Source: Candidatus Gottesmanbacteria bacterium (GTDB taxonomy: Bacteria; Patescibacteriota; Microgenomatia; 2-02-FULL-39-11). From it: DNA of 64,000 nt. The position numbers were made by a program, and so were the translations under genes. The stretch is taken from NCBI GenBank assembly GCA_016186795.1, contig JACPKY010000002.1:797892-861891 (forward strand). Direction: 5' to 3'. The notes below the pieces were generated by a model. The model searched no databases and was not told the DNA's origin. It saw only the letters and a program-made list of their open reading frames with translations. This document shows positions 1 through 64,000 of this stretch, one piece after another (the stretch's first letter is position 1; each line of letters starts with the position of its first letter).

Positions 1-1660
1 TAAGTTCATATAACCTGTCACTATCAATAATAATTTCTCCATTTTCTACATCACTTCCACTATTTGTTTGATCGACACTCTTTCCATCAATATATACTTT
101 CACCTCTCCTTGTATATTCTCGTTTGGTGGTCGCATGACTAAAAAGACCTTCTCAGCAGTGAAATGGTATTCAAGAATTGCATCTTTCCCGGCCATTGCG
201 TACTCATCAGTTATTTCCCAATTCCCTCCCAATGTAAAAGTATTTAAAGGAATAGAAGATGAGGAAGTAAAGAGTTTTTGTGTACCATTGGCAATATGAC
301 CTAAAGGATAGTAGTACTCCATTCGAGCCGCGCCGAGATACGTTTCTGGTGAAATACGTTGCCTTGGAGTCTCATCTGGCCTTTGTGAATAATTATTGGA
401 AACATCCTCGCCTCGCTCTTTCAAAAGTTTTTGTATCATCTCTTCCGTTTTTTGATATTCTCCTTCACCAAAATGGGTATAGCGAATTTTTCCTTTACTA
501 TCGATGAGATACTTGGCCGGCCAGTACCTGTTTTTATACGCTTTCCATGTCGCATAATTGTTATCCTGCATAATGGGATAAGTAAGGCCAAAATCTTTAA
601 TCGCTTTCTCAACATTTTCCGCATCTTTCTCAAATTCAAACTCAGGAGTATGGACGCCAATAATCACTAAACCATTGTCTTTATATTTCTCATACCAGTC
701 CTTAAGATATGGAAGTGTGCGAATACAGTTGATGCATGTGTACGTCCAAAAGTCTATAAGAACGACATTTCCTCGAAGCTCTCGAAGAGTGAAAGGTTCG
801 CTATTGAACCATTTCCCGCCAGCAATTAACTCAGGTGCGGTTCCAATGTTTTCTTCAATGACATCACTCATCGGTTTTCCAGATTCTATTTGGATACTCT
901 CTTGTGAGGATTTTGGTTGTAAATTTTTCAGTGCATTTTGGATTACAGAATTTTCTTCAAATCGTGTCAACCCTACTCCATATTGAGGAAATGTCTCCAG
1001 AATAAACGCTTGGAACGTTCGATCGACATTAAATTGAATACCAATTGCAGTTACAATCATCAATATACCGAAGACTTTTTGGATACGTCCAGTATTTTTT
1101 GTAAGCCATGGCGTCTTTGAGAGAAGTTCTCTCCCCCCGTACGTAATACCAAGCATAGGAATGGCAGTTCCCATGGAAAATGCGAGTGTTATAAAAAAAG
1201 CCTGGGCAGTTACTGATCCAGTCAAAGCAAGTGATATGACTGATGCAAGGATGGGGCCCACACAGGGAGTCCAAACAAGACCAAGGCTTATTCCGATTAC
1301 AATTCCTCCAATAAATCCGGTCTGCTCTCTACCTATTGACACTACACCACTCAACCTCGAAAAAAGTTGTTCGAGAAGTACCTGAAATTTCGGAATAAGA
1401 AGACTAAGTCCAAATGAAAAAACAACAACAACAGAAACGGTGCGAAGAGTATCTGCTGGTATTCCTGTTGCACGTACGATAAGAGAAAGAAAAAGAGTAA
1501 AGAAGGTAAAACTTCCTATAAAGCCAGCAACTATTCCAAGTGGCCTTTTTTTATCACCTGAAACCGTCCCAGAGAGAACAATTGGCAAAACGGGTAGAAT
1601 GCAGGGAGAAAGAATGGTTACAAAACCTGCAATGAAGGCGAAAATAAGAAGTAGGATCAC
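1..1660 (-). CDS. CcdA/DsbD-type transmembrane thiol-disulfide transporter fused to a C-terminal TlpA-like thioredoxin domain plus a further C-terminal domain (DipZ-like). Partial: the 3' end runs off the window start.
   Basis: Manual minus-strand translation from a GTG at 1660-1658. It reads (M)ILLLIFAFIAGFVTILSPCILPVLP, then LVWTPCVGPILAS (the two CcdA Cys motifs), then REL RGNVVLIDFWTYTCINCIRTLPYL (a redoxin CxxC). The frame is open to position 1. It is absent from the ORF track because it has no in-window stop. Confidence 0.6.
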   Translation of the reverse strand, partial: MILLLIFAFIAGFVTILSPCILPVLPIVLSGTVSGDKKRPLGIVAGFIGSFTFFTLFLSLIVRATGIPADTLRTVSVVVVFSFGLSLLIPKFQVLLEQLFSRLSGVVSIGREQTGFIGGIVIGISLGLVWTPCVGPILASVISLALTGSVTAQAFFITLAFSMGTAIPMLGITYGGRELLSKTPWLTKNTGRIQKVFGILMIVTAIGIQFNVDRTFQAFILETFPQYGVGLTRFEENSVIQNALKNLQPKSSQESIQIESGKPMSDVIEENIGTAPELIAGGKWFNSEPFTLRELRGNVVLIDFWTYTCINCIRTLPYLKDWYEKYKDNGLVIIGVHTPEFEFEKDAENVEKAIKDFGLTYPIMQDNNYATWKAYKNRYWPAKYLIDSKGKIRYTHFGEGEYQKTEEMIQKLLKERGEDVSNNYSQRPDETPRQRISPETYLGAARMEYYYPLGHIANGTQKLFTSSSSIPLNTFTLGGNWEITDEYAMAGKDAILEYHFTAEKVFLVMRPPNENIQGEVKVYIDGKSVDQTNSGSDVENGEIIIDSDRLYEL

Positions 1661-1666
1661 GCTTTT

Positions 1667-2155
1667 TTATTGGACATTTGCTATTAACGTGTCTATTCCA
1701 CCACCATTCCACTTGGTAAGTTCGTTTCCCACCTCGTCTACCTGGACAAATGTATGTTGATAGGTAATACCGTATTTCTTTTTGAGATCTCTCTCAGTAT
1801 CATAATCAGTTTTGAAGATAATAATATCATTTGGAATTTTCTCACTGTTTTGCAAAAACTCCTCATTGGTAGCTTTACATGTCGGACACCACTTCGCGTG
1901 AAAGAAGTATATTCTCTTTTTACCTGCTGCCGCATCAAAAACTGTTTTACTATACTCAACATATTGGTTTTGCACTCTCGATGGCGCTTGCATATCTTTT
2001 TCTGTCTCGTTTTGTGGAGTACTTTGCAATATTGAAGGTTTCTCTTTTTTACCGACTGTAAATATGACAGCCCCAACAATAAAAATTACCACAACAGGAA
2101 TGAGAAGTAATTTACTCATATCTTCAAGGATAGAAGTAATAACGAAGATTGTCAA
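1667..2155 (-). CDS. Membrane-anchored thioredoxin-family protein
   Basis: N-terminal TM helix; FFHAKWCPTCKATNEEF contains the WCPTC thioredoxin active site. It sits immediately upstream of, and is co-oriented with, the CcdA-fusion gene. Confidence 0.7.
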   Translation of the reverse strand: MTIFVITSILEDMSKLLLIPVVVIFIVGAVIFTVGKKEKPSILQSTPQNETEKDMQAPSRVQNQYVEYSKTVFDAAAGKKRIYFFHAKWCPTCKATNEEFLQNSEKIPNDIIIFKTDYDTERDLKKKYGITYQHTFVQVDEVGNELTKWNGGGIDTLIANVQ

Positions 2156-2159
2156 AAAT

Positions 2160-3215
2160 TCATTCGTAAATTTTCTGGGCTACTTTCTGGCATATCCTTT
2201 CTCCACCAATATTTTCTGGACAAAGAAATTTTGCTTTTTCCTTCTGACTTTCTACCGCAGTAAATACCCAATAAGCTCCAGAAAAACAAAAAGTTCTATC
2301 ACTTTCCTCCCGAAAAGCACTGCACTTTTTTTGCACACCATCTATATCAAAATTTGTTAATTGACCTATGGCTCTTCCTATACCTGTGAGACACGCTTCA
2401 TATATCTCCTTATTCAAAAAGCGACAATGTGTACGAAGTTGTTTAAAATCTGGATCAATACTTTCGTTCCACCATTCTCCTAGTTCGAAATAACACGAAG
2501 CTTTGTGCTCAAGAGGAATTTCATCACAGGGGGCAAACGGCTTTGTCACATCTTGTGTACGTCTCTCACTTGTACTCGTATCAGTTCTCTCTGAGGAGGG
2601 AAAATTGTACTCCATAAAAACTCCCTGTGTGCATCCAAGTATTGACGGGGTTTGAATTTTTTTGCAGGTGTCGAGCGCTTGAAAAACAGCCTCAATACTC
2701 AAATTTCCTAAATGTTCCAGCACTCCATGCCCGATACCATGTCGGCAACCTGTTTCGTTCACTCCACCTTTTTCAATACATTGTGTATTTGCCTCTCCCA
2801 CTATATCCAACCCCTTTTCCTGAATTGCATTGCCGAAAAATCCATGGAAACATCCGTATGCATACCTACTATCACATATCAGTATTCCGGGAACACCATC
2901 AAAATTATAGAGGAGTTCACCAAAAATATGAGCCGCAAGATGTTGACTTCTATTATATCGACTGGGAATACCAGTTAACTCGCTATATGCCTTCTCTGAA
3001 CTAACAGTTTGAATTCTCTCAGTCCAATACTGTGTGAGGAGTGTTTTCTCATCTTGTATTCCTTTTCTACTCTCTTCAACCAGTGAAGGTTCGCTTAAGA
3101 CCATTGAACTTGATCTCGTTGAACTCCTTCCATTGGTAAAAAATACAATAACAAAAAATAGGCTAATAAACATTAATACTAATATGACGAGAAAAAAAGT
3201 CTTATGACGATTCAT
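2160..3215 (-). CDS. Membrane-anchored Cys-rich hypothetical protein, likely extracytoplasmic
   Basis: N-terminal TM segment followed by a domain with more than 15 Cys. Same orientation as the Trx/CcdA genes. Confidence 0.45.
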   Translation of the reverse strand: MNRHKTFFLVILVLMFISLFFVIVFFTNGRSSTRSSSMVLSEPSLVEESRKGIQDEKTLLTQYWTERIQTVSSEKAYSELTGIPSRYNRSQHLAAHIFGELLYNFDGVPGILICDSRYAYGCFHGFFGNAIQEKGLDIVGEANTQCIEKGGVNETGCRHGIGHGVLEHLGNLSIEAVFQALDTCKKIQTPSILGCTQGVFMEYNFPSSERTDTSTSERRTQDVTKPFAPCDEIPLEHKASCYFELGEWWNESIDPDFKQLRTHCRFLNKEIYEACLTGIGRAIGQLTNFDIDGVQKKCSAFREESDRTFCFSGAYWVFTAVESQKEKAKFLCPENIGGERICQKVAQKIYE

Positions 3216-3285
3216 GGAGTAAAACCATTTTACTTTTATTTAAGAAATAGTAAATTTTACGTATAATGCAAATACGTGTATTCCC

Positions 3286-5625
3286 ATGAAAAAGACCTCA
3301 ATCGGAGGAGTAATCCTTACATTTCTTCTCTCCCTTGCTGTTTATACCGCCACTCTCCCTCCCTCAATTACATTCGGAGACTCAGGAGAGTTTGTAACCG
3401 CCGCTTACTTTTTAGGTATACCTCATCCCCCAGGAGCACCATTCTGGGTTATTCTTTCTCATTTTTTTACGTATATTCCTTTTGGCTCAATTGCTTGGAG
3501 AGTAAATTTTTCAAGTGCATTTTTTGCATCGTCAACGATCGCTATTCTCTATATCCTCATGTCAAACGTTCTTGATAGAAAGAAAAAATTTGTCCTATCA
3601 GAAATCTTCCTCATCATGTCTACCGCACTAACGTATGCATTTACAAGATCATTCTGGGCTCAAGCGATTATTGCTAAATACTTTACTCTCAATACATTTC
3701 TTTTTGGAATACTTTTATTTCTTACATACAAATTTACCGAAACAAAAAAGCCTCTCTTTTTCTACCTTTTCTTTTTATTGACAGGATTTTCAATTGCGAC
3801 ACATTACCTTATTTTTCTTGTCATTCCAGTTCTCCTTTTATGGATATTTCTTGTGAATCGAAGAGTCATTTGGAATAAACGAATCCTTTTTATTAGTTTC
3901 ATTTCTTTTGTAGCAGGTCTTAGTGTTTTTCTCTATCTTCCAATTCGTGCCAATGCAAATCCTCCTATTAATTGGGGGAACCCCAATACGCTCTCGACAT
4001 TTCTGTATCACGTAACTCGGCAACAATTTCAAAGAAGTTTTGTCTCTGAGGCAACAAACTTAGGTGTGTCACTTCCCATTGCATCATTTGCAGGTGAAAA
4101 AATCTCCTTAAGAATATTTACGTCCGCCCATGCATTTGGTGCCGCCGTAATTTATGAATTCCCATTCTATATACTTATCTTTACTATTGTGGGGGGTATA
4201 TTTCTTTTAAAAAACTCCCGTACGAGAAGCTGGGCCATCCTTCTTTTTCTTCTTTTTCTGGCAAGCGGTTGGGGATTTGCGTTCCTTACGAATGCTCCTA
4301 TCCCAAACCCTTCTGACAAACACGCCGAATACTTATACGCGTATCTACTTCTCACTCTATTAACAGGATATGGAGTTCTTTTTTTATTCGAGAAAGTACG
4401 TAATCGGTTTTCCCACATATTCGAATATCTATTTCTCGCATTAATAGCCACTTCCCCATTTCTCCTTTTGATAAATAGTTTTAAAATAAACAATTGGAGC
4501 AATAATACGGTTGCGTACGATCATGCCATCAATATTTTGAAAACCTTGGACCAAAATGCCATTTTGATTGCGGATAAAAACAATTGGGTATTTCCCCTGC
4601 TCTATGCATCGAAAGTCGAGCAAATAAGACCTGATGTTACCATCTATGATAGAACTGGGAATCTCTTTGAGAGAGTGTATAACTTTACGTCAAGTCAAGT
4701 ACATTCATTTGATGAACTAGAAACTTTTAGAGAAAAGGTAGAAAAAAATATACAAGAAAAATATCCTAATCGCCCATTTTATTTCGCTGCTGACAAAAAT
4801 TTTGAGAACTATCCGCGAGAAGTTTTGCAAGAAGGAATACTCTACAAACAGCGGACTTTTCCTCCGAAATCAATCGACTTTCCAATTTTCTACAAGAATA
4901 TTTTGGCTATCAATACGATCCCATATGACGATTTTGATAGTACGTACATGAGCGCGTATTATCACTTTCGGTTTGCCGATCAGCTCATTTCTGAGAATAA
5001 GAAAGAACAAGCCTTAGAAGAATTGGAAAAAGCAAAAAAGATTGGGAATGATAACACACTTGTTTTGACAAACGTTGCAAAATATTTAGGAGAACTTGGA
5101 AGTAAAAACGAAGCAATTGATATATATAGAAATCTTATTGACAGAAACTCAGCAAATGATGTTGTCCACTTTAACCTTGCAGTACTTCTTGAAGAAAAGA
5201 AAGAGTATGATAAGGCTTCCGCGGAGTATAAGAAATCTATAGATATAAACCCCAAAAACTTCCAGGCAATTTTTCGCCTTGCACAACTTTTCGAACTTGG
5301 GAAGAAATATCAAGAAGCCCTTGACCAATACATGTCCTTGGTAAATTTGAACTATGTGACTAATTACACGATTGAAAAAATAGTTGCGCTCGCTACACGA
5401 ACAGGTCAATGTGATCTTGCAGAAATGTTCTATGGAAGATTAAGCATTACCTCAAATTTTAAAGTGTTTGCAAATAATATCGGTATTTGTTGGGCGCAGA
5501 AAGGAGAATATAATAAAGCAAAAATACAGTGGGAGAAAGCACTTGAAATTGATAACTCGTACGATCAACCGAAGGAGAATTTGAAACGGTTAGAGAGTCT
5601 TCCTCCTACCCTTAGGCAAAATTGA
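3286..5625 (+). CDS. DUF2723/TMEM260-like GT-C-fold membrane protein with C-terminal TPR repeats
   Basis: N-terminal GDSGEF motif, more than 10 predicted TM helices, and C-terminal TPR-like repeats (for example KAKIQWEKALEIDNSY). Confidence 0.55.
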   Translation: MKKTSIGGVILTFLLSLAVYTATLPPSITFGDSGEFVTAAYFLGIPHPPGAPFWVILSHFFTYIPFGSIAWRVNFSSAFFASSTIAILYILMSNVLDRKKKFVLSEIFLIMSTALTYAFTRSFWAQAIIAKYFTLNTFLFGILLFLTYKFTETKKPLFFYLFFLLTGFSIATHYLIFLVIPVLLLWIFLVNRRVIWNKRILFISFISFVAGLSVFLYLPIRANANPPINWGNPNTLSTFLYHVTRQQFQRSFVSEATNLGVSLPIASFAGEKISLRIFTSAHAFGAAVIYEFPFYILIFTIVGGIFLLKNSRTRSWAILLFLLFLASGWGFAFLTNAPIPNPSDKHAEYLYAYLLLTLLTGYGVLFLFEKVRNRFSHIFEYLFLALIATSPFLLLINSFKINNWSNNTVAYDHAINILKTLDQNAILIADKNNWVFPLLYASKVEQIRPDVTIYDRTGNLFERVYNFTSSQVHSFDELETFREKVEKNIQEKYPNRPFYFAADKNFENYPREVLQEGILYKQRTFPPKSIDFPIFYKNILAINTIPYDDFDSTYMSAYYHFRFADQLISENKKEQALEELEKAKKIGNDNTLVLTNVAKYLGELGSKNEAIDIYRNLIDRNSANDVVHFNLAVLLEEKKEYDKASAEYKKSIDINPKNFQAIFRLAQLFELGKKYQEALDQYMSLVNLNYVTNYTIEKIVALATRTGQCDLAEMFYGRLSITSNFKVFANNIGICWAQKGEYNKAKIQWEKALEIDNSYDQPKENLKRLESLPPTLRQN

Positions 5626-5640
5626 TACGAAATTCATTCT

Positions 5641-6417
5641 ATGAACTACATTCAAGTAATAATTCTGTCATTTATTGAAGGAATATCAGAGTTCCTCCCC
5701 ATTTCATCAACAGGTCATCTTATCTTGACATCATCACTTCTGGGTATTGAGCAGACCGAGTTTCAGAAAACATTTGAAATTGTCATACAAATGGGTGCAA
5801 TTTGTGCCGTAATACTTCTCTATTGGAAAACGCTTCTCTATGATTCCACCATATGGAAAAAAATAATCATCGCGTTCCTCCCCACTGGTATAGTGGGGCT
5901 TATTCTCTATAGAATTATTAAACAGTATCTCTTAGGAAATCCATGGATAACAATCGTGTCTCTTTTCATTGGAGGCATCATCCTTATTGGAATTGAAAAG
6001 GCAAACTTTGGCAAGATAACAAAGATAAAATCACTTGGGACTCTTTCATATAAGCAAGCATTTCTTATCGGTCTTTCTCAAACAATTTCGATGATCCCTG
6101 GAACATCTCGTGCTGCTGCAACAATCATTGGAGGACTCCTTGTAGGACTCAATAGACCACAGTCTGTCGAATTTTCATTTCTCCTTGCAATACCGACAAT
6201 GTTTGCGGCAACAGCTCTAGACCTTTTGAAAACTGGATTTTCATTCACCTCTCATGAATTCCTACTTCTTGGTATGGGACTTTTAGGATCGTTTATAACG
6301 GCTTATTTTTCAGTGAAGTATTTTCTGAGATTTGTTCAACTACACACACTTATTCCCTTTGGCGTTTACCGAATTGTTCTTTCACTTCTATTTACATTCT
6401 TTCTTCTCAATGTGTAA
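5641..6417 (+). CDS. uppP: Undecaprenyl-diphosphatase
   Basis: EGISEFLPISSTGH motif and multi-TM topology typical of BacA/UppP. Confidence 0.85.
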   Translation: MNYIQVIILSFIEGISEFLPISSTGHLILTSSLLGIEQTEFQKTFEIVIQMGAICAVILLYWKTLLYDSTIWKKIIIAFLPTGIVGLILYRIIKQYLLGNPWITIVSLFIGGIILIGIEKANFGKITKIKSLGTLSYKQAFLIGLSQTISMIPGTSRAAATIIGGLLVGLNRPQSVEFSFLLAIPTMFAATALDLLKTGFSFTSHEFLLLGMGLLGSFITAYFSVKYFLRFVQLHTLIPFGVYRIVLSLLFTFFLLNV

Positions 6418-6434
6418 TCATATTATTTCTTTGC

Positions 6435-8027
6435 ATGTATATAATGGGGAAGATGCCTCGTAAATCTCATCTTTCCCAAACCTTCAAACATTTCTGCAAA
6501 ACTCACCCTTTCCTTTCTCTCCTTATTACCATCATCATTTTTTTTAGGATACTCCTTCCAATTCGTGGGGGACAATTTGGACCGGATGAATCATTCTTTG
6601 CCCTTCGTGCGTACCAATTTTTTCACTGTGTCCATTCCCCTGAGCAAATGGTTATAGATCCGCAAAAAAGACAAGTAATCCAAGATCTCACCCAACCTTG
6701 TGGAGAATTACCATTGAAAGGACTGGTCGGTAGACTTGGATTTTTCTATGGGCCATACATCTCCTATATTCTTACCATTCTTTATGGGCTCACCCAGTTT
6801 CAATTCTTTTTCCTTTTTCTTCTCACCAGTGTACTTTTTCTTATGCCACCACTTCTTCTTGCTTTTTCCTTAAATAGAGTCAATAAACATGTGGCAAATA
6901 GAGAAACCGTGTGGACATTTCTTTTGGCAATCACATCACCTCTTGCGGTAAAATTTTCTCTTGAAGCTCTATGGGACACACCCTACTTGATGATTTTCGC
7001 AACTCTTTTCGTGTTTATTTTTTTCCTAACAATCTCTGATAAGATAAAGTTACCATTCTTTGGACTGATCTTGGGAACAAGCCTTGCAAGTCACATCCAA
7101 GCGTTACCGTTCATCCTTGGTTCTACTTTATATATATTCACCCACATACGCGAAAAACGCATAACGCGTATATTTCTTTTTGTATTCTTTTTCCTTCTCC
7201 CTCTTTTTCCGTACCTATTGTCTCTTTTTTTTGCAAGAAACTCACTTTCATTTCGATTTCGTGTGGTTGGCCAAGAAAACGTATTGCCAAATATTGTCCT
7301 TTTACTATCTGGTATTTTCCGATTTTTTGGAATGGACTATCCGCTCCCAGCACTAAGCGATTGGTTGAATGTCTCCTATTTTCTGAGTATCACCTTTTTG
7401 ACAATTTGTATTCGGTTAAGTATTTTTCTCCTTACAATTCTTTTTCTTTGGCGATCTTACCAAAAAAAAGAGAATATTTCTCCGATTATCTCTCTTATAG
7501 CCCATATTATCGTTTTTTATCTACCACTCTCACTCATCACAAATCTCTCATCTCATCCACAAGAGTACATGATGACGTGGTGGTTTTTCCCTGTTATTGC
7601 TCCAATTGTTCTGTACCACTCTTTCAGAAGGAAAATTGCGAATATACTTCTTGGAATTTTCTTGGTATTAAATATCCTCACAATCATACTTCAATACACA
7701 CCAAGATTAATTAAGGGGACTCAACTTGTTTACCCACATGGGCCATCATGGTGGGTACTACAACAAACATCTCGCGACCTTTGCGAAATTGCTCAAACGT
7801 ATAGAAACACCTTTGGAGAACCGTTATTTGTTACAATCTCACAATCTCCTCCAGAAAAGAACTACCACACGTATTCATTCATTTCCATGATTGCAATTCG
7901 TCACCCAGACTGTGTTTCAAATATCCGATTTAATGAACGAAAAAATGATTCACAGTATCTTATTTTACCTGATAAAAACGGACTGAGATTTACTCTGCGA
8001 GAAATCAGGAACTCTCTGAAGGAGTAG
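6435..8027 (+). CDS. Polytopic membrane protein, possible GT-C-like glycosyltransferase
   Basis: 530 aa with many hydrophobic helices; no specific motif recognised. Confidence 0.45.
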   Translation: MYIMGKMPRKSHLSQTFKHFCKTHPFLSLLITIIIFFRILLPIRGGQFGPDESFFALRAYQFFHCVHSPEQMVIDPQKRQVIQDLTQPCGELPLKGLVGRLGFFYGPYISYILTILYGLTQFQFFFLFLLTSVLFLMPPLLLAFSLNRVNKHVANRETVWTFLLAITSPLAVKFSLEALWDTPYLMIFATLFVFIFFLTISDKIKLPFFGLILGTSLASHIQALPFILGSTLYIFTHIREKRITRIFLFVFFFLLPLFPYLLSLFFARNSLSFRFRVVGQENVLPNIVLLLSGIFRFFGMDYPLPALSDWLNVSYFLSITFLTICIRLSIFLLTILFLWRSYQKKENISPIISLIAHIIVFYLPLSLITNLSSHPQEYMMTWWFFPVIAPIVLYHSFRRKIANILLGIFLVLNILTIILQYTPRLIKGTQLVYPHGPSWWVLQQTSRDLCEIAQTYRNTFGEPLFVTISQSPPEKNYHTYSFISMIAIRHPDCVSNIRFNERKNDSQYLILPDKNGLRFTLREIRNSLKE

Positions 8028-8487
8028 TGGGAGCGATACTCGTTGCAATTTTCTCCGCCCATGTACGAATAATTTGAGTATTTTTCTCTTGATCAAAGTA
8101 GAAACCATCAATTCGAAGAGGATCACCAACAAGTACTCCACCGAGATCCTTCACAAAATTCACGAGGTTATCGACTGACCCACAAAAATAGGTATAGGAT
8201 GTATCTCCTAAACCGAAAACTGCGAACTTCTTTTTCGGGAACGTTTTTCCCTTCATTTTTTCCATAAATCCTAAGTACTGTTCTTGCACCTGCCCTTGTT
8301 TCCCATGATAATCCCAGGAAGGGGAACCAAATACTACCAAATCAGCGGAAGATAACTCGTCGAAAGATACCTCAGAAACATTTTTTAGTGTCGTTGAATA
8401 TCCGTACTTTTGAAAAACAGACGTTATCTCCTGACTTGCTAAAAGTGTACCTCCAGAGTTGGTAGCGTAAACGATCAGTATATCCAT
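8005..8487 (-). CDS. Flavodoxin
   Basis: MDILIVYATNSGGT (FMN phosphate-binding loop analogue), SPSWDY, about 160 aa. Confidence 0.7.
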   Translation of the reverse strand: MDILIVYATNSGGTLLASQEITSVFQKYGYSTTLKNVSEVSFDELSSADLVVFGSPSWDYHGKQGQVQEQYLGFMEKMKGKTFPKKKFAVFGLGDTSYTYFCGSVDNLVNFVKDLGGVLVGDPLRIDGFYFDQEKNTQIIRTWAEKIATSIAPTTPSESS

Positions 8488-8538
8488 AGGAAAATGTAAC
8501 GAAAAAATATTAATCGAAATATGTATCTATTGCAACTT

Positions 8539-9369
8539 TTATTTTTGTATTGAAAAAAAATTATTAGAACAATAAATACTCAAAACAACAAACAAGAACG
8601 CCGCAAATAAAACGATAGTTGCCCCAGATGCGATATCAAGGTAGTAACTTATATACATCCCAGCAAAACTGCAAACTATCCCAATACCAACAGAGAGAAA
8701 AATCATACGATGAAAACTATTCGTGAGAAGCCGTGCGCAACTGGCGGGCAACACTACCATAGCAGCGACAAGAGTCACTCCCAAAACTTGGATCGATACA
8801 ATAATAGAAGCTGCAAGAATAAGTGAGAAAAGAATTTCCAGTTTCTCTACTGGTACTTTATACGCTCTGGCTATTTCTTCATTAAACGTCAAAAAGAGGA
8901 ATGAACGGTAAAAGAGAAATATGCAAAGCAGCGTTATCGCAAAAACCGAAACGATCACAGCTATATCAAGGGGTGTAACACCGAGAACATTACCAAATAG
9001 TGCTGCTTCAATATTCCTTGTAAAATATGGAATTTTACTGATGAGTGCAACTCCTAAGGCAAAACTTGCCGTCGTAACAATCCCAATTGCAGCATCAGCA
9101 CCCAGTTTATTCTGAGAAGAAATTCTACGTATGAGAAGTGAAGAAATAAAACCCCAAAGACTTGCACCAATGTAAAAATTTGTATTGAGTAAATAACTTA
9201 CTACCGCTCCTCCAAACACAGCGTGTGCTAAACCATGTCCTATAGAGCTCATTTTCCGAAGCACAATAAATGTTCCTAATAGGCCAGTCGTAGCACCAAC
9301 AAAAACAGCTGCAAGTATGCCATATACAAAAAATTGGTAATGGAATGGTTCAATAAAAAATGCAATCAT
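8539..9369 (-). CDS. Metal (Zn/Mn) ABC transporter permease, ABC-3 family
   Basis: Hydrophobic 276-aa protein with the ZnuB/MntB-like pattern. Its stop overlaps the ATPase gene by 4 nt. Confidence 0.8.
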   Translation of the reverse strand: MIAFFIEPFHYQFFVYGILAAVFVGATTGLLGTFIVLRKMSSIGHGLAHAVFGGAVVSYLLNTNFYIGASLWGFISSLLIRRISSQNKLGADAAIGIVTTASFALGVALISKIPYFTRNIEAALFGNVLGVTPLDIAVIVSVFAITLLCIFLFYRSFLFLTFNEEIARAYKVPVEKLEILFSLILAASIIVSIQVLGVTLVAAMVVLPASCARLLTNSFHRMIFLSVGIGIVCSFAGMYISYYLDIASGATIVLFAAFLFVVLSIYCSNNFFSIQK

Positions 9370-10172
9370 ACTTTCTCGAATCGTGCTGTAAATGGGTAGT
9401 GCGATGCCTCTGCAACCAATTTTAGATCACCCAAGACACCCGTATGTTGAATGATTGTAAGCGGTGCATCATAAAGTTTACTCAGAATTCTTTCTTTAAA
9501 AACCATATCCAATGGTCCTTGAGCGATAAGTGTTTGATTCAAACATATAAGCCAGGGTAAATGAGCGGCTACTGAATTTAAATCATGTGTTGTAAGAAGA
9601 ATCGTCATTCCACTTCTATTTAAATCCGCCAACAGATGCATTATGTCATGACGCGCTTTCACATCTAACCCTATTGTTGGTTCGTCCAAGAGTAATAATT
9701 TCGGTTTACCAACAAGTGCCCGGGCAATAAAAACTCTCTGTCTTTGTCCTCCTGATAGTTCACTAATATGCCGCTTACCAAATTTTCCAAGCCCAAGCAT
9801 TTTCAGAAGTGAATATACCTCCTGTTTTTCTTCCTCAGTCGTCCACGGAATTGACATTCTAGTACTTCGAATTCCCATGAAAACAATTTGCTCAACGGTC
9901 GTAGGAAAATTCCAATCAACTGTCTCCAGCTGAGGAACATATCCAATAGATCCAGGGAATACATCATGCACATCTTTCCCACCAATTCGTATCATCCCTT
10001 GATTTAGTGGAATAAGTCCAAGGAGCGAGCGAAGAAATGTTGTCTTTCCTGCACCACTTGGCCCAACAATACCAACAAACTGTCCGGATTTTACTGAAAG
10101 AGTAATATCTTTCAAGACCTCTTTTCCCGAAAAAGATACAGATACCTGCAGACATTGAATATATCGTTCCAT
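9366..10172 (-). CDS. Metal ABC transporter ATP-binding protein
   Basis: Walker A GPSGAGKTT, signature LSGGQRQR, Walker B LLLDEP. Confidence 0.85.
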   Translation of the reverse strand: MERYIQCLQVSVSFSGKEVLKDITLSVKSGQFVGIVGPSGAGKTTFLRSLLGLIPLNQGMIRIGGKDVHDVFPGSIGYVPQLETVDWNFPTTVEQIVFMGIRSTRMSIPWTTEEEKQEVYSLLKMLGLGKFGKRHISELSGGQRQRVFIARALVGKPKLLLLDEPTIGLDVKARHDIMHLLADLNRSGMTILLTTHDLNSVAAHLPWLICLNQTLIAQGPLDMVFKERILSKLYDAPLTIIQHTGVLGDLKLVAEASHYPFTARFEKV

Positions 10173-10192
10173 ACCGTGTTTTCGTTATGAAA

Positions 10193-10213
10193 ACTCATTA
10201 GAAATGAATGAGT
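10193..10213. promoter_or_regulatory. Candidate operator upstream of the metal ABC operon (7-7-7 inverted repeat ACTCATT-N7-AATGAGT)
   Basis: An AT-rich palindrome about 25 nt upstream of the ATPase start; the position suits a Zur/MntR-type box. Confidence 0.25.
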
Positions 10214-10310
10214 CGATAAATCCCATGAAATGGACTGTTCCAAGAAAGTATAGCAAAGAAAGAAGAGAGGAGGCACATCTGAAACCACTCAAAAGATCAA
10301 TTGTCTTTCC

Positions 10311-10679
10311 TTAGCTCATTTTTATTGGTGTTGTCAGCTGAAAATAATTCCCATCAACGTCTACAAATGTTGCGAGAGTTTCTTTTGGATCCTCTTTTGG
10401 ATGATACGGTTGAGCAATTACCTCAGCTCCAAGACCTTCCAATCTTTTCGTTTCATTCTCGACATTCTCGGTCTCGAGGTTGAACATAATTCTTTCAGGG
10501 TTTGCATTTTTTCCATGGACTTTGTCATGTGGCCCAATAACCATCATACCAACTCCAACATTGAAACCTACAAATTCACCGCCACTCCAATCCGGTTCTC
10601 TCTGAAATACCTTTTTATAAAAAGCGGTAAGATTTGCAGGATTTTCTGAAAAGAGAATAAGAGAATTTAAATTTAACAT
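10311..10679 (-). CDS. VOC (glyoxalase/bleomycin-resistance) family protein
   Basis: About 120 aa with the beta-alpha-beta-beta-beta VOC-like pattern (GFNVGVGMMVIGPHD). Confidence 0.6.
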   Translation of the reverse strand: MLNLNSLILFSENPANLTAFYKKVFQREPDWSGGEFVGFNVGVGMMVIGPHDKVHGKNANPERIMFNLETENVENETKRLEGLGAEVIAQPYHPKEDPKETLATFVDVDGNYFQLTTPIKMS

Positions 10680-10761
10680 AAATAGTCCTCCTTAGTGGGA
10701 AAAATATAATTAGTGATCTGTATCACATAATAATCTATCTAATCCTTCCTTTCAAGGGGAA

Positions 10762-11604
10762 TTGCAAACAGTGTTACATTCTCGTACACTACAAGCGATG
10801 GCACTACCAACAAATATGATGGTAAAGGGCCAAAGATACATTCCTGGTATCGTTGGGGGTGTTGGGCCACTATCCCATACTGACTTTGAGAAACTCCTTC
10901 TTCGATTGAATCGTTCAGCAAAGGCAGATCAAGAGCATCCTGTGTACCTTCTTGCAAATGCCACCGTAACTCCAAATCGACCACAAGCGGTCATGGAGGA
11001 AAATAAAGGGAATAAGATACCGGCTCAAAGAGTAGAAAAAACACTTATCTTTTTTGCAAAGCTCCTAGAAAAGGGTGGAGCAGATTTCCTTATTGTTCTT
11101 TGTAATGGAGCTCATTTCTGGTATAAGCGAGTCTCTGAAAAAATTACGATCCCATGGATCAGTATGATTGAGGAAACTGCTCAGTATCTAAAACGACAAT
11201 ACCCGACTCTGAAAAGAGTTGGAATTCTGGCAAGTGACGCAACACTTCTGGGGAAACTCTATCACAACGCCCTCTCTCGTGTCGGATTACAACCAATTGC
11301 TCCTGCTGTCGGATCGCCACTACAGTCAAAGGTTATGAATGCCACGTTTTATGCAACCTATGCAATAAAAGCAACAGGAGATTCGGTTTCTCCTCAAGCC
11401 AGAGATGAACTTATTCAGGCAGCACACTCCCTTCAAAAAGATGGGGCTGAAGCAATTATCACCGGCTGCACGGAAATTTCTGTTGCATTAACTCCTCAAT
11501 ACTACTTTGCAATACCACTTGTTGACCCACTAACTATTGTCGCGAAGACTACTCTTGATCTTTCAATGGGAAAAAGGGAAATTCCGCAAATTAAAGAAGT
11601 ATAA
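10762..11604 (+). CDS. Asp/Glu/hydantoin racemase family protein (aspartate racemase-like)
   Basis: Two catalytic Cys motifs, LCNGAHFW and ITGCTEISV. The start is more likely at 10816 (MMVKGQRYIPGIVGG). Confidence 0.7.
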   Translation: MQTVLHSRTLQAMALPTNMMVKGQRYIPGIVGGVGPLSHTDFEKLLLRLNRSAKADQEHPVYLLANATVTPNRPQAVMEENKGNKIPAQRVEKTLIFFAKLLEKGGADFLIVLCNGAHFWYKRVSEKITIPWISMIEETAQYLKRQYPTLKRVGILASDATLLGKLYHNALSRVGLQPIAPAVGSPLQSKVMNATFYATYAIKATGDSVSPQARDELIQAAHSLQKDGAEAIITGCTEISVALTPQYYFAIPLVDPLTIVAKTTLDLSMGKREIPQIKEV

Positions 11605-11608
11605 ACTT

Positions 11609-11806
11609 TTACTGTTTTGCATCTTTTCTTTCAAAAAGAGTCAAGTAGATAATTGGAAGTATTCCTGCGCTATTGAGAATAAGAAGAGCAATAAACCAGT
11701 TCCTTTGGTTATGTCGGGCTGCCCTCCAAAGTGCAATTCCTTTAAAAAGTAGATCTATGACTACAAAGGGCAATAACCAGTAAATATTGAAATTTTCAGG
11801 TGTCAT
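11609..11806 (-). CDS. Small membrane protein, PLDc_N-like (cardiolipin synthase N-terminal domain-like)
   Basis: The pattern IALWRAARHNQRNWFIALLILNSAGILPIIYL matches the PLDc_N small TM domain. Confidence 0.4.
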   Translation of the reverse strand: MTPENFNIYWLLPFVVIDLLFKGIALWRAARHNQRNWFIALLILNSAGILPIIYLTLFERKDAKQ

Positions 11807-11827
11807 AGTAATCGTGATTGCTCTTTG

Positions 11828-12079
11828 CTAACCTCTCTTAGTTTTTTTTCCTATCTGTTTTTTTACCTCTGTTTTTTGACTCAAATTTTTCACTTTTTGA
11901 ATCTCTTTCCTTATTCTTCCAACTTTTTCCTCTCCTTCTTCCAGTAATTTCCCAATCTCTTTCTTTGCCTTATCACGTTTTGTTTTATCGGAAAAAATAA
12001 CCGCTCCAGCACCAACTACTGCTCCAAGCACAGCTGCCGTGAAAGCGATCAATCCTCCTCCTGATTTTTTATCCCCCAT
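11828..12079 (-). CDS. Small Gly/Lys-rich membrane-associated hypothetical protein
   Basis: 83-aa ORF with a Gly-Ala-rich hydrophobic stretch and a lysine-rich tail. Confidence 0.35.
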   Translation of the reverse strand: MGDKKSGGGLIAFTAAVLGAVVGAGAVIFSDKTKRDKAKKEIGKLLEEGEEKVGRIRKEIQKVKNLSQKTEVKKQIGKKTKRG

Positions 12080-12156
12080 ACAATCACCTCCTTTATTCTT
12101 TTCCTATATTATATAATTAACCATACTATGATTGTATTTTCTATAAGGAGAATCCT

Positions 12157-12555
12157 ATGAAGAAACAACAAAGAACAAAACAAGAATTTGCAAAAACGAA
12201 ACTCACACCTGAGCAGTATGATATTTGTTTTCTGAAAGGAACTGAACCACCATTTTCGGGGAAATACTACAATACTCGTTCAAAGGGTGTTTATGAATGT
12301 GTTGTATGCAACCTTCCACTTTTTTCATCTGAGACAAAGTATGATTCAGGAACCGGATGGCCAAGCTTCTGGGATACGGTCAAGACGGAAAATATTCTTT
12401 TCCAAGACGATAGAAGTTTGGGGATGGTGCGAACTGAAGTACTTTGCAAAAAGTGTGGTTCACATCTTGGGCATATCTTCGATGACGGGCCGAAACCATC
12501 GGGAAAACGTTACTGTATTAATTCTCTTGCACTCTCCTTTAAGCCAGAAAAGTAA
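12157..12555 (+). CDS. msrB: Peptide methionine-(R)-S-oxide reductase
   Basis: CVVCNLPLF...GWPSFWD...[16 protein letters not shown]: two CxxC pairs plus the catalytic region. Confidence 0.9.
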
Positions 12556-12557
12556 CA

Positions 12558-13541
12558 TTAGTTTACAACATTCGATGGGTCGAGTCCGCGCAGGCTCTCA
12601 ATAGATCCGCCAAGAGGAATTACCATCTTCTCCATATTCTCGATCATCATGCCGATATATGTATGATTCTGTTCGGTCCCCTCTCCTGGTAGATCGTCAT
12701 CTCGTAATGTGGAAATAACCTTCGCACCTCCCTCTTTTGCGATCTGGTTAAGGACTTTACTTGGAAAGACTTCTGAACCGAAAATCGCTGGAACATTTTC
12801 TTTCCTTAGTTGATTAATAAGAGTTGCTACCTCTTTCGGATTTGGCTCGGTAAAATCTGATGGTTGAATGGCACCAATAACCGTCATACCATATCGTTTT
12901 GCAAAATAAGCAAATGAGTCATGATACGTAAGAAGTTTTCTGTTTTCTGGCGGTATCGTCTGAATAGCTCTCGTAATTGCACGATCAAGTTCATCAATTT
13001 TTGCCATAAATTTTCTTGTATTCTCTTCGTATTCTTCTTTATGCTTTGGATCATGTGAGACGAAAACATCTCGAATTATTTGGACATATTTCTTCACGTT
13101 GTTAGGATCCATCCAAAGATGAGGATTAGGATCCCCTTGCTCTTTGGGAAACGAAAAGTCATATATCCATTCATCCTCTGAAATTGTTTGATCGCCTAAA
13201 CGGACGACCAGTGCTGTTTTGGGTGCGTTTGTCTTTGCTATCTTTTCGATTGGAGTTTCTAAATGAAGACCATTAAGAAATACTATATCTGCTTTCGAGA
13301 GAATTTTTGCATCCGATGGAGCAGGTTCAAACGTATGAGAATCAACTCCCTCTGGCACAATTCCATACAGTGTAATATTTTTGCCCCCGACGTTATAGAC
13401 AATATTGGTTAAAGGAGAAACAGTTGTCACAACGAAAAGAGAAGAGGCTTTTTTGCTGTCACTTTGAAAAAGTCTATAAAACAGAAGAGGCGAAAGAATA
13501 AGGAATACTATTCCAATAATGAGAAACTTCAATCTCTCCAT
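12558..13541 (-). CDS. Metal ABC transporter substrate-binding protein (TroA/ZnuA/MntC family)
   Basis: Signal/TM N-terminus, HLWMDPNN and YHDSFAYFAKRYG motifs. Confidence 0.8.
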   Translation of the reverse strand: MERLKFLIIGIVFLILSPLLFYRLFQSDSKKASSLFVVTTVSPLTNIVYNVGGKNITLYGIVPEGVDSHTFEPAPSDAKILSKADIVFLNGLHLETPIEKIAKTNAPKTALVVRLGDQTISEDEWIYDFSFPKEQGDPNPHLWMDPNNVKKYVQIIRDVFVSHDPKHKEEYEENTRKFMAKIDELDRAITRAIQTIPPENRKLLTYHDSFAYFAKRYGMTVIGAIQPSDFTEPNPKEVATLINQLRKENVPAIFGSEVFPSKVLNQIAKEGGAKVISTLRDDDLPGEGTEQNHTYIGMMIENMEKMVIPLGGSIESLRGLDPSNVVN

Positions 13542-13587
13542 ATCTGTTTTCTCCTAAACTCATGCGTTATACCTGATATTGAATGAC

Positions 13588-13616
13588 TTGACAAGTAAAC
13601 GATCGTTTACTATACT
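13588..13616 (+). promoter_or_regulatory. Sigma-70-type promoter (TTGACA-N17-TATACT) with an embedded perfect 16-bp palindrome GTAAACGATCGTTTAC. Candidate LexA (Cheo-like AAAC-N4-GTTT) operator.
   Basis: Read directly: -35 at 13588-13593, palindrome at 13595-13610, -10 at 13611-13616. It points at the lexA operon and is divergent from the metal SBP gene. Confidence 0.5.
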
Positions 13617-13625
13617 ACCAATACT

Positions 13626-13799
13626 ATGACCCGCTCTTCTAAAAAAATATTCTCTCAGGAATATGTACGTTGGAAAAGACAACTTCGCGCCCTGCGGAAA
13701 GGAAAATATTCTGTTGTTAAAAAGCTTGCACTTGAGGCTCAGAAAGATCTTGAAATGAAAGCACTTACCAAACAGCTCAATTTATCTCTCCCAAACTAG
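13626..13799 (+). CDS. Small basic ORF (57 aa), leaderless, upstream of lexA
   Basis: The ATG lies about 10 nt after the -10 box. The product is MTRSSKKIFSQEYVRWKRQLRALRKGKY.... Its TAG stop is 6 nt before the lexA ATG, which has no SD of its own. Confidence 0.3.
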   Translation: MTRSSKKIFSQEYVRWKRQLRALRKGKYSVVKKLALEAQKDLEMKALTKQLNLSLPN

Positions 13800-13805
13800 A
13801 TTCCC

Positions 13806-14378
13806 ATGACGATTGATTCTGCCACAAAAAAATTACGATTGTTTTTCCGAGAACAAAGTCGACTCCCGTCCTATCAAGAAATGTGTATCCTTTTTGGATT
13901 TGCTTCAAAAAAAGCAAGTTTTGAACTTGCAAAGAAGCTTATTCATGCTGGTGTCGTCGAAAAGGATGCTTCAGGAAAACTTCGCCCGAAAAATCTCTTC
14001 TCACCCCTTCCAGTACTCGGATCAATCCAAGCCGGTCATCCGACTTTTGCTGAACAACACCTCCTTGACACGATGTCGCTTAACAATTACCTCGTTGAAA
14101 GACCAGATCATTCGTATATTCTTAAAGTGACCGGAGATTCAATGATTGAAGCAGGTATCTATCCAGGAGATATGGTAATCGTCGAAAAGGATCGGCAACC
14201 AAAAAACGGAGATGTTGTTGTAGCATTCATCGATAATGGTTTCACGCTAAAGTATTACAGGGAGGAAAACACTCATGTCTACCTTGCACCTGCAAACAAA
14301 AAGTATCCTCCTATGTATCCTCAAGAAGAACTTACTATTTTTGGTATTGTTGTTTCCGTTATGCGTAAATATTACTAG
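13806..14378 (+). CDS. lexA: LexA repressor (S24 peptidase)
   Basis: LGSIQAGHP cleavage region, VTGDSMIEAGI (Ser nucleophile), FTLKYY (Lys). Confidence 0.9.
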   Translation: MTIDSATKKLRLFFREQSRLPSYQEMCILFGFASKKASFELAKKLIHAGVVEKDASGKLRPKNLFSPLPVLGSIQAGHPTFAEQHLLDTMSLNNYLVERPDHSYILKVTGDSMIEAGIYPGDMVIVEKDRQPKNGDVVVAFIDNGFTLKYYREENTHVYLAPANKKYPPMYPQEELTIFGIVVSVMRKYY

Positions 14379-14403
14379 ACGAAATCTCACTATGGTAGAA
14401 TAA

Positions 14404-14703
14404 TTGACTATGCCAAAATACCAGAAATACTATCAAGATATGATTGATCAGAACCTGAAGATGTTCTCTTCATTTCAAACACTCCACGATAACTATGAGA
14501 AAAATCCTACCCTGTGGCAGATTCAATTCAATAAAGAAGGGGGAAAAGTTCTAGAAATTATCCGGGAATGGGAACGAAGACTCTGTCAACACTCGGAACG
14601 AGGACAGTATGGAAAATATTCACAACTTTTGGCAGAAAAATTCTGGAATACGATCCGTCTGGACTTTCCAAGGATTGATTTTATCGGAGTAAGTCAGACC
14701 TAG
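14404..14703 (+). CDS. Hypothetical protein downstream of lexA
   Basis: 99-aa ORF in the same orientation; no recognisable motif. Confidence 0.35.
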   Translation: MTMPKYQKYYQDMIDQNLKMFSSFQTLHDNYEKNPTLWQIQFNKEGGKVLEIIREWERRLCQHSERGQYGKYSQLLAEKFWNTIRLDFPRIDFIGVSQT

Positions 14704-15059
14704 CAGGAACTCTCACATAAAAAGAGCTTTTCCGGATCATCTTTATTATCCCTTTCGCAAATCTTGACGCAAGAAATACATTGCGCAAATCGTTGGTTTT
14801 TCATTGCAACGCACGATCCATTTTCTTCCCCGCATGAAACGTATTGTCGACACCTATCTCCAAGCATATAGATCTCTGTACACGCATCAGGTGGATTATA
14901 TCCGCATGTTATATCCATGCCATGACAGTTTGTCACCTGACACTGTTTTGGAGAAAAAGGATTTGGAACGAGGTTATTCTCTTCTTGCCAATAGTTGTAT
15001 CCGGAGTAAAAACCGATCCCCAAAACTATCAATCCAATAAAAAGGAAGAGAGAAAGCAC
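14700..15059 (-). CDS. Small membrane-anchored Cys-rich protein (10 Cys)
   Basis: The in-frame GTG at 15059 gives (M)LSLFLFIGLIVLGIGF... followed by a CxxC-rich domain. The longer track ORF would overlap the DsbA gene's end. Confidence 0.4.
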   Translation of the reverse strand: MLSLFLFIGLIVLGIGFYSGYNYWQEENNLVPNPFSPKQCQVTNCHGMDITCGYNPPDACTEIYMLGDRCRQYVSCGEENGSCVAMKNQRFAQCISCVKICERDNKDDPEKLFLCESSC

Positions 15060-15069
15060 GCTTGATGAG

Positions 15070-16230
15070 TTACTCTTCTTCACAATCGCTCCCAAGTCCC
15101 CCAACACAGTGTTCTGTTGGAGGTTTGCCGCGTTCAGGACATTTCTCTGAATAGATACATGCTGTATCTGAAATAGAATCAATTTGTTTCGCAAGTGCAG
15201 TACCACTTGTATCTCCAAAAGAAATAAGGATACGATCAAGATCAACAGGTTTATATGCGCCAAACTCTGGGCTTGGTTTGCCGTTTATCAAAAACTGAAG
15301 AGTATTTTTTTCACTTGAGCAGTATTTTTCATTTTCACTAAGTGTAAAACAAGTAGGAGTAAAACCAATTCCTAAAGAAGAAAAGAAATCTCCGATAGTC
15401 ATTTCTTCTTTGTGGAGATGGATAATTTCGCCATTACCATCATGAAGATGAATATTCTCATTTAATTCATTTCCCTCTTTTGATTGATATTTATCTTGAC
15501 TAAAATCAACTGTTTTCCCCAGTATGTAAACTTTAAATGCCACATGAGCATGGTACTTCTCTGTAGGAGAAACAGTAATAGGAGATTTAATAATTGCAGC
15601 TTTAATCAGTGTTTGAAAGTCTTCGTAACTTCTGGGGTTTTCAATCTCTTCGCCGTTTATATAAAATGTCGGTGTTGAGTTAACACCGAGAGCAAAACCA
15701 TCTTTCACGTCTTGATCAATTTTTTCCTTCACAGGAACAGATTCGATATCTTTCTTAAACATATCACTATTCAATCCAAGAGACTGTGCGTATTGCAGAG
15801 CTAAATCTTGTGCACTATTTGATTCAGACCACTCATTTTGTTTCTCAAATAAGATATCATGCATTTCCCAAAATTTTCCCTGTAGTCCTGCAGCTTCGGC
15901 AGCAGATGCTGCCAGAGAGGCATTTTTATGCTGCTGCAATGGAAAATTGCGAAATACAAATGTCAAATCAGTTGCAAATTCATTTTTGAGACGGGTGAGA
16001 ATCGGATAATATGCACCGCAAGCGGGACATTGGAAATCTGCAAATTCGACCAACGTCACAGTGGCAGATGGTGAGGAAACTTTCTGACTATCTGCACGAA
16101 CAAGAAGTGAACTATCCGCTTTTTGTGGTTGCGTTGGAGTACTTGAGGAAGAAAAGAAGAAAATTGCTGCAAGGAGAATCATTCCTGTAGCAAGAATGAC
16201 TCCAATAATAACCTTCACATCGTTGGTCAT
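15070..16230 (-). CDS. DsbA-family thiol:disulfide oxidoreductase with a C-terminal extension
   Basis: N-terminal TM; FADFQCPACGAYYP (CPAC active site); GKFWEMHD. Confidence 0.75.
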   Translation of the reverse strand: MTNDVKVIIGVILATGMILLAAIFFFSSSSTPTQPQKADSSLLVRADSQKVSSPSATVTLVEFADFQCPACGAYYPILTRLKNEFATDLTFVFRNFPLQQHKNASLAASAAEAAGLQGKFWEMHDILFEKQNEWSESNSAQDLALQYAQSLGLNSDMFKKDIESVPVKEKIDQDVKDGFALGVNSTPTFYINGEEIENPRSYEDFQTLIKAAIIKSPITVSPTEKYHAHVAFKVYILGKTVDFSQDKYQSKEGNELNENIHLHDGNGEIIHLHKEEMTIGDFFSSLGIGFTPTCFTLSENEKYCSSEKNTLQFLINGKPSPEFGAYKPVDLDRILISFGDTSGTALAKQIDSISDTACIYSEKCPERGKPPTEHCVGGLGSDCEEE

Positions 16231-16268
16231 AAACTCGGCAATTATATCATAGATGAGGGAAAAACAGC

Positions 16269-16649
16269 CTATTTTCCACCGATGATCTGGAGAATATTGT
16301 TATCAGGGTCGGTAAAAGTAGCAAAATACTTATCAAATGTCGGAGCTTTGAAAGGACTTGCGAGAAATACAACATCCTTCGCTTTCAACTCCTCGTATGT
16401 TTTGGAAACAGACTTAACCACAAAATTGATCATATGTCTATGTGGATCTTGGTTTTTCCCTTTCACTTTTGAGTGCTTCCCTATCCATAGATAGACAGTT
16501 CCTACCATAAATCCAACGCCAGTATCGTTGGGATGGTGAATCTCTTCAATTTTGTTAAGATGTAAAACATCTTGATACCACTTCGCAAGCTTTCTGTAGT
16601 TATCTGACCAGATAAGGACTGCTGAAATAGTCTGAAACATGTACCACAA
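16269..16649 (-). CDS. VOC (glyoxalase) family protein
   Basis: 126 aa with a VOC-like fold pattern. Confidence 0.55.
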   Translation of the reverse strand: MWYMFQTISAVLIWSDNYRKLAKWYQDVLHLNKIEEIHHPNDTGVGFMVGTVYLWIGKHSKVKGKNQDPHRHMINFVVKSVSKTYEELKAKDVVFLASPFKAPTFDKYFATFTDPDNNILQIIGGK

Positions 16650-16776
16650 TTATACCAAAAGGAGCATCCGTATTGATGCCGCAAACATTCGTAATAAAAC
16701 CCGTATATAGACAGTTCAGGAAATAAGATAGAATCTGGATACCAAAAAAATCCCTTTCGCTGTAAAATAACACTGT

Positions 16777-17307
16777 ATGACACGAATTTCACCTCATCAA
16801 GTCACTTTTCACACCTTCGATTCTCCTTTGGGAAAAATTCTTATTGCCATAATGAATAAACGTGTTTGTATGACAATGATTGGAAATAAAAAAGAGGTGC
16901 TTGAAAAAGAATTTCTTGGGAAATATCCGCAAGCCAGGATTCTTTCTGCAAATAAACTACATTCTTCTTACCACAATTCTATTCTTTCCTTCATTTCCGG
17001 GAAATTGAAAGTAATCAAGGTTCCACTTATCCTTTATGGGACTAGTTTCCAGAAAACGGTTTGGAGAGAACTTCAGAAAATTCCATATGGAAAAACCTCT
17101 ACATATAAAGAAATTGCGAAACGGATCGGCTTTCCGAGAGCTTATCGTGCCGTTGCCAATGCCTGTGCCGCAAATTCTTTGGCACTACTTATTCCGTGTC
17201 ATCGAGTTATTCGAAGCAACGGAAGACTTGGTGGGTATCGTTGGGGAATCGCTCATAAAAAAATGCTTTTAAAACTCGAAAAAGAACATACGGAAGCTCG
17301 CTTATAA
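16777..17307 (+). CDS. ogt: Methylated-DNA--protein-cysteine methyltransferase
   Basis: IPCHRVI active site and a YGKTSTYKEIA helix. Confidence 0.85.
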   Translation: MTRISPHQVTFHTFDSPLGKILIAIMNKRVCMTMIGNKKEVLEKEFLGKYPQARILSANKLHSSYHNSILSFISGKLKVIKVPLILYGTSFQKTVWRELQKIPYGKTSTYKEIAKRIGFPRAYRAVANACAANSLALLIPCHRVIRSNGRLGGYRWGIAHKKMLLKLEKEHTEARL

Positions 17308-17326
17308 TTCTCCGACAAAATTTATT

Positions 17327-18637
17327 TCAATAGTAAAGTATAAATGTCGGGTAATCCTCTACATTTATGAATTTTTTTCCAAGGAAATTTTCGATCGTTG
17401 GTAACCGTGGATATCCCATCTCCTCTTTTTTTCGAATAGCAATACGTATATCGTTTTTTATAAGATCACTCACAATCGTTTCTTCGTATTGTGGATAATA
17501 GGAGTCGATGAGGGGAAAATACAAAGGTAAATATGTTGGTGGCAAAACATCATAATGGAGATATTCAATCGTATGATTATTGAGAATATAGAAACGACGA
17601 TTCTCAATTTGAAAGTGACTAAGAAGTGGATAAATTTTCTGTGTGTCAATGAATTCCTCTCTCTGGGGAAGAGAACGAAGTGTCCGATACAAGTGAATAG
17701 TCTTTCGAAGTATCAAACCTGTGTAGAAAAATAAGAAGCAGAGAAAAAGAAATCTTCCCGTACCCTTCATTGATTTAAACGACCTACCATAAACAAGGAA
17801 TGCAAATGTGATAAAGGGGAGAAAATGGAGTTTAAGAACGTTCGTGAGAAGAAATACTGTCGATAGGAGAAGTGTCATTATTAAAAAAGAATCGTTTTTA
17901 ATCGTTTTCTTTCTTAAAATTTTAAAAATAGCAACAACGAGTAAACCCATTCCGAAAAGAAAATATGCCGTTAAGTCAGTACGGACTATACGATCATAGT
18001 TAAGGAAAAGATGTCTATTGAACGTAAAAAGAGAAAATACAAGTTGGGAGAGACTGTTTTTATAACTAAAGTACAGGAAAAGGAGTTCCCACCCTAAAAG
18101 AATTATTAAAAAACTGTGAATTCTTTTTGTAAAAAACAAAATTGGAATAAAAAGTAAACCAGCCGGTGGTTTTATAAATGAGGCAGAAAGAGCAACGAAT
18201 CCTAAAGCGATGCTTTTTCCGGCAGTTACTTTCCCAAATGTTATTGCATACGCAAGAAGAAATAGAGTCGTGATGACAACTTCATACCATACAAAATTTT
18301 CAGAAATAAAATAATTCATTAGGACAAATAGGAACCCAACAAGAAAAAATGTGCCCTTGGATGAAATTTTCCGTAAAATGGAAAGAAACAAGAGAAGATT
18401 AATCGATTGGAAAAGAAAGTATATCCATTTATACGCAGAAAATGAGAGATCATTTGCAATTGGAGAAAATACGAAGTAAAGAAGAAAACCGTGATGATCA
18501 AAAAAATCCCTGTATGGAAGGAGACCTTTCTGTATGAGCCAAGAGAATAAATATATTTCCGGAGGCACCTGAATATTGGTAGTCAGAATAAGATAGGATT
18601 GAATAAAAAAATAAATAATACTTATGAGGATAATCAC
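17327..18637 (-). CDS. Polytopic membrane protein, possible GT-C-like glycosyltransferase
   Basis: 436 aa with many TM helices; the conserved-looking LPYRDFFDHHG lies in the first loop. Confidence 0.45.
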   Translation of the reverse strand: MIILISIIYFFIQSYLILTTNIQVPPEIYLFSWLIQKGLLPYRDFFDHHGFLLYFVFSPIANDLSFSAYKWIYFLFQSINLLLFLSILRKISSKGTFFLVGFLFVLMNYFISENFVWYEVVITTLFLLAYAITFGKVTAGKSIALGFVALSASFIKPPAGLLFIPILFFTKRIHSFLIILLGWELLFLYFSYKNSLSQLVFSLFTFNRHLFLNYDRIVRTDLTAYFLFGMGLLVVAIFKILRKKTIKNDSFLIMTLLLSTVFLLTNVLKLHFLPFITFAFLVYGRSFKSMKGTGRFLFLCFLFFYTGLILRKTIHLYRTLRSLPQREEFIDTQKIYPLLSHFQIENRRFYILNNHTIEYLHYDVLPPTYLPLYFPLIDSYYPQYEETIVSDLIKNDIRIAIRKKEEMGYPRLPTIENFLGKKFINVEDYPTFILYY

Positions 18638-18725
18638 AGTATTTTAAGAGCAGGATTTTTGTACAAGATTCGTTAGTACGAACTTCGACAATTAATTTCT
18701 TGAGGGATTTTTTCTACAAAATGAA

Positions 18726-18998
18726 TTATTTTCTTTTATACATATATTTTATCCACTGCTGTTTGAAAAATGAAAGAGTCAATGTTGAGAGCATGAAACC
18801 AACCGATGGAACAACAGCGTTCAACCACGGATCTGGAATTTGGATTATCTGAAGATAAATAGCGATGGCAATATAGGTAAAAAGAGCTAGAAGAGATCTT
18901 CTTGCCCAACTTGCTTCCCATGCTTTATCAGTTTCAACATGTGCATTTCTCCTTTTAATTTTCTCCACCTCTAGACGGAGTTTTGAAATTTCCTCCAT
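18726..18998 (-). CDS. Small 2-TM hypothetical protein
   Basis: 90-aa ORF: coiled N-terminus followed by two hydrophobic helices. Confidence 0.35.
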   Translation of the reverse strand: MEEISKLRLEVEKIKRRNAHVETDKAWEASWARRSLLALFTYIAIAIYLQIIQIPDPWLNAVVPSVGFMLSTLTLSFFKQQWIKYMYKRK

Positions 18999-19027
18999 GG
19001 ATGTATTATACGATTCTTTTTGAAAAA

Positions 19028-19288
19028 TCAGGAAGACTTGCTAGACTTTTTCGCACGAGAGGCGCTCTTTCTGGTGGCTCTATATGTTTCTCTCCGTTTA
19101 ATCGATTTCCTTTGTATTTCCTCTAGATTTTCTTTCTTCTTCTTTAATTGTGCATCAACAATTTTTTGGCACTCAGGATCAGGACATACATTTAGAACGA
19201 ACGTGACCAATGAACTTCCCACGTATTCCGTCCATTTCTTGCCCACAATACGTTCCTTTCCACAGCGAATACATGCCGTATTACTCAT
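19028..19288 (-). CDS. Small zinc-ribbon protein with a basic tail
   Basis: CIRCG...CPDPEC followed by a K/R-rich tail. Confidence 0.4.
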   Translation of the reverse strand: MSNTACIRCGKERIVGKKWTEYVGSSLVTFVLNVCPDPECQKIVDAQLKKKKENLEEIQRKSIKRRETYRATRKSASRAKKSSKSS

Positions 19289-19321
19289 GATTTCCTGTTG
19301 ATTCAGGCAGAAAAGTGATGA

Positions 19322-19645
19322 TTAAAACCGGCGGTTACTATTCCTACGACCACCGAATCCTCGATGATCTCTTCCCCCACGACCATTTGTGTATGTCGGT
19401 TTTGGAAGGGCTTCTTTTACGATAATTGTTCTTCCTTCAAAATTGTATCCATTCAATTTCTCAATCGCGGTCTGTGCCTCTTCATCGGTGCTCATCTCGA
19501 CAAACCCAAATCCTCGGCTATTCCCTGAGAATTTATCCTTAATAATATTAACCGACTGGACTTGGCCATGTTGAGAAAAAAGCTGACCGAGTGCTTCCTC
19601 TGTAACAGAGAATGGAAGACTCCCTACGAATAAATTTTTTGCCAT
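19322..19645 (-). CDS. RRM-type RNA-binding protein (glycine-rich tail)
   Basis: RNP2 NLFVGSL and RNP1 RGFGFVEM, RGG tail; SD GAAGGGAG upstream. Confidence 0.85.
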   Translation of the reverse strand: MAKNLFVGSLPFSVTEEALGQLFSQHGQVQSVNIIKDKFSGNSRGFGFVEMSTDEEAQTAIEKLNGYNFEGRTIIVKEALPKPTYTNGRGGRDHRGFGGRRNSNRRF

Positions 19646-19714
19646 TATATATAACTCCCTTCATCCTATCTCTCACAAAAGAAACAGGGAAAATGCGTAT
19701 AAAAAAATTTAAGC

Positions 19715-19876
19715 GAATAAATCTGCCTAAACGAGAAGTCGTCAAAGGGGAAAAGATACGAAGAAATACTATGGGTATCTTTATCTTGCCTTTAGAACCA
19801 AATCCAATTTAAACAGATTTATTGGTTTAAATCTGTTAGTTTAACTAATCATATCAAATTTACCTCAAAAGGTCAA
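19715..19876 (-). promoter_or_regulatory. Promoter (TTGACC-N17-TATGAT on the minus strand) plus a conserved leader with a 5' hairpin AACAGATTTA-N6-TAAATCTGTT. This is copy 1 of a leader shared with the DEAD-box helicase gene.
   Basis: The -35 is at 19871-76 and the -10 at 19848-53 (revcomp). The hairpin is at 19812-19837. Blocks GAATAAATCTGCCTAAA and GGGTATCTTTATCTTG are shared with 40765-40898. Confidence 0.5.
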
Positions 19877-19927
19877 TAAATCATATGAGGCACGATCACG
19901 GTACAACCGCAAAAGTTGCCTTTTTAG

Positions 19928-21490
19928 GTGTATGATAAAAAAATGTCAGATACTCTACTTATGAGAACACTTCTTATCATATCACTTTTGTATTTTGTGT
20001 CTGGTTTGCTACTTCTTCCTTCCTATCAACATCAACTCAATCCGGACACGATCTCTTACATAAATATTGCCCGTAGATATATCGTACTTGATTTTAAAAA
20101 TGCTATTGATCCGTATTGGGGACCATTATTTTCATGGATGTTAATTCCACTCATGGTAGTCCACATTGAGCCAACGATTGCGGTAAAAATTACGCAACTT
20201 CTCATAGGATTTCTTGCCATCGTTGGAGTAAAACTCCTAATAAATCAACTACGTTTTCGGAAACACCTGCAAATATGGTGCCTCCTGACTGTAGCACCGT
20301 TAATACTGTATTTTGCCTATAGTGTAGGAACCCCTGATCTATTAGGGGTTACAATTACCCTATTCTATCTCTCGTTCGTCATTGATAAAAATTTCTTTCT
20401 GGGAAAAAAATCAGGAATATTTCTTGGCATTCTCGGTAGCCTCATGTATTTTTCTAAGAGTTATTTTTTCTTTTTTTTCCTTCTTCATTTTCCTCTTATG
20501 AGCGTTCTCCACCTACATGGAAATAGAGCAAGGAAACTTAAAAAGTCTATTGCTACAACAGTTGTATATGCCTTCATCGCCTTTTCCCTTCTCTCCGGTA
20601 TTTGGATAATTGCGGTAAGTATGAAATTACACACATTTTCAATTGGTACTGCAGGAGAATATAATTATCGTCTGGTAGGACCTCTTTCTCGTGGTCAACC
20701 AATGCACTATCAGGGATTTTTGAGTCCCCCTGCAGGAATTGCCACAAGCGCATGGGACAGTCCGAGTGATCTAATCCTTCCTTCCTGGAATCCATTCGAC
20801 TATCCACTCTACCAAGTATTTCTCCTCCAGAAAAATCTTGGGTTGACCGTTTCGTATTTGCAAACATTTTCTTCTTTTTCTCTTGGGGTACTTCTTCTCT
20901 ACTTCGTACTGATACTTTCAATTTACCGACGGGAACACACCTTTCCCTCGCACCTCTACATTTTTATTACTTTCATGCTCTCGATTCTTAGCTATATAGT
21001 AATTTTCCCGGAAGAACGGTACCTCTGGTTTGCCTTTCTGCTTCTTGTTATTATGGCAGCTCATATCATACAGAGTGCTACCGATCTTCCATTCTTTGCA
21101 TTCTGGCATAACGTGGCACTCCTTGTCTTTCTTGCTATTTCTTTCACTATTATGCCTACACAGCATCTTTTCCAAGGTAGAGATACCGGCAAAGATGTAT
21201 ACGAGCTAAGTCAATTCTTAAGGCAAAAAGACGAAATATCGGGAAATATCGCGTCAAATTCCAACTGGTATACTTCACTATATCTTGCATTCTATTTCGA
21301 TAGTAAATATTACGGGGAAAAAGGTGAAATCCCCCAAGACTCTATCGCTGACGCTTTGAGAGCCAATTCTATTGATTATTACTTCTACTGGTTAAATAGT
21401 GGAGAAAAAACTGACACAACTTTGAATAATTACAGTGATTTATATGTTGAATTACCGTTTCTACGAATTTACAAAGTGTCCAAAGAATAA
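19928..21490 (+). CDS. GT-C-fold membrane glycosyltransferase-like protein (ArnT/PMT-like)
   Basis: 520 aa, multi-TM. NPDTISYINIARRY resembles the DExxY..IAR first-loop motif of GT39/GT83 proteins. Confidence 0.5.
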   Translation: MYDKKMSDTLLMRTLLIISLLYFVSGLLLLPSYQHQLNPDTISYINIARRYIVLDFKNAIDPYWGPLFSWMLIPLMVVHIEPTIAVKITQLLIGFLAIVGVKLLINQLRFRKHLQIWCLLTVAPLILYFAYSVGTPDLLGVTITLFYLSFVIDKNFFLGKKSGIFLGILGSLMYFSKSYFFFFFLLHFPLMSVLHLHGNRARKLKKSIATTVVYAFIAFSLLSGIWIIAVSMKLHTFSIGTAGEYNYRLVGPLSRGQPMHYQGFLSPPAGIATSAWDSPSDLILPSWNPFDYPLYQVFLLQKNLGLTVSYLQTFSSFSLGVLLLYFVLILSIYRREHTFPSHLYIFITFMLSILSYIVIFPEERYLWFAFLLLVIMAAHIIQSATDLPFFAFWHNVALLVFLAISFTIMPTQHLFQGRDTGKDVYELSQFLRQKDEISGNIASNSNWYTSLYLAFYFDSKYYGEKGEIPQDSIADALRANSIDYYFYWLNSGEKTDTTLNNYSDLYVELPFLRIYKVSKE

Positions 21491-21493
21491 AAT

Positions 21494-22084
21494 ATGCCTC
21501 TTGATAATCCAAAAACTTCTCCATTAACCATGCAAGATAGAAGACTAGAAAAGGCAACCCTTGCAGGAGGCTGTTTTTGGTGCATAGAGACAGTGTTTCG
21601 AAGGATACGGGGAGTAGTCTCCGTAGTCTCCGGATACTCAGGAGGATCAATCAAAAATCCAAAAGACAGCGATATCTACAGTGGAAAAACGGGTCATGCA
21701 GAGGCGATACAAATTACATTTGACCCTTCCGTTATTTCGTTTGAGAGACTCCTGTATATCTTTTGGCATATGCATAATCCGACAACACTCAATAAGCAAG
21801 GAGCAGATATCGGAACACAATACCGATCAGTTATTTTTTATCACAGTGATGAGCAGAAAAAAGCTGCATTTGACTCAAAGCGCAAAATAGAAAAAGAAGG
21901 AATATATGAAGATCCAATTGTTACGGAAATTATACCGTTTAAGAATTTCTATCCTGCACCGTCATACCACCAGAACTTCTATGAGAAGAATTCCTACCAA
22001 CCGTACTGTTCAATAGTTATTGATCCGAAAATTCGCCAACTTGTAGAAAAATTTGCGAAAGATATGAAAGACGAATATCGATAA
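21494..22084 (+). CDS. msrA: Peptide methionine-(S)-S-oxide reductase
   Basis: GGCFWCIETVF active-site motif, about 190 aa. Confidence 0.9.
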   Translation: MPLDNPKTSPLTMQDRRLEKATLAGGCFWCIETVFRRIRGVVSVVSGYSGGSIKNPKDSDIYSGKTGHAEAIQITFDPSVISFERLLYIFWHMHNPTTLNKQGADIGTQYRSVIFYHSDEQKKAAFDSKRKIEKEGIYEDPIVTEIIPFKNFYPAPSYHQNFYEKNSYQPYCSIVIDPKIRQLVEKFAKDMKDEYR

Positions 22085-22225
22085 CCATATTGTTCCTCTG
22101 TAAACTATCCCACAAACCAGGCGGTTTCCATCACGAATATCAAAGTTCACTCAACTTGACATGTATATTCTCTCCTGTCACACTGGGTAGTAGATTATTT
22201 TCCTAGTTTAAATTTAAATAAGGAG

Positions 22226-22456
22226 GTGAATATGGGTAAAAAACTCATTGCTGGGTTTTTGGATTTTCTCATCGCTTTTATAGGAATCGGCTGGCTTCTC
22301 ACTCGAATCTCGGGAAGAGAAGGAACGGTCAGTCTCTATGATATTTGGCTTCTTATTTGGGTGGGATCGGTGGTTGCGTATTTCCTCCTAACGAAAAAAT
22401 ATTTAGGCCAGACATTGGGAAGTAAAATCATGGGAATCCCTGTTAAAAAGAAATAG
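22226..22456 (+). CDS. Small membrane protein
   Basis: Strong SD AGGAGG at 22221-22226. The likely ATG start is at 22232 (MGKKLIAGFLDF...), followed by two TM helices. Confidence 0.45.
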   Translation: MNMGKKLIAGFLDFLIAFIGIGWLLTRISGREGTVSLYDIWLLIWVGSVVAYFLLTKKYLGQTLGSKIMGIPVKKK

Positions 22457-22477
22457 GTTAGAACTTTTCTTTATTCA

Positions 22478-23968
22478 ATGAAAACTGTCCTGCGGTTACT
22501 CGCAAGTCTTATCTTTTTCCTCTCATTCTTTTCGTTTCTCCTCTTGACAGCATTTAAGACGAAACTTTTGACTCCAACCTTCTGGAGTGCTCCTTTACAA
22601 AAAGCAGACGTGTATATCTACATTGAGAATCAGATTAAATCACTGCCGTCAAATCAATTAGGATTTACCGTATCTTCAAAAGAATTACAAGATACGATTG
22701 AAACAAATATTGAGAGACTGATTGTGTACTTTTCCAAAGGGGAGAGAAAACTCACTCTCTACATTCCGATACACCAGTGGAGACTCCCGCAACAACTTCT
22801 CACCCAACCTCCCTTTTCGAAACTTACTGAAGAGACAGATTTTGAAACATTCGCAAACCTCATTCTTCCAAAAAATCAGGTGAAAGAGATTCAAACGTAT
22901 CTCAATCTTACGCAACAGATTGTTTTGATTCTTCCGATTATGCAAATTGTCCTCTTGATTGTTGGAGCTATTTCAATTGCTTCAGTGTATGCACTGGGGA
23001 AGGACACAGCAGGAAAAATACGAGGTACATTTGAACTGGTCTTCGTATCGGGACTTTTCACAACGCTGGGAAGTTATGGGGTATTAAAAATACTAGAAAA
23101 GATCATAAATGGTTACCCCGGAATGAATCCATATCTTAAAGAAGTTTTTAGCGATTGGATCAGCGATTTTTTAAGTATCGGTCAACTTGGAGGACTAACT
23201 GCCCTGATTGGAGGACTTCTGGGAATACTTTCTGTTTCATATCTGGTACGCACGGGGCATGTACACGTTGAGAAAGAATCCGAGCCACAGACAAATCAAA
23301 AAGGTGCAAAAAGCAAGAAAAAAATCATCATTGCAATTTTGGTATTTCTACTTCTTGCTTTTGTCATATCAAAAGGCAAATTCACCCTAACCATGACAAG
23401 AACTGGTCAAGATAGCCAAATTGCGCAAGATCAGAATATTAATGAGGAACAGAAAGAGAATAAATCACTCCAGAAAAATCTCATACTTTCAGATGCGCCG
23501 TATGTGAGCCAATTTGGCTGGTCAATGAAATATCCCCAGGGGTGGTCTATAAAAAAACACGATCCCTCTCAAACAGTCCTCATTCACAAAACATCAAACC
23601 AGACTGAAAGAGACTGGGCGTCACTTGCTGTTGAACCGTTCGATCGTGTAACAGGCGTAAAAGACGATGAATTCTTGAAAGTGTTATCAGATGTTATCTC
23701 AACAGGTCGACTTGAACGACATCCCAACTCAAAACTAGTTGGAACACCAATGGAAGATGAATGGAATGGTTTCAAACGGTTTATTGCACAGTTTGATTAT
23801 ACTGATAAGGAGTCTAGTCTTGCCCTTCGCCAACTCAGATGGTATTTACTACCTATCCAAGAAACCCGGCAAGGGTATTTACTCTATAGCACTTCACCGG
23901 TTACGAGATTTGACTCGTATGAAAGCATCTTGAAAAATGCAATGAGTAGCTTCAAAATAGATCAGTAA
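22478..23968 (+). CDS. Membrane protein, hypothetical
   Basis: 496-aa ORF with an N-terminal TM and further TM segments in the middle. Confidence 0.45.
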   Translation: MKTVLRLLASLIFFLSFFSFLLLTAFKTKLLTPTFWSAPLQKADVYIYIENQIKSLPSNQLGFTVSSKELQDTIETNIERLIVYFSKGERKLTLYIPIHQWRLPQQLLTQPPFSKLTEETDFETFANLILPKNQVKEIQTYLNLTQQIVLILPIMQIVLLIVGAISIASVYALGKDTAGKIRGTFELVFVSGLFTTLGSYGVLKILEKIINGYPGMNPYLKEVFSDWISDFLSIGQLGGLTALIGGLLGILSVSYLVRTGHVHVEKESEPQTNQKGAKSKKKIIIAILVFLLLAFVISKGKFTLTMTRTGQDSQIAQDQNINEEQKENKSLQKNLILSDAPYVSQFGWSMKYPQGWSIKKHDPSQTVLIHKTSNQTERDWASLAVEPFDRVTGVKDDEFLKVLSDVISTGRLERHPNSKLVGTPMEDEWNGFKRFIAQFDYTDKESSLALRQLRWYLLPIQETRQGYLLYSTSPVTRFDSYESILKNAMSSFKIDQ

Positions 23969-24011
23969 ACATAGTTGGTAAATCAAAAAGTCTTTATTAC
24001 TACAAAATAAT

Positions 24012-24812
24012 ATGGAGAAAGAGTTTAGTCGTAACAAAGAGAAATTGGAGGCCGCGTACCAACTACTTCTGGAACCTACCACAACATTTGAAAAATTTGA
24101 AAAAATCCGAACCTTACTCAAAGGAATAGACCCAACAATTGATAAAACCCTTACATCGTGCTCAAATGTCATAAAGAAACTCAAAAAGTTACAGAAAGGG
24201 GAAATTATCGAACTGGCTGTCGAGGCACTCCCAGACAACACCGAAAAAGAAAAAAAGAGGAAAAAATATTTACTTCTCTTTCTTTCCACCTGGAAGGACT
24301 TACGTTCCGAAGTGAAACGGGTAAAGGAACTTTCTCAAGAAGGACAAACCGATGGAAAAGCCACCTCCCAAGGACAGGTAATGACGCTTGGGAAAATATT
24401 TGCTCTCGCCAAAGGACCCCTCGGGGTAATTACTATTTCCGCAGTCGCAATTGTTGGAGTAATACAAATTCTTGAATCATCAGCAGTATCAATCATGATT
24501 AAAAATCGGGGATGTACTTCTCTTATGCCTATTTCCGAAATATCTCTCCCGCCAATTCCTGGGATAAAACTACCAAATGAAAGTATCCCTGATGGCGGAG
24601 ATGCAGAAGCAAAAATACCACCTCTTGAGGTTACTATTGATGGGACGAAGAGAGGGTTTGTCAAACTCTCTGCTTTAGGATTAAGTATGGATTATAATCT
24701 TCCTGGAACCAATGTAGATTTTCTTTTTAATAAACAGTCTCTTATAGGGAAACGCACCACCATAAGTTTGTCACAGTCTAAGGAGCATGAACTTGTAGTT
24801 CGATGCTTTTAG
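24012..24812 (+). CDS. Hypothetical protein
   Basis: 266-aa ORF; no recognised motif. Confidence 0.35.
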   Translation: MEKEFSRNKEKLEAAYQLLLEPTTTFEKFEKIRTLLKGIDPTIDKTLTSCSNVIKKLKKLQKGEIIELAVEALPDNTEKEKKRKKYLLLFLSTWKDLRSEVKRVKELSQEGQTDGKATSQGQVMTLGKIFALAKGPLGVITISAVAIVGVIQILESSAVSIMIKNRGCTSLMPISEISLPPIPGIKLPNESIPDGGDAEAKIPPLEVTIDGTKRGFVKLSALGLSMDYNLPGTNVDFLFNKQSLIGKRTTISLSQSKEHELVVRCF

Positions 24813-25645
24813 GAGAATCTCTTCGTTTTCCGGGCAATAACAAGATCCTGTTCGTGAACTGTCTCTTCCGTTTTCTCCCTCCCGCACCAGTAACCCCAGA
24901 CGATTTTTTCGATTGTTAATCCTGATTTCTTATATACGTTCTTCAACCAGCTTTCTTTCACCGCAATAATTCTCTCTTTTATAATTTTGTCACGAGACCA
25001 ATAATTTCTATACTCATAATTCAATAAATATTTTTTGCCCATACGTAACTCTTTTGAGGATAAACCTTGTCTATCAAGCTTGAGCGATTGATTATTGGCA
25101 ATGAAATAGGTCGAGAGGACTAATGCTTCGTCTTTTAATACTCTATGAATTTCTAGTAAGTAGTTTTCTATCTCTTTTGGCCGAAAATGTGTAAAGATTG
25201 AATTGAGAAATACTATATCAAATGACTCATTTTGAAAAGGGAAGACAAAATTTTCTGCTTTTATTTGCCCTTTCGGGTTGTAGTAAGCATGGTAAATATC
25301 ACGATGAAGGAATTGAAAATTCTTTTTCTTTACGTGACTTTTTAGATAATCAACAAACGATTTATTCACCTCAAATGTTGTGTACGACCCCTTTTTTAGG
25401 AAACTCGCAAGAGCTGAAGCAAAACGTCCATCACCGCATCCAATATCGAGAATGTGACTTCCTGGATTTGCCGACCCATATTTTCGAACTATATTAGCCT
25501 GCAGATTACCTGTTTCGATGTATGTTTCTATATCTTTCCCTGATCGCCGTAATTCAAACGGAGGAATAATTCGTGGAAAATATCTTAGTCTCTTAAGATA
25601 GTCACGAAAAGCTGAGTGGCTCTTACTCATAAAGCGAATAATCAA
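24809..25645 (-). CDS. Class I SAM-dependent methyltransferase
   Basis: ILDIGCGDGRFA (motif I). Confidence 0.7.
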   Translation of the reverse strand: MIIRFMSKSHSAFRDYLKRLRYFPRIIPPFELRRSGKDIETYIETGNLQANIVRKYGSANPGSHILDIGCGDGRFASALASFLKKGSYTTFEVNKSFVDYLKSHVKKKNFQFLHRDIYHAYYNPKGQIKAENFVFPFQNESFDIVFLNSIFTHFRPKEIENYLLEIHRVLKDEALVLSTYFIANNQSLKLDRQGLSSKELRMGKKYLLNYEYRNYWSRDKIIKERIIAVKESWLKNVYKKSGLTIEKIVWGYWCGREKTEETVHEQDLVIARKTKRFS

Positions 25646-25748
25646 CGGGATCGGAAAGGATAAATATTCTCACAATCGTATCAGCAAAAATACAACCGTT
25701 CAAACATACCAAGAAGAATGGAGATAAGTGATTAAATCTTGAATCTAA

Positions 25749-26204
25749 CTATTTATAATATGATCGGATTTGGAAAAGAATGTACAGAGGAAGTAGCGCT
25801 CCAAGCAACAGATTGCCGAGATTGTACGACAGAAGGTGCGAAACGATTCCAAGAAGGGTAGCGTAAAATACCAAGTTCCATGCTGATTTTTTCCGCTTCA
25901 TAAGTCCTGGAATAGCAAGTCCCTCAAGAATAAGAGTACCAGCCAAAATGACCAACGAGATCGTATACGTCGTACCGTATTGAACTCCGCCCATGTAACT
26001 AAATGGCATAGCCAGTGCTCCAACTCCGAAAAGAACAAGAACTGCAGGAAGACTCAAAAGAAGAAGAACAAGTGTAATCCACGGAGCATATGTAACTAAG
26101 GCCTCTTTTACATTTCCGGGAAGCTGAGGGGCTTTCTTCCCCAAGTATTCATTCAAGACATCCTCAAGGGAGGAAAGGTTCAATTGTGGGGATTTATTTG
26201 CCAT
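25749..26204 (-). CDS. Membrane protein, hypothetical
   Basis: 151 aa with about 4 TM helices. Confidence 0.4.
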   Translation of the reverse strand: MANKSPQLNLSSLEDVLNEYLGKKAPQLPGNVKEALVTYAPWITLVLLLLSLPAVLVLFGVGALAMPFSYMGGVQYGTTYTISLVILAGTLILEGLAIPGLMKRKKSAWNLVFYATLLGIVSHLLSYNLGNLLLGALLPLYILFQIRSYYK

Positions 26205-26302
26205 ATTTTTATGCTATGGTATGTTGTTCCCCCTTGTCAAGAACTTCTTTCGTAGAAAAAGAATGGACACGTGAGGATTCTACCTTTCGTCAATCACAAA
26301 AA

Positions 26303-26617
26303 CTATGATCGTAACTCCTGCTTTATCCAATTTTCTACTTCCACCGTTGTTTGAATGACTGGGGAGGAGAGTAAAACAAACGTTTTGTAACTGTGAATTT
26401 TGGCTACCTCTTTTCTGACTTTTTCAAAGTTATCACGTAGTGAATCCATGATAAGTAAGACTTCCTTTGAGGAATTCCGTTTCCCTTTCCAAAAGTATGA
26501 AGATGAAACAGGAAATCTCTTGGCACAGAAAATGAGTCTCTTTTCCAACAGAGTTCGTGTTATTTTATCTGCCTCCTTCATATTGGTACAGGTTAAAAAA
26601 AGAATACAAATTTCCAT
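26303..26617 (-). CDS. CutA-family (divalent cation tolerance) protein
   Basis: A CutA1-like pattern, FCAKRFPVSSSYFWKGK...IHSYKTFVLLSSPV. Confidence 0.6.
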   Translation of the reverse strand: MEICILFLTCTNMKEADKITRTLLEKRLIFCAKRFPVSSSYFWKGKRNSSKEVLLIMDSLRDNFEKVRKEVAKIHSYKTFVLLSSPVIQTTVEVENWIKQELRS

Positions 26618-26646
26618 TGCTAGATTATATCAGAGGGACGTTTGAG

Positions 26647-26907
26647 ATGGTAAAATGGATTGATGATACCAAAGAACAAATACTGGTCAGGAAAAGTCAC
26701 TCGGACAAGTTTCGCTCCCAGAGAAAATTGCATCAAGTCTCAAGCGCTCAGCGGAAAATAGTATGAGAAGAAAAGCACCCCCATTTCAATCCGCGATGAG
26801 TATGCTCAATTTCTACATTAATCGTGCAGGGAAAAATTTAAATCCAGAAAGGAAAAAAATACTCCAGAAGGCAAAAGATGAACTGAGAAAAATGTTTCAC
26901 AAATGAT
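26647..26907 (+). pseudogene. DUF3175-like small protein apparently split by a frameshift
   Basis: Frame A (26647-26766) gives MVKWIDDTKEQ.... The frame running 26667-26907 gives ...EKIASSLKRSAENSMRRKAPPFQSAMSMLNFYINRAGKNL..., whose only ATG is at 26763. Confidence 0.3.
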
Positions 26908-27010
26908 CAACTCCGATCGTAAGTAAAAAAAACCAATCGGAATTTGACCCTATTGACAAAGAAAAAACCTATCGCTATGCTGATTCAAAACGAAAGGAGG
27001 TGAAGAAAGG

Positions 27011-27313
27011 ATGATTAAAAAATTTCTCGTTGGAATATCTGCAAGTGCAGTGATACTTGGTTCGATGGCAATTCCAGCTTTTGCGGGAAACTCCGGTGAT
27101 GGTTCTGGATATGGAACTCAGCCTGGATATGATGTATCTGCAAGTCATACTGAATGTCAAGGTCATGGATCATTTGGCTATTTTGGTAAGAACTGGAATC
27201 TTGGAAATGAACAATCAGGACACTACCCAGGAGTATCTTATCCTGGACCAGGAGCAGATGGTCAAGCAACCGGGTACAATAACAGCCACCTTTGTGGCAA
27301 CCCACAAAATTAA
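27011..27313 (+). CDS. Small secreted Gly-rich protein
   Basis: Signal peptide MIKKFLVGISASAVILGSMAIPAFA. SD AAGGAGG, and a TTGACA-N17-TATGCT promoter upstream. Confidence 0.55.
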   Translation: MIKKFLVGISASAVILGSMAIPAFAGNSGDGSGYGTQPGYDVSASHTECQGHGSFGYFGKNWNLGNEQSGHYPGVSYPGPGADGQATGYNNSHLCGNPQN

Positions 27314-27322
27314 GTTTATTTT

Positions 27323-27362
27323 AAAAACAACCCATCAAGAAAAAGCGTGATGGGTTGTTTTT
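27323..27362. terminator. Bidirectional rho-independent terminator between convergent genes
   Basis: Stem ACAACCCATCA / TGATGGGTTGT followed by a T run. Confidence 0.55.
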
Positions 27363-27937
27363 ATATTGTGTATTACATTCTGAGAAATTTCAGTAAGCGT
27401 CCGTTTAGTTTTAGCTGAAAAATCATAATCATTTGCATTGTAGTCTTTTTGGACGTACTCATCTTTGTGCTTGATAAGAAGCCAGGAGTTTTTGGGGCCA
27501 AAACCCCGAGTTTTGATGAGTGCAAAAGAGCCTTTGAGTTTGCTACCAAAGAGTTGAAATTTTAGTTCTCCTTTTTTCATTCCCTCCTTCATCACTTTTT
27601 GCGCTACCTCCCTATCTTTCACAAGTTCCCGTCTCCCCTTTTCCAATTCAATTTCCGGAATATACGCACCTGTATCCCAAATCATCACAGTACCAGCACC
27701 ATAGTTGTCCGGAGGGATTATACCTTCAAAATGTCGATATGTAAGATCATGATCCGGTGTTTGCATCGCCAGGCGTTTAACTGTTGGATCCAATGACGGA
27801 CCTTTGGGAATAGCCCATGATGGCATAACGTTCCCTATCTGCAAACGGAAATCATAATGCAGGCGTGTTGCTGCATGCTTATGTATGACAAACACAAGCG
27901 AATCAGATTTTTTCCCGATGATAGCAAGTTGTTTCAT
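27335..27937 (-). CDS. Stand-alone DNA ligase D 3'-phosphoesterase (LigD PE) domain protein
   Basis: HYDFRLQ...SWAIPKGPS...GAGTVMIWDTG pattern of LigD_N/PE. Confidence 0.75.
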   Translation of the reverse strand: MKQLAIIGKKSDSLVFVIHKHAATRLHYDFRLQIGNVMPSWAIPKGPSLDPTVKRLAMQTPDHDLTYRHFEGIIPPDNYGAGTVMIWDTGAYIPEIELEKGRRELVKDREVAQKVMKEGMKKGELKFQLFGSKLKGSFALIKTRGFGPKNSWLLIKHKDEYVQKDYNANDYDFSAKTKRTLTEISQNVIHNIKTTHHAFS

Positions 27938-27957
27938 GAGGCTTAGGACTTTGTGTC

Positions 27958-28350
27958 TTAACTAGTTGGTTGGAGCATACTTATTAGATTACCCTCAGTA
28001 TCATGAAATGAAACATACCATCCAACGCCTGGAATTTCCATAGGTTTTCCAAGAATATGTCCACCAGCACTCTTTACTTTTTCAATATGTGCGTTGATAT
28101 CATCAACTTGAATGACAACAGATGGATATTTACTTGGATTGTCAACTGACTTTGGGAAAAATCCTCCGTTAATCGCTCCTGGTTTTAATGGGCCTTTTTT
28201 ATCTGATTCAGTTGTCATCACAACGACATAATTTCCCATTTCCGGACCCATCTTGTTGCATTCCCATCCAAAGACATTGGAGTAAAAATTCACCATGCGG
28301 TCTCTATCCTCAACAGGCATCTCAAAGTGGACAACAGGATTCATTTTCAT
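27958..28350 (-). CDS. VOC (glyoxalase) family protein
   Basis: 130 aa, VHFEMPV...GWYVSFHDTEGN. Confidence 0.65.
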   Translation of the reverse strand: MKMNPVVHFEMPVEDRDRMVNFYSNVFGWECNKMGPEMGNYVVVMTTESDKKGPLKPGAINGGFFPKSVDNPSKYPSVVIQVDDINAHIEKVKSAGGHILGKPMEIPGVGWYVSFHDTEGNLISMLQPTS

Positions 28351-28501
28351 AATTCCTCCATTTTTTTTCTTTAAATATTAATAATTACTTATGAGAATAT
28401 TTTATCATATTGTGTGATATGCATCACAGGTTAAGTGATTCTCGTGCCATGCAAAATCCCTCAAATTTTGATGTTGAGGAATTTTGCGAGTTTTTTCACT
28501 C

Positions 28502-29056
28502 TTATTGGATTACTAGTTTCGAAGAGTAATCAACTGCCCGTAAAGAATCTCTGGTGGGTGAAAGATCCTCAGCCATTTTTTTGACCTGTTCCAATTTCTC
28601 TTTGGGGGCTGCGCTTTTTACATAATGAGTCACTCGGATATTTTGGAATCCAGGGCGAATCTTCCCAGGTTCTGGTAATGCCAGCATTCCCTGAAGATCG
28701 ACATTGCCGGTAACCACAACTTTCAGACTATCGATGGGAACACCGAGACTGGCACCGTATGTAGCCCAACCTGAAGCGATGCAGTGGCCTAAACTTGCTA
28801 AAAGTAATTCAACAGACGTTGGCCCATACCCACTACCTAAAAGCTCTTTCGGATGATCCCCTTCGACTTTAAAGGTTTTGCTGTGTGCAAGTTTTGCTCC
28901 ACCAACAGAGAAGTTATTTATTTCCGCAACATTTCGGAAACCACTCTGCCAGTCGGTAGAAGCTGCAAAAGTTGCATATGCCGAAGCTGGATTTGCCTTC
29001 ACACCCTCAACCATAGCAGTTATGTTTTTAACTTCTAGTCCATTCACTTTTGCCAT
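28502..29056 (-). CDS. OsmC/Ohr-like family protein
   Basis: LLLASLGHCIASG resembles the OsmC Cys region; 184 aa. Confidence 0.5.
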   Translation of the reverse strand: MAKVNGLEVKNITAMVEGVKANPASAYATFAASTDWQSGFRNVAEINNFSVGGAKLAHSKTFKVEGDHPKELLGSGYGPTSVELLLASLGHCIASGWATYGASLGVPIDSLKVVVTGNVDLQGMLALPEPGKIRPGFQNIRVTHYVKSAAPKEKLEQVKKMAEDLSPTRDSLRAVDYSSKLVIQ

Positions 29057-29058
29057 AA

Positions 29059-29862
29059 TTATTCACCTCCTTTTTTTGCTTTAATGATAATTGAGTGAGC
29101 TTTATACTGGTTGGCTACTTCTTTTGTATTTTGGGAAGGGCTAAAATCAAAATAGTTTACTCGCTCAATAACTTCGATATCTTCAAACCCCGACTGTTTT
29201 ATCATTTCTATGTACCATACCTCTTGAGTTGCTCCAACAATACATTCTGCCCAAAGTTGAGGATCTTGCCGGGACTTTTCTGAAATTGCCTTGCCTAATA
29301 CTATATCGGCAAAATTAAATATGCCATTCGGTTTTAAGACCCTAAAAATCTCTCCAAAGACCTTTTTTTTATCAGGGATTAAGTTTATAACACCATTGGA
29401 AATGACGACATCAAAGGTTTGGGTTTTAAAAGGTAGATTTTCTGCATCTGCTTTTATAATAGTAATATTTGCAAGTCCATTCGTTTTCACTCCCTTTTTT
29501 GCCTTTGCAATCATGGCATCGGTTATATCAATACCACTCACTTTGCCTTTTTTGCCTGTAAGTATTCCTGCAATAAGTAGATCTGTTCCTGATCCAGAGC
29601 CAATATCCAAAACTGTATCCCCTGGCCCAATTGGGTTGGTTTTGAAGTGATATGCAACTCCGGCAAATGACTCAAGGCAGTAGGGAGGAATTTTATTTAA
29701 AACATCTTTGGGGTAGCCTAAGACCTCCGCAGCAGTTTTGCCTACCGGGAAGTGAAAGGGGAGATGGGGATGTGTTGAAACTTCCTCATACATCTGACAG
29801 ACTGCTTGACGGATCTTTTGTCTTAGCTTTTTTTTGTCTTTCATTTGCGCAATCATTACCAT
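29059..29862 (-). CDS. SAM-dependent methyltransferase, ArsM-like
   Basis: VLDIGSGSGTD motif I; C-terminal LWAECIVGA...GFEDIEV resembles arsenite methyltransferases. Confidence 0.55.
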   Translation of the reverse strand: MVMIAQMKDKKKLRQKIRQAVCQMYEEVSTHPHLPFHFPVGKTAAEVLGYPKDVLNKIPPYCLESFAGVAYHFKTNPIGPGDTVLDIGSGSGTDLLIAGILTGKKGKVSGIDITDAMIAKAKKGVKTNGLANITIIKADAENLPFKTQTFDVVISNGVINLIPDKKKVFGEIFRVLKPNGIFNFADIVLGKAISEKSRQDPQLWAECIVGATQEVWYIEMIKQSGFEDIEVIERVNYFDFSPSQNTKEVANQYKAHSIIIKAKKGGE

Positions 29863-29905
29863 AGGTTTTAAATATGCAGACGAAATTTGTTATAAAAAAG
29901 TTCCA

Positions 29906-30169
29906 TTAAAAGCTTTTGAGAAGACTATCAATTCTTTTCACCAGTCTTTTTGGTGTCTTTTCTTGACCACTTGCCTTCTGAAGCTTCTTTTTTAATAGCT
30001 CTTCAAACTCAAATCTATTACAGCAGTCACGGCATGTGGAAATGTGACCATCGAGTTCTTCTTTCTTTGTACGTGTAAGTTCTCCTTCAAGAAGTTCAAA
30101 GATTCTCTTTACTGCTTCATAACATGATATAGTCTTCATATGTACCGCCTCTCTTTGCCATATTCCCAA
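29906..30169 (-). CDS. Anti-sigma factor, ZAS (zinc) type
   Basis: H-x3-C-x2-C in HISTCRDCC. It overlaps the 3' end of the ECF sigma gene. The likely start is at 30139. Confidence 0.6.
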   Translation of the reverse strand: MGIWQREAVHMKTISCYEAVKRIFELLEGELTRTKKEELDGHISTCRDCCNRFEFEELLKKKLQKASGQEKTPKRLVKRIDSLLKSF

Positions 30170-30705
30170 AGTATCTTTTGCAAAATTGCTTTGCCCCGAT
30201 GCAATCTTGATCTGACTGTCCCTACAGGAAGCTTTAATATTTTGGCAGCCTCCTTATAGGGAATATCCTCAAGACAACATAGGGTTACAACTTCCCCGTA
30301 AGCTTCGGGAAGACTATCTACGGCTTTTTTTAAATCGATTGAAAAAATTTTGTTGAGAAATTCTTTCTCAGGATTGGTATTATAGAGAACGAATGGAGAT
30401 GATAACTGCTCAAAGAGGGAAAAATCTTCATTTTCTTTCAGAAATTCACTTTCATATATAGGCTCAGGCGTAGTTTTTGCTTTGCGATAATGACTTATAT
30501 ACGTATTGGTGAGGATTCTTAATATCCAGGATTTAAAACTTTTGTGATCCCGAAGATTCCCGAAACTTTTCCATGCCTTCAGACAGCTTTCAGCTACGAG
30601 ATCCTCTGCTTTTGACTTCTCGTTTGTCCGTCTTAGTGCTACTCTGTACATGACATCCATACAGTTTCTTAAAAGAATGCTAAATTCTTCCTTCTTTTTT
30701 TCCAT
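30136..30705 (-). CDS. ECF-subfamily RNA polymerase sigma factor (SigR/SigH-like)
   Basis: Region 2 (ILRILTNTYISHYRK) and region 4 HTH (GTVRSRLHRGKAIL). Confidence 0.85.
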   Translation of the reverse strand: MEKKKEEFSILLRNCMDVMYRVALRRTNEKSKAEDLVAESCLKAWKSFGNLRDHKSFKSWILRILTNTYISHYRKAKTTPEPIYESEFLKENEDFSLFEQLSSPFVLYNTNPEKEFLNKIFSIDLKKAVDSLPEAYGEVVTLCCLEDIPYKEAAKILKLPVGTVRSRLHRGKAILQKILWEYGKERRYI

Positions 30706-30813
30706 AATAAGATTGGCTCATTATACATAAAGACGCAAAAGTATAGAAAAAGTTTCATCGACAGACTCCTCAGGAATTTCAGGAGAATATCAGCTTTAGT
30801 GGAATAGATTTTT

Positions 30814-31044
30814 TCAATTTTTCCGTTCACTAATTCTTGGTGGGGAAACGGTAACGAGTGAATCAAGAAGTTTTTGAGAATCGATGGTTACCTTCTTTAC
30901 CGCTTGATTAAATGCTTTCTCATTTACTTTTGAAGGTTTTCTAAAGCCGGAAATTTTTCTTACAAATTGGAGCGAAGCTTCGCGAATCTCCTCTTTGGTT
31001 GCCGGTGGGTCGAAGTTAAACAACGTTTTGATATTTCTACACAT
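30814..31044 (-). CDS. DUF2277-like small protein
   Basis: Starts at an internal Met: MCRNIKTLFNFDPPATKEEIREASLQFVRKISGF.... Confidence 0.45.
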   Translation of the reverse strand: MCRNIKTLFNFDPPATKEEIREASLQFVRKISGFRKPSKVNEKAFNQAVKKVTIDSQKLLDSLVTVSPPRISERKN

Positions 31045-31160
31045 TCTTTGATATATTCGTTTTACTTCTCTATTTCTTTTTGCATACTTTGAGGAATTGG
31101 GCGACAGCCGCAGTTTTTGGCATGAGCTATGTGCCAGGCAATTCTTTGTTGCAGTGTTGG

Positions 31161-31176
31161 TCCGCCAGCTGGCGGA
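31161..31176. promoter_or_regulatory. 16-bp GC-rich perfect palindrome TCCGCCAGCTGGCGGA in an AT-rich intergenic leader
   Basis: Read directly. About 115 nt upstream of the DUF2277-like gene; no T run follows. Confidence 0.3.
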
Positions 31177-31341
31177 TTGGGCATCACATTCATCTTGTGC
31201 CACTCTGCATTTATCTTCATATGGAGATTATATCAAAAAAATAAACTCTTCTATACTATCTATGATGCTATCATCTCTTACTTCCTCCAAACTAAATCTT
31301 AACCAGCTCGCCTACAAAAACTCTAATTTAATCTTTTATAG

Positions 31342-31965
31342 TCATTTTTTAGCCTTTGTGTTCTTGGTGTCATCTTTTACAGTTTGAACGAACGTTTGTA
31401 AAACTGATTCGTATTGTGATTGAATAGAGTTCAGTAAAAATTTTATTGTAATCATTAATAGTAATATAAAAATAAGTGATTCGATTGGTCCATGTTCATA
31501 TAACAAAATAAAAATTATCACAAATAATCCTAATGATATATTGGCCCAAAAAGCAGCTCTTTCAGAATAATGATTGATTACGTGACATGAACTACTATTT
31601 CTTAAATAATTATCCATTGCGTAAAAGACATCTTTGGTGAAATCATCTTTTAAATCAATTCCATTTATTGATAGTTTTTTTACAGCTTCTTTGTAAATGG
31701 CGGAATTTTGTTTATGTGTCTGTATATTTTTAAATATATATTCGTTTATTACTCCGCCTTTCAATAATTTCATTACCCCTTGCCCAAAAAATCCTATGAA
31801 GAGACCAAGAATGATAACCCAAAATATTTGTTGACCATCATCTCCTGGAAGGCTTTGTAAGTTGAACCAATTCATCTTTAAGCTGTCTAACATTAACAGA
31901 AAGATTACTCCAGGAATAACGTTGTAGAAAAAAGCAGTTAAACCCCCTAAAGAATTCATGGGCAA
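31342..31965 (-). CDS. Membrane protein, hypothetical
   Basis: Multi-TM ORF. The track start is a TTG; the likely ATG is at 31959. Confidence 0.4.
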   Translation of the reverse strand: MPMNSLGGLTAFFYNVIPGVIFLLMLDSLKMNWFNLQSLPGDDGQQIFWVIILGLFIGFFGQGVMKLLKGGVINEYIFKNIQTHKQNSAIYKEAVKKLSINGIDLKDDFTKDVFYAMDNYLRNSSSCHVINHYSERAAFWANISLGLFVIIFILLYEHGPIESLIFILLLMITIKFLLNSIQSQYESVLQTFVQTVKDDTKNTKAKK

Positions 31966-31969
31966 ATTT

Positions 31970-32001
31970 TACGCCTTTTGGGGGATTTTAGCTAGAATTA
32001 G
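31970..32001. repeat. 32-nt intergenic repeat, copy 1 (TACGCCTTTTGGGGGATTTTAGCTAGAATTAG)
   Basis: A near-identical copy (30 of 32) lies at 33591-33622. Both lie directly upstream of minus-strand membrane protein genes. Confidence 0.6.
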
Positions 32002-32798
32002 CCTTTTATTGGATCGAGAGTTAAACAACCAGAGATACTTGTTTCATCGTAAAGTGATTGATCTCCTGTGTAATCCTCCCAGGATTTAAACAGGGAACCA
32101 ATTTTTCCCAGCGTATCCGTTTTGATACTTTCATCTAGATAGGCAAAAGGACAAACATGCTGAGGTTGCTGGCCACCTTTTAAAATACCTATTTCTACTA
32201 CACCAAATCCAGGAGGTGCGTTATTACCAAAATTACCAACCTCTGCAATAACTTGTCCTGCAGTCACCTGGTCACCTACTTTCACTTTCGGATTTCTCAC
32301 GTGTTCTGTTTCATAGACCCACTTTTGCAACTTTCCATCGGTGGTAACTTGAATGGAAACATCTCCACTCCAAAGTGTGGGTATCGCGGCGACTACTCCA
32401 TCAACTAGAGATCTGACTGGAGTACCTAAGGGAACTATAAAAGTGGGTTGGGGGGTGGATTTTGCTTGATTGTTACTAGATACGTTTGCTGGTATCACAA
32501 AACCAAACCCCATAAATAAACGATTAAATTCTAATTTTTGTTTGGTAAAGATAAAATCCCCGGCTTTATTTGTTGTGGGGTCATAGTAATCCAAGTTTAC
32601 CCCAATACTTTTTAGTTTCAGTGGGGGTTCATCTGGATTGGGAGGAGACTCTGGATTATTGAAAGCAGTTTGAAGATTTTGACTTTGAGGAGATTGTTTT
32701 AAAAATAAGAATCCTGCTCCTGCTACTAAGGAGATTAGGATAATTACCAAAACTATACTAAATCCCTGCCTGCCGGCAGGCATGGCTTTTTGGTTCAT
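31998..32798 (-). CDS. Membrane-anchored protein with a degenerate M23/LytM-like domain
   Basis: Start chosen at MNQKAMPAGR (an ATGA overlap with the upstream gene). Has PLGTPVRSLVDGVV and HVRNPKVKVGDQVTAGQVIAEVG, but no HxH. Confidence 0.35.
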   Translation of the reverse strand: MNQKAMPAGRQGFSIVLVIILISLVAGAGFLFLKQSPQSQNLQTAFNNPESPPNPDEPPLKLKSIGVNLDYYDPTTNKAGDFIFTKQKLEFNRLFMGFGFVIPANVSSNNQAKSTPQPTFIVPLGTPVRSLVDGVVAAIPTLWSGDVSIQVTTDGKLQKWVYETEHVRNPKVKVGDQVTAGQVIAEVGNFGNNAPPGFGVVEIGILKGGQQPQHVCPFAYLDESIKTDTLGKIGSLFKSWEDYTGDQSLYDETSISGCLTLDPIKG

Positions 32799-33502
32799 GG
32801 ATATTCTAGCACTCCCGGGCAATTTTTTTCTACCCATTTCTGTTCTTCGGCAGCTACCGGAAAAGTCTTTCCATTCCAATAGACGGTGGTAGGTTTGTCT
32901 TTTTTTGTGATCAAGCGCTCTGGGCAAGTGTTTGGTGGTAGCACCCGTACTGAATTTGAAGAGTCTTTATTTTTATGTAAACCACGGTAGGAGTTGTGCA
33001 AAACATAAATTTGGAAAGCAAAATACCCAAAAACTAGAATGTTTATTAAAAGTGTAATCAAAATGGCATTTCTGATACCTTTCCCTCCCCATATTTTATC
33101 TACCCATCTAAAAATAAAATATGGGACTAATGTAAGAAGAACCCAGAAAGTTGATGTAAAAACTATTGCATTAATAAGTGTCGGCCGTTGGTCTAGCGGG
33201 GTTAATGTTTGTTGCTCCAATACCCAAAGAGCGGCTCCAATAGTCCAGGCAACAGGCCAAAAAAATACTCTAAACAGTACCCAAATTACTGTGCCAATTA
33301 TTAGATAGGCGAAGGGTCTATGGAGGAGTCCATCACTTAAACTCAAATCTAGTATATGAAGTTTGTCAGGACCTTCCCCGCCTAATCCTGGCCCAAATAA
33401 ATAAGTCGGCAAGGCTGGAAACTGTTCTCCCAAAAGAAAGAACATAAGGACAAAAAATATAATAAAACTAGCTGGTAATTTGTAATTACTTTTCCAAGTC
33501 AT
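32795..33502 (-). CDS. Polytopic membrane protein, hypothetical
   Basis: 235-aa multi-TM ORF. Confidence 0.4.
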   Translation of the reverse strand: MTWKSNYKLPASFIIFFVLMFFLLGEQFPALPTYLFGPGLGGEGPDKLHILDLSLSDGLLHRPFAYLIIGTVIWVLFRVFFWPVAWTIGAALWVLEQQTLTPLDQRPTLINAIVFTSTFWVLLTLVPYFIFRWVDKIWGGKGIRNAILITLLINILVFGYFAFQIYVLHNSYRGLHKNKDSSNSVRVLPPNTCPERLITKKDKPTTVYWNGKTFPVAAEEQKWVEKNCPGVLEYP

Positions 33503-33590
33503 TGAACTTTTCCTTTATAATCTCCACTGCAAATGTCTAATAATATTGCCAGACCAATAATTTTAACTATTTTAGACATCAATTCTACTG

Positions 33591-33622
33591 TACGCCTTTT
33601 GGGGGATTTTGGCTAGATTTGG
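33591..33622. repeat. 32-nt intergenic repeat, copy 2
   Basis: TACGCCTTTTGGGGGATTTTGGCTAGATTTGG. Confidence 0.6.
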
Positions 33623-33651
33623 GTGAGAAATGCAACTGTAAAATAATTGAA

Positions 33652-34287
33652 TTACTTTATAAATTCATCAATTGGACTGGGGATGATATAGAGGATGGGA
33701 ATAAGAACGTATATGAGTAAGCTGATAAAAGGATTAAAGAAAGATACAACAATAGCGATGAAATAACTCATGGAAGCAAGAAGAATAATATTTAACGCCT
33801 TTTTGATCATATGATCATCAAGACTATCATCGATAAAATTCCTTTTCCGTGCAGCGTACCACCAGATGGTGGCAAATAATATTCCTACGATAAGGAGTGT
33901 GAGTCCATAAATTAAAATTGCTGGTTGTGCATATCCATATTCACCAAGTAACGCTGCGGGGAAAGGGATAAAAGATATCACCATAAGAAGAAAAATATTG
34001 AGCCAAATCAAATTCCTATCTATTTTCTTAATATATTGAAACAAGAGGTGGTGTCCAAACCAAAAGATGCCTATTATCGTGAAACTAATTCCAAAACTTA
34101 ATACTTTCGGAAAAAGAGCAATTAAGCGGTTGGTCAACTCTTCGTTTAGATGTGGACCTGGCATAACTTCAGGCACTGCTATACCAAGTACGAGCAGTGT
34201 AATTGCTATAGCAAATACACCATCAGAGAAGGCATTAAGTCTTTCTATAGATAAGCTTTTTAAAATATTTATTTTTTTGCTGGCCAT
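33652..34287 (-). CDS. DUF1211/TMEM175-like membrane protein (putative K+ channel family)
   Basis: Signature RLNAFSDGVFAIAITLLVLGI, followed by further TM helices. Confidence 0.65.
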   Translation of the reverse strand: MASKKINILKSLSIERLNAFSDGVFAIAITLLVLGIAVPEVMPGPHLNEELTNRLIALFPKVLSFGISFTIIGIFWFGHHLLFQYIKKIDRNLIWLNIFLLMVISFIPFPAALLGEYGYAQPAILIYGLTLLIVGILFATIWWYAARKRNFIDDSLDDHMIKKALNIILLASMSYFIAIVVSFFNPFISLLIYVLIPILYIIPSPIDEFIK

Positions 34288-34288
34288 A

Positions 34289-34951
34289 TTAGCTCGCTTT
34301 ATATTGCAGGTGAAAAACAGGATTTATCTCGGTGATATTGCCATCTTTGTCTAATCGAATTCCAAAGAATGTTTCATCTATTAGTTCTACCCCTTTTTCT
34401 TTTATTAAATCCTCAATGATACGAAAAACTTGGGCGCCTTCATTATTTTCATCTACGACTCCATTTTTTATTAGGTTTGAAATAGTCAGTGGCGTGTTAT
34501 TTTGATATAAAACAGTAGCCTGGTCTAAGCGTGTTTTTTCTTTCAAGTAGACATCGAACCGTTTTTTTGTAGCTTCAGAAAGCTTTAAGTCTATAGCTGC
34601 TCCTTTAGTGTGATAACTGATACTTGCAGCAAGATAACCTAACTTTTCCTTAAGAAGAATTTGAAGTTTTAAAAAGCGGGTTGCGGAGGAAATTTCAAGA
34701 ACATCTTTATAATCTTTAAGTTTTGGATCAAGATCGGTACTAATAAAGTTTGCAAGCTCGCTTGTAACATAGGATTTTTCAGATATTTTTATATTTTGAG
34801 TTTTTACCTCAACAAGCGTTCCTTTTTGAATAGCGCTGTTTATATCATCTTGTGTTTTAAAATGATTTGATATATCGGTATCTGGAGGAAGTTCTGCAGA
34901 GGGTTGTACCTTCTGGAGAGTAGTAACGACAATCTGCTTTTGTTTTTTCAA
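34289..34951 (-). CDS. Hypothetical protein
   Basis: 220-aa ORF. Its first 95 nt overlap the next ORF in a different frame. Confidence 0.35.
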   Translation of the reverse strand: MKKQKQIVVTTLQKVQPSAELPPDTDISNHFKTQDDINSAIQKGTLVEVKTQNIKISEKSYVTSELANFISTDLDPKLKDYKDVLEISSATRFLKLQILLKEKLGYLAASISYHTKGAAIDLKLSEATKKRFDVYLKEKTRLDQATVLYQNNTPLTISNLIKNGVVDENNEGAQVFRIIEDLIKEKGVELIDETFFGIRLDKDGNITEINPVFHLQYKAS

Positions 34952-35387
34952 GTTCTTCAGGTGTATTTGCCTGGACTAAAAGGACTTCATTCCAAATAAG
35001 ATTTAATTCTTCTTTATCAAAATTTGTAGTCAGGTAATGGACTCTCCATGGTTTCCCCCACGCGCCTAAAAATGCTTGGTACAATTCTACTTTGTCGGTT
35101 GGAACTGATAATGGCGCGACACCTTGATCTTGAAAATATTTTAAAACGCGCTGTGCAAGAGCTGGAAGTTTCTCGCCCCACTTCTCGCGAGGGATTTCCA
35201 GTGTATTTTGGGGGAGATCATCGGGTGTCTTGGTGGGAAAGAGAACATCCGCAAGTGGCGTGATTACCTGGGTTGGCTCTCCTTTAGTAGGTAGTGTGAT
35301 TTTCTTTTGCAGCATTTTTGAGGACAAAAAGAAGAGAAGTAACCCTCCGACAACTATTATAAGAAGGCCAAGCAATGCTGTTCTCAT
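34857..35387 (-). CDS. Membrane-anchored hypothetical protein
   Basis: N-terminal TM helix; 176 aa. Confidence 0.35.
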   Translation of the reverse strand: MRTALLGLLIIVVGGLLLFFLSSKMLQKKITLPTKGEPTQVITPLADVLFPTKTPDDLPQNTLEIPREKWGEKLPALAQRVLKYFQDQGVAPLSVPTDKVELYQAFLGAWGKPWRVHYLTTNFDKEELNLIWNEVLLVQANTPEELEKTKADCRYYSPEGTTLCRTSSRYRYIKSF

Positions 35388-35519
35388 AAAATGGATGCCT
35401 ATTGTAGCACCTTATACTCCCTTTTTATGTGTATTTCAAGGCTTTGGAAAAAAGGCATGTGTTAATGCTTCATTTAGTTTCTGGTTGGCAACGGTGTAAT
35501 TTTTGTTAAAATCAGCTAT

Positions 35520-36431
35520 ATGAATGACAAGAAGTATATTGCTCAACTTATCCAGAAACGAAATCAATATCGGAGAAAGAAACTATTTGATGAAGCGGAT
35601 CAAATACGTAGTCTTTTAAAAGAAAAAGGCGTACTTCTCGAAGATACTACTCAAGGAACGCTATTGAAGCAATTGGAGAAGAAAAAGCATGTAACCAAAA
35701 AAAATGCTTTTCTTCTGTTGTTTGGTTCAGGAGAGATCTCTTCCGTTGGAAGATCTATTCATGAATTCATATTTAAACAGATAGGACACAATATAAATGT
35801 CGCCATAATTTCTACACCCGCTGGTTTTCAACCGAACGTTAAAGTCGTACATGAAGAAATTGCTGAGTTTTTCAGAAATAAATTAAGAAATTATGTTTCG
35901 AACGTACACATCATATATGCAAATACTCATAAAGATGCTGATAATCCCCAGTTAATAAAATTTATTGATGAAGCGGATTACATATTTCTTGGTCCAGGTA
36001 GCCCCTCATATGCGGTGACTATCTTAAAAGATACGTTACTTTTTAAGAAATTATTACGTCTTGCACAAAAGAAAAAAGTGACTATCGGTTTATCATCTGC
36101 GGGAGTTGTAGCTTTTTCCAGTTTATGTCTCCCTGTATATGAAATCTACAAAGTGGGAAACCCTTTACATTGGTTACCAGGCTTGAATTTTTTCTCTACC
36201 CTATATAAAGAATTAACAGTAATTCCTCACTACAATAATAAAGAGGGAGGACCTAAATTAGATACATCCTTTTGTTATATTGGGGAGGTGCGATTTAATA
36301 CAATGTTAAAACTTATAAAGAACAAACATATCGTGTGGGGAATCGATGAAAACACATGCATCATAGTTGACTTGAAAAATAAATCTTTGACTATTAAAGG
36401 GAAAGGAAACAAGCATTCTATTGATTATTAA
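35520..36431 (+). CDS. Peptidase S51-like (cyanophycinase/dipeptidase E fold) protein with an N-terminal CysRS-C-terminal-like helical extension
   Basis: N-terminal ADQIRSLLKEKGVLLEDTTQGT resembles the CysRS C-terminal motif. GPGSPSY and GLSSAGVVAFS resemble the S51 nucleophile region. Confidence 0.4.
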   Translation: MNDKKYIAQLIQKRNQYRRKKLFDEADQIRSLLKEKGVLLEDTTQGTLLKQLEKKKHVTKKNAFLLLFGSGEISSVGRSIHEFIFKQIGHNINVAIISTPAGFQPNVKVVHEEIAEFFRNKLRNYVSNVHIIYANTHKDADNPQLIKFIDEADYIFLGPGSPSYAVTILKDTLLFKKLLRLAQKKKVTIGLSSAGVVAFSSLCLPVYEIYKVGNPLHWLPGLNFFSTLYKELTVIPHYNNKEGGPKLDTSFCYIGEVRFNTMLKLIKNKHIVWGIDENTCIIVDLKNKSLTIKGKGNKHSIDY

Positions 36432-36516
36432 ATTTTGAAAATAGGTCTTTGGGATGGAAAAATTTAACGAGAGAATGGACATAAAGTACGAGATACTACT
36501 ATAATATTGATAAACA

Positions 36517-36957
36517 TTGGTGGAGAGGAAGACTATGAAAAAATTGATTGATATCGAGGCGGAAAAGGCGAAGGTTAAATCGGTAATTGATCAGTTTCAG
36601 CAAATCTGGGAAACGAAAGATATGGAATTACTCTCAAAAATCATAGCCCATGATGCTGAGATGGTCAACTTTGGCACAGACGCTTTCGAACATTTCGTCG
36701 GCTGGGAGGCATTAAAAAAGGCCGTAGAGAAAATGCTACCGTCTTTTGAAAACATCAAAATCGCAGTAAGAAATCAAGTTGTCAAAGTCCATCCCTCCCG
36801 TAATGTCGCTTGGTTTTCACAAGTATGGGATTGGGGTCTGATGGTAGAAGGTAAACCAGTCCATAGTGAAGGCCAGAGGTTTACTGGGGTTTTGGAGAAA
36901 CGAAATGGCAAGTGGGTATTTGTACAATTCCACAATTCTGTTCCTGTATCAGGATAG
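36517..36957 (+). CDS. NTF2/SnoaL-like (DUF4440-like) protein
   Basis: Roughly 140-aa alpha+beta cone pattern. The likely start is at 36535. Confidence 0.5.
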   Translation: MVERKTMKKLIDIEAEKAKVKSVIDQFQQIWETKDMELLSKIIAHDAEMVNFGTDAFEHFVGWEALKKAVEKMLPSFENIKIAVRNQVVKVHPSRNVAWFSQVWDWGLMVEGKPVHSEGQRFTGVLEKRNGKWVFVQFHNSVPVSG

Positions 36958-36974
36958 CCCATTGTGAGGAGCTT

Positions 36975-37301
36975 CTATTCAAATCTAGTAATCTCGACGC
37001 AATCAACCGTTATCTTATCGTACGGGTGAATTTTTTTAATCGCTGCAACGACATCTTCTATTTTTTCCTTTGGGCATTCCATTTCAATTTTCACTTCATC
37101 AACTTTACTTAATTCTCCTACCGTTCCAATTGTGGGTTTTGCACCAGGTAACGGATACCACGTGCCATATCCTTCTGTAATAAATGCGCAATGAGTATAG
37201 TTACCTACAATTCCTGCTCCTTCCCTGGCTGCTGCATCAATAATTGATTGAATAATTTTTTCATCCCTCGGAGCATAGATAAAAAACTTAAACATTTTCA
37301 A
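36975..37301 (-). CDS. PII-like small protein (NIF3 insert-domain-like, COG3323-like)
   Basis: AGIVGNYTHCAFITEGYGTWYPLPGAKPTIGTVGE pattern. Confidence 0.4.
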   Translation of the reverse strand: MKMFKFFIYAPRDEKIIQSIIDAAAREGAGIVGNYTHCAFITEGYGTWYPLPGAKPTIGTVGELSKVDEVKIEMECPKEKIEDVVAAIKKIHPYDKITVDCVEITRFE

Positions 37302-38302
37302 TACTCCTTTCCTGCAAATATTTTTTCTTTTAAAAACGTATATTTCTCTAAAAGTTTTGCATCTTTCAATGCTTTTTCCCTAAACTCGTTTGCTAAAACA
37401 ACATAATATGTAAAATGTTCAGCAAAATTTTCTGCTTTATTTGCCGTAGCGTACAGAGATATATACCCTTGCGAGAGTGTTGCTGGCGGATATTGAATCC
37501 CCTGCATATCAAATATGCGATGATACTCTGATGCATACTGTTTAAACTGCGGATAGTTCTGATCGTAAATACCTTCTATACCATGATAGCCTACGATGTG
37601 ACCAAATTCATGAATTGTGTTGTGTATCCCCAGTGGATGTGTAAGAATAATACCCTCATTTAAACCCTTGAGTGTATCCAGGTAATCTCCGTTAAGAATA
37701 GTATACGGTCGTTCATTCAGAGTACTTATATACATCGTTTTTCCTTGCATCACAGTAAGTACTGAGTCGGGAATACGTTCCAAAGCATCAAAAACATTGA
37801 TAACGTATTCAATTTTTTCTAAATCAATATGATCTGTAGCAGGATCGTACTTGTTGTAATACAAAGAGTTGATATCTTTTGTAACGCCTTGCAATGTAAT
37901 ACCATGCATCTGTGCCCAAGCGCGAAAAGTTTCGAGCTGTTTTTCTGTTGCAAAGACATTTAAAAGAGGGGGTGTAACTGACTCACTATACAATTGCACT
38001 GGGCTAATAAATGAAGTAGTTATTTGAGATGAGGACGGTGGCGGAGGTGAAGGTGGAAGAGGTGAAGTTTGGGGAGAAAATGGAAGATACGAATAAGACG
38101 GAACAACTGAAATATACTGTATTGTATATACAGTAGGTTTTCTCGTATTATTTGATACGTATTGCATTCCTGCAAATGCTAGGGAAATTCCCAGAAGGAA
38201 AATCGCCAGTATTAAAATAAATAGACGAGGATGCTGAATTTTTGCCTCTTGCGGTGCGTTTTCTGATACTTGCGGCAAAGGATTTTGCTGGTTATCGACC
38301 AC
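37298..38302 (-). CDS. Membrane-anchored putative zinc metallopeptidase (HEXXH)
   Basis: TM anchor, Pro-rich linker, and HEFGHIVGYHG. Confidence 0.5.
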   Translation of the reverse strand: MVDNQQNPLPQVSENAPQEAKIQHPRLFILILAIFLLGISLAFAGMQYVSNNTRKPTVYTIQYISVVPSYSYLPFSPQTSPLPPSPPPPSSSQITTSFISPVQLYSESVTPPLLNVFATEKQLETFRAWAQMHGITLQGVTKDINSLYYNKYDPATDHIDLEKIEYVINVFDALERIPDSVLTVMQGKTMYISTLNERPYTILNGDYLDTLKGLNEGIILTHPLGIHNTIHEFGHIVGYHGIEGIYDQNYPQFKQYASEYHRIFDMQGIQYPPATLSQGYISLYATANKAENFAEHFTYYVVLANEFREKALKDAKLLEKYTFLKEKIFAGKEY

Positions 38303-38397
38303 ACCATTTAGTATTTCATGAAACTCAAAACAACGTCAAATTTTTATTGGGAAAAAAAGGATCGATATAACGGTCCATTCTTTGTTTTGCAATAAAA

Positions 38398-38919
38398 CTA
38401 TTTGTCTAATTGATTTATTTGTTCCTGAATTTGATTTTCACTTTGATCCCCGTACGTAATTAAGGCTTTATCTGTTTCTTCTATTTCTCTCGTTAATAAA
38501 TCATCAGTTTTGATTCCATTTAAGTAAAAACGTAATGTGCCTTTTTGTCCAGAACAAAAAGTTTCTTCAGTACCTGTGGTTAAGCAATCCTTAGTTAATT
38601 TAAATGGAAGAGTTTTGAAAAAGTCATCCCAAGTTATCCCTTCTTTTTTGACACGAACTACATTGGGACTGTCACCTTGAATATACACATCTTCTGAAAG
38701 ATTCAGATACATTGAGGCAGTGAACACTCTAAAAGTGCCATTGGTGTAAATTGCAAATTTAGCAGTTTTATTAACAACGAAAGAAGTGCTTTGGGTAGGT
38801 TGCACCTCGAGCGTAGTTGTTTGCTCTGTTATTCTTGGAGTTAGGGTAGAAAAGCCATACCAGCCTATTATTGCTATAGCTCCCAAAGCAACAAGTAAGA
38901 ATAAGAAGGACTTACTCAT
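38398..38919 (-). CDS. Exported hypothetical protein
   Basis: Signal/TM N-terminus; 173 aa. Confidence 0.4.
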   Translation of the reverse strand: MSKSFLFLLVALGAIAIIGWYGFSTLTPRITEQTTTLEVQPTQSTSFVVNKTAKFAIYTNGTFRVFTASMYLNLSEDVYIQGDSPNVVRVKKEGITWDDFFKTLPFKLTKDCLTTGTEETFCSGQKGTLRFYLNGIKTDDLLTREIEETDKALITYGDQSENQIQEQINQLDK

Positions 38920-39025
38920 ACATTAAGTATATCAGGGGTTCTAATCAGTCTCTGAGTCTAAAGAAGTTTGGATTGTTGCTGCAATAACCTGCTCAGGACC
39001 GATAAATGATATTAGAACGTATTAC

Positions 39026-39520
39026 TTAACTATATTTTATTCTAAATTCTCTCGACCTTTTGGTCATCGAGAAATCGGCAATCTTGTCTCTTGAAGGAAG
39101 GAGGGAAACGATATTCTTCCATTGTTTTTTTATTTTTCCTATATCTGCTTCTTTTGGCGAAAACTGTAATCTGGTATATCTACTTGGGTTTGATTCTACT
39201 TTTATTCCTAACAGGCTTAATTTATTAATAATTTCTTCAGGCAGCTGAAAATCACCCTCTATCATCTGGTCACAGCAATCATTTACAAAACCGGATAGAT
39301 CTGTAGAATATCCTTTTCTGTTCATTTCTAATACAGCCTGACGTACCTGTGGTTCCAGTTCTTCAATAAAAACGCCTAATCGGGATTCAACTTTATTCGG
39401 ATGAGGATTTATTCTTTCCCTTTTTTTTAAGGCTATTAATCTTTTTCCGTCGATGCTTTTTTTTAATGTGGAATATTTTTTTTGATCAGATAAAGTAGAA
39501 ATATGAATATAGGTATTCAT
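39026..39520 (-). CDS. Hypothetical protein
   Basis: 164-aa ORF. Confidence 0.35.
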   Translation of the reverse strand: MNTYIHISTLSDQKKYSTLKKSIDGKRLIALKKRERINPHPNKVESRLGVFIEELEPQVRQAVLEMNRKGYSTDLSGFVNDCCDQMIEGDFQLPEEIINKLSLLGIKVESNPSRYTRLQFSPKEADIGKIKKQWKNIVSLLPSRDKIADFSMTKRSREFRIKYS

Positions 39521-39550
39521 TTTAAGAAGACTAATTTCAGTATACTCTTT

Positions 39551-40741
39551 TTAGCTGACAAATGTCAGTGCTTTCCCACGTTTGTTAGCCCTACCGGTCC
39601 TGCCGATCCGGTGAATATAATCGGTATATGAAACCGGCTCATCAAAATTTATGACATGGGATACATCTTCAATATCCATGCCTCTAGCAACAACATCAGT
39701 TGCCACCAAAACCTGCAATTGGTTCTGCCGAAAAAGGGTGAGAGCTTTTAATCTTTGATTTTGAGTTTTATTCCCATGAATGGATGCAACTGAAAAGCCA
39801 TTTTGTTCTAAATGTCTCGATAAACGTTCTACTCCCCATTTTGTCCTGCCGAAAACCAATACCTTTTTAAATTCCTCCTGACGCAATAAATTCTGCAGTT
39901 TATTGATCTTTTCTTCTTTATTTTTAACATGAATAACATCCTGATCAATACCCTGGGCAGTTTCTCTTACTTTCACTGAGATGGTCACAGGGTTATGCAA
40001 AAATGTCTGAATGATTGTATTAACCTCCGGTGCAACGGTTGCCGAGAAAAAAAGAGATTGCCGATTCGCTGGCAAACGAGAGATAATAAATTTAATTTCA
40101 TTGATAAATCCGATATCTACCATCCTATCAACTTCGTCAAGAACTATACTATGGAAATGTCCAAGATCTATAAATTTTCTATTAACCATATCTTTTAATC
40201 TCCCTGGAGTGCTAATAACAAAATGCGGGTTTCTCTTCAGATCAGAAATTTGGCGGTTCATACTATTGCCGCCAATGACCAAAGAAGAGTAAATATTAAG
40301 TGACGTTGCAAAGAACTTCAGCTCGTCTTGTATCTGCACGGCAAGCTCCCGGGTAGGAACAACAATAAGTACCTTTTCACTTCTTTGATGAATAATTTTA
40401 TTCAGAAGGGGAATAAGAAAAGCGGCTGTTTTGCCTGTCCCGGTGTTAGCAATGCCAACGACATCTGCACCTTTTAGGATATGAGGTATCACTTGGTCTT
40501 GAATCGGAGTGGGTTGCACGTATCCTCGACTTGATATATTTTGCTTTAGAATCTGATCAATTGAAAAATCGTTAAAACTGTTTTTTACAGGAAGATCGCT
40601 TTCGATGGGTGAGGAAATTGCTCTATTGATATATTTTGAAGAATGGATACCAGACTTTTTCCTCTGATTTCCACGATGAAACCTAGATCCTGTCGAGTGG
40701 AAGTGATGGAATTTACGTTTGGAAAATGACCTATTGAACAT
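39551..40741 (-). CDS. DEAD-box ATP-dependent RNA helicase
   Basis: Q motif PTPIQ, Walker A GTGKTAAF, DEVD, SAT, HRIGRTGR. Confidence 0.9.
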   Translation of the reverse strand: MFNRSFSKRKFHHFHSTGSRFHRGNQRKKSGIHSSKYINRAISSPIESDLPVKNSFNDFSIDQILKQNISSRGYVQPTPIQDQVIPHILKGADVVGIANTGTGKTAAFLIPLLNKIIHQRSEKVLIVVPTRELAVQIQDELKFFATSLNIYSSLVIGGNSMNRQISDLKRNPHFVISTPGRLKDMVNRKFIDLGHFHSIVLDEVDRMVDIGFINEIKFIISRLPANRQSLFFSATVAPEVNTIIQTFLHNPVTISVKVRETAQGIDQDVIHVKNKEEKINKLQNLLRQEEFKKVLVFGRTKWGVERLSRHLEQNGFSVASIHGNKTQNQRLKALTLFRQNQLQVLVATDVVARGMDIEDVSHVINFDEPVSYTDYIHRIGRTGRANKRGKALTFVS

Positions 40742-40764
40742 ACTATCTATTGAAAAATTTAAAT

Positions 40765-40933
40765 GAATAAATCTGCCTAAATCGTGAAGTTGCTTTAAAA
40801 AAGGGAGAAAGACACACGTGGAAAAATTAGGGTATCTTTATCTTTGATTCGTTAAAACGAAATCCAATTTAAACAGATTTAATCATTTAAATCTGTTACA
40901 AACAAGTATACCATAAACGTATCTTCCCGTCAA
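40765..40933 (-). promoter_or_regulatory. Promoter (TTGACG-N17-TATACT on the minus strand) plus a conserved leader with a 5' hairpin AACAGATTTA-N6-TAAATCTGTT. This is copy 2 of the leader shared with the RRM gene.
   Basis: The -35 is at 40928-33 and the -10 at 40905-10 (revcomp). The hairpin is at 40872-40897. Shared blocks are at 40765-40781 and 40829-40845. Confidence 0.5.
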
Positions 40934-41002
40934 GATACTATAGGGTAGCCAAGCGTGTGAATTCAATCGTCAAAAGCGTTCTCTAATCTTCAGTGTTCGA
41001 GG

Positions 41003-41668
41003 CTATTTTGTGATGTAGCTTTCTACTTTACTTTTAAATTCGTCAAGATTTTCCATGTATCCTACACTATTGCCATTGACAAAAAATTGTGGAATTCCAG
41101 ATATATTTAGTGCCTCCGCATCTTCCACATCTCTTTTTATCTTTGCCTCAAACTTATTGTTCTGAATTGACTCTCTAAATCTCTCAACATTCAGGTTTAA
41201 TTCTTGCGCGTAACGAACAAAAATGTCTATGGCAGTTTCGCTTTCTTCCCAGTCCTTTTGTCTTGAAAGTAAAAGGTCATGCATCTCCCAAAACTTCCCT
41301 TGCTCACTTGCAGCTTCGGCAGCTTCTGCTGCAGTCTTCGCATTTTTGTGTTGATTTTCCAAAGGCCAATATCGAACAACTAATCGTAATTTACCTTGAT
41401 TATCTGAAAGGAGTTGTTTTACTGCGGGGTGCATATAAGCACAAGCCGGGCATTGATAATCCACAAATTCCACTAGAATAACCTGCGCACTTTGAGATCC
41501 AACAGTAGGACTATCTTCTCTTATAAGTAAATCTTGAGATGGAGCGCGAGATGGATTTTGTGCAGATTGCGATCTATAGAAGAATAACGCAAGGGCAAGT
41601 ACGATAACGATGCCAATTACAATAAGAAGTTTTCCCCCAAGAGGAGAAGCTTGTTTTGCAGTGACCAT
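41003..41668 (-). CDS. DsbA-family thiol:disulfide oxidoreductase (second paralog)
   Basis: VEFVDYQCPACAYMHP, GKFWEMHD; N-terminal TM. Confidence 0.75.
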   Translation of the reverse strand: MVTAKQASPLGGKLLIVIGIVIVLALALFFYRSQSAQNPSRAPSQDLLIREDSPTVGSQSAQVILVEFVDYQCPACAYMHPAVKQLLSDNQGKLRLVVRYWPLENQHKNAKTAAEAAEAASEQGKFWEMHDLLLSRQKDWEESETAIDIFVRYAQELNLNVERFRESIQNNKFEAKIKRDVEDAEALNISGIPQFFVNGNSVGYMENLDEFKSKVESYITK

Positions 41669-41784
41669 TAGTATAACGATACATACAACTTATCTACTTT
41701 ACAAGAGGAAAGCCAAGCACTTTTGCTCTCCTGAAGTCTTCTCTCTATATTATATGTCTATATTTTCTGAAATGTACTCTAAGA

Positions 41785-42265
41785 TTACTCTATACCAATT
41801 CCTTTATAAAAATAATAATATGTCTCCGCCTGGAAACTCTCTATCCACCTTTCATCCGGTGTGACGGTTGTTCTGGTAAAACCACTCTTTTCATAGAAAC
41901 GGACTGCCCGTGGGTTATCTTTGGATACATCAAGAATAATTTTTTTCACCCCTTGTGCTTTGGCTTCTTTTATAAGCTCTTCAAGTAGCTTTTGTGCAAT
42001 ACCTATTCCTCGATATTTTTGACTGATATAAAACCGTTTCATAAGAGCATCAGTCTTTGATAAAAAAAATAATTCCTGCTGTTGCGATAATCCTATCCTT
42101 TTCTTTCACGGTAAGAAGTAAACCTCCATGTGGAATATGGAAGAGTTTATGAGGCTCATCCATGTAATCAGATGGCCGTTCACTCCATCCCAATTCAGCA
42201 AAGATTTCCCGGAAGAATGCGGCAACTGAGGTACTATCTTTTTTATCATAGTGAACTATTTCCAT
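41785..42265 (-). pseudogene. GNAT N-acetyltransferase split into two ORFs by a single-base frameshift/stop
   Basis: 42050-42265 encodes the N-terminal half (...ATAGIIFFIKD*). 41785-42042 encodes the acetyl-CoA-binding half (MKRFYISQKYRGIGIAQKLL...). Removing one T at about 42046 would join them as ...FIKDDALMKRFY.... Confidence 0.5.
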
Positions 42266-42329
42266 AGGTCAATTATACAAAAAGTTTCAGTCCACATAGC
42301 TAAAGATAACCTCATGATATAATTTTTGC

Positions 42330-43178
42330 ATGAAAAAAAGTGCTATTCTTCTTGTCAGTTGTCCAGACCGGAAAGGAATTGTAGCAACGGTTGCCGATTT
42401 CCTCTATAAACATAATGCAAATATTTTACATGCAGATGAGCATATTGATGCGGATTTTAACCTATTTTTCCTCCGTGTAGAATGGGATCTTACCGATTTT
42501 GATTTGCCGAGAGATCAATTTGTGGACACCTTCAATCCTATTGCAAAGAAATTCCAAATGGAGTGGCGAGTGGAATATTCGCAAGATATCCAAAAAGTCG
42601 CCATATTTGTTTCTCAAGAATTGCATTGTTTGGAAGATCTTCTTTACCGCTATAGAAGTGGAGAATTGAAGTGCGATATATCACTGATCATAAGTAATCA
42701 TTCCCATGCAAACGAGTATGCAGAATTTTCTCATGTACCCTTTTTCGAAATATCTCATACCGATAAAGTGACTGCAGAAGAGAAGATAACTCAACTACTT
42801 AATAAAAATAATGTCGATCTAATTATTCTTGCTCGATACATGCAAATACTTTCACCAATGTTTGTCAAAAAATATTCAAACAGAGTTATTAATATTCACC
42901 ATTCTTTTTTGCCTGCATTTGTCGGCGCACGCCCGTATCATCAAGCACATGAGCGAGGAGTAAAAATAATTGGAGCAACGAGTCATTATGTCACTGAATC
43001 TTTAGATCAGGGACCTATTATCGAACAAGATGTAATAAGAGTATCTCATCGGGATGCTGTTGCCGATTTAATTCAAAAGGGGAAAGATTTGGAAAAAATT
43101 GTTCTTTCTCGAGCTGTCAGATGGCATTTAGAAAATAAAATACTGACGTATGCGAATAAAACAGTAATATTTGATTGA
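42330..43178 (+). CDS. purU: Formyltetrahydrofolate deformylase
   Basis: N-terminal ACT domain; NIHHSFLPAF and the SHYV...DQGPII formyl transferase core. Confidence 0.85.
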   Translation: MKKSAILLVSCPDRKGIVATVADFLYKHNANILHADEHIDADFNLFFLRVEWDLTDFDLPRDQFVDTFNPIAKKFQMEWRVEYSQDIQKVAIFVSQELHCLEDLLYRYRSGELKCDISLIISNHSHANEYAEFSHVPFFEISHTDKVTAEEKITQLLNKNNVDLIILARYMQILSPMFVKKYSNRVINIHHSFLPAFVGARPYHQAHERGVKIIGATSHYVTESLDQGPIIEQDVIRVSHRDAVADLIQKGKDLEKIVLSRAVRWHLENKILTYANKTVIFD

Positions 43179-43208
43179 GGGAATAGTTTCCGGATAGTAT
43201 CCGGACTG

Positions 43209-43961
43209 TTATCTCGGGTCATCTAAATAGACTGATTTATTATGGATTAAAGAATACTCAATAAATGGTTTAAAATATGAATATAATCCTTGAAATAAAC
43301 CTTTTTTAAATCTTCTTCCTGATACTATAACTGGTGTATTTCTTATAAATATAACTTTTCCAAACTTTTTTACTTTTTCACCTAACTCTATATCATCGTA
43401 CGTATTTAATTCTGAATTAAATCCTCCTGATTTTACATACACCGATTTTCTTATGGCAAAGTTAAAACCGCTTAACCAGTAGTATCCAAATAAAACTCTG
43501 TGCAAAATCATTCCAAACGGTTGGAACTGGTTCATAATAATTTTTGCGAACAAAGAGCAGTCTTCAAATTTACACGTCCCAGTCACAGCAACGACATTGT
43601 TATCATTGAATTTATTGGCTAGCTCCTCTACCCATGTGGGTGGCATTGTGGTATCTGCCTCTGTACCAAAAATTATATCTCCTGAAGCTTTCTGAAATCC
43701 CTGGTTTCTTGCAGCTCCTCTTCCTTTTTTCTTCTCGATAACTACTTTAAGATTTAATTTATCTTTGAATTTTTGTACTACCTGAATAGTATTATCTGTA
43801 GAATTATTGTCTACCACTATGACTTCCAACTTTTGACTGGTTTCCTGATGGGCAATTGATTCTAAACAATTCGAAATATATTTTTCTTCATTAAAAGCCG
43901 GAATAACTACTGAAATCATTTCTCCTATTCTATCATCATTTGAATGATACACGGAGCACAA
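43209..43961 (-). CDS. Family 2 glycosyltransferase
   Basis: MISVVIPAFNEE...VVDNNSTDNT. The likely start is at the internal Met near 43919. Confidence 0.75.
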   Translation of the reverse strand: MCSVYHSNDDRIGEMISVVIPAFNEEKYISNCLESIAHQETSQKLEVIVVDNNSTDNTIQVVQKFKDKLNLKVVIEKKKGRGAARNQGFQKASGDIIFGTEADTTMPPTWVEELANKFNDNNVVAVTGTCKFEDCSLFAKIIMNQFQPFGMILHRVLFGYYWLSGFNFAIRKSVYVKSGGFNSELNTYDDIELGEKVKKFGKVIFIRNTPVIVSGRRFKKGLFQGLYSYFKPFIEYSLIHNKSVYLDDPR

Positions 43962-44009
43962 AAAAACCTTGCATGAAGCAAGGTTTTTTGTTTCGCTTTA
44001 TCAACAATA

Positions 44010-44207
44010 TTAGGCAAGTTTTACATTTTTTGCACTTGGCCCTTTTTCGCCTTCTACAACGTCAAATGTAACGGCTGCTCCAACTTGAAGCGCATCAAAA
44101 GTAACACCGTTTAAATCTGTGGAGTGGAAAAAAAGATCTTTTGTTTCTCCCTCACGAGAAATAAACCCATATCCGCGATCTGTTTTTGTTTTAATTGTTC
44201 CGCTCAT
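44010..44207 (-). CDS. csp: Cold-shock protein (CspA family)
   Basis: RNP1-like RGYGFI and RNP2-like LFFHS; 65 aa. Confidence 0.9.
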   Translation of the reverse strand: MSGTIKTKTDRGYGFISREGETKDLFFHSTDLNGVTFDALQVGAAVTFDVVEGEKGPSAKNVKLA

Positions 44208-44219
44208 AGTATTTTTTAA

Positions 44220-44240
44220 TAGATTTATTTATTAAATCTA
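44220..44240 (-). promoter_or_regulatory. Hairpin TAGATTTA-N5-TAAATCTA between the SD (GGAGG, revcomp of 44245-44249) and the csp start codon
   Basis: Read directly. The half-site AGATTTA/TAAATCT is the same as in the RRM and DEAD-box leader hairpins. Confidence 0.45.
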
Positions 44241-44418
44241 CTTATACCTCCTTTCATTCTTTATATTATACTATTTCAGTCGATAATTATAGATGTTTAA
44301 CAGAATGATTACCAACTCATGCTCCCCAACGTTCATGCACTTCGAACGCTTTTTTCTAGAGACGGAGGAGAATTTTGAGCCGATATTTATATATCTGCAT
44401 AGTCGGAGATATTAGAAA

Positions 44419-45357
44419 CTACCTAATTTTAATGACAACTTTCCCCCGTGGATGAACTTCTTCCTGATAGGTAAACGCTTCCTGAACTTTTTCCAGTGGA
44501 AATACTTTATCAACATGCACTTTTATTTTCCCGCTATCGACAAGTTCTGCAAGATGATTTAAATGAGCTGTGTCTGTTTGAGTTCCTTGTCCAATGGCGG
44601 AAACTCCATATTTTTGTGCTAGATCTTGATTGGGTTGTCCTAACATTGAAACAAAGATGCCTCCTTTTTTGAGAACTGCAAAAGATTTGTCTGTTGTTTC
44701 GCCTCCAACCGTATCAAACACCGCATCAAAGTCTTTGAGTATATCTTCAAACTTTTGTGTTTTGTAATCAATGACCTCGTCTGCACCAAGATTTTTTACA
44801 AACTCCATATCCTCTGTTTTTACTGTTGTTACAACATATGCACCAAGTACTTTTGACAATTGGATCGCTATGTGACCTATGCCACCTGCTCCACCATGGA
44901 TAAGAATTTTTTGTCCACTTTGCAGTTTCATATGCTCTTCTAAAGCTTGCATCGCACTGACTCCAGCAAGCGGCAACGCTCCTGCTTCCTCGAAACTTGA
45001 TGTGTTTGGTTTAAGAGTAGTATTTGTAGCGTTTGCCGTAACATATTCTGCAAATGATCCAGAGCCACCATTTAAAATAATTGCTTGTCCATACACCTCA
45101 TCACCTACATTAAATTCGGAAACACCCTCACCTCCTTCTGAGATTTTACCTGCAAAGTCTCCACCGAGAGTGACGGGTAAAGGAACTGGTGCCATTTTCT
45201 GTAAATATCCTGCACGGAATTTCCAATCAATGGCATTAATACTTGCTGCAAAAACTTCAACTAACACTTGTCCCTGTTTTGGAGAAGGCTTGGGGATATT
45301 TTTATTTATTTGTATAACCTCTATCCCTCCATATGCGTTGATTTGTGCAGCTTTCAT
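44419..45357 (-). CDS. Zn-independent MDR-family NADPH:quinone oxidoreductase
   Basis: GGAGGIGHIAIQL Rossmann motif; N-terminal GroES-like domain. Confidence 0.8.
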   Translation of the reverse strand: MKAAQINAYGGIEVIQINKNIPKPSPKQGQVLVEVFAASINAIDWKFRAGYLQKMAPVPLPVTLGGDFAGKISEGGEGVSEFNVGDEVYGQAIILNGGSGSFAEYVTANATNTTLKPNTSSFEEAGALPLAGVSAMQALEEHMKLQSGQKILIHGGAGGIGHIAIQLSKVLGAYVVTTVKTEDMEFVKNLGADEVIDYKTQKFEDILKDFDAVFDTVGGETTDKSFAVLKKGGIFVSMLGQPNQDLAQKYGVSAIGQGTQTDTAHLNHLAELVDSGKIKVHVDKVFPLEKVQEAFTYQEEVHPRGKVVIKIR

Positions 45358-45512
45358 AGGGTTACAATACCACCAAAATTATAGCGCGTAAAGAAGTTAA
45401 GAAAATAAAGTGGAAAAAGTTAAAAATTGTTGCGCCCCCTGTGGGATATTATCCGAATAATAGAAAAATCCCAGCAGGTTCTATTAAGAAATAGTATTAT
45501 CAGACTTTATAT

Positions 45513-45698
45513 TTATCCCAAATCATTAAATAGTTTGTAAGCAACTACTATTCCGAGGATTCCACCAATAGCATTACCAAATAGTGATGAAAAAGATAAT
45601 AAACTTGCGCCAAAAAATACAGGAATATAGCCACCTATTAATGAGCCTATTATCAGACCAATCATTACCCATGATTTAGTAGACATATATTTAAACAA
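45513..45698 (-). CDS. Small membrane protein
   Basis: 61 aa, two Gly-rich TM helices. Confidence 0.35.
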   Translation of the reverse strand: MFKYMSTKSWVMIGLIIGSLIGGYIPVFFGASLLSFSSLFGNAIGGILGIVVAYKLFNDLG

Positions 45699-45946
45699 TC
45701 AAATTAAGCTATACAAAATTAGATATTTCTACCTAAATTATATCAGAAGCTCTAACCGTCCAAAGGGGTTTATCCTGAGCGCAGTCGAAGGACTAAAGAA
45801 GTTTAGATTATTATGCTAATATGCTCCCCTTGATAAACGCATTTAAGAACCGAGAAATAGAATTCGGGATCAGTCTGCAGAACATACAGACTGTATTCGA
45901 GACGTTCCAAGTACAGCCCACTTCATTTTACATTTGCGATCAGTTC

Positions 45947-46414
45947 TCAGCTCACCGCTTTTTTCACGAGTGCCTTGATCTTTGCCTCTTCGGTAGCAGT
46001 CAACTCCTTCAACGCGAAGGAAGTCGGCCATATGGCACCTTCGTCGAGGTTAGCCTCGTCGCTGAAGCCGAACGTCGCGTACCTCGACTTGAACTTATAC
46101 GCGCTTTGGAAGAAGCAGACGACCTTGCCGTCCTTGGCATACGCGGGCATCCCGTACCAAGTCTTTGGTGAGAGTGTTGGGACGCTAGTTTTGATGATCG
46201 TATGAAGCCGCTTGGCCATGGTGCGATCCGGTTCCGGCATCTCGGCGATCTTCGCGAGCACGGCTCTTTCTCCGTCTTGTCCGCTAGCTTCCGCCTTCAA
46301 TTCTTGGGCGCGCTCCTTCATCGCAGCCCGTTCCTCGTCTGTGAATCCTTTGAACTTCTTGTTGATCGCGGTGGCGCTCTTGGCGGTCTTTTGCGCGTCC
46401 TTCTTTGAGCTCAT
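45947..46414 (-). CDS. DUF1801 (YdhG-like) protein encoded by a GC-rich segment
   Basis: The C-terminal [18 protein letters not shown] pattern matches DUF1801. The coding DNA is markedly GC-richer (around 55-58% by eye) than its surroundings, and it has a good SD AAGGAGG in the AT-rich flank. Confidence 0.55.
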
Positions 46415-46655
46415 AGAAACCTCCTTTTATTGCTATGAATGTTGTTCATACTTTTATAATATCTGCCTACAATTTCTTTTTCTTCTCTGGCTTTGGCTCC
46501 CCAAGCCTTGATACATTATACCAGCCTATTCTAGATACATTCTCTAATAAAAGTTATATGGGTGAGCTAAAACAAAGATGGTTGGAGATTAAGAAGCTAC
46601 AGAATAGCCCCCATAAACTTTACGGTATAATACCTTAGGAGGAGGTGAATTTCGT

Positions 46656-47087
46656 ATGAAATGGGTCACTAGAGAAAAAGCAAAAGTTGATCGAATTGCT
46701 TGTCCATGGTTAATAAAAAACTTTATTGACAAAGAGGCAGAGTTTCTATTTGTTCCAGCAGACCAAGTTCTGACTGTTGCGGAAAAAGAACAAGCTATTT
46801 CCTTTGATGCTCCAAATGCAAAATTCAAGCACACAGTAGATGGCAACTGTACCTTTGAAGTATTAGTTGAACACTACAAAATAGATGATCCTGCAGTACA
46901 AAAATTAGCAAAAATTGTACATGGAGCAGATGTTCCAAAAGATGTTACTCTTACACCAGAGTCAGCAGGGTTGCAAACCATTGCAGAAGGTTTTAGATTG
47001 ATCTCAAAAGACGACCATGACAATATGGCAAAGCAATTTGCAGTATATGACGCACTGTATGCCTACTTTAAAGAGCCAAGCGAATAA
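46656..47087 (+). CDS. ChrB C-terminal-domain-like (chromate resistance family) protein
   Basis: KWVTREKAKVDRIACPWLIKNFIDKEAEFLFV resembles the Chrome_Resist domain. Strong SD GGAGGAGGTG. Confidence 0.45.
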   Translation: MKWVTREKAKVDRIACPWLIKNFIDKEAEFLFVPADQVLTVAEKEQAISFDAPNAKFKHTVDGNCTFEVLVEHYKIDDPAVQKLAKIVHGADVPKDVTLTPESAGLQTIAEGFRLISKDDHDNMAKQFAVYDALYAYFKEPSE

Positions 47088-47089
47088 GT

Positions 47090-48277
47090 ATGCTTACATG
47101 GTTATCAAAAGACGGAAAAATCATTTTTGCAAGCAGAGCGATTCGATCCTTTGCATTTGGGTTTATCAGCATCATCATCGGTATTTACCTGAAGGAAATT
47201 GGCCTCTCTGTATCTTATATTGGTATTCTTTTAAGTTCGTCTATTTTTGGTGGAGCACTCTTTTCAATCCTTGTAGGTCGTTATGCAGCAAAGCATGGAC
47301 TAAAAACAATGTTTCTGCTTTCTTCTTTAGTAAGCTTAATAGGAATAACCTTCTATATACTTACCAATAACTACGTAATTCTCGTACTTGCCTCACTCAT
47401 TGCATTTATCAGTCCAAGCGGAAGGGAGATGGGCCCGTTTTTATCGCTTGAACAAGCATACTTGTCTTTTACAAGTAAAAATAGAGCAAGAACATTTTCT
47501 TTTTTTAACATTACCTCAAATCTGGCTATAACCTTTGGAAGTCTACTGGGTTTTTTACCCTCTACCTTACAAAACTACAGTCATATGAATATAGTTACCT
47601 CATTTAAGACAGTTTTTATACTCTATCTTCTGCTTAACCTTATTACGCTTTTCCTTTACAGCAGAATATCAGAAGTAAAATTTGAGCAAGAACGAATAAA
47701 ACTTTCTGATAGAAGCAAGAAGGTTATTACAAAGTTATCTCTGTTATTCTGTGTAGACTCTTTTGCTGGAGGGTTCGTTATTAGCAGCATTATCTCCCTT
47801 TGGTTTCATACCAAGTTTAATCTAGCATTGTCAACAATATCTGTGATTTTCTTTGTGGGAAATTCTATTGAGACAGTATCGTACTATTTATCGGGAAAGT
47901 TGGCGGAGCGACTTGGACTTATTAACACAATGGTTTTTACCCACATTCCCTCGAGTATATTTTTAATTCTGATGTCATTTATGCCAAGCGCCTACCTTGC
48001 TTCTTTATTTTACTTCTTACGATTATCTCTTTCTGAAATGGATATACCTGCTCGTCAAGCATATGTCGTTTCCATTGTTGAACCTCAAGAGCGATCGCAA
48101 GCCGCATCTATTACCACAACTGCAAAACTAATAGCTTCCTCAATCAGTCCATCAATTGCCACAAGAGTGCTCCTTTTACCCTTTTTATCGCCCTTTGTGA
48201 TAGCAGGAGCATTAAAGATTATCTATGACCTAACGCTTTTCTATAACTTTAAGAAGATAAAACCAACTGAGGAGTGA
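47090..48277 (+). CDS. MFS transporter
   Basis: 395 aa, 12 predicted TM helices; GRYAAKHG-type loop. Confidence 0.75.
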   Translation: MLTWLSKDGKIIFASRAIRSFAFGFISIIIGIYLKEIGLSVSYIGILLSSSIFGGALFSILVGRYAAKHGLKTMFLLSSLVSLIGITFYILTNNYVILVLASLIAFISPSGREMGPFLSLEQAYLSFTSKNRARTFSFFNITSNLAITFGSLLGFLPSTLQNYSHMNIVTSFKTVFILYLLLNLITLFLYSRISEVKFEQERIKLSDRSKKVITKLSLLFCVDSFAGGFVISSIISLWFHTKFNLALSTISVIFFVGNSIETVSYYLSGKLAERLGLINTMVFTHIPSSIFLILMSFMPSAYLASLFYFLRLSLSEMDIPARQAYVVSIVEPQERSQAASITTTAKLIASSISPSIATRVLLLPFLSPFVIAGALKIIYDLTLFYNFKKIKPTEE

Positions 48278-48288
48278 GTTTATCTTAT

Positions 48289-48320
48289 TTAGATTGTTAC
48301 GACAATCTAAACTATTTATT
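48289..48320 (+). terminator. Rho-independent terminator after the MFS gene
   Basis: TTAGATTGT-tacg-ACAATCTAA followed by ACTATTTATT. Confidence 0.5.
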
Positions 48321-48321
48321 A

Positions 48322-48339
48322 GCTCCCCCGCGTGGATTC
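48322..48339. repeat. 18-bp direct repeat GCTCCCCCGCGTGGATTC, identical to the 3' end of the tRNA at 50379-50396 (distal att-like copy)
   Basis: Exact 18 of 18 match; the sequence diverges immediately on both sides. Confidence 0.6.
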
Positions 48340-48365
48340 CCTTCGGTAAACTCAGGGTAAACTTC

Positions 48366-48653
48366 TCATCCAGAGAGAAGAGCTTCGGCAAATTCAGTAC
48401 AGGCATTGATCCCAAGTCTTCCATCAACTAACATCTGCTTCTTTGCTCGATTCCAACCTTTTAATTGCTTTTCTCGCTTTGCTGCTTCACTTTCTTGAGC
48501 GTATTTCTCACAATACACTATCTTGATTTGAGAAAACTTTTTGGTAAAAAAAGAATTTTTATTTTTGTGCTGTGCAATTCTTTTTACTAAATCATTGGTG
48601 ATCCCGATGTAAAAAGTTTTCTCATCGCAAAGAAGTATATATACAAACCACAT
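48366..48653 (-). CDS. GIY-YIG nuclease family protein (small, stand-alone)
   Basis: WFVYILLC...TFYIGITNDLVKRIAQH. Confidence 0.8.
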   Translation of the reverse strand: MWFVYILLCDEKTFYIGITNDLVKRIAQHKNKNSFFTKKFSQIKIVYCEKYAQESEAAKREKQLKGWNRAKKQMLVDGRLGINACTEFAEALLSG

Positions 48654-48963
48654 TGTATTAGTATTTTATAATATGTGGCCTGCATTGAGCTTGCCGAAGT
48701 GCTCGCTAAATGGGACGATTTTAGACAGACGAATTGGGATGAAATTATAGAATATCCTGAAGAAACACTAAGACAAACAAAATATCTGCTTTCGGGTATA
48801 TCTGCCTAAATAACTAACTTATGGAATAATTCTTTTTCCGGTAGACTTTTTAGTTAGTCCTATCATTTCTACTAAATATCCCCTGAGCGATAACATTCAA
48901 AACTATATAATTTTATTTCCTATTCCAGATCTTCAATTTTGATCACACTTACTTTTACTTTTA

Positions 48964-49545
48964 TTAACTAATAATTTGAGCACCACAACTAGGACAAACG
49001 TTAGATCCAATAAGTATGCCTATACTTGTTCCACATTCGCTACAAACTATATTCGGATGGACTTCGTTTATTGATTCTGAAGGCGAAGGCGATGGAGAGA
49101 AAGATTTAGAGGGGGAAACAGAGGCATTAGCAATTCCAGAGGCTGTGGTAACTGCAGTTCCTAGAGTCATATTATTAATCGTTTCATTAGCGAACTTTTT
49201 TAACTCAAGTTTAAAATCCTCAAGATTGATCTGGTTCTGTTGGAGTTTATCTAGTTTGTTGCTCATATCTTCTAACCGAATTACCTCTCGATTATCTGGA
49301 AACATTTTCTCTACCATTTCAAACCAATTATCTCTTGCCTCAATAATTCTTTTCCTTTTATTTGGGTCATTACCGAATCTTTCGTGACAATTGGGACAAA
49401 GCGGAGCCGCGTTACTTATATCATTTGATCCCCCTTCTTTTTCAGGTTTAATATGATGAACTTCAATATCAAGACTTTGACAAAAGCAACATTTAAACAT
49501 TGCTTTTTTTCTTATTACTTTTTTTGTTTCTTCTGTAAAATCCAT
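48964..49545 (-). CDS. HNH endonuclease with a C-terminal zinc ribbon
   Basis: CCFCQS...HHIKPEKEGGSNDISNAAPLCPNCHE; C-terminal CSECG...CPSCG. Confidence 0.7.
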   Translation of the reverse strand: MDFTEETKKVIRKKAMFKCCFCQSLDIEVHHIKPEKEGGSNDISNAAPLCPNCHERFGNDPNKRKRIIEARDNWFEMVEKMFPDNREVIRLEDMSNKLDKLQQNQINLEDFKLELKKFANETINNMTLGTAVTTASGIANASVSPSKSFSPSPSPSESINEVHPNIVCSECGTSIGILIGSNVCPSCGAQIIS

Positions 49546-49556
49546 ATTGTTGTCAA

Positions 49557-49802
49557 CTACGAGTTCTTAATTAATTCTCTCATCAGCGCAAAATCCGAAT
49601 CGCTGAACCATACGGTATTAAGAGACCATCGAATTGCTCTACCAATTTTACCTCTAGGGTGGACATATCCCTTACGATATAACTGTTTGACGATTGCTCC
49701 TTCTGATTTTCCCGATACCGTTGTCTCTTTATTGGGACTGTCTGCGATTTTAAGCAGCAGACGTATCTGATTGAGTGGCATAAAAGTGATTTTTTCTCTC
49801 AT
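49557..49802 (-). CDS. Small hypothetical protein
   Basis: 81-aa ORF between the HNH and GIY-YIG genes. Confidence 0.3.
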   Translation of the reverse strand: MREKITFMPLNQIRLLLKIADSPNKETTVSGKSEGAIVKQLYRKGYVHPRGKIGRAIRWSLNTVWFSDSDFALMRELIKNS

Positions 49803-50017
49803 ATTTATTACCTATTCCAATATAATTTATATATTATATCATACTACAGCTTCTATTGCAAGCACTTCATACGTAATAATCTACATCCACGACATCCATT
49901 TAGTGAAATGTTATAATGCTAACAAACAGAGCGAGAAAATACCTTTGGCGTGGTCTTGAACCCTGAAAGGGGGGCTTCTCGTAAGGGGACGGTTCTCAGC
50001 TACTGTTTTGATAAATT

Positions 50018-50284
50018 CTACTTTTTCCAAGGAGACTTTTTGAAATAATCCTTCAACATTTTTTCTATCTCCTTCTTACCATTTCCTCCTTTTAAATAGA
50101 CTTCTCTTCTTTTTGCATCTGATTCTATCAAAAATGCTTCGTAATAAATAAGTGTAAGAGGAAGACGATGTTTAGTAGAAAATACAAATCCGTTTTTATG
50201 CTTCTTAATTCTTGTTTTTAAATCCTGGGCATATCCTGTATATAATTTCCCATCTTCACAATGGAGAATATAAACGTAATACAC
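50018..50284 (-). CDS. GIY-YIG nuclease family protein (second paralog)
   Basis: YYVYILHC...KLYTGYAQDLKTRIKKH. Followed upstream by the hairpin GCCCCGTTTAACGGGGC and a T run. Confidence 0.8.
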   Translation of the reverse strand: MYYVYILHCEDGKLYTGYAQDLKTRIKKHKNGFVFSTKHRLPLTLIYYEAFLIESDAKRREVYLKGGNGKKEIEKMLKDYFKKSPWKK

Positions 50285-50376
50285 ATAATAAGTATAACAA
50301 TAATAAAGCCCCGTTAAACGGGGCTATATTTTTCAGTAATGGCTGTGCGCTTAGCGCACTATCGCCACGCTGAGCG

Positions 50377-50645
50377 TGGCTCCCCCGCGTGGATTCGAAC
50401 CACGAACCTTCTTCTTACAGAAATCCTCTTGTTACCAAAAGGGCTGGACTATCTTATTACCGACTAGGTCGGTATCAGGTATATAGTCTCTACACATTTA
50501 TTCCGACAATACGTCGGAAACTTAGCTCGGGATTACCCCACATAAAATGTAGGAGTCCCCCGAATTAGCCTGATTTTCGATACGCATTGCTGCGTAAAGC
50601 TGCCAATAAAGACAGGAAGCCGCTCTACCGTTGAGCTACAGGGGA
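50377..50645 (-). tRNA. tRNA-Asn(GUU), interrupted in the anticodon loop by a 194-nt intron
   Basis: Exon 1 (50645-50612) is TCCCCTG-TA-GCTC-AACGGTA-GAGC-G-GCTTC-CUGU. Exon 2 (50417-50380) is UAA-GAAGA-AGGTT-CGTGG-TTCGAAT-CCACG-CGGGGGA-G, with an encoded CCA at 50379-50377. The acceptor pairs 7 of 7 and the anticodon is G34-U35|U36. Confidence 0.65.
50418..50611 (-). other. Group I self-splicing intron (no ORF)
   Basis: 5' exon ends in U and the intron ends in G. The IGS GCAG pairs with exon CUGU. P2 is UACGCA-GCAA-UGCGUA. P7 is GACUA/UAGUC, with R-like GUAGAGACUA and S-like AAGAUAGUCC. P8 is ACCGAC-cuag-GUCGGU. P3 is GGCU/AGCC. Confidence 0.6.
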
Positions 50646-51344
50646 ATGTAAATGTACGGATGGCATTTTAGCACCAAACAACGCAAAAATCCACCCTATA
50701 ATTCGCCTATGAATTTCAGAGTCATTCACTCGAATTGCAAATACACCATATTGGTGAATATTTTTCCGAATTTTTTTAGAATCTTTTTTGTCGGAGGCAA
50801 TATATGTTTTATAAAAATTTTTCCTATCAATACCAGTTAATTGCGACCAAAATAATTTTGCTTTTTTCTCATCTCTTCTTTCATGCAACCATATAGCTCC
50901 TCTATATTTAGAATTTTCTATATCACAATATTTTCGAAACCATTTCATCATAAACCTAATAAGGGTCGGATTTGCATTTGAAAAGCCTATTTGACCATCT
51001 GTCTTATCACCTTCTCCTGCATACAAAGCAACTCCAGCTATAAACTCTTCTCTACTATTTAATTGTCCAATATCCTGTTTAGCTCTTTGGTGAATACTAG
51101 CAATTTTTTGATGTCGCCTGCGCCGTTTATTATCTGCTGCAATTATTGATCCACGACGCTGACCTAAATTTCTCATAGAGATAAGCCTTTGTTTTTGAAC
51201 CACTGAAAGTTCAATATCTTTACACCAACGACTAATTGTATCTTTGGAAACATGAATTTTTTGCAGAATTTCCCCATAAGATAGGCCTTTTTTACGTAAC
51301 GATTGCGCAATATTTTTCTCATTTAACTTTCCGAAATATCCCAT
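50625..51344 (-). CDS. HTH-containing protein with a LAGLIDADG-like motif (possible homing-endonuclease-like)
   Basis: N-terminal HTH (LSYGEILQKIHVSKDTISRWCKDI), then IAGVALYAGEGDK resembling LAGLIDADG. The 3' end overlaps the tRNA 5' end by about 20 nt. Confidence 0.3.
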   Translation of the reverse strand: MGYFGKLNEKNIAQSLRKKGLSYGEILQKIHVSKDTISRWCKDIELSVVQKQRLISMRNLGQRRGSIIAADNKRRRRHQKIASIHQRAKQDIGQLNSREEFIAGVALYAGEGDKTDGQIGFSNANPTLIRFMMKWFRKYCDIENSKYRGAIWLHERRDEKKAKLFWSQLTGIDRKNFYKTYIASDKKDSKKIRKNIHQYGVFAIRVNDSEIHRRIIGWIFALFGAKMPSVHLHSPVAQR

Positions 51345-51449
51345 ACTTCTATGCTAATAATCAAACCTACAATTGTCAACTATTCATCTATCTATTCTTT
51401 GTTTGGTTTATGTTAAAATCGTCTCGCTTCTTTCACTCAATTTGACTTA

Positions 51450-52328
51450 TTGATGTATAATTGCCATATGAGACGGCTACTCGCAATGACTGCAGGAATC
51501 TTCTCCGTATTTGTTTTTGGAATTTTCCTTACCGGATATGCCGGAGCCGTGCCGAACCTTTCGAATGCCCAGTTACAAACTCCTGGTACCTCACGGACAC
51601 TTACTCTTCCCCCAGAAGCAGACCACTCTTCAGTTATTTCTCTTGGAACGGCTGTAGATCCGGGAACAGGAAAAAAAGTTGAAGGGTACGCAATCATTCA
51701 CTACAAAAACCAGCCAGCGAAACCATCAAAACCGCCTCGGGGAGGAAACACTCAATGCTATTCATTTTTAGCCCAAGGAGCAAAATGGAAGACAGTTGAG
51801 CCATGGATTGTGAATCTTTCCAACATTGATGGTCTCTCTGAACAATTTGTCGCAGATAATCTTGCCACCGACATCACCAAATGGGAAGATGCAACAGATG
51901 GGATACTCGGGAATGGAACAAGTGGTGACATTCTGGGAAATGGAAGTACAACCAATGCCGTATTAATAGCAGATACCACTTCTCCTGATAATAATAACGA
52001 AGTGTATTTTGCAGACGTATCTTCAAGCGATGCAATTGCAGTCACAATCGTCTGGGGAATTTTCTCAGGACCACCGTTTGGGAGAGAACTTGTGGAATGG
52101 GACCAAGTGTACGATGATGTCGATTATGACTGGTCAGCTAGTGGTGAAGCAACAAAAATGGATTTTGAAAATATCGCAACACATGAACTTGGGCATAGTG
52201 TCGGACTTGCGGATCTTTACGAACTCTCTTGTAGCGAACAGACGATGTACGGCTACGCAGAAAATGGGGAAACCAAAAAGAGTACACTTGAGTCTGGAGA
52301 TATCGCTGGCGTAAACGCCTTGTATTAA
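51450..52328 (+). CDS. Secreted zinc metalloprotease, metzincin/snapalysin-like
   Basis: HELGHSVGLAD (HExxHxxGxxD) plus a Met-turn QTMYGY; signal peptide. The likely start is at 51468. Confidence 0.65.
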   Translation: MMYNCHMRRLLAMTAGIFSVFVFGIFLTGYAGAVPNLSNAQLQTPGTSRTLTLPPEADHSSVISLGTAVDPGTGKKVEGYAIIHYKNQPAKPSKPPRGGNTQCYSFLAQGAKWKTVEPWIVNLSNIDGLSEQFVADNLATDITKWEDATDGILGNGTSGDILGNGSTTNAVLIADTTSPDNNNEVYFADVSSSDAIAVTIVWGIFSGPPFGRELVEWDQVYDDVDYDWSASGEATKMDFENIATHELGHSVGLADLYELSCSEQTMYGYAENGETKKSTLESGDIAGVNALY

Positions 52329-52332
52329 ACGG

Positions 52333-53430
52333 TTATTCCAGATAATCTTTTAGTTTTTTACTCCTTGAGGGGTGGCGTAATTTCCGTAGTGCTTTTGCCT
52401 CTATTTGTCTGATTCTCTCCCTGGTCACACCAAATTCCACACCGACTTCTTCTAGTGTTCGAGGACGACCGTCTTCAAGACCAAATCTAAGTATCAGGAC
52501 GCGCTTTTCTCTATCTGAGAGCGTTTGGAGAACCTCTTCCAGATGCTCTTTGAGAAGTTCTCTCGATGCAGAATCATATGGAGATGGCTGCGATGTATCT
52601 TGGATAAAATCACCAAGGAGTGAATCCTCATCATCTCCAACAGGGGTTGCAAGGGATGTTGGCTCTTGCGATACTTTCATAATTTCGCGGATTTTGGTGA
52701 CATCCACTTGCATGGCTTTGGCCACCTCTTCAGGCATCGGCTCACGCCCCAAATCCTGCATGAGTTTTCTGGAAATCTTTAAGTATCGATTGATCGTCTC
52801 AACCATATGGACCGGTATTCGGATTGTCCTAGCCTGATCTGCAATTGCCCGGGTAATTGCCTGTCGTATCCACCATGTAGCATAGGTTGAGAACTTATAC
52901 CCTTTTCTCCAATCATACTTTTCAACTGCCCGTATTAACCCTTGGTTTCCTTCTTGGATAAGATCAAGAAGAGAGAGCCCGCGCCCTATATACTTTTTGG
53001 CAATGGAGACGACAAGACGAAGATTTGACTCGATCAGTTTCTGTTTGGCCCAGCGTTCGCCTTTTTCGTAGTGCTTGGCAAGACTTATCTCATCTTCAAA
53101 TTTTAGAAGAGGGATTCTCCCAATTTCTTTGAGATACATCCGTACTGGATCAGAAATTCCCCCTTCGTGGATGATAGCAAGAGACTCAAGTTCCTTTTCT
53201 AGTTCGGTAACAGTTTTTTGGGCATCCCGCTCCTCCTCATCTGAGAGGTTTTCAAATACATCAACCTCAGCTTTAATAAGCTGCCCATACAGTTCATCTA
53301 CTTCTGTTAAATGTTCCTCGGGTTTGGGGAAAAGGACAAGAATATCATCTTGGGTAATAAATCCATTCTCTTTCCCCTGCTTGATGAGTTCTTTGACAGT
53401 CTTGGATACTTTGGTCGTCATAGCCTTCAT
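52333..53430 (-). CDS. rpoD: RNA polymerase primary sigma factor
   Basis: Regions 2-4: [54 protein letters not shown]. Confidence 0.95.
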
Positions 53431-53439
53431 ATTGTACTT

Positions 53440-55221
53440 TTACCGGAGTGCTTTATCAACCTGGGAAAGACCCACTAATAGGTCGCGAAGTTCTTCTTGG
53501 AGTTTCTCATTTTCTTTCCCTTCTTCCTCCGATAATCGTATCTTAGTCGTAAGATCTGCTACTCTCCTTCGGAGTGCATTTTTCTTGCATTCGTAAAGAC
53601 TTTTTGTGAGTTCGTCATGGTAAAGTTGAGGATTTTTTAAAAGAACATCAAGTCCCACAAGATATGCCCGATCGAATGTTTCGGAAATCTCAGGAGTGAG
53701 GGTTTTTTCAAATACTTTTACATCAAGCGTTTCATGTGATTGGAAATACGCATTGAGAAGTTTCATAATTTGGGCAACAGGTGGTATAGAAAAATCACCT
53801 GTATCAACTATTTCAAGTGCGTGTAAGAAAGCTTCTTTGGGATTTGCACTTTGAAGGATAAGAGAAAGAATATGTTCTTCCAAAAGGCCACTTCTGTTAC
53901 CTACTTTTTTTTCATCGAAAACGACGTGTTTTTGTGGCCGTTTCTTGACGTGAAGATCAATTGCTATCTCAATTGATTCCTCCGTTACTCCCAGTTCACG
54001 CGCTACAAACTTTACGTAATGAGAAAGAACAATGGGGTTTGTGATTTTCGAAAGAAAAGGAATAATTTCATCTCCAACTTTTTTCTTTGCCGAGACATCA
54101 TCTTTCCCGTATTTTTTGATGGCAGTCTCGATGATGAAGTCATAGATGGGAAATGCGGTACTTACTGCTTTCTTCCATGCATGAGGCGCTTCGGAAATAC
54201 ACTCTGCCGGATCTTTCCCTTGCGGAAGTTGTACAATCTTGACTGTTAACCCTGCATTTTCGGCAACTTCAATTCCCCGTCTTGCAGCTTCGTTTCCTGC
54301 AAAATCACTATCAAGAGCAAGAAGGAGTGTCTCGGTATATCGCTTCAACGTCAACACCTGTCCTTCTGTAAGAGCTGATCCTTTGATTGCAACAACATTC
54401 GTCACTCCGGACTGGAAAGAGGCAAGAAGATCGAACTCACCTTCCACAACAATTGCTTCTTTTACCTTTTTAATAGAATCTCGTGTTACATCTAACCCGT
54501 AGAGATTATTTCCTTTGCTATATATGGGCGTATCTGATGTATTGACGTATTTTGCCTCTCTGTCATTTTGGGGAGGGAGCTTTCTTCCGGAAAATCCCAA
54601 AACATTTCCTCTTGGGTCTTTGAGTGCAAACATGAGGCGGCCTCGGAATCGATCGTAGTATCTTCCCCCATCTGTTTTGATAATAAGTCCTGCGGTATAG
54701 ATCTCATCAGAAGTGTACCTTTTTTTTAATAGAAACTTGTGCAAACTGTCCCAACTATTTGGGGAATATCCCAAACTAAATGTTTTAATAGTTTCGTCTT
54801 TTATCTTTCGATCTTTGAGGTATTCTCTTGCCTTATTCCCTAAGTTGTGGGAGGTAAGAATGTAGGAAAAAAATTCAGAAGCCAAGTGATTTATTTCATA
54901 GAGCTTTTCTTTCCTTCTTCCTTCATCTGTAGGTGTGTATCGGGAAAGCGTAACTCCGGTTTTGCCTGCCAATATTTTGAGTGCCTCCAGAAAATCGATA
55001 TTTTCCCACTTCTCCAAAAACTTCACTACGTCTCCGCCCTCTGCACATGCCCCAAAGCAGTGCCATGTCTGCCGTTCAGGAGAAACAACAAATGAAGGGG
55101 ATTTTTCACTATGAAATGGGCAAAGCGCTTTGAAGTTTCTGCCGGCTTTTTTTAGCTGTATATAATCGGAGAGGAACTCAACAATATCTATTTTTGATTT
55201 TACAAGTTCGACATCTGTCAT
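53440..55221 (-). CDS. dnaG: DNA primase
   Basis: Zinc finger CPFHSEKSPSF...HCFGC; TOPRIM VVEGEFDLLAS. Confidence 0.95.
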   Translation of the reverse strand: MTDVELVKSKIDIVEFLSDYIQLKKAGRNFKALCPFHSEKSPSFVVSPERQTWHCFGACAEGGDVVKFLEKWENIDFLEALKILAGKTGVTLSRYTPTDEGRRKEKLYEINHLASEFFSYILTSHNLGNKAREYLKDRKIKDETIKTFSLGYSPNSWDSLHKFLLKKRYTSDEIYTAGLIIKTDGGRYYDRFRGRLMFALKDPRGNVLGFSGRKLPPQNDREAKYVNTSDTPIYSKGNNLYGLDVTRDSIKKVKEAIVVEGEFDLLASFQSGVTNVVAIKGSALTEGQVLTLKRYTETLLLALDSDFAGNEAARRGIEVAENAGLTVKIVQLPQGKDPAECISEAPHAWKKAVSTAFPIYDFIIETAIKKYGKDDVSAKKKVGDEIIPFLSKITNPIVLSHYVKFVARELGVTEESIEIAIDLHVKKRPQKHVVFDEKKVGNRSGLLEEHILSLILQSANPKEAFLHALEIVDTGDFSIPPVAQIMKLLNAYFQSHETLDVKVFEKTLTPEISETFDRAYLVGLDVLLKNPQLYHDELTKSLYECKKNALRRRVADLTTKIRLSEEEGKENEKLQEELRDLLVGLSQVDKALR

Positions 55222-55230
55222 GCACTGGTA

Positions 55231-56673
55231 TTATACAGCTGCCTTCCCCAAACGATAGAGGCGATAGTTTCCTTGTATATCCCAGGTTTTTTCTATAGTA
55301 AAGGCACCAAAAGAGGTAACTTCAAAAAGTTGAACCTTCGTTAAATCTTCATGAGATCGCGCTACGACATAAAGGTGTTGCGGTGTGTCATACTGTTCAA
55401 CTGGCAATGGCTGTTTCCCCCAAACGGTAAGGAAATATCGTAGGGGATACCCCTGATTTTCAGCATCAACCAGCATAACAAGATTAAAGTCGGTAACTGT
55501 TACGTCCTCGAAAATAATTCTGCTTGCTTTCTCTACTCCTGGTAAATTCCAACCTGGATCCATTGTCCAACCATTCACATCGCCGAATCCATAGGAAGAA
55601 AAACTAATAAGGAAATACATCATGGCAAATAGAAAATACGCGAAGATTCTCTTACTTGAATACAAGATTCTATCGAGAACGGTAGAGAATAAAAGAGCAA
55701 AAGGAATTACCGCATTAATGATGTAATGAGGAACTGTTTGGCGAACGAAGAAAATAACAAAAAGAATAGTACCTACTATTTGAAGCAAGAATACCGCTTC
55801 GTTTCTCGTCAGTCTCTTTTTTTGTAAGTGAAGAAAAAATAACAATAAAGAAATTGCAACAACGGTCAGAATTATTTTCCCTCCGAAAAAATATTGACTC
55901 ACTGCATCAACAAGATATAAAACACTTCTTCCAATCTCAATAGTTTCGGACTCACCACGTGATATATGAGCTACAAGCATTTTTGTATTGAAAAACTCAT
56001 GGCGGAATTCAAAAAGGAGCAGTGGAAAAAATCCTACAAGAAAACCGATTAAAAGAGTCAGGAAATATGTGGTTTTTTGCCTCGTCGTAAAAAAGAATAT
56101 CGGAAATAACGCTGCAGCGACAAAAAGTGACAGTGTGGAGTAATGAACTTGTAATGCTACTCCTAAAATAAAACCGAGAAACGCAGCATAATACCATCTG
56201 TATTGCTTCGCAAGTAATAATAGTACATAAAGGCTAACTGCCGAAAAAATCAATGGAGAAAATGCGAGAAGATTTTGGCGGGAAAATTTTACAAGGAGGG
56301 GAGATGCTGCGATAAAAAAGGCAGCAAGCAATCCTACCCGAATATTTATAAATCTCCTCCCAATACGGTACGTAACAAAAACCGCACTCAAGGATAATAG
56401 AATTTCTACTATTCCCCCTGCAATGGGATTGTAATTGAATAGATAAAGAAACGGCGCATATATGTAGTACATAACAGCTCCGTTCCTTACTTCGGAAATT
56501 GATGTCTTGATACCAATGAGTGTAAATTTCCCTTGGAGAATTTTCGCTGTTGATAGTAATTCTATGGCCTGATCACCACGGAAAGTCGCAAGTTCCTTTA
56601 GACGATACGTCCTTAGGGTTGTTCCCAAAAGAAGAATGGAGCTAATAAGTATAATTCCTACATACTTTTTCAC
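55231..56673 (-). CDS. GT-C-fold membrane glycosyltransferase (ArnT/PMT-like, GT39/83-like)
   Basis: YRLKELATFRGDQAIEL first-loop motif; 480 aa, multi-TM. Confidence 0.55.
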   Translation of the reverse strand: MKKYVGIILISSILLLGTTLRTYRLKELATFRGDQAIELLSTAKILQGKFTLIGIKTSISEVRNGAVMYYIYAPFLYLFNYNPIAGGIVEILLSLSAVFVTYRIGRRFINIRVGLLAAFFIAASPLLVKFSRQNLLAFSPLIFSAVSLYVLLLLAKQYRWYYAAFLGFILGVALQVHYSTLSLFVAAALFPIFFFTTRQKTTYFLTLLIGFLVGFFPLLLFEFRHEFFNTKMLVAHISRGESETIEIGRSVLYLVDAVSQYFFGGKIILTVVAISLLLFFLHLQKKRLTRNEAVFLLQIVGTILFVIFFVRQTVPHYIINAVIPFALLFSTVLDRILYSSKRIFAYFLFAMMYFLISFSSYGFGDVNGWTMDPGWNLPGVEKASRIIFEDVTVTDFNLVMLVDAENQGYPLRYFLTVWGKQPLPVEQYDTPQHLYVVARSHEDLTKVQLFEVTSFGAFTIEKTWDIQGNYRLYRLGKAAV

Positions 56674-56725
56674 CGTTTCATTGTATCATTCGCGTGAGTT
56701 AATGGATTGGGTCGACTAATACACT

Positions 56726-57565
56726 ATGAATGAAGGAAAAGCAGTTTCTCCGGCAAGTATAAGTTTCATTTTCAAAGTATGTAAAAATAGGCAAGGCGAA
56801 ATCGTAGGTTCAATCGGAGTTGGGGCAACAATTGATAAATCGGTGATGGTTGCGGTAAAAAAATCCACCCAATTGTCTGTGTACTTTAATGGGGAGAGTA
56901 TTTCTTTCCCAACGGTGGAAACTGTAGTCCAAAAACTTACAAAGAATCCTGTTGAAATCTCTGTTACATCAGAGGTCCCACTTGCTTGTGGTTTTGGTGT
57001 AAGCGGTGCATCAAGTATTGCGACAGCCTACGCACTCAATGCTCTCTTTCAATTGGGAAAAGATCCCGATACTCTTGCCAACATCGCACACACGGCCGAA
57101 ATAGAAAACCGTACAGGACTAGGAAGTGTCGCAACTCAGATAACGGGTGGCTTTTTGGTGAAACGCGCTCCGGCAATTCCAGTTGATGCCGTGAAACTCC
57201 CTCTTCTCCACACCCCGTTGTTTGCATTGGTTTTGGAAAAATACGAAACAGCTAAGATTCTCAATGATCAACATAAAACATCCCGTATAAACCGGGCAGC
57301 AGAAAAAGCACTTCGGACAATCACTTCTATTCAAAATCTTGGCATATCGAAGATTCTTGATATAAGTTATGAGTATGCAATAGAGAGCGGAATTTTGGAA
57401 AACTCCGAAGTTCAGCTCGTCATTGAGAAAGTAAAAAGACAGGGAGGGCATGCAACGATGGCAATGATTGGTCATACAGTTTTTAGTACCATTCCCCCAC
57501 CGGACTACTTTGGAGGAAACGTCTATTCACTTCGCATTTCAAAGACAATCGCACATATACTATGA
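56726..57565 (+). CDS. GHMP-family kinase, pantoate kinase (PoK, COG1829)-like
   Basis: GHMP motif PLACGFGVSGASSIATAYAL; about 280 aa. A 4-nt overlap with the next gene. Confidence 0.5.
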   Translation: MNEGKAVSPASISFIFKVCKNRQGEIVGSIGVGATIDKSVMVAVKKSTQLSVYFNGESISFPTVETVVQKLTKNPVEISVTSEVPLACGFGVSGASSIATAYALNALFQLGKDPDTLANIAHTAEIENRTGLGSVATQITGGFLVKRAPAIPVDAVKLPLLHTPLFALVLEKYETAKILNDQHKTSRINRAAEKALRTITSIQNLGISKILDISYEYAIESGILENSEVQLVIEKVKRQGGHATMAMIGHTVFSTIPPPDYFGGNVYSLRISKTIAHIL

Positions 57566-58320
57566 AGATAGACAAAAACCATCCCCGATTTCTCGCTCTT
57601 TCTGTCCGTGAACGGCTTGTTGATGGTGTCAAAAAAGGAATCACATCTCATGCCGGACTTATCGCCCATGGGAGAGGAGAAGCATTCGATTATCTTCTTG
57701 GAGAAAAAACACATGGGTTTGCCAAAGAGTCAATTACTGCTGCCGCCTGTTACCTACTTCTTGCAAAAAATCCGATACTTTCTATCAATGGGAATGCTGC
57801 CGCACTTTGTGCCGAAGAATTTGTGAAAATTGCAAAATTTCTGGATTGTAAAATTGAGGTCAATCTTTTCCACTATACGAAAACGCGAGAGAAATGTTTA
57901 GAAGCGTGTCTTTCGAATCTCGATCCCTCAGTTATCCTTTCATCGAAAGGTCGGAAAACGCGTATTCTTCCCAATGTAGCAAGTCCTAGAAAAATTATCT
58001 TGCGAGATGGAATCGGAAGAAGTGATACTGTTTTTGTTCCCCTTGAAGACGGCGACCGCTGTGGTGCACTTGTCTCACTTGGGAAAAAAGTCATAACCAT
58101 TGATCTTAATCCCTTATCCAGAAGTTCACAAACAGCAACAGTCACCATCGTTGATAATATCACCCGAGCAATGCCGAAACTTCTTTCGGAACTTCGCCGA
58201 CTCCAAAAATTCAAACCGTACCAAAAAAAAGAAATTGTTCGCGATTTCGACAATAAAACAAATCTTGCTCGCTCGTTTGCTACAATTCAGAAAAATCTTT
58301 CACGATTGGCCATTCCATAA
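57562..58320 (+). CDS. Archaeal-type phosphopantothenate synthetase (PPS, COG1701/DUF137)-like
   Basis: HPRFLALSVRE...AGLIAHGRGEAFDYLLGE pattern recalled from the archaeal PPS family. Confidence 0.5.
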   Translation: MKIDKNHPRFLALSVRERLVDGVKKGITSHAGLIAHGRGEAFDYLLGEKTHGFAKESITAAACYLLLAKNPILSINGNAAALCAEEFVKIAKFLDCKIEVNLFHYTKTREKCLEACLSNLDPSVILSSKGRKTRILPNVASPRKIILRDGIGRSDTVFVPLEDGDRCGALVSLGKKVITIDLNPLSRSSQTATVTIVDNITRAMPKLLSELRRLQKFKPYQKKEIVRDFDNKTNLARSFATIQKNLSRLAIP

Positions 58321-58335
58321 GACTCCTGTGATATC

Positions 58336-58713
58336 ATGGATATGATGAAAATCCTGAAACGGCTATTCCTTATTGGCGCCATTTTGGGCATTGGTGCTCT
58401 CGGAGTTGTGTATACTGGAGTATTAAAAAACCAACCGATCTTAGAGAAAAATATTACCATCAATCCCAATATTTTGGGAGAAAATATTTCTCTAGAACCC
58501 ACAATGAGCTCGCAAATAAATCAATTTGTAGGGGAAACATTCCAATCAACCAAAGAAACTGTTGGCCAAAAGGTTGAGGAGGTAGAAAAAACCATTGTGA
58601 AATCTGTCGAAAAAGAAGTTACCAATCTCACACAGTCGCAAATCACTGTGCTCCAAACCAAGATTTGTCAGGATTGGGGAATCATCACTCCAGTTCCAAC
58701 CTCAAATCCGTAA
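58336..58713 (+). CDS. Exported hypothetical protein
   Basis: Signal/TM N-terminus; 125 aa. Confidence 0.35.
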   Translation: MDMMKILKRLFLIGAILGIGALGVVYTGVLKNQPILEKNITINPNILGENISLEPTMSSQINQFVGETFQSTKETVGQKVEEVEKTIVKSVEKEVTNLTQSQITVLQTKICQDWGIITPVPTSNP

Positions 58714-58725
58714 GTATACTACTGG

Positions 58726-59553
58726 TTATTTCACCTCAAGAGTTTGTTCATCACCCCAGTAGTTTTCGCCGTTGATGATGGCATGTACACGGTAATAATA
58801 GGTACCGGCTGTTGTAAATTTTGGAGTATTTCCAACAAACCGAAGTGGAATATTGTACTTGCCGTTTGAAAACTCAGTCACTAGATCTTCATATGTCGTA
58901 TCATCAGGTTTTACATTTTTCCCTAATACTCCAGGATTTGACTTGGTTCCAAAATGAACTGATGTATGAGGAATGGTTGTTGGAGGACCATCAACAGTCC
59001 AGGTAAATGTCACAACACTCCCAACCCCTACTTCTTTTGGAGAATCGACAAGAGACACTTTGTAGCCTGGAACAGAAACATCGAGTGAATACTCATCCGT
59101 CCAGTAGTGTTTGTCTTTTATAAACGCATAGACTCGATAGTAGTATTTCCCAGTTTGAGTCAATGAAACATTTCCAACAAATGTCAGCGGAACTGCATAG
59201 TTGCCGTTGGAGAAGTCTTTCAAAATCTCGGTATACTTGGTATCAGATGGCTGGACTTCTTTTCCCAACTCACCGGGAGTTGATTCTTGGCCCAAATATA
59301 CTTCTGTTTTGTTTATCGTTGTCGGAGGTCCTTCCACCTTCCAGGTAAACGTTGCCGGAACTGTTGTTGTCACGTCCTTTGGCGCATCAACGAGCGATAC
59401 TCGATAATCTTGCGCAGGAGATAGGAGCATTTTCAGGCCAAAAAGTCCAACGACGAGAAGAATAACCGCACCAATGATCCACAACACTTTATTCTGCGAA
59501 GCATCGAGTACTTCCGTTTCTTGGGTTTCTTTTCTATCTTTATCATTTTCCAT
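58726..59553 (-). CDS. Membrane-anchored protein with two tandem homologous beta-rich domains of about 110 aa
   Basis: Internal duplication: YRVSLVDAPKDV...YYYRVYAFIKDKHYWTDE and YKVSLVDSPKEV...YYYRVHAIINGENYWGDE. Confidence 0.5.
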   Translation of the reverse strand: MENDKDRKETQETEVLDASQNKVLWIIGAVILLVVGLFGLKMLLSPAQDYRVSLVDAPKDVTTTVPATFTWKVEGPPTTINKTEVYLGQESTPGELGKEVQPSDTKYTEILKDFSNGNYAVPLTFVGNVSLTQTGKYYYRVYAFIKDKHYWTDEYSLDVSVPGYKVSLVDSPKEVGVGSVVTFTWTVDGPPTTIPHTSVHFGTKSNPGVLGKNVKPDDTTYEDLVTEFSNGKYNIPLRFVGNTPKFTTAGTYYYRVHAIINGENYWGDEQTLEVK

Positions 59554-59786
59554 AGATTCCTCCTCTTATGAATGTGTAACAACTATACTCTCTATAATAC
59601 CAAAAATTTCCAAAGTGCAATAGCCCATTTGAGAGGAGCTGTGACACGAATCACAATAATAATTTGACAAAGATTACCTCCGTTCACTATAATTCCCCTA
59701 CCATTCTTATCTTAGTGGCATTGTGATTGATAAAAAACATGGATACGTAAACCTAGTTTATTACAAAGAGGAATAAACGGAATGTT

Positions 59787-60320
59787 ATGCTTGAAAAAAC
59801 TCAATCCCAAGAAACTCCAATTATTCTTCGACAAAGCGTCATCTGCCTCTCTATTCGTCTTATTGTGCTACAACTTCTTTTTACTACTCTCTATATTCTC
59901 ATCCTTCTTCCCGTGAATATACTCAGTTTATCCCCACAAATTCGACTTCTTTCCTACCCAGTAATTAGTATTGCATTTATCCTAGTACTTGTATTCCAAC
60001 TCTATCTGACATTGAAAATAATCCTTAATTGGCTCGGCGAATACTATATCGTCGGATCCAGAGAAATAATATTTCGAACAGGTATTATCGACCACAAAGA
60101 AAAAATCTATTCTCTTTCCCACATCGAGTCTATCACCTACAATCAGAACTTCTGGGAGAGACTGTTTAACTACGGGACTATAAGACTTTTTAATCCCGTC
60201 CTGAAACAACATATCCATCTTGACTGTATAAAAAATCCTGGGAAATATGTCCGTGTGCTTGAACAGACTATGCATGATATGACAAAAAGACCTGCAGATA
60301 TACTATTCACGCGAGCATAA
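59787..60320 (+). CDS. Membrane protein with a bacterial PH (bPH_2, YdbT-like) domain
   Basis: Two TM helices, then YYIVGSREIIFRTGIIDHKEKIYSLSHIESI. Confidence 0.5.
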   Translation: MLEKTQSQETPIILRQSVICLSIRLIVLQLLFTTLYILILLPVNILSLSPQIRLLSYPVISIAFILVLVFQLYLTLKIILNWLGEYYIVGSREIIFRTGIIDHKEKIYSLSHIESITYNQNFWERLFNYGTIRLFNPVLKQHIHLDCIKNPGKYVRVLEQTMHDMTKRPADILFTRA

Positions 60321-60323
60321 TCT

Positions 60324-60674
60324 ATGACCGGACTACTCATAATTATTCTATTTGGTATCGGATTTGCGTATTTTGCCACTCAAAATACATCAGGGGTCAC
60401 AATCTATGCGGATAGCTATGTTTTTTCAGATATTCCGCTCTATGTTGTCATTTTGGGCTCCCTGCTTCTTGGTATACTCCTTGCTTCAATTATTAGTGTT
60501 GTGAACTCTCTCTCGACATACTTTATCCTTCGCAAAAAAGAAAATACGGTCAAAGAGCTTAAACGGACAGTTGCCGAGCTTATTAAGAGAGTACATCTTT
60601 TGGAGCTAGAAGGTGAAAAGAGGAAAGAGGGAAATAACCAGAAAGAACTCGATGAATCTCGTGACACTCTATGA
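60324..60674 (+). CDS. LapA-domain-like small membrane protein
   Basis: Two TM helices followed by a coiled-coil tail. Confidence 0.45.
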   Translation: MTGLLIIILFGIGFAYFATQNTSGVTIYADSYVFSDIPLYVVILGSLLLGILLASIISVVNSLSTYFILRKKENTVKELKRTVAELIKRVHLLELEGEKRKEGNNQKELDESRDTL

Positions 60675-61219
60675 CTGGTGTTCTCTACAAACTATGGCGG
60701 ATGTTGCATCTTCCAAAGGATACGCAAATCTCTTTGATGCGGCTCCTCCAGAACCAGTTTCTTATAGGGGTCACCGGACTTATCTTTAACGAGAGCGACC
60801 AAGTACTTTTATTTAAACACACATATCGCCAGACACCCTGGGGGTTACCTGGAGGGTATCTGAAAGCAAAAGAACACCCTATTTCTGGATTAGAAAGAGA
60901 AGTGGAAGAAGAATCCGGACTTATTATAAGCGTTGAGGAACGACTGAAAATCAAACTGGATAAAGACCTGTCGTACCTGGATATCTGCTACATTGGTACA
61001 TTTATTGGTGGAGAGTTTAAGCCAAGTGACGAAGTCTCCAAATACGGTTTATTCTCTTTACATACAATGCCACTCCTTCCAAAAAATCAACTACATCTTA
61101 TTATGGAAGCGTTAAAGCAGAGACAGCTACACCGAAAATCATCAATAGTCCCCTATCTTGAGGAAACGCCTTATACCCCAAAAAGCTTTTTTACGAAAGT
61201 ACGACAGTTCATCACCTAG
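60671..61219 (+). CDS. NUDIX hydrolase
   Basis: Nudix box GGYLKAKEHPISGLEREVEEESGL. Confidence 0.85.
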   Translation: MTGVLYKLWRMLHLPKDTQISLMRLLQNQFLIGVTGLIFNESDQVLLFKHTYRQTPWGLPGGYLKAKEHPISGLEREVEEESGLIISVEERLKIKLDKDLSYLDICYIGTFIGGEFKPSDEVSKYGLFSLHTMPLLPKNQLHLIMEALKQRQLHRKSSIVPYLEETPYTPKSFFTKVRQFIT

Positions 61220-61318
61220 TAGAAAAGAGGTGGTTAGGAGACTTTGTTGGACGTACGGGTAGGTATTGTATTTACAGGATGTACTTGCAATAATGAATTG
61301 AAAAGGGGGTGAAAATGC

Positions 61319-61912
61319 ATGAAAGTTTATTCTTTTGGGCAAAAAATAGCCTTATCGGCATTTGTTGCGGGAATATCTTGGTTTCTCTACGCATATTTTT
61401 TTGTCATAGCCCGAGACACTTTAGTAAGTAGTTTAATGCTGACTCTCGCCGGTCTTGCCTCCCTTGAAGTATTCGTTGGGCTATACATTAAGCTGAGAGA
61501 TATTGACCAAGGATGGGCACTGATCGCCCTGCTTCTCGGAGTAGCAGGAACACTTGGCACAGCCATCCATGGCGCCTATGATTTAGCAGTTGCATTAAAT
61601 CCGCCACTTACTATCAATGTGGATTTACCAAACCAAGTAGATCCCCGAGGATTTTTAGCTTTTGGCCTTACCGGATTTGCTCTTTTAAAGATCTCCTATC
61701 TTATGTGGGTTGGTAAAAAATTTACACAGAACTTGAGTCTGCTTGGTTTTGGTTCTGGCGTACTCCTTATTATCATCTATCTGGGTAGACTCATCGTTTT
61801 AAATCCAGCTGAACCGATATTAAAATATCCCATATTAATTGAAGGATTTCTTGTAAATCCGTTGTGGTATTTGTGGATTGGTTATCTATTTTGGACAAAA
61901 GCAAAAGAGTAA
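61319..61912 (+). CDS. Membrane protein, hypothetical
   Basis: 197 aa with 5-6 TM helices. Confidence 0.4.
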   Translation: MKVYSFGQKIALSAFVAGISWFLYAYFFVIARDTLVSSLMLTLAGLASLEVFVGLYIKLRDIDQGWALIALLLGVAGTLGTAIHGAYDLAVALNPPLTINVDLPNQVDPRGFLAFGLTGFALLKISYLMWVGKKFTQNLSLLGFGSGVLLIIIYLGRLIVLNPAEPILKYPILIEGFLVNPLWYLWIGYLFWTKAKE

Positions 61913-61946
61913 AACTCAGGTGAATACGATCGTATAACTGGTGGTT

Positions 61947-61993
61947 GCTGGTTGACTATGTGGGAACACCAGCTTTCGCTTTTGTGAAGTACT
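61947..61993. terminator. Hairpin plus T run between convergent genes
   Basis: GCTGGTT...AACACCAGC followed by TTTCGCTTTTG. Confidence 0.4.
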
Positions 61994-62009
61994 TTAACTC
62001 CCATCATTC

Positions 62010-62615
62010 TTACTCAGCCTGACAAGATTCTATCTGACAGCGTTTACCTCTGAATGGACCGGTAGATTCGCGTCCTCCATCACAACCACGCCACTCATTT
62101 TCAAGAAATTTCACGTAATATGTTCCATTCATTGTTTGATAATCAGAGCTTAAATCAGCTGAGATGTCCACTTTTCTGCCTTTACGATAATCATTGTCAA
62201 AAAGATTAAGATGTTTTCCGTCATATTCTCCGGTAAAGCGTACTTTCTCATCATAGATTATGGTAGCAGACACATCTATAGGTTTACCTTTCAGGAATTT
62301 AATTGCGTATGAGTCAATTTTAGTACTATTGTCCCCCTCCGATAGTTTAAGACAATAAGGTAGCCCATAAGTGATGACCCACGCATCACAACTCAGATCA
62401 GCCGGGTTGCAGGAAGTTGAAGATGAATCAGAGTCTGTATCTTCTTTTGACTGGCTTTGAGAGGAATTACCAAAAAGGGCAGACAACTCTCTTTCTCTAT
62501 CTTCTTCCGGTTGGAGAAACCAAAGAATCATCCCTATCACACCCAGGAAAAATACGAGAACCAGAATAAGAAGAGCTATATTCGTAACCCCTAAATTTTG
62601 CTTGGGTATTTTCAT
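62010..62615 (-). CDS. Membrane-anchored exported hypothetical protein
   Basis: N-terminal TM; Cys-containing C-terminal domain. Confidence 0.4.
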   Translation of the reverse strand: MKIPKQNLGVTNIALLILVLVFFLGVIGMILWFLQPEEDRERELSALFGNSSQSQSKEDTDSDSSSTSCNPADLSCDAWVITYGLPYCLKLSEGDNSTKIDSYAIKFLKGKPIDVSATIIYDEKVRFTGEYDGKHLNLFDNDYRKGRKVDISADLSSDYQTMNGTYYVKFLENEWRGCDGGRESTGPFRGKRCQIESCQAE

Positions 62616-62683
62616 GAAATATCGCCCTCTATAATTATATTCAATACCTTGTATGAAAATATTGCAAGTATAGTGGAAAGAAA

Positions 62684-62782
62684 TCCCGCCGTCGCTAAAG
62701 CCATGGCGGGCGAAGGCGGGAACCGGAGCGGAAAGGACGATTTTCCTTCGATTTCACTCAGGATGGTGAGCCTGTCGAACCA
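62684..62782 (-). ncRNA. GC-rich, potentially structured leader element (candidate cis-regulatory RNA)
   Basis: A roughly 100-nt GC-rich island in an AT-rich intergenic region. It has nested inverted repeats CCCGCC...GGCGGG and CGCC...GGCG, upstream of the 62010-62615 gene. Confidence 0.25.
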
Positions 62783-62789
62783 CAAGTTT

Positions 62790-62810
62790 TTCTTTGGCGG
62801 CAAATTCTTT
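62790..62810. repeat. 21-nt motif TTCTTTGGCGGCAAATTCTTT, copy A (abuts the stop codon of the 62810-63175 gene)
   Basis: Three exact copies of the 21-nt core, at 62790, 63200 and 63861. Confidence 0.6.
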
Positions 62811-63175
62811 CAAAAAATCCCGTTTTCGTTAGGCGAATCTTTCAGCGCCTCCTGCGACGCCTCCCATTCTTCTACAATTTTACTTCCTTCAAAAAGGAAA
62901 ATATGGATAACGGAAAATATTTTATCGGCTGCAAGCGTTACCTTCCCGTGTACGGTAACAAGGTCGCCGTCTTCAAGCATGCGCAAGGTCTCGTATTTTT
63001 TATCGGGAAATTGCTTTGCATTCTCTTCCATGCCAGCCAAAAGTGTCTCGCGATCTCCTTTGTAGTAGGCGTTGTGGTGGATAAAATTTGGATGCACATA
63101 TTTTTCGTACGCCTCGCGCACTTTACCGGAGGAGGCAAGTGTTAAAAACGATGTTGCGATGTCTTTTTTGCTCAT
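62810..63175 (-). CDS. NTF2/SnoaL-like small protein
   Basis: 121 aa with an alpha+beta cone pattern. Confidence 0.5.
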   Translation of the reverse strand: MSKKDIATSFLTLASSGKVREAYEKYVHPNFIHHNAYYKGDRETLLAGMEENAKQFPDKKYETLRMLEDGDLVTVHGKVTLAADKIFSVIHIFLFEGSKIVEEWEASQEALKDSPNENGIF

Positions 63176-63199
63176 AGTCTAAATTTTAAGCCGATTTTG

Positions 63200-63220
63200 T
63201 TCTTTGGCGGCAAATTCTTT
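63200..63220. repeat. 21-nt motif, copy B (19 nt after the stop of the 63240-63833 gene and 24 nt before the ATG of the 62810-63175 gene)
   Basis: The same 21-nt sequence. Confidence 0.6.
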
Positions 63221-63239
63221 GAGTTCAGAAAGCTGCGCC

Positions 63240-63833
63240 TCAAGCTCCAACAGTACCTGTCTTGACTTTTCCAGTTCGTTTGTAATTGACAATAATCACT
63301 CCGGTTGGAGTAACCGAACTTTCTATTAATACAAATGCTGCCGGAATCGTGCCATTGTCAAACAACTTTTTTCCTTTACCAAGAGTCAGCGGGTAAATTT
63401 TGAGCCAGAGTTCGTCCACTAAATCATTCTTAAGTAGCAGCTGAACGAGCTTACCGCTGCCCCAAACTTGAATGTCAGAACCTTCTGAATTTTTGAGCTT
63501 TTCGATATCTGCCAAGCTTTTGAGGAAAACTGAGTTTTTCCAATCTGACTTTCTCATGGTCTTGGACATGACGTATTTTGTGACATCATTGATACCTGGC
63601 CATGCATTTTCATGCTCTGGCCAGTAATTAGCAAAGATCTCAAATGTTTTTCTGCCCAAAAGAAGGTCTGCAGGTTTCATCTGTTTTTCCATGACCTTAC
63701 CACCAACATCGTCAAAATAAGGCGCAACCCAACCGCCATATTTGAAACCGCCCGATGTATCTTCCTCAGGTCCACCAGGTGCTTGCATTACTCCATCTAA
63801 TGTAATAAATGATAAAACAATTATTTTTCTCAC
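63240..63833 (-). CDS. Dihydrofolate reductase-like (RibD C-terminal domain/YwjB family) protein
   Basis: IVLSFITLDGVMQAPGGPEED...FKYGGW pattern. Confidence 0.75.
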   Translation of the reverse strand: MRKIIVLSFITLDGVMQAPGGPEEDTSGGFKYGGWVAPYFDDVGGKVMEKQMKPADLLLGRKTFEIFANYWPEHENAWPGINDVTKYVMSKTMRKSDWKNSVFLKSLADIEKLKNSEGSDIQVWGSGKLVQLLLKNDLVDELWLKIYPLTLGKGKKLFDNGTIPAAFVLIESSVTPTGVIIVNYKRTGKVKTGTVGA

Positions 63834-63860
63834 ATATTGATTTAATTATTTTACCAGTTT

Positions 63861-63881
63861 TTCTTTGGCGGCAAATTCTTT
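63861..63881. repeat. 21-nt motif, copy C (16 nt after the stop of the partial gene at the window end)
   Basis: The same 21-nt sequence. Confidence 0.6.
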
Positions 63882-63897
63882 TGACAAAGAAGGGTTT

Positions 63898-64000
63898 TCA
63901 AATCTCAAAATGTTTACCAACAGCTAGCGGCACTAACTCATTCATAAATTCATCAGCCAAAGCATTTACTGCTCTCCAACCTGTACAGTGGCCAGGAGCA
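63898..64000 (-). CDS. Partial CDS (C-terminal end only; the gene continues beyond the window end)
   Basis: The open frame on the minus strand ends at TGA (63900-63898): ...APGHCTGWRAVNALADEFMNELVPLAVGKHFEI*. Confidence 0.3.
   Translation of the reverse strand, partial: APGHCTGWRAVNALADEFMNELVPLAVGKHFEI

Follow-up and report, generated by a model that had tools for sequence, protein, structure and literature searches.

The bacterial enzymes PanC and PanK (CoaA/CoaX) and the pantoate kinase (PoK) plus phosphopantothenate synthetase (PPS) of archaea accomplish the same net conversion of pantoate, beta-alanine and phosphate to 4'-phosphopantothenate, but the two pairs belong to unrelated families and take their steps in reverse order (PMC7883664, PMC6650551). 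PoK and PPS are near-universal in archaea (PMC6650551), and the choice of PoK/PPS or PanC/PanK was long taken as a marker dividing archaea from bacteria. The rule was broken in 2020 by the Poribacteria (Entoporibacteria, sponge symbionts), in which an adjacent archaeal-type pair, labeled no more precisely than "GHMP kinase" or "PPS/PS," was published (Thomes & Lescure 2020; PMC7883664). Archaeal PoK/PPS in bacteria is therefore already known, and the locus described here extends it to a new lineage. Structures that served as references were those of Thermococcus kodakarensis PoK (6jbc/6jbd) and PPS (3wdk-3wdm) and of T. onnurineus PPS (4mb0). The T. kodakarensis proteins are TK2141 (PoK) and TK1686 (PPS).

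The window, meaning the whole 64,000-nucleotide (64-kb) stretch that was analyzed, lies on a contig of 1,118,283 bp and comes from a 1.1-Mb groundwater genome of the CPR that carries the NCBI name Candidatus Gottesmanbacteria. CPR and DPANN are both radiations of ultra-small episymbionts, and they have groundwater habitats in common. An earlier sequence-only reading had described two genes joined by a 4-nucleotide ATGA overlap and had proposed that they are the archaeal PoK/PPS pair in bacterial surroundings. The two open reading frames, here called ORF1 and ORF2, indeed share the last four nucleotides of the first gene (Table 1), and the overlap suggests that translation of PoK and PPS is coupled. 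The motifs quoted in that reading were likewise found, PLACGFGVSGASS at residues 85-97 of ORF1 and both HPRF and GLIAHGRGEAFDYLLGE in ORF2. Moreover, Pfam domains bore out the bacterial identity of the surrounding rpoD, dnaG, lexA and uppP genes. The NCBI annotation of this genome names the kinase only "hypothetical protein."

Table 1. Coordinates of the PoK/PPS pair and of other genes in the window
Feature	Position	Strand	Remarks
BacA/uppP	5641-6417		Pfam
LexA-like S24 peptidase	13806-14378		Pfam
rpoD	52333-53430	-	Sigma70 region 1-4 domains
dnaG	53440-55221	-	Zinc ribbon, Toprim and DnaB_bind domains
PMT_2-family membrane glycosyltransferase	55231-56673	-	PF13231; divergently transcribed; neighbor, outside the pathway
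ORF1, PoK-like GHMP kinase of DPANN/CPR type	56726-57565	+	279 aa; predicted pantoate kinase
ATGA stop/start overlap of PoK and PPS	57562-57565	+	Read from the sequence
ORF2, PPS (4-phosphopantoate--beta-alanine ligase family)	57562-58320	+	252 aa; predicted phosphopantothenate synthetase
Small conserved membrane-anchored ORF	58336-58713	+	125 aa; starts 15 nt after PPS

Profile searches gave the assignments that the sequence-only reading had predicted, with ORF2 matching PF02006 and pantoate kinase as the nearest NCBIfam family of ORF1. The PF02006 match scored 210.9 bits against a Pfam gathering cutoff of 26.4 and covered profile positions 1-175 of 176. ORF2 also passed NF010324, the model for the PPS/PS subfamily, with 318.6 bits (cutoff, 227), and fell just under the cutoff of the equivalog model for 4-phosphopantoate--beta-alanine ligase, NF041123 (277.6 bits; cutoff, 300). 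Residues 2-250 of 252 aligned with the solved PPS structures 4mb0 (E value of 2.1e-65) and 3wdk (1.7e-64), and identity to Thermococcus PPS was 45% over 247 aligned columns. When columns at least 95% identical among 81 relatives were taken as near-invariant, ORF2 kept 51 of 53, including HPR, GRGEAFDY, NGN, PLEDGDR and DLNPLSR, and the two exceptions were Ala12 (Ser in 80 of 82 sequences) and Ser154 (Ala in 78 of 82). We conclude that ORF2 is, by its sequence, a clear member of the phosphopantothenate synthetase family.

ORF1 contained the GHMP kinase N-terminal domain PF00288 (50.4 bits; cutoff, 22.3), and the PLACGFGVSGASS stretch corresponds to the phosphate-binding motif P-x-G-x-G-x-S-(G/A)-A. 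The best NCBIfam model was the pantoate kinase NF040725 at 133.3 bits, and the next family, mevalonate kinase, reached 41.6. ORF1 nevertheless missed the cutoffs of both PoK equivalog models, scoring 133.3 against 380 for NF040725 and 68.3 against 500 for NF041122. Both models are built on PoK of methanogen or Thermoplasmata type, and ORF1 lies on a separate DPANN/CPR branch with 100% bootstrap support; thus, the low scores suggest a clade outside the coverage of the models rather than exclusion from the family. Consistent with the profile result, the best PDB sequence match was 6jbc, which aligned over the full length (E value of 1.6e-11; next match, 4e-6), and a Foldseek search with the AF2 model (pLDDT of 94.4) also returned 6jbc first, with a TM score of 0.83 and an E value of 2e-21, followed by a structure at 5e-16 and 0.71.

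Residue conservation was compared with T. kodakarensis PoK (TkPoK), to which ORF1, a member of the separate DPANN-type clade, is only about 26% identical. All 12 columns that are invariant across 55 PoK sequences were kept in ORF1. Kita et al. (2020) reportedly identified S104, E134, D143, R155 and T186 as catalytic or pantoate-binding residues of TkPoK. TkPoK S104, E134, R155 and T186 aligned with S93, E125, K146 and T175 of ORF1. The lysine in place of R155 occurs throughout the DPANN-type clade, and the D143 column, which is Ser in ORF1, is Asp, Thr or Ser across bona fide archaeal PoKs. We conclude that ORF1 is a divergent GHMP kinase that, by sequence and modeled fold, is closer to PoK than to other GHMP families. 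The window pair and the Thermococcus enzymes thus belong to the same two families with the same GHMP and PPS folds, but the host here is bacterial and the genes are adjacent and overlapping.

If the two proteins act as their families do, ORF1 would convert ATP and D-pantoate to 4-phosphopantoate, and ORF2 would convert 4-phosphopantoate, beta-alanine and ATP to 4'-phosphopantothenate, an order of steps that would stand in for bacterial PanC and PanK. The sequence-only reading had seen no panC, panB or panD in the window, and a Pfam screen of the approximately 50 larger window ORFs agreed, detecting none of panB, panC, panD, panE, coaA, coaX, coaBC, coaD or coaE, so that neither the PanC nor the PanK family was found alongside the pair. 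Searches of the window by tblastn with panB, panD, panE, coaBC and PLP-decarboxylase queries from related loci also returned nothing (best E value, 0.24). Because neither source is encoded in the 64-kb window, pantoate and beta-alanine would presumably be supplied from elsewhere in the genome, from a host or from the environment. Rfam had no matches anywhere in the window, and thus no riboswitch was indicated upstream of the pair.

The arrangement of the locus was conserved among relatives. PPS has at least 513 relatives. In the majority of 80 related loci, PoK was the gene immediately upstream of PPS, and the order rpoD<dnaG|PoK>PPS>small ORF was kept down to 38-46% PoK identity, with rpoD/dnaG synteny in loci L005-L007, L030, L051, L085, L087 and L088. 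The PMT_2-family glycosyltransferase occupied the same position in L007, L025, L051 and L085 and lay upstream of coaBC>PoK>PPS in the CPR Levybacteria. Synteny that persists to 38% PoK identity indicates that the pair is an old resident. Moreover, the invariant residues were strongly conserved over this deep lineage (38-59% identity). Composition offered no sign of recent horizontal transfer, and that candidate was rejected: GC3 was 0.35 for PoK and 0.31 for PPS against 0.32 +/- 0.04 for window genes, and both GC and GC3 of the pair fell within the window gene distribution.

Orthologues of the pair were linked to other genes of the pathway. The pair was adjoined by panB in 28 loci and by panE in 14, and a PLP-dependent decarboxylase lay beside it in Cloacimonadota. 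Adjacent coaBC was found in DPANN, Nitrososphaerales, Cloacimonadota and Levybacteria, and in two Nanoarchaeia (loci L023 and L045) CoaBC was fused to PoK. In one Gottesmanbacteria locus, L051, the order was PoK>panD>PPS. The PanD that accompanies the pair is a bacterial-type pyruvoyl enzyme, and its CPR copies share 75-85% identity with those on genuine DPANN contigs. Both CoaBC and PanD occur widely in CPR, and a CoaBC search with a Levybacteria query gave at least 7,504 matches. None of the best 120 CoaBC matches or the best 120 PanD matches lay on a contig of the window contig's length, a result that carries no weight either way.

The closest relatives outside the CPR were DPANN archaea (Woesearchaeota/Nanoarchaeia), with identities of 50-53% for PPS and 38-41% for PoK. 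There, the pair lies in panB>coaBC>PoK>PPS<HAD operons (L009, L014, L018, L022, L034, L061 and others) that show the same PoK>PPS order and frequent stop/start overlap. The DPANN operons, however, include panB and coaBC, some of it as CoaBC-PoK fusions, and sometimes panD, whereas the Gottesmanbacteria locus consists of the two genes and a lineage-specific small ORF only. In neighbor-joining (NJ) trees, the Gottesmanbacteria formed a clade with 99% bootstrap support inside the DPANN-type PoK clade, which had 100% support. Poribacteria fell in the same DPANN-type clade, but the two bacterial groups formed independent clades (99% for Gottesmanbacteria and 100% for Poribacteria) and represent different phyla, which argues for separate acquisitions. 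The neighbors also differ, being dnaG and rpoD in the window and a DUF6807 gene and a MiaB-like radical-SAM gene in Poribacteria, and so do the genomes, as Poribacteria have large genomes with documented KPHMT, CoaBC, PPAT and DPCK, whereas the genome here is of 1.1 Mb, with PoK and PPS as the pathway genes of the window. The sequence-only reading had left two alternatives, inter-domain transfer or a lineage that natively uses the archaeal route; the evidence favors the former, as an old event followed by long vertical inheritance. Most likely, as judged from the trees and the synteny, the cassette was acquired long ago from a gene pool shared with DPANN and was then passed down beside dnaG-rpoD, and the donor and direction are the parts of this history that we infer across deep NJ branches of low support.

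Family membership of both genes, the bacterial host, the conserved synteny and the linkage of orthologues to panB, panE, panD and coaBC are established. We consider it likely that the complete explanation also holds, namely, that the pair is a PoK and a PPS working in the archaeal order, that it belongs to a PoK/PPS clade shared with DPANN archaea, and that it was acquired long ago and now resides on a CPR chromosome. Weighing against it are the equivalog scores of both proteins, Ala12 of PPS and the lack in the window of genes for a pantoate source (panB, panE), for a beta-alanine source (panD) or for the downstream steps (coaBC, coaD, coaE). Two other functions were weighed against it. The bacterial order of steps, with ORF2 as a pantothenate synthetase acting on pantoate and beta-alanine and ORF1 as a pantothenate kinase, was reportedly the one first proposed for COG1701 and COG1829, by Genschel in 2004 and by Ronconi et al. 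in 2008, before the T. kodakarensis biochemistry. It is echoed in the NCBIfam name "phosphopantothenate/pantothenate synthetase" of the one model that ORF2 passes, the PPS equivalog being missed, and roles within the DPANN/CPR-type clade are assigned by comparison of sequence and fold. Even so, we regard the bacterial order as very unlikely, as ORF1 has TkPoK as its closest fold, both window proteins keep the family-invariant residues, and the characterized members, which come from T. kodakarensis and M. hungatei, function as PoK and PPS (PMC6650551, PMC7883664). Alternatively, the genes could be an orphan or recruited pair, a kinase and a ligase acting on a different hydroxy acid and amine in a 1.1-Mb symbiont genome that may be devoid of pantoate synthesis and of later CoA steps. 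A window free of other CoA or pantoate genes, ORF1 scores well below the equivalog cutoffs and the unusual Ala in place of Ser at position 12 of PPS would fit such a pair, but the strong conservation of invariant residues over 38-59% identity, panD inside the operon of a sister genome (L051), coaBC beside the pair in Levybacteria and the wide distribution of CoaBC and PanD in CPR all speak against it, making this reading highly improbable.

The history was weighed in the same way. Were the cassette native to CPR, or to a pool that ultra-small symbionts have in common, it could have moved from CPR to DPANN; bootstraps of only 1-30% along the backbone of the DPANN-type clade leave room for that direction, the Gottesmanbacteria synteny is old, and a bacterial-type PanD that is so similar in CPR and DPANN implies that genes moved both ways. 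We think this direction unlikely given that PoK/PPS is patchy in bacteria and near-universal in archaea (PMC6650551), that at least three separate bacterial clades are nested among archaeal sequences, that Levybacteria fall apart from Gottesmanbacteria, and that DPANN sequences are more diverse than those of CPR. One could also suppose an artefact, in which a piece of DPANN DNA was wrongly assembled or binned with a bacterial contig: both radiations are present in the same 0.1-um groundwater filtrates, and several MAGs of the comparison set (L025, L020 and others) seem to be mislabeled. The pair, however, sits between bacterial dnaG/rpoD and further genes of CPR type within a single contig, its composition is typical of the window, and its arrangement is common to at least eight other CPR loci. 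Moreover, the identical PPS sequence, with PoK just upstream and the flanking genes unchanged, was found on five independent Logan contigs, of which four were read and had the same junctions. The chance of an artefact is negligible, and the independent contigs and shared synteny effectively refute it.

The exception to the archaeal/bacterial division is much broader than Poribacteria, as it takes in Gottesmanbacteria, Levybacteria, other CPR, Cloacimonadota and Dehalococcoidia as well as Gemmatimonadaceae, Latescibacterota and Methylomirabilia MAGs, and it has several origins. At least some reduced CPR genomes thus retain a portion of the de novo route to CoA, and pantoate and possibly beta-alanine are precursors that CPR may need from outside, which could be useful in cultivation attempts. 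The equivalog models now in use overlook the DPANN/CPR-type PoK clade entirely and the kinase goes unnamed in annotation, so that pathway reconstructions for these genomes will show a false gap in the CoA pathway. A wider reading, possible but in our view rather doubtful, is that CPR and DPANN exchange a mosaic PoK/PPS/PanD/CoaBC module across domains. The module would combine archaeal-type PoK and PPS with CoaBC and the bacterial-type pyruvoyl PanD. In this reading Gottesmanbacteria keep only the PoK-PPS core, with panD in some, and would therefore be pantoate scavengers. If so, pantoate rather than pantothenate would be a candidate for the metabolite cross-fed in relationships between CPR and their hosts.

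The extent of the transcription unit was judged from spacing only, as a promoter and terminator scan of positions 56400-59000 found nothing that exceeded shuffled controls. No terminator-like site was found between PPS and the small downstream ORF, which may belong to the same transcription unit as PPS. The small ORF had no Pfam match, and similarly sized ORFs, also without a Pfam match, occupy its position in L087 (132 aa) and L088 (125 aa). A homologue directly followed PPS in all eight aligned Gottesmanbacteria-type loci (the window, L005, L006, L007, L025, L030, L051 and L085), and the family shares a conserved C-terminal LTQSQ..IC.DWG motif.

A stop and a start codon overlap in the sequence ATGA between two genes, ORF1 and ORF2 (Table), which the sequence-only reading had taken to be an archaeal-type pair of genes, one for a pantoate kinase (PoK) and one for a phosphopantothenate synthetase (PPS). 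The motifs quoted in that reading were confirmed, as PLACGFGVSGASS is present in ORF1, and both HPRF and GLIAHGRGEAFDYLLGE were found in ORF2. A PPS protein identical to that of the window is encoded on five independently assembled Logan contigs, four of which were read; PoK immediately precedes it there and the flanking genes are unchanged, and thus the feature is real and reproducible. The GC and GC3 contents of the pair lie inside the distribution of the window genes.

The archaeal PoK/PPS identity of the pair was borne out by profile, structure-match, fold and conserved-column results. ORF1, named "hypothetical protein" at NCBI, is a GHMP kinase by PF00288; for some of the related CPR proteins, the JGI label is already "pantoate kinase". 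The top NCBIfam family of ORF1 was pantoate kinase at 133 bits, far short of the equivalog cutoff of 380, and the runner-up was mevalonate kinase at 41.6 bits. The best PDB sequence match, over the full length, was PoK of Thermococcus kodakarensis (TkPoK; 6jbc; E 1.6e-11). The AlphaFold2 model, for which 36 homologues were used, was confident (pLDDT 94.4, pTM 0.92) and again matched 6jbc best in Foldseek (TM 0.83, E 2e-21), with all other GHMP kinases at E 5e-16 or worse and TM ≤0.72. Moreover, ORF1 keeps all 12 columns that are invariant across 55 PoK sequences. Among the TkPoK residues that we take to be functionally important (S104, E134, D143, R155 and T186), S104, E134, R155 and T186 align with S93, E125, K146 and T175 of ORF1; the D143 column is Asp, Thr or Ser in bona fide archaeal PoKs and Ser in ORF1.

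By its sequence, ORF2 clearly belongs among the phosphopantothenate synthetases. The PF02006 profile, which the sequence-only reading had proposed for comparison, was matched by ORF2 along the entire profile with 210.9 bits. ORF2 passed the cutoff of NCBIfam NF010324 (318.6 bits; cutoff, 227) and scored slightly below that of the stricter equivalog NF041123 (277.6 bits; cutoff, 300), and the solved PPS structures 4mb0 and 3wdk align with residues 2 to 250 (E ~1e-65). When aligned with 81 relatives, ORF2 kept 51 of the 53 columns with ≥95% identity, departing at Ala12 (Ser in 80/82) and Ser154 (Ala in 78/82). Ala12 is not an error, because independent assemblies show the same sequence.

The surrounding genes had been called bacterial, and rpoD and dnaG, both bacterial, indeed lie upstream of the pair on the opposite strand. 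The window also holds BacA/UppP, a LexA-like S24 peptidase, ZnuABC, MsrA, MsrB, DsbA-like proteins and PurU, among others, and NCBI gives the source as Candidatus Gottesmanbacteria bacterium (locus tag HYW55_05500, on a 1,118,283-bp contig). We conclude that the sequence-only reading was correct in both observation and interpretation, the latter being inter-domain transfer or native use of the archaeal route.

The order rpoD<dnaG(<PMT_2) followed by PoK>PPS>small ORF is seen again in a further five Gottesmanbacteria metagenome-assembled genomes (MAGs), in one "Patescibacteria group" MAG and in two metagenome contigs with a PoK only 38 to 42% identical to that of the window, and therefore the pair has long been resident at this chromosomal position. 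A recent insertion is ruled out by the recurrence of this synteny across Gottesmanbacteria MAGs and distant contigs, and a chimera by the same arrangement in multiple MAGs and metagenome contigs. The small ORF matched no Pfam family; in each of the 8 Gottesman-type loci that were aligned, a homologue comes straight after PPS, and two further loci of the comparison set, L087 and L088, have an ORF of similar size in its place. The same chromosomal surroundings house panD in a Microgenomates group bacterium (L089:10001-13310, 1.13-Mb contig), where panD is directly upstream of dnaG-rpoD and neither PoK nor PPS was found within 10 kb.

Recognizable panB, panC, panD, panE, coaA, coaX, coaBC, coaD and coaE were all absent from the 64-kb window; CoaBC and PanD are common across CPR generally. 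To survey linkage, all neighboring ORFs were clustered for the 80 top PPS loci among GTDB species genomes, and recurrent ones were assigned by Pfam. PoK was directly upstream of PPS in most of these loci, archaeal and bacterial, with panB linked to the pair in 28 and panE in 14. CoaBC was linked in DPANN, Nitrososphaerales, Cloacimonadota and CPR Levybacteria (coaBC>PoK>PPS), and a PLP-dependent decarboxylase in Cloacimonadota. One locus, L034, carries a full panB>coaBC>PoK>PPS<HAD operon. In Candidatus Gottesmanbacteria NC_groundwater_881 (L051:8771-10741), the order is PoK>panD>PPS>small ORF beside dnaG-rpoD, such that panD would supply the PPS co-substrate beta-alanine within the operon of a sister genome. 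The linkage to panB, panE, the PLP-dependent decarboxylase, CoaBC and panD, with the fusions described next, thus ties the family, notably this CPR clade, to the route from pantoate through 4′-phosphopantothenate to CoaBC.

Two Nanoarchaeia/Nanoarchaeota MAGs encode CoaBC-PoK fusions, the C-terminal parts of which match the window PoK; the fusion joins two nonconsecutive steps of the CoA pathway. Separately, panB is directly upstream of PPS in a Microgenomates MAG (L012:4280-5742) and a "Gammaproteobacteria"-labeled MAG (L017:9105-10735), with PoK not detected inside either retrieved locus. The order PoK>PPS>panE>panB>PLP-dependent decarboxylase>coaBC was seen in Cloacimonadota (L056, L068, L044, L033 and L057) and Sediminispirochaetaceae (L065). 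This predicted module is almost complete, archaeal-style and of the classical (TACK/Asgard-like) type, and its acquisition is independent of those in CPR and Poribacteria.

Neighbor-joining trees (100 bootstraps) were built for PoK, PPS and both concatenated. The PoK tree fell into two clades with 100% support each: one with Euryarchaeota, TACK, Asgard and TkPoK together with Cloacimonadota and a spirochete, and the other with DPANN (Woesearchaeota/Nanoarchaeia), Levybacteria, a Gottesmanbacteria clade (99%) and a Poribacteria/Gemmatimonadaceae/Methylomirabilia clade (100%). The PPS and concatenated trees recovered these clades, the backbone of the DPANN-type group being without resolution. 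PoK/PPS of Poribacteria (L021, L026, L027, L031, L039, L042, L074, L078 and L080) nest with DPANN sequences, whereas they were placed with Euryarchaeota previously (PMC7883664); sequences from Gemmatimonadaceae and Methylomirabilia MAGs (L048 and L058) nest alongside, and this grouping with L045 and L015 had 100% bootstrap support. Five "Methanosarcinales" co-assembly MAG contigs (L020, L034, L041, L053 and L063) branch among Woesearchaeota/Nanoarchaeia, the pair adjoining the same HAD-hydrolase gene in 5/5, and "Gammaproteobacteria"-labeled L025 shows the Gottesmanbacteria synteny rpoD<dnaG<PMT_2, PoK>PPS>small ORF. The MAG labels of these six contigs and of L017 look wrong.

The simplest reading of the trees is several independent archaea-to-bacteria transfers, in which Gottesmanbacteria would have received their cassette from a DPANN-like pool; transfer may instead, though less probably, have run in the reverse direction. 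Among the matches listed (P0205 to P0324), the bacterial-type PanD (113 amino acids) of CPR (Gottesman-, Levy- and Taylorbacteria, Microgenomates) is 75 to 85% identical to its counterpart in DPANN (Nanoarchaeota, Woesearchaeota), which suggests that panD was exchanged between domains relatively recently. The Woesearchaeota PanD contig is clearly archaeal (ATP-dependent DNA ligase, aIF5B, Trm1 and XPD), and thus pathway genes crossed the domain boundary both ways. RuBisCO is a precedent for CPR-DPANN lateral transfer (PMC6389311). A mosaic pantothenate module common to CPR and DPANN, with Gottesmanbacteria scavenging pantoate, is a tentative and rather doubtful extension.

PoK and PPS were earlier described as archaea-only (PMC6650551), and Thomes and Lescure (2020) reported the pair in sponge-symbiont Poribacteria without PanK and PS (PMC7883664). 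The literature searched yielded no paper connecting pantoate kinase with CPR, Patescibacteria, Microgenomates or DPANN lineages, and no citing paper that extends the Poribacteria study. The predicted mechanism, the PoK/PPS route, is a known one, and the presence of such an archaeal pair in a bacterium is an already published type of event; new are the lineage (CPR Gottesmanbacteria), the DPANN-type clade, the stable dnaG-rpoD synteny, the insertion of panD and, in relatives, the fusion of CoaBC with PoK.

Elsewhere in the window, five large ORFs (351 to 530 amino acids) had no Pfam match at E ≤0.001, typical CPR dark matter. By Pfam, redox and damage-repair genes are numerous in the window, given that the genome is small.

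Table. Coordinates of features in the window and in related loci (L-numbers)
Feature	Location	Strand	Description
ORF1 (PoK)	56726-57565	+	279 aa
ORF2 (PPS)	57562-58320	+	252 aa
PPS residue 12 codon	57595-57597		Ala; TkPPS (T. kodakarensis) has Ser13, among the 80/82 with Ser
Small ORF after PPS	58336-58713	+	125 aa; N-terminal hydrophobic stretch, conserved C-terminal LTQSQ..IC.DWG
panD (pyruvoyl aspartate 1-decarboxylase)	L051:9632-9973		Between PoK and PPS; PF02261, 134 bits
PanD	L091/L092:10001-10342		113 aa, bacterial-type
CoaBC-PoK fusion	L023:7965-9992		675 aa; Flavoprotein and DFP, then GHMP kinase domain (Pfam)
CoaBC-PoK fusion	L045:7912-9912		666 aa
Thioredoxin	1667-2155		Pfam
MsrB	12157-12555		Pfam
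MsrA	15070-16230		Pfam
DsbA-like (two)	21494-22084, 28502-29056		Pfam
OsmC	41003-41668		Pfam
Glyoxalase-fold (three)	10311-10679, 16269-16649, 27958-28350		Pfam
LigD 3′-phosphoesterase	27335-27937		Pfam
Ogt-like methyltransferase	16777-17307		Pfam
Large ORFs (five)	2160-3215, 6435-8027, 17327-18637, 19928-21490, 22478-23968		Pfam-less
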